A DNA stretch of 44,980 nucleotides, filler included, from Streblomastix strix (lineage: Eukaryota): the NCBI GenBank assembly GCA_008636045.1. It is 2 parts of 2 records of this genome, joined end to end, with 100 filler letters (N's around TTAATTAATTAA, not from the genome) between each part and the next. Parts side by side here need not be neighbours in the genome. Positions count along the whole stretch, not along the records: positions 1 to 22,442 come from SNRW01000321.1; 1 more part is not named here. One strand, 5' to 3'. The translations under genes and the position numbers were made by a program. How positions within the stretch are numbered: the first letter of the stretch is position 1; each line of letters starts with the position of its first letter. Below, in pieces: positions 1-44,980 of this stretch. Under the pieces are notes generated by a model. That model was not told where the DNA came from. It worked only from the letters and a program-made list of their open reading frames with translations, and made no database searches.

Positions 1-552
1 TGTATAAAAAAAATGTAAAGTGAGAGAGAAGATATGCAGCAAGAAAAACTCCCGATTAACAAATGATATGTAAGAGTAAAAAAACAAAATAAATGACGAC
101 GTAATTAAGCATAGAAGTACTCGCATCGAACAAAAAGATTAAAGTTAAATTAAAAAACGTTAATTAAACTAAATAATATAGAATGTTAAAGTTAGATATG
201 GTTAAAAAGTTGAATAAAAATAGTTAAATGTTAAATAAATTGGCCAAAAAAGTAAAAATATCTTCGTATCTAGTTCCAATTCTATCAGCGAACTGCGTGA
301 GCATATCCTCCCATGAATGATTGCTGGCATCTCATGCCCGCTAGCTTATTAGATACCATTGTCAACAGTTCACCTACTTACTTGTCAATGTTGCATGATG
401 GCATTTCCCGGAGATTGAAAGGTGATGTAATAAAGAAAATATATGATACATAAAGTGCAGTGATTGATTCACAAACGCCACAAAGGGTTGGGACTAAAGT
501 AAAAAACTATATGAATACATTTCTATAGAGTTTTAGACTGATGGGTGGGACC

Positions 553-659
553 AAGGCGAAGTTGTTGTATATTATTATACATCCTCTAATTACCAATAGT
601 CCCACTTTGGCAATTGAGGAGTGTATATTTTATATCTAACAACTTCACCTTTATTGAGT
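553..659. repeat. ~100-bp imperfect hairpin, probable DIRS terminal repeat/ICR; most of it recurs at 19681-19751
   Basis: 553-600 (AAGGCGAAGTTGTTGTATATTATTATACATCCTCTAATTACCAATAGT) is the near reverse complement of 604-652, around a CCC loop. 589-659 is nearly identical to 19682-19751. Confidence 0.75.
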
Positions 660-1212
660 ACTTGAAATTGGATTACATTCCACTTGGCCATGAGTATCAG
701 ATAGTTTCATTGCTATTACGGAATGTTTTATTCATTAATTAACTAAATTTTGTATTTATATAATAAATTAAAATTAATTAATATAATATCAACAAAAAAC
801 AGCGATAATTAATTAAAAGTCAAAAATGAACTAAATACTATCAAATAGGGATTTGAATGTAAGGATATCTTCAAAACAGAACTATAATGCTGCTAATGCT
901 ATAATTATGATTACTTATATTAAGATTCTGAAAAGTGTTGAAGATTTTTTCCTATAGGTTTTCAAATTTGAAAAAAAGAATAAATATAGAATGAGACATA
1001 AATTTTAAAATTTCTAAAATAATTTGTATATTTTCAAACAGTGCTAAGAGTATAAATCCTGCTTCAATCTATAAAATATTTAGGAGGACTGATTCGTTCA
1101 TGGTTTCACGTCTAACCCTCACAGGCTCGGATTATGTCACACACATTTCATAAGGCGCGCTGACCTCGTTTATTGCGCATTTATCCGTTATATGCGGCCA
1201 TGATCGCACAAA

Positions 1213-2137
1213 ATGGATGAGACTCAAGGTTTCAACACGCAAATGAGCTAATAAACCGAATTATTAGCGAAGAAAGACATCGAATATACTAATAAGGTAA
1301 TGGTGATGAAATGGGAACTAGTAAAGTTGCTGTTTGACGCAGAAATACAAGTTATGCTCGCTGAAAGTTTATTCATTATTACTACATTTAACATCCACGA
1401 AGAGGACTACGAGGCCAAGATGAAATAATTATTTAAAAGGGTATTGGACTACGATACGTAGATGGCGAGGCATGAGGTGCCAGAAGATTTCTTTAGAATA
1501 AAAGAGAAAAGGAACCATTATATAGAGAGCATAAAGCCGTTATAGTCATAGATTTGGAAAAGTTTACGTATTTGAGTTCGGACTAGAAAATAATGACGAC
1601 AAGGGGCAGGATAAGGCTGGAATAAGGGAATTAATATAGAGAAGCGATGATTGGGTGGTTAAGACAATGTTGAACAGATAGCGCATGCAAATGCAATACT
1701 GTGTGTGATAGCAAATACGGTGGCATAATTGAGAGAAATTGCAAACGCCCAAAAGGAGCTGAGAGATGTTGTCGGTGGTATCATCCTGCCTGCAGACATC
1801 TTTTCTGATGATAGTTTTGAAAGTAATAAGAGGTAACTGGAGCTTAAAAAGGTGAACCAGATTCATTATCTATATCAGTAAATGCTTAGCGCATATCCTC
1901 AGTTTTATATCCGGTAACCATAAAAACTATCGCATTTATACCAGCGATTCCAGCGATTCCTGTCCGTAAAGATGCAGTATCCACCATTAGGAATGAATTA
2001 ATTCAGCTATAGAAGAAGAGCAGCGATTGGAGCAGGATATTAGGCAAAGGGAAGCGGAGCACGAGGCAGTGGAGCCTTTAGGTCGAATTTCACACTATTA
2101 GATAGGTAGTGAGAGAATGTAGAATTAAAGATTTTGA
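1213..2137 (+). pseudogene. DIRS gag-like ORF1 (frameshifted)
   Basis: Code-6 ORF MDETQGFNTQMSQQ... to a TGA near 1575. It continues in another frame as ...VAQLREIANAQKELRDVVGGIILPADIFSDDS... with a Q/P/G/R-rich tail, directly upstream of the RT. Confidence 0.55.
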
Positions 2138-2299
2138 ATATTACTGTCTTTCATGACTTTAACTTTTTACTTTACTTTATGGGTCCAATAAAGAAAATTT
2201 ATTTTATTGAAATGAAATATATACAAAATAATAAAATTAGCTAATAAAAGAAGAATTGAATTAGAAAATAATTAAAATTATTAACAAACAAAAAGTATT

Positions 2300-3962
2300 A
2301 TCTTAGAATAAAACTTTTGCAATAAAGAAATCTGTATGGGGTTTGAGGAGAATAATGGATTGTTGACCATTTAACGTCTTGCTGAAAGCGCTGCATTATT
2401 TAATTAATGACTTGAACAAATTACTGAAAAAATGGAAAAGAGAAGATTGTGGTCGCTTATTAGGCTTTAAGTCGGAATTTTACGATATTGCTGAGGCAGG
2501 GGAGTTGGACAAATAGTTAACGTTTGCCCATAGAGGAATACTTTACAGTCAAATAGAAATGCCGCTCTGGATTCTAATTGTGCCATAGACCTTTGTGAAA
2601 ACAATTCATATAATTATAGACAAAATGAAAAATAATTAATTAGCGCGATTAGTCAATTACATAGATGCAATTCTTTTACTAATGTAGGATTAATAGTAGC
2701 GGAAAAAAGAAATGAATTGGGTAATGGAGGAGTTTCGTAAATATGGTTAGGTAACCTACTAAAGCAAGAGCAGGCTGAACCTAGAATTGCAATTCGTGTT
2801 TTTTATATAGATGCTTAACTCGTAAACAATGAAAATTTAGTAGAATTGTGAAAAGAGGATAGAGTTGATATTGATTGTGAAGAAGTAATTAATGTTGGTA
2901 ATGGAATAAAACCCGAAAATAAACGCTTAACAAGTTTATTTTGTAAGCTTATATTATCCATTCCATAATTTAAACGTGGAGGACTGCCTCTGTAGCAGAT
3001 AATTAAATAAATTAGTGATAAAGCAAGAGAAATTAATTTTACAAACGAAATGATTGTATCAAAGAAGTGCTTAACTGAACTATATAGGCGGATGAATTAG
3101 TTGAAGAAAAATTAATCTAGAATAATAGATACGAAATTGGAACAAATAATAATTTTAACAGGAACGTTGATCACAAGATGGGGTGTTAGTGTGATCAATA
3201 AAAAAATATAAAAATTAAGAGAATTCATAGACAATTGGAAGTCAGTATGGAAAATTAGAATTTGCGAGAGATATTAGCAATCTGTAGAGCAGTATAAGTA
3301 TTTAAAGATTGCTTTTATCTAAATTAATACAGTTATTTAATGATAGACACAGATAATACAATAGGGTGTTTCTCAATTTCAAAAGCAAAGGCAAAATATC
3401 ATTTGAGGAAAATGACGGACTCAAGTATGAAAATAGGATAGGAAAATGTGTGCAAATTAACAATAAGACATATAGCCTGGAAATTTAATTAAGATGCGGA
3501 CACGTTATCAAGGATATTGATGAATGAAAATTATCCAATAATGAAAAAATATAGGGAGAAGTGCTCAACAAATAACTATTGAAAATAGAAAAGGATTTAT
3601 TTTCAGTGCAAAATAATGCTAAACATAAGAGATGTTTTACTTTTGGGAGAAGGAAATCGCAGAATGACAGGATTCCATGAGAATTCTTTGAGAAGAAGAG
3701 TTTTCGTTAAAATTTCTATTAATTCCAATGACTTACAGAGTAATTAGTAAAATGATGAAGAAAAAAGCGCAAGGAATGATGATAGTGCAATACTGATAAA
3801 GATTGATTTTATAGATATATTTGAAGGAAAATGCAACAAAGGAGAAAGTTGTGAGACAACATGAAGGTGTTAAAGACTGGACCGAAGATGAAGATGAAGA
3901 GTCTGAATGTTTCTTTGGGGAAGATATCGGCTTTAGAGGAAAATGGATGTAAGATGGTGTAA
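2300..3962 (+). pseudogene. DIRS reverse transcriptase-RNase H-methyltransferase-like polyprotein (decayed)
   Basis: RT motifs GGLRRIMDC*PFN (TGA 2364-2366), EMPLWILIVPQTFVK, degenerate YxDD as NYIDAILLL (2658-2669) and SKSRLNLELQFVFL. RNase H end IRHIAWKFNQDADTLSR (~3463-3513). MT-like DLFSVQNNAKHKRCF and VLKTGPKMKMKSLNVSLGKI. Confidence 0.8.
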
Positions 3963-4800
3963 GTTTATTTCAGTACTCATTAGTAGCATCTTGATTACTA
4001 AAAAATTCAATTAGAATAATATTAGATAATTGGTATAGGAGTAGGAGGATGCACGTCTGCTCTACATAAGCTTTTTTGGGGAATATGAACAGGAAAAATA
4101 TAAGTATAGGAGAATTGACATTAATTGGAAAGCTATATCAGTAGTTAGCAAAAGAACTGGCCTGCCCTTAACATTTATTCTGATAAAACAATTAGAAAGC
4201 AGTGATTAAAATAATAAAAGTAATAGAAAACAATAAAAATAAACGAATTTCATATGTTAAAGAAATAAAAACAAATCAAAAGTTAAAAAAATATTGAAAT
4301 TGAATTGATTTATCAGAGTAAAGGTGAATAAATAATATGTGAGATTAATTTGATCAGAGTAAATTAATTATATGGATCTTATTTGTGAGAAAAATTAATT
4401 ATATGACTTTCACAATGCACGATTTTAGTGATTTAAGGGTATTATTTAAGAGAAAAAATTATGTATAGCGTCAATGAAATATATATGTTATACAGTGTAA
4501 ATCGTACAGGCGGGCCAAGTCTTTTGCTTACTACTCCATGAAGTTAATTTGGTAATGTTAGTTAGGTATAGTTATTTCATTTTTAAGAATTTTTTAAAGG
4601 ATAGAGAATTTTTATTTATATTGCAAGAAATAGCATAAGAAAAAATCGCATACCTTCAAGGTTTTTTAGTGATATACGATAATCGAAAATTTGTTTGATT
4701 GGTGAAAATAATGATGAAAAACAGTTACAGAATCGCGAATGAACATCATTTTTGGATTCCTCGTGTGTGATAATACCTTAGCGTGAAATATTAGAGATAT
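3945..4800 (+). pseudogene. DIRS tyrosine recombinase, N-terminal part (decayed, truncated)
   Basis: Overlaps the MT end as in DIRS elements. DGVSLFQYSLVAS*LLKNSIRIILDNWYRSRRMH resembles DIRS YR N-termini. The catalytic C-terminus (HxxR...Y) is not seen. Confidence 0.5.
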
Positions 4801-4951
4801 ATGAAAAATTATGTAAATCGTTTAGAAATTTAATTAATAAAATTTTTTAATTGGTAATTATAAGGGATAAAAAAAAAGAAAAATATTTTGAATTAATTTC
4901 CTGATAATATTTGTTTAATAAAAATAAATTAAGTTTTTAATTCTATCAAAA

Positions 4952-5281
4952 ATGGTAAGATAAACTGTTTTGAATTAAATCGAAGTAAACGAACTTGAAG
5001 AAGTTGATGAATTTGATGACGAAATTTCTGTAAATGAAGTTGATGAATTTTCTGATGCTTTTAGTGAATTTGGTGGTGAAATCGAAGTAAATGAGTGTGG
5101 TGGTGAAATTTCTGTAAACTACGTCACACTTGATGAACAGATTGAAGAAAATTAAGATTGGTTCATTGATACTGACGAAGATTTTGACGATTATGTACGA
5201 ATATTTGATCGAGAAACGTATGAAGAATCTAATAAACCGAATGAGAATTATGTTATAGAAATCGTTGAAATGAATGAATGA
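4952..5281 (+). CDS. Small highly acidic protein (109 aa, code 6)
   Basis: MVRQTVLNQIEVNELEEVDEFDDEISVNEVDEFSDAFSEFGGEIEVNECGGEISVNY...EIVEMNE*. Uninterrupted, with AAAATG start context and TGA stop. Confidence 0.65.
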
Positions 5282-5298
5282 AATCTTATTTTTAGAGA

Positions 5299-5363
5299 AT
5301 GTGCAGGTGCACGGGGCGCACGAGGTCTTTTGGAAAACTATTTCGAGATCTGCCATAAGCCAT
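5299..5363. repeat. Partial third copy of the GC-rich GTGCACGGGG repeat (same orientation as 8072-8173)
   Basis: ATGTGCAGGTGCACGGGGCGCACGAGGTCTTTTGG...TGCCATAAGCCAT matches the arms at 8072-8173 and 8698-8799. Confidence 0.7.
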
Positions 5364-5460
5364 ATGTCAGATGCTGTTCAATGCATTCACACTAAATTAG
5401 TTTTGAATGAAAATAAATTTAATTTTAAGAATCTATTTTTTCTTTTTATCTGTAACCAAA

Positions 5461-8009
5461 ATGGCAACAGAAGAATCAAAAATAAAATGCGTTACACTCG
5501 AGAAACCTAAAAGATCTGTTAATCGTAAAGCTTCACAAGCAGCAGAATTAATGAACACGATGATAAATCAATAAGAATAAGTAAACGAGATTCTTGAAGC
5601 ATTAGAACCAATTGCTGAAAAACATATATAAGAAATACAAACAAAAAGTATAACTGAAAGAGTTAAAAATGCAATGACTAACACAGTAAATTATACAAAA
5701 GTAGGCCAACTTCCGAATGATAAACGATAAATTACTGGAAAATTAATTGATTTAACTCTAGTCGAAGATGGTGATTTATGCGTGATTGATTTTGATATTA
5801 ATAAGAATTTATCCAAAGAGAAGATTGATGAAATACGTTAAAATATAATCGATAATATGCTTCCCGCAATTGTTGGTTTAGTTAAAACAGCTCATGGAGG
5901 ATTACATGCATATTGCAATAAAAATGGGTACTTATTACCTGTTAATCGATGTATGAAATGTATTATACTAGACAACATTGAAATTGATATATTTGGATAG
6001 ATGTTTAAACATAAAGAATATTCAGAAGATCCAGAATAAAAAGAACTAATTTAGAATCGAGTAGTTGGTCCTAATTCATTATTCCGAGAAATAAAGAATA
6101 ATAAAAACGAAACTCTTAAATATGAAACAATTAATGATTGGGGTAACATGACACATCTAGCAAGCATAAGAGATATATTGGATAAATGGAATGTCGATAT
6201 TGAGATATCATACGCAGAATACATTGAAAAGAAACAAAAACGAGAATTTGGATAATAGATTACAGATGATGGAACCATTGATAAGAAGAATGATGAACTT
6301 GCATAAGCTTGAATTGATGGATTGAAGAATTTAACGATTCATAACTATCCTCAAGCTATTTCTATGGAAGTATCGCTTCTAAGTGTATTCAGTGGTTTAT
6401 ATGGCATCACAAATGAAAAGATTAGAGGTGAAGGAATTACAAATATACGTTAATACAACAAGCTAACTGCAAATACTGAAAAGAACTATGGATAAACTGC
6501 TTCATAAGGTGAACGCAAGCCTAATCCATGGATCCTAACAAAAATACTAAGATATCATAATAAAAATTACTATGAATAGATAATTAAACCATTACTGAAT
6601 ATGAAGTGAAAAAATAACAAAAAATATCTGATACAGTAAAATAAATTGAAAAGCATGAGATTGATCTGAAATATTCGTTCACATTAATAGATGTATCTAG
6701 TAAAGCATTAAGTGGAAAATATGAAAATAAAATAGAATTAGTTGCAGAAGATTTGTTTAAAATACTGAAAGTTGTACCTTGTTAGAATGGGTGGTGCTAT
6801 GTCATTAAAGAATATGATGGTTTAGCTAATACTAATACAATTCGCTATAAAAATAAGACAGCTATATTCGATTAATTACATTCAATAAGACTTTGGCAAG
6901 ATGGTAAAAAGAATATAACAGCAATCGATGCGTTAGAATAATATCATTCACTATTCGAGAAAGTAGATATAAGATTTATTAGTTAAAACCTTAAGATTTT
7001 CAGTGTATTCTAGGGATATAAGTACTTATAATTAGTAGAAGTTGATTAGATAAAATTAGAACAATTCTTAGGATTAGTGAAAGATACTATTGCAGCGAAT
7101 GATGAATTAATTTATGAATATTTATTAAATTGGTTTTCATTTATTGTGTAGAATGCAGGTAAGAAAACTGAAACAGCTATTATACTATAAGGCTTATAAG
7201 GAATAGGTAAGAATATATTTACTAATGTATTATGCGAATCACTTGCGGGTTACTCTTCAAAGAACATTACAAATATCGATGATTTTGTAGGTAAATTTAA
7301 TACTGCTATCGAAAATATGATGTTAGCGATTGCAAACAAATTGAAGAATATTGGAGAATCGAGAATATCTAATATGGATGCAATGAAGTCGATAATTACT
7401 GAATATTCGTTTGTTGTTAATGAGAAATGTATACCTAAGCATGACGTTGAGAATGTCGTGAATATGATACTTGTCACCAATAATATCTTTCCAATAAAAA
7501 TAGAGAATAATGATAGACGTTATGTTGTGTGCAAATGTAATTCGGCTCATCGAGGAGATCTAGCTTACTTGACTAACCTTTGCAATAGTTTTGGTGAATA
7601 TTTTTATAATAACTTATTTACATTTTTTATGACTAGGGATATTTCATAATTTAATCCATGAAACATTCCAACGACATAAGCTAAGAAAGATATAATAAGA
7701 GCATCAAGGTTAAAAGTTGATGATATTATAATTAATCATTTTATGTTATTCAAAGTAGGTATAATTATATCATAGGTAAAATTATGGGAAACATAAGAAA
7801 TGATATTAAAGAGTTATTAGTTAGCGATAAATAATATATGTAGTTAAGTGTGGAGAACGATAAATGGATAAAGAAAGATATTCTATAAAATGAAAGAAGA
7901 AATGATTAAGATATATGAGAATATGCTAGATGAAGATGTTGATGAGAAAGAAATCGAAGTAGAAGCAGTTGAACAGGAGAAGTAGTAAGATGGCAATGAA
8001 TATGTATGA
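5461..8009 (+). pseudogene. Prim-Pol (AEP-family primase-polymerase) fused to SF3/D5-like helicase
   Basis: N-terminal CVIDFD and VKTAHGGLHAY Prim-Pol motifs. Walker A ILQGLQGIGKN (GLQGIGKN at 7191-7214, both Gln encoded by TAA), motif C ILVTNN, Arg finger DRRY. In-frame TGA at 6310 and 7659 and a frameshift near 6600. Confidence 0.88.
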
Positions 8010-8071
8010 ATAAAAGTGCTCGTGCAATGCTCGTGCAGATATCAGAGGCAAATTTATTTTTTTTCTAGAAT

Positions 8072-8799
8072 CATAGAGAAATGATGTGAAATATCCATGT
8101 GCATGGGGTGCACGGGGTTACACGGGGTATTTGACTCCATCTTATTTTCCTGCCATATTAACCATTGTGCCATATCGTTGGAAATATGAATTAATTTGAA
8201 GGGCTGGAGTAAAAAACGAATGAAATGTGAAGAAATGTGATGACTTATGCAGCCATATTGCAAATTGATTGATGATTTATTTTTTTATTAGAAATGAAAT
8301 GATAGGAGATAAGCTTATATATAATAATCCATTCGATATCGATAAAGACAAATATAATCACGATAATTATGATAAGGATTTCATAGATAAATTTATTGAA
8401 CATAATAGAGGAAGAATATCATCAGGTAAGACTTTTAAAGCAATCTGTAATATGTGTCTTAATAATATGGTTACATTAACATTCCATAAGCTAGTCTTCC
8501 GATTATTAAATAAAATAATTTTAGATCATAAGAATGGAAAGAAACATCAAATGTATTATTCAACTAATTTAGGTATCTGATTAATTATTTTTTGAGCAAT
8601 CCTAAGCAAATGCCATATGGCAACACTCATTAATGATCTATATTATTTTGTTCACTAGTTCTTCAAATTAATACAGAATATCAAAAGCGGAATTCTAATG
8701 GCATAATGGCGGAAATGGCGGGAATCCGAGATGGAATCAAAAGTCCTCGTGCACCCCATGCACCCCGTGCACATGGATATTTCACATCAATTCTCCATG
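8072..8799. repeat. ~100-bp inverted repeat pair (8072-8173 / 8698-8799) flanking a small ORF
   Basis: Left arm CATAGAGAAATGATGTGAAATATCCATGTGCATGGGGTGCACGGGG... and reverse complement of right arm CATGGAGAATTGATGTGAAATATCCATGTGCACGGGGTGCATGGGG... align over the whole arm. Confidence 0.9.
8299..8580 (+). CDS. Small C2H2 (U1/matrin-like) zinc-finger protein, 93 aa
   Basis: MIGDKLIYNNPF...AICNMC...LDHKNGKKHQ...*. CxxC plus HxxGKKH pattern, intact, ends in TGA. Confidence 0.6.
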   Translation: MIGDKLIYNNPFDIDKDKYNHDNYDKDFIDKFIEHNRGRISSGKTFKAICNMCLNNMVTLTFHKLVFRLLNKIILDHKNGKKHQMYYSTNLGI

Positions 8800-8938
8800 C
8801 CAGAACACATTCTCATTAAAATAGTCCCCGTGCAATGCACATGCACTCGAAAGATTGGACATAATATCTCTTTTGTACACATCTCTAGAGAAAATCATTG
8901 ATGTGATGCATCGACATACAAAAATAAATCCATTTTCA

Positions 8939-9403
8939 TCAATTCTAAACTTCTGGAATCTTGAGTGGATCTGCGAGTGGATTTACTCTTTAGAGCGCCA
9001 GCTCTGTTGGTACAATCTCATATCTATCAATTATATCGTTAATTAGAAGTAAATCCTATACATCCGTAATGATGATTCGTTATAGGCGTTTGAGTACGAA
9101 TAACTGAATTTCGTTCACATGAGTACGGAATTATTAATGCTGAGAACGGTATCTGGCTTATGCGCGTGCTCCCTATTCTGCTGTTACTTGTTCTGCTACT
9201 TCTTATGTTTAATATTTTTTATGTCATCCTCTATTTTCTAATTTTATAGGTTAAATTGTTGTATCTAATATAGGTTCAATTACAATTTATTTGATAGTTG
9301 CTTATGCAGGTTCAATAACCGATTCTTTAATTGGTTCAGCAACAAGTTCTTATATCGATAGTTTTGATTTATTAATTAATTGCTTGATTTGTTTGGTTTG
9401 CAT
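8939..9403 (-). pseudogene. Viral hypothetical protein with degenerate AT-hook-like motif
   Basis: 155-codon frame MQTKQIKQLINKS...NRG*HKKYQTQEVAEQVTAEQGARAQARYR...EVQN*. One internal TGA (9224-9226) falls within an RGRPKKY-like motif. Confidence 0.55.
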
Positions 9404-9423
9404 TTTTGGAAACACAAAAAAAC

Positions 9424-10605
9424 TCAATTATTGATTAAGAATTAACTTTTATAATTAACAGGTAATGAATTGATATGTTCAGAAATATACTTACAATAAT
9501 ATATAGGCAATTCAACTTAATCAATAGGTCCATTTGTTCGTAACAGTTTACATATTACATTGCCATTCTTATAAGCAATAAATGTTGCAAACTCATTGAA
9601 ATTTCTTCTAATTTTGAATGTTTTTATTTTTGTTCTTCAATAATCTAGATGAATCATAATTATATTTCCAGCTCTGAATTCGAATAGATGTTACTATGAT
9701 TATTGTTGTTTAGCCTAGTCCAATTATGCTAACTTATAGCGTATGAATGATCCTTCTAAATCTCGAGATTATTGTATTTATGTTGGTGAATATTTATTAT
9801 CGAATGCTTCATGCTTGTTGTTATTGTATATCATTACTATTTATTACATTAAATTATGATTAGCCATTGAGTTACTATCCTCTCCAAACCCATCTCTAAT
9901 CGTTCTAATTATTCTATCCACTACTCTATTATGATGTGTAAATGGAGATGAATTGAAATATAGCATTATATTATTATCCTTACAGAATTTTTTAATTGTA
10001 GTTCCAGTCAAACCTTTCTCTCCATCTGATCGAATATTATTAACATATTATGTATTAATTAATTACGTTAACGCATTCTTTAATTGGTTAGCTGATTTAT
10101 CAATTATTGGTATTACGACTAGATATTTTGTGTTAATATTGATAGCAAATAAGTATATCTATTCTCTATGCTTATATGTATCGTATGCTATTGCTAAATC
10201 AATTTCATATGAACCAGTTTTAGGTGAGAAATATGGACGTTGAAGCTTAGTTAGTGGTTTCAATTAATAATCTTATATTTATTCTTATCGCAATTACTTA
10301 TTCTTTGTTCTATATGGATTGATTATTATTCTCTATTCTTATAACGTGTTTTATATTTCTATTCTAGGCTATGGCTTAGGACGTTTGGGCAATAATTAGC
10401 GCTTAGGAACATTGTATTTCAATAGCTCTTATTTATATAGATCAAACCATTATAGTATGTACTTACTTCCATATTTAATTAAGCCTGCATTATCTATAAA
10501 TTCTTATGTTTCATCCTTGCTTCTGGTTATGTGCATATTTCTAATGAATACTGGTAAAGTCATCGGTTAAAGATTACGCGCGAGATGTTCTATATTATGT
10601 ATCAT
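9424..10605 (-). pseudogene. Retroviral-type (rve) integrase of Polinton-like element 1
   Basis: RPYFSPKTGSYEIDL (D 10198-10200), YLFAININTKYL, NNIRSDGEKG (D 10024-10026), HNRVVDRIIRTIRD (9916-9918), IYNNNKH. Single in-frame TGA at 9637-9639. An alternative start lies at 10536. Confidence 0.88.
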
Positions 10606-10723
10606 ACATTAATCAATCTCATCAATATCATCAGTATTATACATTTTCTATGCAAAAATAAGATGCAGTTCACTGCATTCACACTACTGCACTTCAATGA
10701 GCATTTCATGCCCGCTGACAAAG

Positions 10724-11275
10724 TCAGTGACAAATCTTGCAATCACATGCATATTTCAAAGCTGCTTTACATACAGCAGTGAGAATCTCATGCCAATTTA
10801 TATCGATTTTCTCTAATTATATCGCAATAAATTCTGTTGTGTTTGAAGGTTATAGCTCGAATAACAGATACATTTCATTAACGCAAAAATAAATTATTGT
10901 CACTAACGTTTTAACTAAATCTTCTAGCTAATTTATATAATTATCTCGTATTTCTCTATATTCTTTACAAGCATTGTGAAGCTTATTTTCGACACTGCAC
11001 TCTGCATTCATCCAATGTATTTCATCTTGTGTTCTTTTTTTAAGCAACATTCGCATTTCATAAGCAGTATCACTATGTTCTTCATCGAAACATTCTAGAT
11101 CCTTTTTATTATTTATTTTCGATAATCCTTTAACTTTTTTCTAGCATTTGTTATCTAATTTATAAAAACTTCTGTCACAGCTATCGAGAATTTTCGGTAG
11201 CTGCACGGATAATTCATATAATTACTTGTTTTATTCGAAGTTTTGATCTAACGCATTTATGAGTTTGTTTGCCAT
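10724..11275 (-). CDS. Viral hypothetical protein (183 aa, helical, Cys-rich C-terminus)
   Basis: Code-6 ORF MANKLINALDQNFEQNKQLYELS...KYACDCKICH*, packed between pPolB and the integrase. The true 3' end may be frameshifted. Confidence 0.55.
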
Positions 11276-11303
11276 TTCAATAAAGTAAAAATAAATTTAT
11301 GTA

Positions 11304-14300
11304 TCATTATTTAATTTGATAAATTTTTGAATTCAATCCAAAGATATAGGGTGCGCAACTCTGATTCTCTAGTACAATCATTTTTGAATGAGCTCCAGAT
11401 ATATCATTCTTTGACATAGATAAGTTGCTCATTATTTTATTCTTTTATGCTAATATTGTATTAGTAACTCTCATTATTTTTCCTTCTTTAATATTATCTA
11501 TAAATGTCTATTCATTTATTTATGTATTTTATCGTAATATAACACCTTTCGATACTAATGACACATCACCACATTCATCGTTAATGATATAATTTTAAGT
11601 GATAATACTATGCAATTTAATCATTATTTTTCGAAATGAACCCCTAATATCTTCCTCTGATTATCTTTACTGAAGAAGAATCCTTTAGTTTTATCATAAA
11701 ATTCTTAATCTTTAATTATGACATCAAATCGTTACTCTGAACCTCTATTCTTATCACCACTTATCGCTAGTGTCAAGCTATCGGTATCTAATTATATTAT
11801 GTGCATCTTCGTTTGGTCGAATGCTTTATACAAGAAATTATATATGAAATTGATGTAGAAATATTTAGCAGAATCTAAGGTGAAGTATCCTACTTATAAA
11901 CAGTTATTGCATCTACAATACTCAGAATCTACTTAAACTGCATGCAGATTATCTGTTATTTCTATATCGTGATAATGTGATCCAAATAGATGGGACTAGA
12001 ATGTATAATCATCATCAAATAGTCTTATATTACTATATTTTTCACTGTTTAATATGTCTCCTCAAAAAGCTGAATTCAAAATTAGCTTACAAAAGGTTGC
12101 AAGACCATCATTCTTCTACGATTTAGCTTCAGCATGCTATTGCATAAAATCCTTAACGAATCCATTAAATTTATCATGTTTACTGAATGTAGTTACTGAT
12201 TTAATTTCATCAATAATAAAGTAGAATTGATCTATTAAGATCCATAAATAATAGCAATTGAAACTCATTACTTCATGATGTGTATCTACTAAATTTGTTA
12301 ATTTTCTTTCAATTTTATCTCTTGGCAAGTTACTATCAACTAAATGTTTATACATATATTTTCCGATAGTCTCTTCATTAACTGGTATATCAATGTTTCT
12401 GATTATTGGACCAAAACCAATGCAAAAATTAATATAATTTTCATCAATATGTCCACGAACTTGTGCTATGAATAACGGTACGGATTTGCGTATTTATTCA
12501 TCTTCCGTAAACCTATTTGAGCTGTAAATTATCTCATTACATCTATCTTAATCTACTATATATTCAAGCACTTATCCACACATGAACATCTTATGGCAAG
12601 TTTATCGGATAAGCGGATACGATTCTGAACTCATTATACTCGCATACTAGCTATCAAAATCTAACTAAATAATATGTGTCATTATATGTTCTGAATCAAT
12701 AGAATATACACATTTTTTCTCAACATCATATTCTAGATGATTAATCCTTGTTTCTCCAGCTACATTATATCGATGCAGCACATTGCTCAATCCTCCAGTA
12801 ATATTTTTTCTAATTATCTGATATACTTTTTGGTTCACTAATGTCACTGGTAGTTACTTTAATAAGCTATATTTTCTTAATTATATCATTAGTTTCATCT
12901 ATTTTTCATCACGATTACCTTTATACTTATTGCAGTACAAACAACATGGAAGTACATTATCTTTTGAATGACTTAATTCATTATCAATTCTATCTAATGT
13001 AGGGCGATTTTTCCAAGTGAATTTTGATTGACAGATATAGTATCTCTAATTTTCGAATATTTCTTTAAAATATTCATAATCATCAATGGTTACGCTATTG
13101 CTTGTATATCTTTTTTTCTTCTAATCTTATTCAATATAACTCTCTACTTTAGCTCTCTAATATGGTATAGTAATATTAATGGGTTTATCTGTATCTTCTA
13201 CATTATAGTTTCCATTCATTTCAAAATCATCATATGCACTGGAATATATAATCGCATTGGCGCATTATGACATATTAAACATAAATAGCATATCGATCTT
13301 ATATTTGAACATCATCTTGATTAAATTATCGATAGGTTCAATCATAATAGGTGTATCTTATACGTTATAATATCTTAAATAATCCCATCTAGTTGCGTAC
13401 TTTGCTGCTTCGACAAAATATTCTTAATACTTCGCTTCATTTAATGATTTATTCTTCAATTTATTATCGAATGCTTCTCTAGGAAATGGCTCAGGTTTAT
13501 CTAGTTCTGTAGCATAGTTAGTAACGTTGATAAATTCATGTGGAAATCGACCTTTTTTCATAATTGACATTCCTATATCTCGAACAAACACTTTAAGTTT
13601 CATCTTGGTACAATAGATCAATGCGTCTACGAATCTTAGTTAAATATGTGTATCCTTATGTCGAACTGTTATCTATTTAGCAACGGTTCCGCTACCTATA
13701 TGTTTAACGATTTTCCAATTCTTTGATTTCAAATTCTTAAATACTAATGATACATCGAACTTAGCAGAATTGAATCCTATCACTGGCACTTCAAAATGTT
13801 ATGGAATGCTCTCATCTTCATACTTATTATCTTTCTTTATTTGCTTCGCTTCTTCGAATACCTAGTCTAACCATTAATCCAAATAATTAGCTTATCGAAT
13901 ATCGTAACAGAATGAATGTATACCTGATTTATTCTTGACAGTAGATGCGATACAATAAGGAATAAGTTATGATACAACCATTGATTCTTCTCCATAATTC
14001 AACTAGATGAATTTATCAAATGTTTCTATGTCATATGTTATATAATATTCAGTAGGCTTAAACTCATTTTCTCTACCATATACGAATAGGTATCTATAAG
14101 TAACGTTACTAAGTATGTGCGGAACGAATGGACGAGCAAATTTCTCCAATATAACTTTCGTCACTATTTTACAATTGTTTTTCTTACATTTTTTCATATG
14201 TCTTTTCATATCTCTATTTATATTAGGATTTGATGTCTTGAACGCCTATAATTTACATATATCACAATAACGATATCCAGTTAGTGCCTAAACATCAGAG

Positions 14301-15661
14301 ACATATAATAAATGTGCATTTACCCCATTATTCATGAGAAGCACATTAAAGTCTCTCGTTGATGTTGGACGTTAATAATGATGGATAGCGTAATAATTTT
14401 ATTATTTTTCATTATCTCCATATGTAAATACATGCACATTAACCTATTCTTTATCGATGAATTCATCTACATCAGTTGCGAAATTGAAGCCTTAATATGA
14501 ATCATCGAATTCTTTTCCATAAATTCTTTTAAATATTCTCTTTCCTTCAGCGATTCTAGAACCATCTTTCCATCTTTTTTCCTTTGAGTTAGGCATAGTA
14601 ATGAATGAATATGCAGTAAAGAAACATAGATTCTATTTGCATTCTACATAGTAAATTTCTCTTCATTTGATGTGTTTTTATAATAATAGGATAGCAGCAT
14701 TCACCAATGAAAATTTATATACTCATATCATTACTGAGAATATTGCTACAATTTTTTAATGAGTATCCTCTTATGTCCTCTCTTACATATTTGTAATAAC
14801 GTCACGCATATAATGCTTATATTCAACGATATTCTCTTATGATTTTATGATTAATGGAACTCTTCTTTCAGGGTTAGCATCTACTGGAAGTACATATTTA
14901 TAACTAATCTTCTATTCATTTCCATCATATTCAGCTGTTTCAATTATTTTTCCAAAATCAGCTCTAATTTTGAATGCAGAACGCTATTATTGTCGATATA
15001 TTTGATCAAGAAATGTATCTAGTTAATCTAAATTTGCTAGATTCCTGTAATATGGTATTGTAGGTTTCTCTCTTGGATCTATGTTATTATTTACTTAGAA
15101 TGATAGAGTTTTAGTATTATTATCAAATCTTTCTAGAGCCTTATTCTTTACTATATTAAATTTAGCATCATCAGCTGCATCACATAGAATTATAATGTTA
15201 TTATCTGCAACTTAATGGAAAGGTTTATTCATATATTTTTAATGCAGTTCGTCCATCTCTTCTTCATGAGTTTTGAACATTGAATCTAGGTTTAAATTAG
15301 GAGTATTATGAAATTCTTCTATAGCTTAACGATTATGTATCTCATAAATATGTTCCATCTAGTGCTCATGACGTTATTCCTGCTATGGAAATTCTTTCTG
15401 AATTAGCTATCTCATTTTTGTTTTCATTTATTCTCTTTGTTATTATATTTGTGATTCCTATTCTGCTAATTATTTTTCAACATGTTCTATTATCGCTAAT
15501 TCAACTGCCTGCTCATCGTTTCTTTTTCCAAAATAATTAATTTACGTTAATATTTAAGATAATTTTGTACGTTAATCCTTTTCATTTATTGGTAAAATTG
15601 TATTTGGATCAAACAATCTAATTAGCTCTTATACTTTATCTAGACGAATTTTGATTGTCAT
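11304..15661 (-). pseudogene. Protein-primed family B DNA polymerase (pPolB 1) with TP-like, vOTU-like, zinc-finger and HNH/EndoVII-like domains
   Basis: ExoI ITYDIET, ExoII GFNSAKFD, RKNITGGL, motif A LDFDSQYAS, motif B KLILNSAF*G, motif C QLDTDS (DTDS 11777-11788). TGAs at 14723, 14663, 12062 and 11621 and a frameshift near 11595. Confidence 0.93.
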
Positions 15662-15694
15662 TTGATTTAAACAAAAATAATAACATCAACCTTT

Positions 15695-17017
15695 TCATTG
15701 GAATCCCATATTTATCAGAGTTTATCCTACATCTCCTTATATAGTTTAAATAAGCTGATGTGCTGTAGCATATAATCTTTATCCTTTTTTCTTTGTATTG
15801 AATATACGTTTAGAGATAGTTAAATCATCTAATTTTGCTTATGTATCTTAATGTTCATTTCTGTATTCCTGAATACGAGTTCCTTATGGATCAATTTAAC
15901 GAGTTGCTTATAATAATATTTAATTCCATATTTATGAAGCTAGTTTTGATACTAATGCAACATTTTTACTTGATCCTGCTCTTATGCAGTCCATATTTTA
16001 TGCAACTAATTTCTTGAATTAATTGTATTCAGATGGCATTTTATCACTAGCTATCCAATGATTATCTTCTGTAATATTTCCTTTGGTTAAAGCAGTATAT
16101 CTCTAATATGGAGTTAATAAACTATCATCAATACGAATTTTCTTATCTCTTCCTCTATTTGCACGTCTAGTGATATAATCGCCAATTCCATAATAACCCG
16201 CCATTGTGTATCTGCTCTTATATATTCTATGCTTGTCTTTATCCAATCCATCAAAACCCGGAACGGTGTAGAATCCATCAACTGCATAAATATTTCCATT
16301 ATTATTGTAAACAACCGTATTATCAGGAGTATTTACATCATTATCCAGATCTTGAGCTTCAACACGATAACCACGTTTTTCACGGTGACGTGCAATATAT
16401 TATTGAGCTGAACGTAATGAAGTAAGTTCACGATTTCTTTTAACATCTTTATTAAAGTATCCAATTAAAGTTGCAAGATCCTTTCCCGCAGCTGCTCTTT
16501 TTCCTTTAGCATTGTCACCTAAAATAATATCTTATAGAGCCGCATTTGGTTACACAAATTAGTCCATGTATATGTTTTGAATTGAGGAAAAATTTGTTTA
16601 TTGCGTTTATTCTATTGCACATATTGCTTAATTTAGTAAATCTTTCATCTAATTTTTGCTATCTGGATTTAATATAGTTGCATGTTACATTAGTTATTAC
16701 GCTACTTATGTTTAGGGTTATACTTCGTTCTGTTATGGCGCTTCAATCTATTGTAATGCTTCGTTCTATTATGAGGATATCTTCTAAGGTTTTTCCCAAT
16801 ATTTTTCTTATAATGCTAGATATCTAGATTAAAGATCTAAAATTGCTGCGTAATTATCTTTTTTTACATTTAATTTCTCTATTTTATACTATGTCTTGAC
16901 ATCATTGGTGGACTTATTAAGTTCATCAATATATAGTTGATTTTTACTACGATTAGCTATATATTTGATATCTCTAATTACTTTTAATGCTGCTCTAATA
17001 TCTTGTAATTAACTCAT
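15695..17017 (-). CDS. Viral hypothetical protein, 440 aa (intact)
   Basis: Uninterrupted code-6 ORF MSQLQDIRAALKVIRDIK...QDLDNDVNTPDNTVVYNNNGNIYAVDGFYTVPG...INMGFQ*, divergent from the ATPase. Confidence 0.75.
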
Positions 17018-17070
17018 TTGATATTTACAAAACGTTCATATAAGAGAATGAAATAATTAATAAGAAACAA

Positions 17071-17844
17071 ATGTCCTTAAACGCATATGTCGATCAATTA
17101 CTTAGTAAGTAGAAAACTAATAAACATGAAGTATAATACTCTATTCATAAAGAACTAAATTTCTCATATAATTCTATCAATCTACTCATAGGATAACGAG
17201 GAAGCGGTAAGTTATATTATGTATTCAAAGAGTTAATCAAATTGAGCTAATTGCCTATTAAATGATACACACTATTCATATATGTTACTGATAGCAATAA
17301 TGATATAACTTATAAGAAAATGAAAGATTTAATAACTATTCCAACAAAAATAGTTCCATACGCTGAAGCAAATGAGGTATTAGATGAAGTGATCGAATGT
17401 AAATAGGCTTATGATGAGGTTGTTGAAAAGAAATTAGAAAAATAAATGAAAAATGAATCAAAATAGGATATATTATCTAATATTGGAGCAAAGGACTTTT
17501 CTATCAAGTTTCCACACACAATAGTGCAGTTCGATGATGCTATGAGTATATTCAAAAGTAAGAATCATCCGTTATATAAGAAACTATTCAAAAATAGATA
17601 GCCTAGAATCACTTACTTCCTATGCTTATAAGATATAATTGGTTTGGATGCTAGTATTAAATCTAATGTTGATATAGTATACTTTTTCGGTGGTTTCAAT
17701 AGACAAAAATTCAATTTATTCTTCTATTAATCAAGCATTCCATTATATAAAGAAACGTTATGGAGAGAATATGTGCAATTAGGCAAACGAGAAGCATTAT
17801 TGGTACAGTATAATAAAGATGGAACAATTGTGAGAGTTATCTGA
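17071..17844 (+). pseudogene. A32/FtsK-like genome packaging ATPase
   Basis: Walker A LLIGQRGSGKL, Walker B TIVQFDDAM, and NRQPRITYFLCLQD (Arg and Gln motifs of A32-type ATPases). One in-frame TGA at 17263-17265. Confidence 0.85.
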
Positions 17845-17847
17845 TCA

Positions 17848-19109
17848 ATGAACGTACTGAAGCAATTCTTGAAATGGAAAAATAATTCATGTTCTATATT
17901 TCTTGAGAATAACATTCTTGATAAATTTGCGAATTCTTTGAACAAATATTAATTAGAAATATAATCATGTTCATAATCACAATCATAATAATAATAATCT
18001 TCATCTTCATCTTAACAAACAACAGATCATAATACTTAACAATTAATAATAATGAATATTTTGTAAATTATTAATGAAATAGTAAATCAATCTGGAGAAT
18101 TAATTCCATAATCATTGAAGATTTGGCAAGTATTGGAACAACTAAAGAAAAATATATCTGATAGATTAATTAGGAATTTAGCAGTACAAATTCTATCATT
18201 AAGAGAAATAAGTGAAATTTATGAACATGAATCTGCGATTGAAAGAGAATAAAGTTTAATTAAAATGATTAAGATTATATTTAAATAGAATAAATTAGAA
18301 GAAATTAGCTAAGATGTATGGAATGAAATGACTAAAATACTCAGAATTCCGATTGTTGGAACGAATGAAGAAAAATAAAAGATAATTAAATTATAAGAAG
18401 AAGTTTGTTAAAGAACAACTGAATTATACAAAATTAATTCAGAAACAGCTCGTAAGCCATCAATTGATTCAGGATTTGCCAAAGCACTTTTCAATATTTT
18501 AGAAACTCAAGAATTTGATAATATCACCTTTACACACCTTTAAGCTTTTCATTCTCTTGTATATCCTATTAATTATGAATTTAAATTAAAGCTTCATGAA
18601 TTAAAACCTTACAAGTGTCTTATTCGCTTATTAGATCACCCAGAAATAAAATATGTCAGACGTGCTATCGACATTGCATATCATTTTATTGCATCTGGAT
18701 TAGAATAAACAAAGCATTTGAAATCTTATCATCCACACTTTCAAGAAGAATAATAACTTGATGGAATTAATAAATTATTCCTAAAATTGAAAGATTTTCA
18801 AGGTAAATACTCAGATGATTATACAGCATTCTGTATTGGTTATCTATTTAAAGCTCAGAAGATTGAAAATGTTGAAATGAGAGATATTCTAATTAAAGAA
18901 TTGTGATTAATATACAAAACAAATCATGATAAATATTTAAAATCTTCTGCAAAGGTATCACTTTAGAACCTTGCTATGAATGAAGGTATATAAGATTTAA
19001 TTATTGACTAATATTATAATTATATATATTATAATTGCTTATAATATACTAATATATTTCAGACAACAAAGTTTCGATTGAAGCCAATGGTGATGAAGTA
19101 CCAGAATGA
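17848..19109 (+). pseudogene. Host ARM-repeat-like multigene-family protein (probably 5' truncated), intron 18986-19062
   Basis: Long code-6 frame with HPHFQEEQQLDGINKLF...YTAFCIGYLFKAQKIEN...SLQNLAMNE. A GT...TACTAAT...CAG 77-bp intron restores D-NKVSIEANGDEVPE*. One TGA at 18904-18906. Confidence 0.65.
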
Positions 19110-19843
19110 ATTTTACAATAATCATATCACTTAGCTCAAACACTAAATCTATTTATATTCAAATACAATATCTAAAGGAATTATTTATTATTAAATAAAT
19201 TGAATAAATTGCTTTTTATTTTTATTTTAAATGATAGTAATATTCATAATAATTGATTGAAAGTATTAAACTCACCTAATGGATAGAATTAATTAAATTA
19301 ATAATCAATCTTGGATAATTCATTGTTAAAAAATAAAACAGTTAAGGATTGAATTAAATTAATGATTAAGTGAGTAATAATAAAATTATATCTTCCATTC
19401 TTGCATACGCACTATTACCAAATGGTGATAATATTAATGATATTAATAGTTTATAGTCTCTGCTTGAGACTGTTATTATCTGAGTTTAAATATAAATCAC
19501 TTCATAATTATGTTTATTTATTGAAATTATTTACTATATGAATAAAAATTAATTATAAAAGTTTATTTCTATAACAATTGTGAACCATTTTAGTTTTTCT
19601 TTGCTTATAGTTTGATAAAAATGAAAAGTTGCTATTAATTAAATTAATAAATACATCATAATTACATCGGTATACAAAATATTACCAATAGTCCCACTTT
19701 GGCGATTGAGGAGTGTATATATTATATCCAACAACTTCACCTTTATTGAGTGATTACCATCAACTATTTGAAGTGATTCTTCTGGCCATTCCCCAACCAA
19801 TGTTTACAATGGGGTGTCCATTTTAAAAACTGCAAAAGAAAGG

Positions 19844-21771
19844 ATGACGCGCTGGACCAATTTTACCAACAGACGTCCATCGAGCAGGGATTCATACTAG
19901 ACACCGAATTACGCGAACTTAATACCGCAAAACCTACTACAGGTCGCCGCGCAGCCGTAACCGACGTTTGTGAACGCGTTCAGCCAGAACTTGGAGATAG
20001 ATCCACTGGACCCTGACTAAACAATAGCAACACCAGAAGAGGTACCGCCGAACTCAATAACAGCAACACATGTGCTCTTGGCTGGACTCTCTGGGCAGGA
20101 TACGTCACAAATCGATTTTTCTCGGAAGAACTGTCAGAAGAGCAAGTGGTAGAAACTAGACAATGCGCAAGAACAGCCACAGACTTGGTGACGCGCTGGA
20201 AACCGCCGAAGCATAATAACCCACCAGCGCAACCGATGCTCGCTTTTGACCAAGTTCTCGCAGATCTGGAAACGAAATTGTTGCCACAGTACAGACTGCT
20301 ACAGGGAACACTGACATAGATCGTAAAACGGGACTGGATAGCAACTCTGAAATTTAATTTGTGCACGTTCATAAGCATACACGACACGATTAACAAGGTA
20401 AGCATGAGGTGAGCGCTGATGTACATGACAGAACAAGGGAACTTACTGAAAACACAACCATCATCAGTAATACGTCCATGGTACAACAATTAGATACCGA
20501 GGTCGTTGCGAGCATTACCCCAGACTGAGGGAGCACATCCGGCTTCTGTAGATACATTACTAACGAGAATTGTAAGCATTACAGGAGAATTTGACTAGGG
20601 ACTGAAAAAGCTAACAGCACAACAAATAATAGTCTTGATCACGAGCAAGTCGGAGATAATGCCACCAGAATAGGCTCAGGATCTAGCTAGAAAACCGACA
20701 CCAGAAACCCAACAGATTGCCTTTTCACCACCACTGAGTCAATTACAACAGTAGAGCCTGAATCTATACGCACCACTCAATCCCTTTTACAACCAACCTC
20801 CTCAACAGAAGATATAGGGATAATAGCCATCACAATACCTCTTTCAATACTCTGGACAACCAATACAATACCCGATTTAACCGGTTCAGTTCCCAGTTAT
20901 CCCACCACTAAATCCATTTTTACCAACGGTGAACCCGCTGTAAATACAAATAAGCGAACCTCGACCATCAAACAATGAAACTGTAAAAAAAAATTAACAA
21001 GGTTCGATTTAGCCAAGTCAATAGATGGAATAAGTTGCAACATAAACAGTAGAGAGACCACGACAGAGTACAACGTCAATCAGAAGTGTACACAATATGT
21101 TGATTCCACCAATTCCAGCTTATCCGCAACAATAAACTCCTCGAATACCACTGCTGCCATACACAACAGAGATTAATCAACAGTAAAGACAGAGTTAAAG
21201 ATCAATATCTCTAACACATAAAAGAACAGATGAATCTGAAGATGATGACTTTCTAGATGAAATAATACCTGGAATAACAATGCCACATTTACCTCTGCAT
21301 ATGAGTGACATTGAAACAGCACAAAGAACATGGTAAAATAGAGAATATGATTTAGTAAGAGACCCTAGTGCGATCAAATACAAGAACTCGAAATAATATA
21401 GAAAGCTGACAACACAGAAGCCTTTCACATTTAGAGATTGGAAAGAGTTATGGTCAGATTCAGGCTTCTCATTGGAGTAAATCAACTTACCAAACTATCT
21501 GTCAAATGAGTACAAGTCTCAAAGTCCTCACCGCAAGTCCAAGAGAAATGAATCGATCATGATATATGAAAGGGAGAAGGAATATGCGATAAACAGTGGG
21601 AAAAGAATGAAAAGGTAGAGATTAGAAGAGCAACTCCTTGAGGAAGAAGCGAAAAGTAAACAGAATAGTGGTAGCAGCAGCAGCAGTAGTAGTAGCAGTA
21701 GTAGCAGTAGCAATAATAGCAAAAAAATACAAGAAGATTGGACAGGAAAAGGAAACACGGTAATCCCGTGA
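19844..21771 (+). pseudogene. DIRS gag-like ORF1 (~640 codons)
   Basis: MTRWTNFTNRRPSS..., frameshift near 20120, then ...LVTRWKPPKHNNPPAQPMLAFDQVLADLETK.... TGA at 20410, a Q/P-rich middle and poly-Ser near 21667-21720. Confidence 0.6.
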
Positions 21772-21775
21772 ACCG

Positions 21776-21868
21776 ATGGAGGTGAGAACTGGTTGGAGGA
21801 TGATTAACGCCATAGACAAATGGAGAAAGGGAGATAGATCGAATTTGATAGAAAATAATAGGCTATGA
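21776..21868 (+). pseudogene. N-terminal stub of DIRS reverse transcriptase ORF
   Basis: MEVRTGWRMINAIDKWRKGDRSNLIE resembles the GGRLxxFxxxW start of DIRS RTs. Similarity stops after about 30 codons. Confidence 0.5.
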
Positions 21869-22442
21869 TTCAATAATAATCCAAACCACAACAATCGCAA
21901 ATGTAAAAGGATCTAGAAGTAAATAAAAACGAAATATAAAGGCATTTAGAGCTAAAAACCACATTTCATTCACACAATATGACTAGGATACTTTAGCAAA
22001 CCCAAAAATAGATTTAAAGTACATAAGTCCATAACACAATACACCTCATAAACCTTCTTCACCACACCCTCAACAACATTCACCATCACCTTCATTGGAA
22101 GAAACATTAGCTATACTAAGAACAATTTCTCCCGTAGATCCACGAGGATATAAGGAAAGGGAATCAGAACCAAAATAACCTAAATTACGACAATATGCAA
22201 CACTAATGGATGTAATTGAAAGGTTACATGAAATAATGAAGCCAATAATCGAAGAAGAAAAGAAAAAACCCAAAGCCATGTTGCTTGGATAATACAAACA
22301 TTTCCTGAACAAATATGGTCCTCTTTTCTTCTATCCACCTAAGAACTATCGTCCATCACTGTCGTTTAGTAATCCTGGGATGTATTATCCTCTTGGTAAA
22401 TTCGCCCAAGCTTCGAGGTTGTCGGTTAGTCAAAGACAATAA

Positions 22443-22542
22443 NNNNNNNNNNNNNNNNNNNNNNNNNNNNNNNNNNNNNNNNNNNNTTAATTAATTAANN
22501 NNNNNNNNNNNNNNNNNNNNNNNNNNNNNNNNNNNNNNNNNN
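22443..22542. other. Artificial contig-joining spacer
   Basis: 44 N + TTAATTAATTAA (standard-code stops in all six frames) + 44 N = 100 bp. Confidence 0.97.
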
Positions 22543-23233
22543 TTTAAACAATTATAAAAAAAAAATTTGAAAGTGAATTAAAAAAGATTCACAATAAAAT
22601 TATTTATTAACGAATAAATTATATTAAAATCAAAAAATCGGAATTTAAACCTTAGCAGATGCAATTTAAATTTTAATTTAAGCAAAAATTTTCAGAATTT
22701 GTAAAATTTTGAATTTAAATATAATTTTAAAAATCAAAATATATATCAATTAATATTTTAAAAAATTAAGCGTAAATAAATTTATTTCTAATATAAATAT
22801 TTTATTTATTTATTAATTCAATTATTATTTGCCAATTTATGATTTTACATAATTGAATCAATAAAAAAAATGATGATATATTTATTAAAATATTCTGATT
22901 AATACGTTTACAATATGGCATAAAATAGAAATTTAACTTTTAATAGTGTATATTAAACGTATTAATTTTTTGTTTGCTTTCAATTAAAATTTAATTAAAT
23001 ATATATTTGGAGATTTAAATTGATTATTTATAGCATGCTGTTTATTTCATTCGTTAACTAAGAAAATTTAATGAATACTAAATTTCAAAATATTTCGATT
23101 TTAAAATTCATTTTGAATTTGTTAGAACTAAATTTCTTTTTCTATGAAAAAAGAATGCATTAAATGAAAGTTAATTTAATTAATACATTCATTTATTGAT
23201 AATTTGATCAAGCAATTTGATTGATTACAATTA

Positions 23234-23240
23234 TCATAAC

Positions 23241-23318
<78 letters not shown>

Positions 23319-26300
23319 ATAGGATTGCGTGGAGAATAAAGAGGAGTTTTCTGTTATTATACTTATTATTATGTTAATTAAGGAATGAAAGGTACTATTT
23401 ATTAAACTTATTATAACTAATTTATATTATTACTCATAATAGGCATATTCCCTTATAATGAATTTATATTCAAGTCATTATTTATATTAGATTAAATGTT
23501 CCCAATATTTTATTTGTTTTAGTTTGATGCAGTATTCATTTAACTAATATCATTTATATTATTGATTATTTATTGATTACTTATTTAGTTAGATAAATTT
23601 AAATACTATTATATCGTTCTTGGAGTTGTTTCAGGAGAAATAATTCTTTTTGCATTAATTAATTATTATTACAATTCAATTTATTAACCTATTTATTCTT
23701 CATCTTATATTGTAGGGTATTATTATACAAAAGAAGTAAATTATGGAGTTATAGATGAATATGTTTAATTTTGAAGGTTATTTTATATTTTATTTTATTA
23801 TAATTTCACAAATTTTTTCAATGATGTCATATTTTATGATTGTAACTTTTATTATGATAAAGTTTATTGAATTTATTATAATAATAATTAAGAAGAAGAG
23901 TTAGTATTTTATTTGGATATTTAAATATTCTCTCCATGGATTATTAAATATATCAATTATTTCTCAAGCATACTTAATTTATAAACAGATTGTGGACCAG
24001 ATGTAAATAATTACTATTTATCCAACAACTATTAATAAATTAATATTTGATTTAAAGTTTCTTATAAATTTAATTATTAGTACTGTTATTTGAATTATTA
24101 GATTTCATTACTTATTTGGATAGAATATGGTGTGAAAGGATCTTATTATAATTATAAAACGCCATATGGTCCTAATGAATAATAATAATCCAATATAATC
24201 TGTCTTTCTGTCATATGCAATGCTAATGCTAAACGAATCGCTAAGTCTAGATATAAAGATGATGATATTTCATTATCTATTTATTGCTATTATTCTTATT
24301 ATTATTATTCAATTTATTTTTAATATTCTTCAAATTGTTATTGTTATTGTTATTGTTATTCTTCTGTATTTTATTACTAAATTAAGTTTAATTGTTATAA
24401 AAATAATTAATACTATTACTCTCTTTCCAATTTTTATTGCTCTTACCGTTATATTTGTGCCTAATTCATAATTTAAGCAGTTATAGGCCCAGGAAACGTC
24501 TCGGAGAATTATTATGATGTTTGAATCATAATTATTAATTCACTCAAATGTTGCGCTGTTATTCCTTTCACTTCTCCATCTGATTCATTGAAATCATCTC
24601 CAAACAAATCTTTTGCTAAAAACTTCATCAATTAATCGTTCATTAGCATTGTATAGCACATAACATCTTCATCTATACCCAGTTATCCTATTAATGAATT
24701 TATTTATGCATGATATTATGTTTATATTAAATCTTGACTTAATATATCAATCCCTATTTGAAGCCCATTCAAAATATTTGTTTGATCTTTCTACATTTAT
24801 TATAAATAACTAATTATCTTTCTACAAATTTCTTCATTTTGTGTAATATGATTTAATACTTATAATGATTATTTAATTAATTATTCATTTCTTTGTATTT
24901 TTCTCATTTCATCTTTTTCTTCTTATGTCATTTCTCCTCGATCAAGTTCTTCAGACCATGCCAACCTCATTCTGAGCGATTTTAATACTTGTTTCTTAAT
25001 TGAAAGAAGAAAATACAAGGCTTCATTTCTTTAGTTATTTAGACGTATAAGTAAGAAGTATACCAATAATACTATCAATATGGTCATTATAATTCCAAGA
25101 ATACCCAAAATAAGAGCTACAATTAAAGCAATGTCATTTTCTCGTGCTAATTTCTATATAAGTTCGATAATCTATATTCTAAAACTCTAATCGTTCACAG
25201 TAGGTCCATTCATCATTATATTAGAGAATATATCAAGAATTGAATCTTTTGTTAACAATTAGGTTAAATTAGCTATCTAATATAAATTGTACGTATATCC
25301 ATTAATTGCATTCATCAATGTTTAAGTTTAGGGCCACTATTGAACTAAATTTTCATTTTCATGAATTGCTAAGAATGTTGTTAATTCTCTGCTCTATAAA
25401 TCAAGAAGGTCACTTTATTTCTTAAATATCTATCCAATTGTTAAGTTATGCAATTATCTGGATTAAACCATCAATTTCTCTCTTACTTCTTCTTTTTACA
25501 AAAATCCTTCAGCAAAAGCAAAATCTCTTTCATGAAATAAATAAATTTCATACAGCTTTGCATAATACGCTAATTCATTATTTAGTTTGTTAGCTGAACA
25601 TAGATCATTCAGTAATTAAACATGTGATGAAGTATTATTAACATCAGATAATATTTATAAAAACAATCCAACTCCAATGAATAAGAAAATAACAACAGAA
25701 AATGGGGCAGCATATTTAAGAATAAGAAACCATACATCACCGTTTGTATTAAACATTCCTTATATTCCTTATTCTCCAATTCCTTATTCATTATTGCTCA
25801 TTCCACTTCCATCTCTTCCTTCTTCATGAATTGATCTCGGCTTTCTCGCTCCTATTTAATTCATTGTTCCTCTTCTTCTTCCTTTCCTTATGTATTAATG
25901 CGATTATAGTTTTGATTCTTAAACTATTTGATCAGCTTTTTTGAACATTAATTGTGCGAAGTTGTCATATCTGAATATATCTGTTTTCAAAGATGCATAT
26001 CCTCTTAAAACTGGAATTGAATACGGATGTGTCTCAAGAAGAGCTTAATAATGCATTTCAGATTATTTTTCATTCTCAATTAATTCATCAACTAACATTG
26101 ACATTTGAGTTACATCCATTTCATCTTATGAAAGCATCGCGAGAACACTGTTTAATTTCTATTTAGCTTCAAAAAAATTCTATTCAGCTTAAGACAAATG
26201 ATTCTTATATCTGAATATCGAAAGAACATCAGCACTTTTTAGATCTGCTCCTGAATTTTCTTATTCATATATCTTTGACATATAGAATATAATCCATCTA

Positions 26301-29113
26301 TTATCAATAGTGGCACCAATTCTTAGAGCAGTAGCTAATTATCTAATTGCAGCTGTCCAGTCTTTCAAGTAATGACAAAGGAATAATGCATAATGAATTC
26401 GAAGTGATGGATGTTTGGGAAACCGTTTTAAACCTTCCTTATATAATCTATCTGCAAAAAGAATATAGTCTTTTCTTTTTCTAACTTCTTTATTCCATAG
26501 AAATCTTACACCTGCATCGATATGCGAAACATGCTTAATCTTTGGAAGAGCATATGGAGGTTCTAAATGAATTATTTTCTTGGCCTAATTTTCAATATGT
26601 TGTTGAAGAGCTTTCATTTAAACAACAGATGCCATAGTGTTCATTCTTTATCTCAATAAATTCTAAAATGCATCATTCACATCATGTTTTGAATGTAATA
26701 CAGGAAGAATGTATTAGAATTAATCTTTACTGTGATTGCTAATAATATCATTAGAATTGTTTTTAATAAGCATTGAATCTTTTCCCCTTTATGAATATTA
26801 TCGGTTCAGTTTCATTTTTGGAGAATTAAGAGATAATTATTTGGAAATTTAAGATTAAATTGGTTGAATTTAAGAATATGATTGTCGTTACGATTAGGAT
26901 TAATTTTAATCTAAATGAAGAGCAGGAACAAAGTGAAGTGGAGGAACACTCACTTTTGGCTGATCATATTTCCTTAATTAAGATGAAGAAATCGATTATT
27001 TCAATTTATTAATTTGACTATATTCGTTATTTGGTGAAATGTCTTCAACTTCTAGTTTCTATTGTTAAGATTTTTATTGAATTTAACTATTGCTCTATTA
27101 TTCCTTTTTCTCTTCTTTTAAATTTGACATATGCAAATTATCATTATTAGAGAGAAGTTTAATTCTATCAATTTCTGAATTATAATCGCTTTAAATAAAT
27201 TCAACATTCAAACTCTTTATTGGAAGAGGGGCAACTTTAATTCCTTTCCTTTTACCTTTTATTTCATTATCTTATTATTTCTATTATTATTTTTATTATT
27301 AATTATCAGATTTATTCATCGCTTATTAATCAGAATGGTGGAGTTGAGCCATGTTAAGAGTTTAAGCATATGGAAGTTATTATAATGATTGTAAATGGAT
27401 TCTATTACTGAGTTGAAGTGAAGGTGTAAGTGACAAAATTGGAGATTTTTCACTTATTTTTTCATCTCTTTTCTATTATTTGTTATCTGTTAAATTTTTC
27501 TTTATTTAAGAAGTTTCTTATTATTAAATCTAAGCATTATATTACTTTTAATGTATTCTCTCACTCATTTCCTTCAGTTTCTAAGTAATATTAGATGAAA
27601 CAGAATATTCATTTATTGGTTATATCAGATCATATTCAGATGAATCATCATCACTCTCTTCTTCATCTTATTATTGAGGATAGAAGCTTAATTGTTTTTC
27701 GAAATTGGCTTTTATTGTACTAGCAGTAACATGGTGGTTTTAATCATATTTATTCTTCTTGGCCGTTGCAATAATCTCCAATTCTTTGTCTTATTTTATT
27801 CTTGGTTTATTATAAAATGTGTATTTATTATCAGATTGTTCATCATCTGTATCATTCTTATTAACTCGTATTCTTTATCGATTCATTTCCATTTCTTTCA
27901 TACTTTTCAATTCATATACAAATCCTCTATATGTTGAATAGTAGCAATCTTCTACTTCAACATAGAAAGGCTTTTTCTTCTGAACAAATTCTATATCTGC
28001 TTTCACTGGTATCTTGAAGTCATATGTGATTGCGCATCTGGCTAAATATATCTTCCTCGAATATACGCCAACGAAGAAGGTCAAAAAGAATGAGCAAATA
28101 ATAAATGTTGACCAAAATAATGTAATAACAAGAGTGCCAGCTCCTTCAGTATAAAGTGCAATCCATGAATATAATGATGCCATTACTGTTACTCCATATT
28201 GTGCAGATGCAAAGACATTAGTGTGAAGTGAGTGATACGGTTGCATCCACATTATATATAACATGCAAAATATAAATCCTACACTACAACAGATAGATCT
28301 CAAAACAAAAGAGCTTGACACCCATTGTGATTCTGCTGTTAATATACATTTTGTTGCCATTTCTACGAATTCATATCTGCCAGAATGTGCAGCAAGAAGA
28401 ACATCATGTTTAACATCGAACTCGTAGAGGAATAAGATGACGATTTATGTAAAAGGAACGAAGACTACAAGAGTAAAAAATGAAAGGGAATTGAATACAG
28501 CTTAGGCTCCTTCCCAACAAGGAACTTCAGGGAAAGCATCGCACATTCCTTTTCCTGAACTGAAGTCACAATCTACTATCATGAATATAATTGTAATCAT
28601 TGGTTAATATCCCCAAGTAACTGATGCATGTGTTACAATTCGTAATAAACGAACAAGAGGTAAAGGAACTCTAGAATCACCTTTGGCAAAAACAAACATC
28701 AATGCTACAAATGTAAATACAGAAGCCATGACTAATACAAACAGAACAGTGAATAGAATGTAAGATAGATTAGGTGTAGTTGTAAAGAATTGAAAGTCCA
28801 TGTAATCTAATACTCCCATAATAAATCCTTTTAATGGTCCCATAGGCCATGCTACAATTTCTTGTATTGGCAATCCAACACATTGCAGTATCTCAAAAAG
28901 TAATGGTGCATATGTCATGATAGTTTCCTCATTGGAATCGTCTTCTCCCTTCTCCATGGCAAATAATGTACCTTATTAATATATATATTTCAATAAAATA
29001 AATTACATTATAATAATCTTAATTTAAAGTGAAAATTATATACCGAAGAGTGCTCTATCCCAAGTTTCAAAATTCAGAAGTATCTAACCCTTATCAGAAG
29101 AGTTTTTGTTCAT
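23234..29113 (-). CDS. Host TmcB/TmcC (tiny macrocysts)-like multi-pass membrane protein, ~1935 aa; intron 28972-29043
   Basis: Exon 1 29044-29113, a GT-AG 72-bp intron, then a 5738-nt exon with no in-frame TGA until 23234-23236. N-terminal TM bundle (VDC...PEVPCW...HSGRYE...QPYH), TPR-like region (ADRLYKEGLKRFPKHPSLRIHYALF...ETHPYSIPVLRGYASLKTDI), two further TM segments and a Q-rich tail. Confidence 0.85.
23243..23317 (-). repeat. (TAA)25 microsatellite encoding the C-terminal polyQ of the TmcB-like protein
   Basis: TTA x25 on the + strand, in frame as TAA=Gln just before TAG TTA TGA. Confidence 0.9.
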
Positions 29114-29948
29114 CTTGACAAGAATAAAATTTAAGAGAAAATCAATAAAGTTGAATAAATAACATAATTAAATGTATATATTTATCTTATTCTAGAATTA
29201 TGAATTCTTTAATTAAATTAAAATACAACGGAAAATTCAAAGTTAATTTAGCATTAAATAGAATATAATTTATCTTTTATCATAGAGAAAATTAAAAGTG
29301 ATAAAATTCAAATATTTTGGGAAAAATTGAACTTTGAACTCGCGAGAAAAAACTTTCGCAATTTATTAAGATATTTTTCATGATAATAAGTAGGTAGAAA
29401 GTGTTATAAATATTATATAAATTTTAAAAAAATAAAAAAATCGCAATATTTACATGAAAGATTATCTATCCATCCAATTTTGTAATTAAATCCAATAACT
29501 TGCGTTCTCTCTATCTACCTATCCAATATAATTTACATTTTAGGTAAATAAATTTTTTTTATGAACCTGAAGGCTTAAATGTGAATATTTATCTTGGATT
29601 ATATTTTTTCCCTGACATAACCATGGCTAATAATATAGGGAGGAAGCCGATCGCCGCTTTGATGAAATTTAAAAAAAAAATAAAAAAAATAGTGTTGGTG
29701 GAGCTGTTTTGCATGTTGAACTGTGTTTGCAGAGCAGTTTTGAGCTGGAATCGACAAAAATATTCTTTTTTTGTAAAGTTGAGTTGCAAACAGCCGTCTC
29801 TGCGCGTCATCGTTCAATCTGGGGGTGTTTTAAATATTGTATTGATTTGACATAGCGGTGTTTGTGGTTGATTTTGCTGGCAATGTCAAAAATAAAAGTA
29901 AAATCTAGGTTTTTGCTATCAACAATTATCTTTTCTTTCATCATATGC

Positions 29949-30215
29949 TCATTCTTATTCAAATTAATACAATTATTCAGCCCAATATTCATCACAATAA
30001 GCTTGATAATCAAATCTGCGCTCATAAGGAGTATATTATTTTGGCTCTGTAAGATCAATATGACCTGTATATTTCTATATTCCAGGTAATTACTTTATAA
30101 CCTGCAATTATTTCCTAATTTCTTCCTCCTTTCTTCTCTGAATTTAATCTAAATCTACATAGAAATCGTACTTAAGATGGTTTGGAATGATTTTGCTGAC
30201 GATGATTTTTGCCAT
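29949..30215 (-). CDS. Small hypothetical protein (88 aa), divergent from pPolB 2
   Basis: MAKIIVSKIIPNHLKYDFYVDLDQIQRRKEEEIRKQL...YQFEQE*, with AACAAATG start context like the other viral ORFs. Confidence 0.45.
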
Positions 30216-30418
30216 TTGTTTTTGGGGTGTCTTTGGAAGAAAATTAAAATGAATAAATAATAAAAAAAAATAAACACATTAATAAATTTAAATTTATAAA
30301 AAATTAATTATTTAAATTTTTTATTTTTTATTTTTTATTTTTAATCTCACAATTAAATCACACTTTAATTCATTTTAATTTTAAACAAAGCACCGTTTGA
30401 ACTCGCAAAACAACAACT

Positions 30419-33400
30419 ATGATATCTAGACTTACAAAAGAATAATTAGGTTCATTGGATAGACTTATTGGTTTTGTTGGCATGCATGACTTATCAAATG
30501 AAACTGTATTACATGCACGATTTGAGATAGAAAATGCTCTTAAGTATTATTAAGTTGCAAGACCTGATACATTTTCTAGTGATTTGAAGCAAAGAATTGT
30601 CGCGGTAGTTCAACAGCGATAATAAGAAGAATTGCAAAAGACATCATAAGAACAAGCGACATCGTCGTCAGCGACGCATGCAACGACAACGCCGGAAGAT
30701 TAAAATGAAGTGCAAGATGATTTGCAAACCATGACATCAAACATTACAATAGAATAATTAGAAACATTGAGTCGACTTATTGGTTTTGTTGACGTGAATG
30801 ACTAATTTGTAACTGAATCATCTTTACGTTCTAAACTTCAAAGGGCTTTTTAGTATTACAATGTACCAGGATCTTACATATATTCAAATGAATTGAGGCA
30901 AAGAATCGTCGCAGCAGTTCAACAATGATAATAAGAAATTTTAAAATTGTAAGATTAAGCTGTTTAACGTCGTAGATAAGCTTTGTTACCTGCTCATCTT
31001 GATGAATAAGCTTAGTTACCAGCTCATCTTGTTGAATAAGTCTTACCAGCGTAAGAAAAGGAAAAAGAAAATGTTAAAAAACCACCTAAATAAAAGAAAG
31101 ATCCAATCAAAATAAGGTATTTATTAGATGGTTCTAATCTTTCTCCTTAATTTATTATGTAATAACTGAAAAGACTAGGATATGACGATGATGACGCCGA
31201 TTTTATTTATAATGATCTACCTGACTTAGTTACATTTGAATTAGACAAATACGACTATGATTATTCTTAACCGTCAACTGAAGCTAGAATAAGAGAATTT
31301 TTAAATTAATGGTTTACAGAAAAACCATAAGAACCAGTGGATATTTCAATCTTGTAGCCTCTTTCAAGTGAAGCTCTTGAAAATATACGTTAAAGAAAAA
31401 AGAAACCAATACAAGCTCCTGATTAGGAAATAGATGATTAAGAAATTTTGTCGCAGAAGATTGTTTCGCAGACTTTAGATGATTAAGATGAATAAGGTGA
31501 AAAATCGATCAAATTTGAAACTTTAAAAGAGGATGCTCTTAAATAAAATCATCGTGAATAGTTTCAAAAATATCTTGATGAGAAATATAAAAAGATAAGG
31601 GAATAACATAATAATATCGAAGAACTGTAACTACAAGCATTTAGACTCTTAGATGAGGAAATGAGAGAATAAATTGAAGTGAATGAAGGCAGTGATTTAG
31701 AATATGTGGAACCGATAACTCACTAAGGTGAGCTGGCAACAGAGTTGCTACTAAATGTGGATGCATTATTATTATATAAACCTATTGATTCAGATAAATT
31801 TATAATAGCATTACTTCAAGCTCATGCTGAATATTAAGATCCAACTAGAATTAAATAAAGAAGAATTAAAGATGAACCGACGATATTCTATTATAATAAT
31901 AAAATTACTTCATTAGAAGATATATAAAATCATTTAAATTTTGTATTCGATTAAGAAAAAATAAATCATTTTAAGATTGCTATCGATTTTGGTTATATAG
32001 TTGAAGAAGCTATTACTAATAATGACGGAAGTAATAAAACAGCAGAATATACTATCAATTATCCAAGATAGAATTTAAATACTATATCAGCAAAAAATAT
32101 TAAGAAAATAATTACTTCACAAGCTGATATGGATGAATTTAAAGAATATGTTCCAACAATTATAATAAATGATTAAGAGAGGACACAAGAATCAACTCAT
32201 CATAAGTTTATTGCAATATTTTCTATGGTTGTAGTTGTTTATCGATATCCTCTAACAGGTAAAGCAATTCCGGAATTATAAAAATATATTAAGCGTCGTG
32301 AAGTTCATTTTATTGATTCGTAATATCCTAATAATTGTGTGTTTGAAGCATTATCATTCTTATCATTGCCAGACAAAACGTAAGAAAAGAGATATAAAGA
32401 TCACGATAGAGTTGCTGAAGGAGTTAAATTAATAATTTAATATTATAGTCTTTAAGGAAACTCTGCGAAATGCAAAAATATTTAGAAATTTATCAAGGAA
32501 TATTAAGGTTTTGATTTTGTAACTGATAGCAAGAAATTTGCTAAATTATTTAATATAAACATTTGCATTTATGCATGCAAAGAGATTCCAATATAGTCAG
32601 ATCAAGGTGACACAATAACGGCATATGACTAATTCTACTTAGATTAGATTATCGAACCAGATAAAGATGATGCTGACGATGATGAAAAAGAATATTTAAA
32701 TGAAGAAAACAAATTATAATTATAAGATTTTAATTTACTGTTGCTTTAACTTAAAAATAATTCTCATGTTTTATTTGTATCTGATCCTGAAGCATTAACA
32801 GGTTATAGTAATTGTCCATTTTGTAAACAACACAGTGTTCCAGTTAAAAATAAGAACCGTAATGCATAAAGAGATTTTGAAAGACATGTTGCAAAATGTT
32901 AATAAAATAATGGTAAATAAGTAATATTATTAAAATCTCTTTCACTAATTGCTCCTCATATATTTGGAAATAAGACTTATTAATATCTTATGGCATATGA
33001 AAGACTAGATGAATTTAAACCAACAAGATATTTTATAACATATGATTTTGAAACTGTTCCAAGAATAATTAATTTAGGATATGGAAGTAAATCAGTTATA
33101 AATGGCATTGAGGTTCATAACTCTTAATAACATACTGTGCTCGAACCGTTATCAGTTGCTTCAACTATTAAATCAAAAGCAGGAATTAAGAAAATATATT
33201 TCGATTTACGTTAAGAAAATTTTATTGAAAAATGGCTTGAATAAATGTTCGAAGAAGCTAAATAATTGAAAGAAGATAACCAATACGATGACCCTGAAAT
33301 ACCATATGATATTTCAATTCCTGTTCTTGGATATAACTCAGCGCATTTCGATATGGTATTTGTAATCAGATATTTAACTAATCCATTATGGCACATTACA

Positions 33401-35863
33401 AGTTATTTAGGAGATTTTACACATATTAAGCGAGTAGAAGTTAAACATAAAATTACTGGAGTAACGTTATAATTTTTAGATGCTATGCTATTCGTAACAA
33501 AAGGAAAATTAAAATAGTTTGCGGCAGATTTTGACAATGGCGGCAAAGATGACTAAAAAGGAGTATTTCCTAATGATGCTATTAACATAGACAATTATGA
33601 TGAGATCTTATCAAAATCTGAACCATTCAGTAAAGAAGATTTTGATAACAAACTTCGAAAAGAAACCATGACAAATGAAACTTATCAAATTTATCTTGAA
33701 GACTGCAAATAATTTATGAATAGATGGGATTATCTACAATACTATAATGAACAAGATACAAGTATTATGATAAAACCAATCGAAAATTTAATTGAAATGA
33801 ATTTTGAAAATGGGATTGATATGTTTAACTATATTTCTATGGCAAGTTGTACCAACACTATTAAGTATAAAATGGCATGTAATGATTTTGATTAGAATGC
33901 ACGTTATACTAATCAAAATGATTCTTCATTCATCAACTTCTCTCCATTTAATCTTACTGAGGAATATTGGGAATAAAAAGTAAATTCATATAAATAATAT
34001 GGCTTAAGAGCTAAAAGAAGCATCAAAAACAATGTATAAGAATCTGATTTTGAACAATTTGTATAACTGATTGAAAAAGGATCTTGTTGGTTTTGTAAAG
34101 CAAGATTTACGAATGAAAATCGACCAACACTTGACAGAATTAATAACGCAATTGGTCACTCAAAAGATAATGTAAGATTAGCATGTGTATATCGTAATGT
34201 TGCAAGAGCTAATAGAGATGATAAAATAACTCGATTAAAGATATAACTTAAAAGATATTATTTAGCAAAAGGTTTACCAATGCCAATTACTAATGAAGAT
34301 ACTTATCACATTTTGAGAAATGGAATTACAGGAGGATTAGCAAATGTTATTCATAGATATAATATTAAAAGCGAAACTCATATTAACAAAATGAAACTCG
34401 AAGAAAGAAAAGTATTAATCTATGACTTAGATCATATCATGACTCATATAACTGGAGTTGATAAGAATTCACTATATCCATCTATGTTTAGTAGTCTAAA
34501 ACATGATTTTATTAAATACACCGGAAATTAAATTAATATGCCTGGTTATGAAATCAGTCGAAACACATGCGTTACAGATAAATAAAAAAATTAAGCAATG
34601 GAAACTATTAATAATACACTAAGATTTTCATCAAAATAATCTGATATTGATAAAGTTACAATGTTCGTTGCAGAAGTTAAAGGACATATCGATGAAGAAT
34701 ATATCAATGATTTTATTAACTTTCCACCATTAATTAGAAAATATAAATACAAGGCAATGGAATCAGTTATTGGAAAATATATGCATGAACATTAAAAGAA
34801 AAATGGATTACCAATTGATAAAGAAGAATATAAACTTACTTCTTTACTCTCAACAATGGGTTAATTTATGAGTTTTTATTCATATTATCTTTGGTTTCTT
34901 ATCGATGATTGTCATTTTATAATCGATGAAGTTAAATCTGTTATGACATTCTCTAAACATCTTGGATTTGCACCATTTGTGAAACATTTTAATCACTAAC
35001 ATATATAGGCAAAGTTAGAAAAGAATAAAGGACTATAATAATATATTAGGATATTAATGAATAATTCATATGGTTGTGATGGTATGAACTAAGAACACTT
35101 CTCGCAAATAAAAATATGTGATAAAAATGAAACATTTAGAGCACTTCTCAAGGATATCTTTAAAACAGATCGTAAATTAAATGAAAATGTATATGCAGTT
35201 GAATTTGAAAAGTTAAAATTTAATTGCAATACTTGCATTTAAGTTGCATTTGCTGTTTTAGATTGTTCCAAGTACTAGGTTATGAATTTCTATTATAATT
35301 TCTTATGTAGATGTCTTGACTAAAATCGATTTCATTATGTTTATGGTGATACAGATTCAATGATGTTAGCTGTTGCTGGAGATCCGAATTAAGATTATAC
35401 ATAAGGATTCTCTGCAACAGTTTCCGATAAATAATTTTACGATAAAAACTTTTATAAATTCTTCCCTGATTCCAAAAAAGATATATATGATGAAAAGAAA
35501 TTGCTTGGAGTTGCATATGAACATTGCGGCTCGTCATTAACTGCTTTAGCACCTAAGAATTATTGGCTTTTAGAAGATCTTGATAAAAAGAATCCCGAAA
35601 CAGTTAAACTAAAAGGTCTCAATTTAAAATCTAATCCACAAATTAATAAATAAACTTATGAAGAAAATATTAAGAAAGGAACAATAGTTAAAGATAAGAA
35701 TATGTCTCTTAAATAACGTGCTGGATAAATGAGTTAAATTGAAGTTCTTAAAAACGGAATAACAGGATGTCATACAAAAATGGTTACATTACCAAATTAA
35801 TGTTGTTGTCCATTTATTTATTAGCTAACTGCTCACAGTTATAAGTGCCAAGAGCTGTAATGA
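30419..35863 (+). pseudogene. Protein-primed family B DNA polymerase (pPolB 2), 1815 codons, near intact
   Basis: One frame throughout with a single TGA at 30926-30928. Motifs ITYDFET, GYNSAHFD, YYNEQDT, HNH-like CWFC...PTLDRINNAIGHSKDNVRLAC, GVDKNSLYPS, RILMNNSYG and YGDTDS (35342-35359). Confidence 0.95.
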
Positions 35864-35909
35864 AATGCATTTTATCATTTAATTTTATTTTTGATTTAAT
35901 TCAAAAACA

Positions 35910-36770
35910 ATGAATAATGATTGGAATATAACATCCCTTTCACCAAGAAGATAAGGAGGTCATTACTTAAGACCGCGAAAAAGAAAATCGGAAGAAGAAA
36001 TTTTAAATGATATCCTTGAAAGATATAAAACAAACAAGCAAAGTGAAGTTGAGTAATCCCGTTAGATATAAATTCTTGTAATTTAAGAAATATTTAGGAA
36101 AAATCAAAATTTAGACTTAGAAGAATTTATTGAAGCACTTGATTTACATGATAATGATGCCGAGCTTCCAGTAATGTAAGAATATGCAAATATAATAATA
36201 GTAGGAGGAAAATCAATAATATAATGGTTTAATGATTATAACTATGAAATGGCAAATAGAGGTTAAAAAAGAAAGAACATAAGATAAGAATTGAATGTTG
36301 GTGAGCAATAATTGAGATTAAACGTAGAATTCCGATTCAAGTCGATAATAAATGCATTTTAGAAAATACATGGAATTCAATTCGATAAAAACGAATTTAA
36401 AGCTGATGACATGCCGCAACGCAGCTTAATCCTACTTTGGAGTATTGTTGATATTCCAGATTATTAAGTTAAGTAGTATTATAAGAAGTTTGGAAACCTT
36501 ATTTTTCTAAAACATTGATTCATGGGAAATTGATTTAGTATTCGCAATGAATCCATTAATAAAGAAAGCAAGTGCAGTTTATTTATTCCGCATCAAAATC
36601 AATACCAAATATCTTGTTGTATATCCATTAGTTAATAAATCAGCTGATTAAATTCTAAAAAATGCTATAAAATTTAGTGAACCATCAGAATATGAGATAT
36701 ATTAGAGGTGATGGAGAAAAAAGATTTACTGCATCATAATTAATAAACTTCTACAGAGATCCATGTAATA
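35910..36770 (+). pseudogene. Retroviral-type integrase of element 2 (frameshifted, 3' truncated)
   Basis: KPYFSK/DSWEIDLVF, YLFRIKINTKYLVVYP and YIRGDGEKRF align with integrase 1. It ends before the third catalytic residue. Confidence 0.8.
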
Positions 36771-37057
36771 ATTTAATAAAAGCATTTTTCATTAGTGGAT
36801 CACTGGCACCAAAATTTTTACTTTTTCTGATGATAAGATTAGGAGTACGATCCCAATGCTGCCTGAAAAATTATTTATCTATTACAGTACTAAGGTTAGA
36901 CGTATGGTTTCCACACTGTCTGATTAAAAAATATCTTATTTTATTGATTTGAATGGGCATACGTTTTCAATGAAAAACCAAAAATTATTAGCAAAATAGG
37001 TAAAATTCAAGAATTTCAATTAATTATGTGATTTTTTTGCTGATAAATGTTTATATG

Positions 37058-37469
37058 AGTAGTATAGTCCCGGGAATCTTGCGCTCAAAATAGTTAAATT
37101 AAAGGGCTAATTTATCCATTAAGGCCTCAAAATCGTGCTAAAATAAAGGAAAAGAACTGATTTTTGAGTAATTTAACCAATGTTTTATTTATTTCGTGGG
37201 AATATGTTATTTCAATAATATTTTTTTACATTAATTCCTACAGTTTTTGATTAAAATTGACGTAAAATTAATGAAACACGTAATTTTATGGGGAGAAATG
37301 TATCATTATCACTATCCCAAGCCGAAAAACGAAATAATGTGGGTACAAATGTATAATTATTCAAGAATCAGTTCTTTTCCTTTGTTTTACCACGTTTTGA
37401 GGCCTTGATGGATAAGTTAGCCCATTAATTTAACTATTTTGAGCGCAAGATTCCCGGGACTATACTACT
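37058..37469. mobile_element. 412-bp non-autonomous mini-Polinton-like element with ~115-bp TIRs
   Basis: 37058-37173 and 37355-37469 are near-perfect inverted repeats starting AGTAGTATAGTCCCGGGAATCTTGCGCTC and ending GACTATACTACT. No target-site duplication seen. Confidence 0.75.
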
Positions 37470-37523
37470 TTTTCCGACTATAATAATTACCTGAAGTTAA
37501 CTCTTCCCCAAACTCCTAACTAA

Positions 37524-37646
37524 TTTTGAAAAAATAAACAGAGGTGCAATCTGCTTTTATTTGACTGAAAGTTAGAGCTATAATTAATCTTCAACCTTAA
37601 CTTAAAAAAATTTTGAAAAATAAAACAGAGGTGCAAATTTCCTTTT
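37524..37646. repeat. Two direct copies of a TTTTGAAAAA-TAAACAGAGGTGCAA-T-CTTTT motif
   Basis: Copies at 37524-37560 and 37611-37646. The same motif occurs at 42741-42779 (direct) and 42178-42196 (inverted). Confidence 0.75.
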
Positions 37647-37896
37647 TTCTGATCCCGATTTAATTAGATCACTCTTTTCAGACCGTACCCTGTTAATTTA
37701 ACTTTATCTTATCTAGATAAAATAAAAATTATTTTTTTATTACAATAATTGGTCTTATCAAAAAATTAATTATTAAATTTACTCCATATCATATCCCCTC
37801 AATTAAAATGTAGTAAAACATATTAATAATTGAAGTAATAATTAAAGCGGGTACTTGATAAAAATAATTTTCCACACAAAGGATCAAGATATAATT

Positions 37897-40800
37897 ATGA
37901 TGCATTCTAATAATTTATGATTGACCTTGACACTAGATTAGATAACTAATTTTATTAACGTTAACCTATTACTCCAATAACTGATTTTATATAGATAAAG
38001 TAGTAATTAGAGCCCAAATTATAGTATATTCTAGCCTCAATTATTTGAAATTAATTAGTAAATCGAATCAGCACGCAAACGTAAATTATTAAAATTAGCT
38101 AATGACAGGGTACTAATATTAGCTCATCCTGCAGATCTAGAAGAATTTACTAAAGTACTCAATGATGCCATACTGAATTATTAAGATTAGAATCACGTTG
38201 AACGAAACCCAATAACAATAGCTCATTATAATAATAATTAAATAACAATCTTATCAAATATATACGATTTCGTCGATTAAATTCACACTTCAATGAAGAA
38301 TAAAATATATAAGCTAGCTATTGATTTTGGATTTATGTATGAGAGGAAAGAAAGAGATAAAAATAATGACGAACGTATTACTTATGGCTACATTATCCCT
38401 AGAGAATAAATGACAGAAAGAAGAACCCCGATATTAATACGTAATTAATAAGATATTGAACTATATAAAAATTTTTTTGAATCATTAATTATATCTATCC
38501 AAGAGCGTACATTAACTGATACAAAGGAAAAATTTATTGCAATTTATTCAATGTGCGCAAGAACATATCTACTTCCAATCAGTGGTAAATCAATTCCGAG
38601 TATCAAGCTACATTTATCCAAGAAGCGCTAATGCCTCAGATACGTTAACTCACCTTTTCCTAATGCTTGCGTACTGGAAGCAATTGCGAGATATTAACTT
38701 AAAGATAGTAAGGAAAAAGATATAGTGATAAATAAGTACATGCAAAGATGAAGGAAATAGGTACTCTATTTTATGGGGAATTTAACCCTAGAACATTTGA
38801 AGGATTCAATTACGCAACAGATATATAATTAATTCATAAACACTTAAATTTATCTGTTAACTTATTTTCCTATGAACAGGACGACAGTTTTTTTCGCTAT
38901 TATTTAGCCTAATCTTTTCCAATTGAAGGAGATAACGAAATAAATTTATTACTTATCTAATCTGAGGAACTAAATGGTATTAATATCCACACACTACAAA
39001 TGACAGATAAAGAACGCATTACCTGACTATTATTTTGTCTAATTTACTAAAATCATTGTTTTCAAGTTGATTAACTCACTAAAGAGAACATGGCTAAACA
39101 TACAGATAAATGTCGACTGAACAAAGGTTAAATTAAAAAATAAGTTAAGTTGGATTACATTCAACGTCCATTCGTACCACATATCATGTAAAATAAGACC
39201 TATCTCTATCTATTAGCAAATAATAGAACTAATGAGTTTAAGTCAACTTAATACTTTATTACTTATGATTTCGAAACATATGAATAAAAAATTAATACTG
39301 ATTTTTGTAATGATAGTAAATTAATATCAAAATTAATCCCCCTATCAGTAGTCAGCACTATTTATTCCTCTAAGGGTACTAAATCTATTTATTTCGATAT
39401 TCGAACTAATAACTTCGTAAATTTATGGTTAGATACTATATTTAAAGAAGCTGTTTAAATTAAACACGATAATAATTATGATGATGAACTTATCCCCTAT
39501 TCAATCGAGGTTCCTATCTTTGGATATAATTCCGCTAAGTTTGACATGTCCTTATTATTCCCATATTTATCCTCAAGCTAGTGGAAAATAACTAGCTATT
39601 TATGGATTTCTTAATTCTGTAAATAGTTAATTATTTCACACAATAATTTATCAGTTAAACTTAAATTTTTAGACGCATTCTTATATGTTGCGCCACCAAT
39701 GACATTGAATCAATTTGTTATCAACTTCTCAAACTAACAGTAAAGTAAGGGTCTAATTCCTTACGATCTAATGGTAGATGACTATGAAAAGTAGCTGTCT
39801 TAATCTATCCCCTTTAATTAATCCGATTTTAATAACACGTTGAAAAATAGTTCCATAACAGATGAGGAATATTAATAGTACTTACTGGAATATAAATAAT
39901 TTAGCAATAGATGGGAATATTTGAAACATTATAATATACTTGATACCTCTTTAATGATTGAACCAATAAAAAATTTAATTAAGCTGTTCTTTGAATATAA
40001 AGTAGATATGTTTTAATTTATCTCGATGGCCAGTTGCGCTAATGCGGTCAAGTATTCTATGCCTTATAACGAATTTAAATTAGATGGCGATTATAGTATC
40101 AATACGTTTGATCCACCATTCTATCTCACTCCCTAATATTGGAAAGCTAAAGTAGAAGGGTATGTAGCCTAAGATAAATTGGCCCATAGACCTATTGATA
40201 ATAACGTGAAGGAAAGTGATTACGAAAATTTTCAAAAATTATTTAGATAGCCTTGTTATATATGTAAAGATAAATTTACATTTAAAAACAAGCCCACATT
40301 AGACTGAATAAATAATTCCTTATCTCGTACTATAAATAATGTAAGATAGTGCTGCTTATATTGTAACTAGGTTAAAAGTAACCATAATAAGCAAGAGATG
40401 AAACTATTGATATAATTAAAAAAATATTATTAAAAATATAATTTTCCTACAATAATTAGTAATCAATGAGTGTACTAAACCTTAAGAGATCAGATCACAG
40501 GTGGATTGTGTAAGGTAATGAACCGTAAAAATATTGCTAATTAAACTAAAATAAAAATTAGTACATTAAGATAAGGTGAAAGTTATTGAAACAAATAATG
40601 TTGTTACTAATATTATAGGACTTGAATTTAATTCATTATTTCTAAGTGTAATTAGCAGTTAATTTCACCCTCTAAATCTATAAACTAATCATAAATTATT
40701 TATGGCAGGGACAGTTAAAGAAATTATTAATGTTAATGAATAAAATAAACAACGTTGTTTAAATATTATTAATTCCCCAACAAGATACACACTTGCGGGT

Positions 40801-42017
40801 TAATTACTTATCGCAACAATTAAAGGACACATATCGGATATTAATTCACACATTAACTTTCCACCTATTCTGAGGAATTTATCATATCAAACTAACGAAC
40901 AAACAATTGGAAGTTATACCTATAACTTTATGAAAAATAATAATTTAATGGAAGATAAAAAAGAAAGTAAATTAATTTAATTATTACCCACTCACAATTA
41001 ATTCATGTCCTTCAGCTCCTATTATTTATGGTTCCTGATTGATACATGTGGGTTTGTAATTGATGACATTAGTTAACTTATTTTATTTACCAAACACGAT
41101 TAATTTAATACATTTGTTAACACATTTATGAATAGGCGATATAAGCGATTAAATCTAATAATAACGGGTTGGATTAATTTTGTAAAATAGTGATGAACGC
41201 TAGCTATGGGTCAGATGGGATGAATACAGAGAAGTTTAGTAAAGTAAAATTAAGAACAAAGCGGACACACTTATTTCACATTTTACCAGTAATTTTATGA
41301 ATAAACGTTAATTGGACGATAATTTTTATACTGTCTAATTTAATAATGATAAATGTAAATGTACAATACCATTATAGGAAGCATATTTTACACTAGATAA
41401 CGCCAAGTATTGCTATTTTAATTTCATACATAATTTTATGTATAAGTGCTTGGATAAAAATAGGTTTTTTTTTTGAAGGAGATACAGATTCAATGTACTT
41501 CGCGGTTGCAGGCGATATTAATTAACCGATTAATTAGGATTTTAAATATATAATTACTGATCAATAATTTTATGATACGAACTATAAGTATTATTTTCCA
41601 ACAACAGACGGCCTAATTGAATAAAAGAAGTTATTAGGATTAGCGATTGAAAAAGAAGGTGATGTAGCGATAGAGTTATCCTCAAAAAATTATTATATCA
41701 ACGCTACTCTTTAGAGCGGCAACAAAGTTGCTAAGAACGAAATAATTAAATTAAAAGGAATTAATTTATCATAAAATGTTATAACTAAATAGAATATATT
41801 AGATACGATTGATGGAAAAATAATGAAGTGTGTAAATACTCGTTTAGATTAGAATGATGGAGTTATGTCCAAATTATCCCTAAATACGAATGACCTAACT
41901 GGCATTCACACTAAAATAGTATTATTACTCAATAGCTAATTAGCCGTACCATTCATATACCAACTATCAGCTACAAATTATATAGGTTTTTAGCCAACAA
42001 TAAATGCTGATGAATGA
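37897..42017 (+). pseudogene. Protein-primed family B DNA polymerase (pPolB 3), decayed
   Basis: YKLAIDFGFMYE, NACVLEAIA, ITYDFET, FGYNSAKFD, HYNILDT, CYICKDKFTFKNKPTLD*INN...CCLYCN, GLEFNSLF, KIVMNASYGSDG, EGDTDS (~41475-41492), GIHTKIVL. Several frameshifts and TGAs, and the start is uncertain. Confidence 0.9.
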
Positions 42018-42160
42018 ACCAGCAATATAATTACTCGAGGAATAATTATGGATCAATTGGTACTCTATCTTCAAAACAATATGGGAGGCAGCTATAAAAT
42101 ATGCTTGTGAAAGTAAGATATGTAAAGTTTGACCCCGCAAATTTGCTGGCTCGATTTCAC

Positions 42161-42795
42161 GCTAATTCTGGGTCAGATAAAAGGCAGATTGCACCAAAGA
42201 AATAAATTTAAAAAAATGGAAATTAATTGTTGAGCTAATTCAAACATTAATCAAGAGGGTGATGGTGTAATTTAGCGACTCCAGATAATAATATTAATCA
42301 AGGGGTTAATTTTCCCCCATTACTTTTTATCACATATAAAAATGTCAGGATCATGTTGCCACTATAACGAATAATCCCTAAATTATAATGTAATTGGTAA
42401 TTTATGTTACAATAGAGGATATCTAACATCTTATTAGGGTAAATTAATATTAATATTTACACCTTAATAATATTAGTAGTTCAAAAAAATATATAACGAT
42501 ATTATGGAAACATTTGAAAAATAACGATAAGAGTACAATAATAATAGGTTAAATAAAATAATTTATCATTATCACTAGTGCTTCGATGAATGTGCTGATG
42601 AAATAAATTAGCGATAAAAATTACTTTAATTATTTTTGACTGCCTAAATTTAGACACACGATTTCTACCAACCAAAATTGTTTCCTTAAAATTAGCCCCG
42701 TATTAGCGTTAAAATTAGCCCAACAATTAATTTCCAAAAATTTTGAAAAAAATAAACAGCGGCGCAATCTGCCTTTTCTATGACTTAAAATTAGC
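42161..42795. repeat. ~85-bp inverted repeat pair (42161-42245 / 42708-42795) flanking a small ORF
   Basis: GCTAATTCTGGGTCAGATAAAAGGCAGATTGCACC...TGGAAATTAATTGTTGAGCTAATT aligns with the reverse complement of the right arm, GCTAATTTTAAGTCATAGAAAAGGCAGATTGCGCC...TGGAAATTAATTGTTGGGCTAATT. Confidence 0.8.
42342..42746 (+). CDS. Small hypothetical protein (up to 134 aa) inside the IR cassette
   Basis: MSGSCCHYNEQSLNYNVIGNLCYNRGYLTSYQGKLILIFTPQQYQQFKKIY.... AAAAATG start context. The C-terminus runs into the right repeat arm. Confidence 0.45.
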
Positions 42796-42811
42796 CCAAT
42801 AATTAATGTTT

Positions 42812-44754
42812 TTAACCTGCCATGATCATACTACCACCAATTTCTCCAATTACTTCTAAATTTAATATTTATGGTTCAGGGCATCATCAAATTTAATTCT
42901 AACAATTGAATCAAACAAGAAATGAACCAGTGATGTCTACGCAATCTATGTTGAAATAGAGTAGCTTCTAGTTCCAATAAATCCAGTGAAATTATATTAA
43001 TTTTTTCTGGTTGCAAAATCATTATCCAGAACATCAAAAATTATCAATAGTTCCATTTACAATATCATAATGGAGTATCATATATATATTAGTTCTAGCA
43101 CCTATCCTTGAACTATTATATCCTCTCATGAATGAGTAGTCAGTTGCTAATTTCCATATAAGCATAAATTTATTCAGATAATATGTTTTTATAACATTAG
43201 ATCCTATAAATAATGTTGTATTAAAAAATTTGTTATCTTATTACTCTGCAGGCCCAGTATCTTTGCCATTTTAGCAGTTCTTATCATTAATATTAATGTT
43301 CTCGAAAGTAAGTGAACGATAAAGATCAGATAGTGCTGATACAATATCCAAGCCAACAAAGCATTAAAAAATCGAACTATTTACACCTACAGTCAATGCT
43401 TCATATGGATTAGGTGTCGCGTGTTTTTGGTCAATGATTAAATGAATCTTCTTCAATAGTAGTAGGAAGAACCAAGTAGGATATTATTACATAACAAATG
43501 TTATAAATACACTTTTTATATTAAAGAATGACATTATCGTTTACATTTAATTTCCTGACATTGGATAATTAGTTGATTTTGTCTTTAATTCTTATGTTGG
43601 GAAATGTAATATTTTTTATGCTCTAATCATATCGATAATGGCCGTTTCATTCTCCATAGTGAAACATAAATTATGTATAGATAAATAATCAAAAGAAGCT
43701 GTATCAATCTATTATATACTATTCTTGGGGTCAGTATCGGCATCGTCCAAATCTTTACAATTAATCATTCGAACTGAATAGTAGATGTTTGCAGGTGGAT
43801 CACTATCATCTAGTAAAGTAATTATATCTGGTTTCTCCGCAGGTATCATAGCGTAAGCTAAACAAGTATCAAACGATCTGGATTTATTTAACAAACTACT
43901 TTTAGATCTTATAGGAAATCGGTCATCCAAAGTTATAAATATAATGAAGCATAGTTTCTAGTTAGTACAGTGAATTCATTAAATATCGGGTTAAATTAAT
44001 TCAAATCCATTACCCCAAAGAATGTAATATCTTTGGGATAGCGATAGAAATAAGCGGTTGTACCAGAAGCAGCAACAACTTCGGATAAATGTACATCGAA
44101 AAACACACCACAATGGCTTTTGCCTTAAACTATATTTTTTAATGGTGAAACAGTAACATTATTATTAACTGTGAGGTCAGATAGTGAATTAGAATAAATA
44201 ATAGCTTGTTCTCTAGTGTAAATAGAAGTTTTCCATAATTTTGTATTATCTCGACATATAGCTATTTATTATAATGGCCCACAAGCTGTTGAGAATACTA
44301 ACCAAAATTTAAGTGTTTCGCAAATATTATATTTTTGTGTTTCCTACTTTATATCCGCTGCTAGTGCTATTGTAGCTGTCTTAGTTCCATTAAAGTTTGT
44401 TCTAGATCTTGCAAATTCTGCGTTAGATAACGTATCTTATGTTAAATTTACTTTATTTAATTATATCCCTATAGTATTAGCGGGTATAGTAATTGTCCAA
44501 TTAACTTAGCAGGTCTAAACACAACAACATGTTGCACTACCTCTAGCCCCTAATGGAGCACAAGTTTATCTAGTACCACCTGAAGTTAAAGTATTTCTTG
44601 GCTAGTCAAAAAATTCCTATTTGGATAGTGTGAATGATTAAGGTTCAATAGTTAATGTTCTTAGCACTTCATTTAGTGCAGAATATGATGAAACATATTC
44701 CGAATGTGATGCATTCGATAAACGAGCTAAATAATCTGACGCGCTGAACGACAT
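42812..44754 (-). pseudogene. Putative double jelly-roll major capsid protein (frameshifted)
   Basis: About 645 codons rich in short beta-strand-like segments (FWLVFSTACGPLQQIAI, MDLNQFNPIFNEF, SLYLQLW, ITFPTQ, NKFMLIWKLATDYSFMRGYNS, VHFLFDSIVRIKFDD, LNLEVIGEIGG). Frameshifts near 43895, 43037 and 42881. The capsid call rests on size, composition and context only. Confidence 0.6.
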
Positions 44755-44786
44755 TTGTTTTAGTTTAAAATTTATTTAATCAATAA

Positions 44787-44980
44787 ATGTCGTTTTGGTC
44801 AGGGTTGAAAAATTTTAGTTCAAAAATATTACACGAAGTAACATCTGAAGCTAAATGGTTAGCTCCTGTTTTTCATAAAGTTATGGGTGCTGTTTCAGAG
44901 CCATTAGGCGCAATTAATCCAACAGCTGGTATGATAGCCAGAGGAGTAGGAAGTGCAGCAGGAATGGCAAATAAATTCCT
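44787..44980 (+). CDS. Adenovirus protein VI-like amphipathic (membrane-lytic) protein, truncated by the window end
   Basis: MSFWSGLKNFSSKILHEVTSEAKWLAPVFHKVMGAVSEPLGAINPTAGMIARGVGSAAGMANKF.... It starts 32 bp from the MCP-candidate ATG on the opposite strand. Confidence 0.65.
   Translation, partial: MSFWSGLKNFSSKILHEVTSEAKWLAPVFHKVMGAVSEPLGAINPTAGMIARGVGSAAGMANKF

Follow-up and report, generated by a model that had tools for sequence, protein, structure and literature searches.

The inverted-repeat unit at 8012-8846 of a 44,980-nucleotide stretch of Streblomastix strix DNA (the window; two parts of assembly GCA_008636045.1, joined end to end) is probably, at roughly 60%, an iteron-type origin or loading site of the adjacent primase-helicase, a reading that draws on analogy with SaPI origins. 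The repeat blocks begin 10 bp past the helicase stop codon, the arms are kept in related copies, and the C-terminal wing of the helicase comes in three types. Wing and repeats appear to change together, and the repeats are therefore likely to be the loading site of the helicase. An internal origin tied to the primase-helicase was among the options offered by an earlier, sequence-only reading of this DNA; that option gains support because of the position of the repeats, their facing layout, the initiator-type winged-helix fold, the wing/repeat pairing and a phage motif, and we retain it as a candidate.

The window is AT-rich (28.6% GC), is contained in termite-gut sequencing runs, and has genes that are readable solely with TAA and TAG as glutamine. 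Endogenous Maverick-Polinton-like viruses using this code have been reported from S. strix (PMC10120064). On the plus strand lies a broken primase-helicase gene and on the minus strand a convergent block that contains a PolB-like gene and a weakly matching rve integrase; the repeat unit is located at the junction of the two gene blocks (Table 1). Motifs seen by eye, which we take to be PolB-like, occur in 12062-14596 and in a paralogue at 31157-35863, frames for which searches returned no Pfam or PDB sequence match. The frame at 17320-17844, a candidate packaging ATPase, matches a P-loop gene of a related contig (L104, below) at a pairwise E of 2e-9. Self-BLAST of the window found no terminal inverted repeats around the decayed copy, a Pfam search without a capsid profile recognised no capsid gene, Rfam gave no match within 5200-9200, and a sigma-70 scan, a model not apt for a eukaryote, stayed at chance level. 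The pairing of pPolB with a primase-helicase is not a common one (PMC3671162).

Other repeats are present elsewhere in the window. A second internal inverted repeat (37058-37469; arms of about 116 bp, 89-96% complementary, 181-bp spacer) directly follows the integrase-like gene of another PolB-like element. Another arm-ORF-arm unit (42161-42251 and 42702-42795) encloses a 134-codon ORF where plus and minus blocks meet; its arms carry AAAATTAGCCC repeats and have motifs in common with 37522-37652, and no primase-helicase was seen nearby. A 71-bp direct repeat (589-659 and 19681-19751, 96%) adjoins decayed frames at about 600-4400 and 19800-22400 that look retroelement-like by eye, and a small ORF located upstream of the second PolB-like gene contains a tandem duplication of about 210 bp (30415-30937).

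Table 1. Features of the repeat unit and its neighbourhood, in window coordinates
Feature	Position	Strand	Remarks
Third, partial arm, orientation as left arm	5272..5436	+	9-bp units 5299-5325, GCCAT block
Decayed primase-helicase gene	5461..8009	+	N terminus AEP-like by motif; DUF5906 SF3 ATPase; winged helix predicted at the C terminus
Wing hairpin codons (16 residues), type A	7842..7889	+	Segment differing between paralogue types
Outer repeat pair, two TGCACGAG	8012..8038	-	Starts 10 bp past helicase stop
Left arm	8062..8289	+	Three 9-bp units at 8098-8127
93-aa ORF, Streblomastix-type viral family	8299..8580	+	Open for 93 codons
Right arm, inverted	8580..8805	-	Three 9-bp units 8745-8772
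Outer repeat block past right arm	8820..8846	-	Same tail behind right arm in P0106
rve-type integrase, in convergent pPolB-like block	9637..10752	-	Pfam rve E 0.005, below cut-off

Self-BLAST of the window recovers the inverted arms at 8072-8173 and 8698-8799 (79.6% over 103 bp, E 8.8e-17), as the sequence-only reading had described them, with their outermost 47 bp 91% complementary; when gaps are allowed, the arms span roughly 8062-8289 and 8580-8805, with identity at 136 of the 209 aligned columns. Folded as a single strand, 8000-8860 has a z of -8.1, and 0 of 20 shuffles were equally stable. The arms are indeed GC-rich (43% and 50% over about 100 bp, 61% in the repeat blocks, versus 28.6% for the window), and each is laid out as a conserved outer 35 bp, three 9-bp units, a GCCAT block and an AT-rich inner part. 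The claim of three units per arm holds, two being exact (G)TGCA(C/T)GGGG and one degenerate. Right-arm units face left-arm units across 617 bp, a spacer with no AT excess (28.2% GC, the same as the helicase gene at 28.2% and close to the 28.6% of the window). The related motifs reported outside the arms correspond to further units at 8019-8037 and 8827, and the 8012-8038 pair has a direct-repeat partner at 8820-8845 (81% over 26 bp). Upstream of the primase-helicase the third copy is real and longer than the 5299-5363 first given to it (5272-5436); it is without the conserved outer 30 bp, and with the right arm it forms an inverted pair around the gene (27 bp, 89%). All nine TGCAYGRG matches in the 45 kb lie at 5308 or within 8019-8834, that is, flanking the primase-helicase gene (1.87 expected; 0 of 100 shuffles reach nine). 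Eight are downstream of the helicase, two on the plus and six on the minus strand, alongside one degenerate plus-strand unit; the first is at 8019 and the stop codon at 8007-8009. Among metagenome contigs an 18-base arm pattern hit 23 loci, none homologous outside the pattern. No viral locus was hit by a longer arm pattern or by one of closely facing units, a tail pattern hit three loci (the phage contig L123 discussed below and two unrelated ones), and the arm blocks gave chance matches only against plasmids and phages.

Read with TAA and TAG as glutamine, the helicase gene is interrupted by two in-frame TGA codons (6310-6312, 7659-7661) and by a frameshift near 6576-6609; its fragment 6576-7661 shows 70-83% identity to proteins that carry the label Streblomastix strix. 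The window copy is a decayed relic with a broken helicase and is probably inactive. For the fold we used an intact paralogue, P0002, for which an AlphaFold model built from 47 sequences (pLDDT 86) ends in three short helices followed by a hairpin at 747-764. Its best structural match is the C-terminal region of NrS-1 (Z 26.9, model 375-765); it also matches ASFV PrimPol and SaPI5 PriRep (Z 19.9, model 363-760 to chain 316-750), the latter in an alignment of the full-length model that reaches PriRep5 residue 750 of a domain spanning 676-790. The C terminus is accordingly predicted from the model to be a winged helix, with the fold of NrS-1 and SaPI5 PriRep. No Pfam primase family matched any of the 47 helicase sequences, and the AEP assignment therefore rests on N-terminal motifs and on Foldseek matches to primase-polymerases.

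A coding explanation may be considered for the 9-bp period as well, frames opening easily under the TAA/TAG glutamine code (145 ATG ORFs of at least 93 codons in the window). The ORF between the arms had been described as an intact 93-aa C2H2 protein; the frame is open, and the C2H2 label has to be withdrawn. It is a real family gene, with two S. strix proteins (P0073 and P0075) 40% identical over its length. Both are without C50, C53 and H77, and because the two cysteines are missing from both homologues (H77 would be the first histidine) we do not regard the ORF as a C2H2 finger. The only zinc-finger profile to match was zf-met, at E 1.6 over 8 residues (9.6 bits, with the Pfam cut-off at 21.2), and the codon of the first histidine (position 8527) is different in most of the related-contig depth. 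With ligands unconserved and profile support negligible, the proposal that a zinc finger encoded here binds the iterons finds no support. A low-confidence model built from 3 sequences (pLDDT 52) is all-helical. Substitutions in related contigs, from a selected list, are synonymous in 10 of 30 cases versus 18% expected, a weak sign of coding constraint. The ORF found no match in a word-indexed protein search, two in a representative protein search (one real, one a repeat protein) and no usable one in the Atlas.

Related contigs over 7700-9300 number 161 in run X1 and 77 in run X3, from another study, and are mostly 80-95% alike. An X1 contig covering 7700-8458 with 73 differences and an X3 contig covering 7923-8285 link helicase, left arm and small ORF in other copies. 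The two outcomes that had been named as fatal to the cassette, arms dispersed independently of the virus and an inverted repeat peculiar to one copy, were not what we found: in the other copies seen the arms are linked to the helicase, related copies keep them, and they are too diverged for a fold-back. That the structure is an assembly or amplification artefact is largely refuted and very improbable. The contigs are short and none listed spans the whole cassette, as such an artefact would allow, but the arms are only 65-80% alike, with indels, an independent assembly covers 8405-9044 in one contig with 0 differences, and the helicase models P0106 and P0101 carry the same arms in other copies; the inverted repeat, whose arms stay behind the helicase in related copies too, is not a fold-back. 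Depth falls about 100-fold within the arm, from about 2200 over the GCCAT block to about 30 over the 9-bp slot, and two other 9-bp units (types B and C) appear as DNA in loose contig ends, behind 8730 and before 8137; together these make the 9-bp slot the variable part of the arm.

In the protein, variation between the types is concentrated in the wing. The wing is visible in 21 of 44 Streblomastix-labelled helicase models, of which 18, together with the window, form the typed set; left out were P0006 and P0014, whose wings are of other kinds, and P0111, in which the wing is cut. Defined from the first wing residues, there are three discrete 16-residue types (A, 7 copies; B, 8; C, 4), with wing identities of 77-89% within and 31-38% between types. 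Identity between types B and C is 0.91 before the wing, 0.38 within it and 0.82 after it, and the wing is the least conserved 16-residue segment in all three whole-protein B/C pairs tested. P0001 and P0098, for example, share 483 of 495 residues before the wing and 6 of 16 inside it.

Repeats can be read in five copies, namely the window and four of the 21 models that read through into downstream DNA; the read-through units are back-translations of gene models with uncertain introns, and types B and C are represented by one model each. The P0106 read-through (type A) aligns with the window's right arm and tail at 59% over 58 residues (E 1.7e-13). In P0101 (type B) CPE is read three times, followed by left-arm-like sequence (its match to the left-arm translation is reached by 0 of 200 shuffles) and, about 62 residues on, by TQD three times. 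CPE and TQD are reverse-complement compatible, as 84 of 8000 tripeptides would be, and represent facing arrays of a different unit, which is present as DNA behind 8730. By eye, P0055 (type C) has SMH three times in the same slot, and this unit is the reverse complement of the one before 8137 in run X2. P0014, whose wing is of a fourth kind, carries HRV-type repeats and, further on, a PCA block, giving a TGCA-core unit on either side; its arm matches are weaker, with the right-arm match reached by 2 of 200 shuffles and the left-arm match by 70 of 200. On these sequences each wing type appears to pair with its own 9-bp unit in the five readable copies. Wing and repeats are 150-900 bp apart, which counts against the origin reading, since linkage alone can pair them at that distance; linkage does not explain why these two short segments differ while the sequence between them stays. 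The wings of types A and C and of P0014 end in Tyr-Lys, like strand 4 of PriRep5, and their units have a TGCA core; the type B wing ends in Tyr-Gln and its unit is non-TGCA. That the wing-end residue tracks the TGCA core (P0002 748-763 versus PriRep5) is speculative, and L123 does not fit.

Arrays beside helicase genes recur at other loci, in support of the origin reading. L123, a tailed phage with a terminase, has at 579-3215 a D5_N+DUF5906 gene followed 6 bp on by 12 GTGCAYGG units in facing blocks, a compact array of about 310 bp enclosing no gene, which we consider a candidate for a clean phage origin. Its wing is unlike type A despite the same iteron, and it is the only one of 25 viral loci with the tandem motif to have such a gene (Pfam was run on 30 of the 357 ORFs, and P-loop ORFs were looked for in all 25 loci); both points count against the origin reading. 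A helicase gene accompanied the type-B motif in none of three loci, the L123 protein search matched only itself, and the window helicase had no close match among the viral loci.

Closer helicase relatives come from eight loci in two gut assemblies (G001 and G002). L138 has a facing array downstream of the helicase gene (0 of 200 shuffles), L104 and L136 have one upstream (in L104, 5 matches versus 0.96 expected), and in L140 the gene is flanked on either side by inverted copies of a single repeat. L105 and L135 have same-direction 9-bp arrays upstream, within a small ORF, and L139 a tandem pair at the contig edge. The downstream flanks of L136, L139, L141 and L142 contained no array, the last two having been inspected on that side only; L137 has no flank. 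A strict facing-array detector picked out a single locus among 80 distant viral helicase loci and did not register L104, and the block of the window itself fails an exact-6-mer test (23 of 200 shuffles). Like the flanks with no array and the type-B result, these outcomes count against the origin reading. L140 also has a dense TTCTAGTATCAT-type repeat array at its contig end (2-330), about 900 bp upstream of the helicase gene, and L105 combines the primase-helicase with two further genes, one PolB-like and one DUF4108. G001 and G002 are labelled bacterial and contain several Polinton-like contigs with this primase-helicase (L104, L105, L135-L143), which are likely protist-derived contamination.

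If the unit is an origin, the wing of the C-terminal winged helix would read the 9-bp units, as it does in SaPI5 PriRep, each wing type recognising its own unit. By analogy with SaPI5, hexamers of the primase-helicase would load on both facing blocks, the loaded helicase would melt nearby A/T tracts such as 8050-8063, and the N-terminal primase domain would prime synthesis; the gene enclosed by the arms, the small ORF, would be a passenger. Several features sit badly with this model. The spacer is twice the size of a SaPI origin, holds a conserved gene and has no AT excess, and the inverted similarity runs about 200 bp past the iterons, further than an origin needs. In some contigs, three each from X1 and X2, the sequence behind the small ORF runs on past 8592 into the outer end of a directly oriented arm, with 24 of 30 letters matching 8062-8091 by eye. 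Moreover, pPolB implies terminal protein priming, which needs no internal origin.

The arms could instead be repeated modules of transcription control. Baculovirus homologous regions are a parallel for such a promoter or enhancer module, which a host or viral factor would bind here, the inverted pair being a by-product of module copying between genes. Arms in plus orientation do precede two start codons (5272-5436 before 5461, the left arm before 8299), the highest-depth related contig (depth 682) joins the inner end of an arm to the start of the small ORF (8282/8583), the GCCAT block, unlike the variable 9-bp slot, is conserved, and the similar arm-ORF-arm unit at 42161-42795 has no primase-helicase in view. 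We nevertheless consider this reading unlikely, because the right arm points into 3' ends and not at a start, and neither the swapping of the wing alone between types nor the same array behind a phage gene would be explained. Arms as the ends of a mobile replicase cassette, comprising the third arm, primase-helicase, small ORF and right arm, moved into a pPolB-type element, would fit the bracketing of the gene by the third and right arms as an inverted pair (27 bp, 89%) and the repeat copies on both sides of the L140 helicase gene. There is outside precedent in the non-terminal repeats that bracket extra replicases in other polisuviruses (bioRxiv 2026.10.13.758929) and in the repeat-flanked mobile helicases of entomopoxviruses (PMC11296320). 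The third arm without its conserved outer 30 bp, the lack of a target-site duplication or an empty site among the sequences seen, and an interior with no nuclease or recombinase make such a cassette improbable as the explanation; arms serving as recombination or copying boundaries in this way are compatible with the origin reading.

Smaller-scale mobility, with the arm-ORF-arm unit as an invertible switch or MITE-like insert whose own protein binds the repeats, would account for an arm in both orientations behind the ORF and for two joints, one in X1 from 8592 to 8816 that skips the right arm and one in X3 from the helicase end to 8575. Each joint rests on a single short contig, however, the ORF has no conserved zinc ligands, and in diverged copies helicase and unit are still linked (X1 7700-8458, 73 differences; X3 7923-8285). 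The MITE-like unit suggested from the sequence does have inverted repeats, but by eye no direct repeat abuts the outer ends at 8062 and 8805 as a target-site duplication, and no recombinase or clean recombination sites were found for the cassette, so that we give this account little credence.

Published proposals for the replication start of Polinton-like viruses with primase-helicases point to terminal repeats. Should the origin reading hold, one could tentatively envisage, with rather less confidence, a second, internal-origin mode of replication beside protein priming in the Polinton-like viruses of this protist, diversified by swapping a small cassette of wing and cognate iterons and giving plasmid-like origin specificity groups among co-resident endogenous viruses. 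Iteron origins of the bacterial-satellite type would then be at work in endogenous viruses of eukaryotes, and the coexistence of many near-identical families in one genome would be explained by wing swaps. An internal repeat array and a 16-residue protein segment that appear to vary together in natural copies would amount to a natural specificity set of three wings and three repeats. The literature listings searched describe neither iterons nor a wing/repeat pairing for these viruses; supplements may hold repeat annotations.

Among the closest known systems are the S. strix Maverick-Polinton-like viruses of the Metamonada group, which share the TAA/TAG glutamine code and a high copy number (PMC10120064, whose consulted text mentions no origin); the window helicase is 70-83% identical to S. 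strix proteins. The end modules of Polinton-like viruses resemble the unit in having a primase-helicase adjoining inverted repeats that are proposed as its origin (PMC11296320), and repeat-bracketed extra replicases resemble it in having repeats other than terminal ones around a second replicase (bioRxiv 2026.10.13.758929). That preprint leaves the statement that internal inverted-repeat cassettes are no part of the Polinton description only partly true. In both systems, as far as the consulted text of these sources goes, the repeats are terminal or read as marks of mobility, with no iteron- or wing-level pairing described; the window has no tyrosine recombinase. The NrS-1 primase-helicase (PDB 6k9c) is the closest structural match (Z 26.9), and according to PMC9371898 its origin recognition has not been addressed. 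The L123 phage gene (D5/DUF5906) has the same GTGCAYGGGG units behind it, unlike the window in a compact array of about 310 bp with no gene inside.

SaPI origins have 6-12 iterons directly downstream of rep, at least two per side and in opposite directions, read by the C-terminal winged helix of the rep protein (PMC9371898). In PriRep5, wing strands 748-750 and 777-780 contact bases of the TGCAACC iteron, and mutation abolishes binding (bioRxiv 2026.10.17.759575). The unit described here differs from SaPI5 in belonging to a eukaryotic endogenous virus, in having 9-bp tandem units within inverted arms of about 220 bp, and in having an extra arm upstream and an adjoining pPolB-like block. Its 617-bp spacer holds a 93-codon gene and shows no AT excess, whereas the SaPI centre is non-coding and AT-rich, with about 300 bp in all; because that short non-coding AT-rich centre is missing, we do not class the unit as a SaPI-type origin. 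In common with SaPI5 PriRep it has the fusion of primase and SF3 helicase, the winged helix at the C terminus (predicted here), a TGCA core in the repeat and, as predicted here, the wing as the element of specificity; in both, short repeats follow directly on the stop codon and form opposed blocks, one side of which includes some inverted units.

Follow-up and report, generated by a model that had tools for sequence, protein, structure and literature searches.

The stretch of DNA analysed here (the window; 44,980 nucleotides), from the termite-gut oxymonad Streblomastix strix, carries pPolB-, integrase-, ATPase- and capsid-like genes, as Polintons/Mavericks do. The host reads TAA and TAG as Gln; translation with table 1 yields 7 ORFs of at least 100 aa, and table 6 (TAA/TAG = Gln) yields frames of 1568 and 1959 aa. 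Three related polymerase-like genes, sharing 33-44% identity by tblastn, lie at about 11310-15073 on the minus strand, at 31157-35863 on the plus strand, and in the region termed element 3 (pPolB3, Table 1). The second is an unbroken frame of 1568 aa whose exonuclease and palm motifs are separated by an insert resembling endonuclease VII (PHROG, E 2e-7). A weak PHROG match to DNA polymerase (E 1.3e-4) is the basis of the assignment, the polymerase ORF having no match in Pfam or PDB, and the frames contain what we take, by eye, to be B-family motifs. The polymerases are putatively protein-primed. An rve-like integrase ORF at 9637-10752 is named from a Pfam match under the cut-off (E 0.005), and an ATPase near 17000-17844 was recognized by eye from its Walker motifs.

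The capsid gene near the right edge of the window takes its name from homologues. Its ORF at 43849-44754 has 187 of these; all 120 that are listed come from S. strix, and the name "Major capsid protein" is attached to 2. One homologue (P0068) scores 0.96 with Capsid_N-bearing Atlas clusters, and the predicted capsid fold (mean pLDDT 52, no PDB match) is too poor for use. An annotated S. strix protein (P0122), from a sister contig, proved to be a gene model that fuses parts of a capsid, an HNH and the N-terminus of a pPolB, all on one strand; homology to it sets the start of pPolB3. Since HNH and capsid there precede a start resembling that of pPolB3, pPolB3 need not adjoin the end described below.

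Several further features were recorded across the window. Beyond the element 1 integrase, a second arm-core-arm arrangement (8072-8173 and 8698-8799) has arms about 80% alike over 103 nt and 524 nt apart; the structure at 8072-8799 contains repeated CCCGTGCA-like motifs, is unrelated to the AGTAGT arms, and has a short match at 5299-5332. A 71-bp direct repeat of 96% identity occurs at 589-659 and 19681-19751, 19 kb apart. Between viral blocks, a minus-strand ORF (23234-29113) encodes a Gln-rich, host-like membrane protein of 1959 aa and has a long ATT run at its end. The 169-aa ORF upstream of pPolB2 contains an internal repeat (30415-30628 and 30727-30937, 72%). Two runs of 44 N's, at 22443-22486 and 22499-22542, were taken as scaffold gaps.

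Table 1. Features at and around the 412-bp structure, in window coordinates
Feature	Positions	Strand	Remarks
Truncated, frameshifted rve-type integrase ("element 2")	36520..36802	+	tblastn with ORF 9637-10752, E 1e-9
Single-copy left flank, 255 bp	36803..37057	.	X1 depth 13.8; no protein relatives found
Outer arm, 116 bp, begins AGTAGT	37058..37173	+	Likely true terminus of a larger Polinton-like element; adjoins single-copy DNA
Core, 181 bp, no recognized gene or RNA	37174..37354	.	Multi-copy; sisters have diverged and longer versions
Inner arm, 115 bp, inverted copy of outer arm, ends ACTACT	37355..37469	-	Internal in many sister copies
Continuation common to sister copies	37470..37510	+	Family sequence rather than insertion site
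~82-bp repeat unit, copy 1	37511..37591	+	66/80 identical to 42728-42810
~82-bp repeat unit, copy 2	37598..37678	+	
Very high-copy segment	37680..37900	.	X1 depth 6000-16000 in bins 37684-37888; joined to inner arm in sisters
Broken, frameshifted pPolB-like gene ("element 3")	38083..42017	+	tblastn with other pPolB ORFs of the window; tied to the arm by adjacency only
~82-bp unit copy, 18 bp past the stop of the ORF remnant after pPolB3	42150..42225	-	
~82-bp unit copy adjoining the capsid gene 3' end	42728..42810	+	
Frameshifted major capsid protein gene	42815..44754	-	Named from homologues

The structure of main interest measures 412 bp. A first-pass annotation had described it as near-perfect TIRs of ~115 bp around a 181-bp core with AGTAGT...ACTACT termini, and the sequence agrees in each respect: the two arms are alike in 108 of 116 alignment columns (7 substitutions and 1 indel, no difference across the outer 45 nt), AGTAGT stands at 37058 and ACTACT at 37464-37469. 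The same annotation had likened these termini to those of Polintons, and rightly, as (AGT)2//(ACT)2 is the commonest end motif reported for Mavericks (PMC8097293). It had also given TATATG and TTTTCC as the letters flanking the structure, with no 6-bp TSD; this holds, and no duplication of any length from 4 to 12 bp is present at the ends. Shifting the ends by -8 to +3 and -3 to +11 gave a 4-bp TATA, off the ends, as the sole duplication, and none of 1-3 bp was seen by eye. The placement at the junction of elements 2 and 3 is inexact in one detail: the decayed element 2 integrase stops at about 36802, leaving 255 bp of single-copy DNA before AGTAGT.

As single-stranded DNA, the 412 nt are predicted to fold with -125.2 kcal/mol, compared with -33.5 +/- 4.2 for 100 shuffles, none of which was equally stable (z -22). 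Scans for other content were negative: Rfam gave 0 matches over 36700-38100, a bacterial promoter scan found 7 sites against 7.4 expected, and the minus-strand frame over 37364-37792 had 0 protein matches among 9 candidates of 78-251 aa. Within the window, no further copy of the arm, the core or 37680-37930 was found at an E threshold of 1. A resemblance of the core to an integrase C-terminal piece was rejected: its score was matched by only 0.7% of 1500 random pieces, but it had been selected out of 15 queries, and in a comparison by hand, the family letters at 37308, 37311, 37326 and 37334-5 mostly worsened the match.

Sister copies were followed in contigs from four termite-gut DNA runs (X1-X4) of two studies. 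X1, X3 and X4 represent one sample, which may be the source of the window's own DNA. Contigs aligned on 36700-37900 numbered 617 in X1, 110 in X2, 25 in X3 and 0 in X4, and those aligned on 37421-37510 numbered 115, 10 and 5 in X1, X2 and X3. The depths given here are summed contig depths, which differ from copy number and count single-copy flanks too low, but the contrast along the stretch is large. Most of the left arm has an X1 depth of 650-900; the depth is 400-1700 in the core and 1500-3550 in the right arm, and reaches 6000-16000 over 37520-37601, as it does in the high-copy segment of Table 1. Core depth lies far under arm depth (about 4300), which means that a core like this one at the 85% level is missing from most arms; many of them are plain ends or have other cores. 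Sisters with two arms and a related core do occur, as seen from the X1 joints 37132->37414 and 37185->37395 and from an X1 contig containing both arms and a piece of core with 20 differences in 146. In a 1178-nt X1 contig of depth 905, 594 nt lie on the inner side of the arm match and no joint to a second arm is among those listed, so that its subfamily has either a longer loop or an unpaired arm. This contig is unbranched with the arm in its middle; it may represent free viral DNA, or a very uniform subfamily that is young or over-amplified. Other collections added nothing: arm and unit scans of a viral contig collection gave 0 matches, as did a search there for pPolB relatives and scans of a genome contig collection, and 6 loci returned for a 17-mer in a metagenome contig scan matched over only 19-29 nt and were taken as chance.

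The left side of the structure borders DNA of a different kind. X1 depth over 36864-37027 stands at the low value of Table 1 versus 600-4400 across the arms, and one X1 contig (36769-37099, n = 1) spans the left junction with 0 differences from the window. The 255-bp flank has 0 protein relatives among 1.84 billion representatives; the idea that it is half of a host gene, which would have marked the far end of the insertion, found 0 relatives to build on. At 36802, where the integrase remnant ends, depth drops from 1800 to 14. An X2 loose end behind this position goes on in frame like an intact integrase, at the point where the window switches to single-copy DNA. An interruption of the element 2 integrase by the 412 bp was considered and rejected, the integrase having already ended at 36802.

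On the right side, two kinds of end were distinguished. In the first, sister sequences stop exactly behind 37469: among the loose ends listed, 10 X1 and 2 X3 contigs do so, and their flanks agree with one another at 0.55 and 0.68, respectively, close to the 0.47 and 0.65 of ten and two random window pieces. These flanks are therefore mostly different, which makes ACTACT a physical end in several places. The excess in X1 would fit a common flank in about 4 of the 10 contigs, or very AT-rich targets (85% AT); no second conserved flank appears among the loose ends listed, and an agreement of 0.55 leaves room for one.

In the second kind, sisters run past ACTACT and into common sequence. Loose ends behind 37472-37473 comprise 10 + 4 X1 contigs, 1 X2 contig and 2 X3 contigs. 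Ten of the X1 contigs agree at 0.69, a value attained by 0 of 5000 random window sets (mean 0.47) and by none of the 2000 sets drawn for each of five AT contents, the highest being 90%, and the X2 contig, from the second study, begins with the same letters as those of X1. The start of this class resembles the right flank of the window, a likeness that 319 of 20,000 random pieces equal and that is modest when taken alone; three X1 contigs extend the alignment to 37493-37499 with 7-10 differences. X1 depth steps from 2235 (37466-68) through 1725 (37469-71) and 645 (37472-74) to 16 further on. Bounds from bin means put the share of depth that continues past ACTACT to 37472 at 43-77% in X1, 68-95% in X2 and 32-63% in X3; the 905-depth contig accounts for much of this share in X1, and without it the X1 bound becomes 54-820 of 1330. 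A large share of sisters thus continues beyond the right ACTACT, and the right arm is often internal. The free-standing 412-bp element proposed in the first-pass annotation is not supported in that form, the right flank being common to sister copies at the X1 and X2 depths just given.

The right arm and the sequence beyond it also occur together on one strand, in the X1 joints 37467->37686 and 37472->37605 and in an X3 contig combining 37364-37550 with 37680-37790; these three separate contigs or joints tie 37605-37802 to the right arm. Among the contigs listed, none is identical to the window over the right junction, which diverged sisters do cross. Nor is the coding sequence of a pPolB, integrase or capsid gene linked to the arm by any contig aligned on the covered range (36700-37900). 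The two arms of the window agree with each other at 37454, where 92% of the depth in X2 reads otherwise, and at 37458, where 67% of that in X1 does, in line with arms that change together.

Beyond the continuation, the right flank contains two copies of a unit of ~82 bp. The first is 82% identical to the copy beside the capsid gene (score 80, compared with a maximum of 29 among 4811 random scores), and the unit stands in tandem in sisters (joint 37585->37518, depth 1000). The presence of a copy at the capsid 3' end ties the right flank to the viral family. The unit may be a subterminal repeat, or else a signal at the 3' ends of viral genes. An inverted pair at 42161-42251 and 42702-42810 (73%) fills the gap between the convergent pPolB3 region and capsid gene; it is built from the ~82-bp unit, whose copies here each lie shortly beyond the end of a gene, and may alternatively represent a second MITE family. 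The copy at 42150-42225 was rejected as the right TIR of element 3, being 62-65% like the left units compared with arms 93% alike, and the idea that 37680-37900 is an ATPase 3' end yielded no match.

We read the 412 bp as the terminal structure of a larger Polinton-like element that truly ends at the left arm and carries, in the right arm, an inverted copy of that end in its interior, a reading that we consider about equally likely to be right or wrong. Given a single-copy left flank, a common right flank and no TSD, the AGTAGT at 37058 is most simply taken as a real end, and an internal right arm beside a real left end would explain the missing TSD. The 412-bp sequence is very probably the terminal sequence of an S. 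strix Polinton-like family. The earlier suggestion that it reveals the family terminus thus probably holds, as a multi-copy arm ends exactly at ACTACT beside mostly different flanks in a genome rich in Polinton-like elements.

In a larger element of this kind, the outer AGTAGT end would serve as the origin at which pPolB initiates by protein priming, and the rve integrase would join the same end to its target. The right arm, inverted, would run on into the body of the element, and the partner of a 6-bp TSD would be expected where the large element stops on its other side rather than at 37470; a far end with TATATG beside an ACT motif was not found in the window. The weakest step of the proposal concerns the displaced single strand, in which the arms may snap back on each other to form a stem of 115 bp around a loop of 181 nt. 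Such a local fold could rebuild a duplex origin without the pairing of ends 15-25 kb apart, and could also keep both arms alike.

Polinton/Maverick TIRs (PMC8097293, PMC6431247) offer a close likeness. TSDs of intact Mavericks measure 6 bp and their TIRs 46-1447 bp (PMC8097293), a TIR range that includes the arms of 115-116 bp measured here, and the full TIR of the larger element may be longer. Unlike in those elements, the motif-bearing arms lie 181 bp rather than 13-25 kb apart, the 6-bp TSD is missing and the right arm is often internal. The 412-bp feature works like a Polinton terminus; taken alone, it lacks the TSD and the free ends of a member element. Further background on Polintons and their TSDs is given in PMC12220804, PMC6431247 and PMC5499653, and TIR-only Polinton remnants have been described in C. 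elegans (10.1101/2024.01.15.575659). S. strix endogenous viruses of the Metamonada group, for which 820 MCPs are listed (PMC10120064, Table S1), share the TAA/TAG = Gln code and capsid homologues with the window; their ends are not described in the portions of that paper drawn on here.

Inverted repeats in the terminal regions of integrated viruses have also been reported for Halocafeteria seosinensis virophages and PLV subtype 4, which have 52-nt palindromes inside their TIRs beside the TSDs (10.64898/2026.07.28.741278). According to the same source, these palindromes occur mostly in elements without pPolB, were found with a gap limit of 10, and are proposed to be hairpin primers in replication. 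Here, by contrast, the arms are 115 bp long with a 181-nt loop, what would be a whole protein-priming end is copied, pPolB genes adjoin, and the 412 bp have no TSD. In the panhandle model for adenovirus and PRD1, a displaced strand pairs its inverted repeats, thereby rebuilding the origin and restoring homology; direct evidence for panhandles is lacking according to the same article (PMC11886824). There the two genome ends pair with each other, and here the proposed partner lies 181 nt off. Among the papers listed by the literature searches, none describes a Polinton end that contains a complete inverted copy of itself; Kapitonov and Jurka (2006) may already mention such ends.

The chief competing explanation, an amended form of the first-pass proposal, treats the 412 bp as a non-autonomous derivative of a Polinton that kept both ends and lost its body. 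It would have been moved in trans by pPolB and integrase, landed in the body of a Polinton, been amplified there as a passenger, and then lost its left flank and TSD to an adjacent deletion. Full motifs at either end, sisters with two arms and a related core, and exact ends beside differing flanks all speak for this account; the neighbourhood on the left is rearranged, with the integrase cut at 36802, and an agreement of 0.55 permits a second common flank. We nevertheless regard it as rather unlikely. It has to accommodate the missing TSD and the lack of a second conserved flank among the loose ends listed, and it requires a deletion that stopped exactly at AGTAGT, hence more steps for the same data. 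Moreover, in two studies the inner arm and its continuation are preserved among subfamilies with differences at 7 of 49 letters, a conservation for which an inert passenger would have no use. A doubled end of a larger element is the more likely of the two, and other arm-core-arm copies with two free ends may exist beside it.

MITEs of cut-and-paste transposons are short and non-coding, with long TIRs and many copies, and the 412 bp resemble them in size (<~800 bp), TIRs, non-coding core and copy number. The structure could accordingly be such a MITE lying inside Polinton DNA, its AGTAGT ends arising by chance, and the further arm-core-arm structures of the window (8072-8799 and 42161-42795) would suit this. 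Transposons of the MULE type are known to enter PLVs (10.64898/2026.07.28.741278). Yet no TSD of any length is present, the right end is usually not free, and the ends carry the exact Maverick hexamer, for which chance stands at about 2e-4 per position (AGTAGT occurs 19 times in the window on the two strands together, or 2.1e-4 per position). Furthermore, the 21 window ORFs scanned include the rve integrase and no other transposase. We consider a MITE distinctly unlikely.

A very unlikely alternative keeps the left arm as a real end and assigns it to a longer non-coding satellite of 1-2 kb or more (arm-core-arm-units-unknown) that uses Polinton enzymes, with pPolB3 a mere neighbour by rearrangement. 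Sister contigs do extend 535 nt (the 905-depth contig of X1) and 1115 nt (X3) past the inner arm with no link to a gene, the minus frame over 37364-37792 is without a protein match, and P0122 shows another order upstream of pPolB3. Against this, the unit found in the body adjoins a capsid gene elsewhere, and depth is higher over the body (6000-16000) than over the integrase stretch (1800-2800). An assembly chimera, in which the short-read assembly fused two loci by taking the left arm from one and the core with the right arm from the other, is the least probable account: the presumed scaffold gaps at 22443-22542 and a right junction not found letter for letter in contigs would allow it, but both junction types and the arm-core-arm order recur in independent contigs, so that even a misjoin at this locus would leave the layout as a feature of the family.

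Under the reading as a doubled end, a further possibility, unlikely as we see it, is that an inner inverted copy of the origin lies inside each end of the element, and that trimming of the tail after snap-back frees a 412-bp mini-replicon with two ends, which the integrase could insert, giving the family a supply of defective satellites of its own. Work on adenovirus minichromosomes, attributed to Wang and colleagues in 1991, reportedly obtained a two-ended mini-replicon from such a fold with tail trimming.

For S. strix, these observations provide the probable terminal sequence of hundreds of endogenous viruses, by which full copies and their TSDs could be called. They also caution against taking every short, TSD-less pair of TIRs in Polinton-rich DNA for a MITE. 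If an inner copy of the origin proves to be a fixed part of the end, it would constitute a version of the panhandle step of protein-primed replication that is open to testing, and would offer a route by which Polintons may shed minimal satellites.

Follow-up and report, generated by a model that had tools for sequence, protein, structure and literature searches.

The window, a stretch of 44,980 nucleotides from Streblomastix strix, consists of two pieces joined by a linker, N-TTAATTAATTAA-N, at 22443-22542. The N runs around TTAATTAATTAA are an artificial join, so genes on either side of it belong to different contigs. The second piece spans 22,438 bases, which is also the listed length of the contig of P0006, a mis-called protein encoded in the window; the contig therefore stops at 44980, inside a small open reading frame (ORF) whose final codons are therefore not recoverable from it; close relatives end ...KFLNR, and about three codons and the family stop are missing from the window copy. 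From the ATG at 44787-44789, the small ORF reads MSFWSGLKNFSSKIL..., and this reading is identical with or without genetic code 6 (0 affected codons). No in-frame ATG lies upstream of 44787 back to the preceding stop, and the peptide starts Met-x-Phe, in line with an earlier note on this DNA that described a stand-alone gene starting at its helix without a propeptide. The placement given there also holds: the ORF begins at 44787, head-to-head with a capsid gene that starts at 44754 (-), with 32 bp between the two. A or T occupies 29 of the 32 positions of this gap (44755-44786), which we infer to be a shared divergent promoter region.

Table 1. Features of the window, with positions counted along the whole stretch
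Feature	Position	Strand	Remarks
Small ORF	44787..44980	+	64 codons, expected 67; stand-alone amphipathic peptide, truncated by contig end
Small-ORF residues 2-12	44790..44822	+	Motif common to virophage capsid tails and mastadenovirus pVI
Predicted first helix, residues 2-43	44787..44915	+	Amphipathic; conserved Pro45 break next
Intergenic gap between small-ORF and capsid start codons	44755..44786	.	32 bp, AT-rich
Predicted double-jelly-roll major capsid gene, broken	42815..44754	-	Frame changes near 43900, 43030, and 42880
Fragmented protein-primed family B polymerase-like gene	39090..42017	+	Motifs at 39261, 39522, and 41472; no Pfam match
Open 1568-aa code-6 ORF	31157-35863	+	Family B polymerase exonuclease and polymerase motifs, internal HNH-like stretch (our reading)
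Long code-6 host-like gene	23234-29113	-	Many predicted transmembrane segments, poly-Gln end; flanked by viral segments
Integrase-like ORF	9637-10752	-	Weak rve match, E 0.005; on the other contig

The two main pieces of the capsid gene are 87% and 71% identical to an intact relative (P0014), and a family search recovered 61 long relatives. The matches listed by Foldseek for a model of the intact relative are exclusively double-jelly-roll capsids (iridovirus MCP, Sputnik V20, mavirus MCP, hexon, p72, and Vp54; best E value, 8e-6), and the model itself is poor (pLDDT, 48.5). On this low-confidence model, the neighboring gene, proposed earlier as a capsid gene, encodes a double-jelly-roll major capsid protein. 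Streblomastix code-6 elements with such a capsid gene already belong to a Metamonada endogenous-virus group according to Bellas 2023 (PMC10120064), where we found no mention of the small gene. The window copy of the small ORF is probably a decayed relic, as frame changes and stop codons interrupt the capsid gene and eight residues of the peptide, of which three are Glu, are seldom seen in its subfamily. Because the capsid gene is broken, the real infectious virions deduced in the earlier note do not follow from this locus. Contigs from four termite-gut sequencing runs cover the region as many divergent copies, none of them spanning it, and the run search listed no RNA data set with it.

Elsewhere in the window, Pfam gave no match for the 1568-aa ORF at an E value of 0.01, and shorter or broken paralogues of this ORF lie at 12062-14596 (-) and 39090-42017 (+). 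The segment at 37058-37469 contains a 75-nt inverted repeat (96% complementary) with an inner 44-nt pair. A 48-nt motif is present at 37511 and 37598, with a further occurrence at 42729, immediately beyond the capsid gene; together, the repeat and the motif are possibly element ends.

Single-sequence searches with the small ORF returned nothing useful in Pfam, PDB, or PHROGs. Relatives drawn from protein databases number 51 among 66 candidates in a short-protein search, with 41 to 92% identity, and 49 of the 51 are labeled Streblomastix strix, which points to this oxymonad, or a near relative, as the host. We aligned 37 of the 51 with the window copy (n = 38), after setting aside 14 calls that were extended or partial. 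The family peptides in this alignment measure 67 to 70 aa, and M1, F3, K8, N9, F10, S12, and K31 are invariant across the 38 copies, which were selected for Met-x-Phe-type starts. Retention of the motif in other copies had been set beforehand as a test, and LKNFGS is indeed present in 33 of 38 copies and the exact WSG[LI]KNFGS in 20 of 38. Profile searching of 1.84 billion representatives produced 96 matches, which include a third subfamily and a wider set of stand-alone proteins of 66 to 135 aa, plus a few unrelated repeat proteins. Standard-code relatives are found at two metagenome loci (L004 and L005). Nine further small-ORF relatives that use the standard code match the profile at 99%, a value that is partly circular because these proteins were recruited with the family profile itself. 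Length, start, and helix pattern are kept in all three subfamilies and under both genetic codes. Family profiles run against IMG/VR found no relative or chance helices only. The ESM Atlas holds two Preaxostyla clusters and, as a lead only, a 92-aa cluster at 0.87 in which Parabasalia records are few; further clusters without names score 0.90, and the nearest named cluster, a weak lead, is cecropin at 0.78.

Several records vary the basic arrangement. The standard-code element at L005 carries a tandem pair of small ORFs (L005:5801-6281) that both bear the N-terminal motif of the family, along with genes that we read as ATPase, penton-like, and fiber-like. Streblomastix records P0118, P0121, P0125, and P0127 suggest an L005-like second small ORF. 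In P0198 (66 aa), a seven-residue leader ending in Gly-Gly precedes the motif, and its sequence makes this protein a possible intermediate still needing a protease.

Linkage of the small ORF to the capsid gene, on which the earlier note depended, extends well beyond the window. Among 38 informative records, all mis-called fusions with at least 25 residues upstream of the small ORF, the upstream part is the antisense of the 5' part of the capsid gene in 29 and its sense strand in none (0/38). Four capsid/small-ORF pairs on the same contig have adjacent locus tags by eye. Downstream extensions (n = 29) lead into a repeat-rich ORF that we label fiber-like in 13 records, a second short ORF in 3, same-sense capsid sequence in 2, and other sequence in 11. 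The two records extending into same-sense capsid sequence indicate that the relative orientation is not invariant. At L004, a capsid-like C terminus lies 285 bp upstream in the same sense (hhalign, 63%; HMMER E value, 4e-5). Many public "hypothetical proteins" (P0004-P0013 and P0128-P0205) are mis-calls that combine antisense capsid with the small ORF, and we flag the small gene as one whose merger with its neighbors is a common error of automatic gene calling.

The peptide is Gly/Ala rich and amphipathic, as described earlier. Gly and Ala together average 29% across the family, and the mean net charge is +6. The hydrophobic moment is 0.39 for residues 2-34, versus 0.14 when shuffled (p = 0.0006), and 0.43 for residues 2-19, versus 0.20 (p = 0.012). 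AlphaFold places two helices at residues 2-43 and 45-61 (mean pLDDT, 72.5). Membrane disruption by the peptide is only predicted, from its amphipathicity. Gly2 occurs in 30 of the 38 aligned copies, for which N-myristoylation was considered; Phe after Gly2 is what we take to be a poor fit to the N-myristoylation consensus.

Much of the earlier reading rested on adenovirus protein VI (pVI). Human-type pVI (IMG/VR L012 and L023; Pfam MCPVI) reads ...SLWSGIKNFGS, and on these fetched sequences the reported identity of SFWSGLKNFSS at 8 of 11 positions is reproduced. Phe3 of the peptide aligns with Leu40 of pVI; the L40Q substitution lowers lysis, and the pVI helix also binds hexon, as described in PMC8310329. 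The Streblomastix profile matches pVI at 94.8% in hhalign over 15 columns (match range, 12 to 15 residues), while the wider family reaches 28.6 to 49% (28.6% over 14 columns), and the family profile finds pVI in the PDB at E values of 0.35 to 9. Pfam MCPVI (PF02993) matches none of the 38 family members (control pVI, E 1e-99), and no family profile matches pVI once the motif is removed. The motif is missing in 13 avi/siadenovirus-type pVI proteins; two of the atadenovirus type keep a partial motif, and two other matches of the same scan are unrelated. What stands of the adenovirus link is a match of 12 to 15 residues; it fails in that pVI is not the closest relative and that nothing persists when the motif is cut.

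By sequence, the virophage capsid tail appears to be a closer relative of the small-ORF family than pVI. The first viral scan, unbiased and run with a single sequence, matched three contigs, each through the tail at the C terminus of a virophage capsid protein. One such protein (L002) resembles Sputnik V20 up to the mature end of V20 (E 5e-79) and then continues with Gly-Gly and the motif. Core motifs were used to fetch 29 virophage capsids, from which five incomplete sequences and one duplicate were dropped; all 23 distinct complete tails begin G|[DN][FW], 19 of them directly after GG. After removal of the three seed tails, hhalign matches these tails to the Streblomastix profile at 97.7% (50 columns) and to the wider family at 97.2% (51 columns). 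Trimming off the motif leaves the wider family at 89% over 42 columns (reversed control, 6%) and the Streblomastix profile alone at 1.5%. The residual match runs through a shared IP[HD]P turn, some form of which is present in 14 of 20 tails. Beyond the motif, this link depends on three bridging proteins, which score 96% to virophage and 60% to Streblomastix; without them, the match is 13%. Pairwise scores beyond the motif show a slight excess over shuffles for the virophage tails (23.3 versus 20.5) and an equal excess for pVI (22.3 versus 19.5).

The tails themselves (L001:8435-10210, L002:4025-5866, and L050-L076) comprise a conserved helix-IPHP-helix unit and an Arg-rich end past the cut site. 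Mavirus MCP is not matched when the tail profile is run against the PDB, so the tails studied represent one Sputnik-related group. The tail profile also weakly matches RNA-virus coat proteins and a VP4. When the profile includes the cut site, pVI is its best natural PDB match, aligned across NGG-x-F (E 0.17); pVI chains make up 6 of the 11 PDB matches, and hhalign scores 90.5% against pVI, with a profile built without motif-selected seeds. Born 2018 (PMC6048507) describes cleavage of the mavirus capsid at such sites, places within the first fragment a predicted helix that is amphipathic and may rupture endosomes, and attributes assembly competence to the mavirus tail. At the sequence level, the Streblomastix capsid bears no resemblance to the capsids of virophages (0.1%), and its alignment found no relative in IMG/VR. 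A capsid-tail fusion is seen in none of the 61 capsid records; this and the lack of virophage-capsid similarity rule out an origin of the small ORF by simple splitting of the capsid gene of the same element. Complete capsid C termini end in Gly in 40 of 45 cases, a faint echo of a pre-cut end; the capsid-like ORF at L004 lacks a terminal Gly.

How far a short motif can carry these comparisons was gauged by a nine-residue pattern scan of IMG/VR. Its 44 matches comprise 36 pVI proteins (two confirmed by Pfam), 3 virophage tails, and 5 proteins that we call tape-measure-like, which is our reading of long repeat proteins. These five controls, chosen for the same motif, score 69 to 93% in hhalign, against 96% for pVI; with scores so near those of pVI, the pVI match alone is indistinguishable from convergence. 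The motif also occurs in portal-like and fungal repeat proteins, and in these, as in the tape-measure-like proteins, it is due to chance or convergence. Designed helices and fungal repeat peptides likewise score with the family profile.

Taking these comparisons together with the analogy to pVI, we think it reasonably probable that the small ORF is a free-standing, pre-cut virophage-tail helix that would work like pVI. On balance, we also favor its assignment as a gene of a Polinton-like virus, encoding a 67-residue cationic peptide that is likely packaged and membrane breaking at entry and that probably shares its descent with the virophage tail fragment. The shared gap would drive expression of the small ORF together with the capsid gene, and the peptide would be packaged under the capsomers, inside the shell, and freed on uncoating. 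Its Phe/Trp/Leu face would then insert into and rupture the host membrane, by analogy with pVI and with mavirus C1 of Born et al. Since the peptide begins Met-Gly-Phe, no viral protease would be needed. A broader proposal, which we advance tentatively and think somewhat doubtful, is that the pVI lytic helix, the cleaved virophage tail, and the small ORF are one ancient entry module that has moved among three states: in pVI, a separate precursor cut at Gly-Gly; in virophages, a fusion to the capsid tail, likewise cut at Gly-Gly; and in the small ORF, a gene that stands alone and is already pre-cut. If that proposal is true, a pre-cut gene would make the maturation protease unnecessary for entry.

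The likeness to both pVI and the virophage tails could instead reflect an independently arisen lytic entry peptide that converged on a cationic amphipathic helix. The unrelated tape-measure-like proteins among the motif matches (5 of 44, at 69 to 93%), the scores of designed helices and fungal repeat peptides, and the RNA-virus coat proteins matched by the tail profile are all what convergence would produce. We nevertheless consider this origin unlikely, as the bridging members keep two ordered motifs and a 42-column match without the N-terminal motif, and P0198 retains its short Gly-Gly leader ahead of the motif. Distinctly unlikely, in our estimation, is that the small ORF is a direct pVI homologue reduced to its lytic helix. 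The exact core in 20 of 38 copies, the predominance of pVI in the pattern scan (36/44), the hhalign score of 94.8%, the partial motif in two atadenovirus-type pVI proteins, and the correspondence of the invariant Phe3 to Leu40 (PMC8310329) argue for such descent. These are offset by a match confined to 12 to 15 columns, PDB E values of 0.35 to 9, the 0/38 result with MCPVI, and the loss of all signal without the motif. The wider family drops to 28.6 to 49%, the motif is missing in 13 avi/siadenovirus-type pVI proteins, and the small ORF lacks a propeptide, PPxY, and the C-terminal cofactor peptide.

Two further readings dispense with lysis at entry. The peptide could be an internal scaffold or cement that serves capsomer assembly or DNA binding and has no lytic role, which would fit the assembly competence conferred by the mavirus tail (Born 2018, PMC6048507), the binding of hexon by the pVI helix (PMC8310329), and the family net charge of +6. 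It keeps only the amphipathic part of the virophage tail, however, without the Arg-rich end; we judge a purely scaffolding role very unlikely, and scaffold and lytic roles are not exclusive. It is scarcely credible that the product acts outside the virion, as a membrane-active agent of egress or host manipulation, or that the ORF, although conserved, is an antisense by-product that does not function as a protein. The cecropin cluster of the ESM Atlas (0.78) is a weak lead toward a nonvirion product, but the small ORF does not overlap the capsid gene, and its length, start, and helix pattern are kept across three subfamilies and two codes.

Little is known of the way in which Polinton-like viruses and virophages cross host membranes, and the small ORF offers a specific candidate entry peptide that is cheap to synthesize. 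It would also provide a sequence link from the metamonad virion module, described as too divergent to place (bioRxiv 10.64898/2026.06.19.733378), to the virophages, as well as a testable origin for pVI. By itself, the small ORF is no proof that these elements still make infectious particles. Our literature search turned up no report of the small-ORF family, nor of any sequence relationship that joins virophage tails to pVI; subscription journals and supplements could hold one.

Membrane-active genes in the virion modules of mid-size DNA viruses are already known from published accounts. The Macc class (adomavirus LO6, adintovirus cupiennin-like, PLA2X, and GasderminX; MELD "VI") likewise consists of small predicted membrane-active genes in virion modules; moderate pVI matches are reported for adomavirus LO6, cupiennin-like genes are described for adintoviruses, and the "VI" label stands in a figure legend on MELD viruses. 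Macc is a functional label, called polyphyletic, and its likeness to the small-ORF family is one of description. Nodavirus gamma and picorna-like VP4 are likewise Gly/Ala-rich, helix-Pro-helix lytic capsid peptides, but they belong to RNA viruses and are cut from a capsid precursor; both are weak PDB neighbors that are not significant (E 1.1 for nodavirus gamma and 0.24 to 0.43 for VP4). Mastadenovirus pVI (PF02993) shares the WSG[LI]KNFGS core, which in pVI and the virophage tails follows an NGG-x-F protease site. However, pVI is a 233- to 279-aa precursor with a propeptide and further domains, and the likeness ends after 15 residues; the small-ORF peptide ends at 67 to 70 aa, without the propeptide, downstream body, PPxY, or C-terminal protease cofactor of pVI. 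Unlike the virophage tail, the small ORF is a gene in its own right that starts with its own Met and mostly stands head-to-head with a capsid gene of unrelated appearance, and its peptide has neither a preceding protease site nor an Arg-rich end. Like the first fragment of that tail (mavirus MCPC1), the peptide has an F..GLK.FG.K start, a long amphipathic helix, a Pro turn, and a short second helix.
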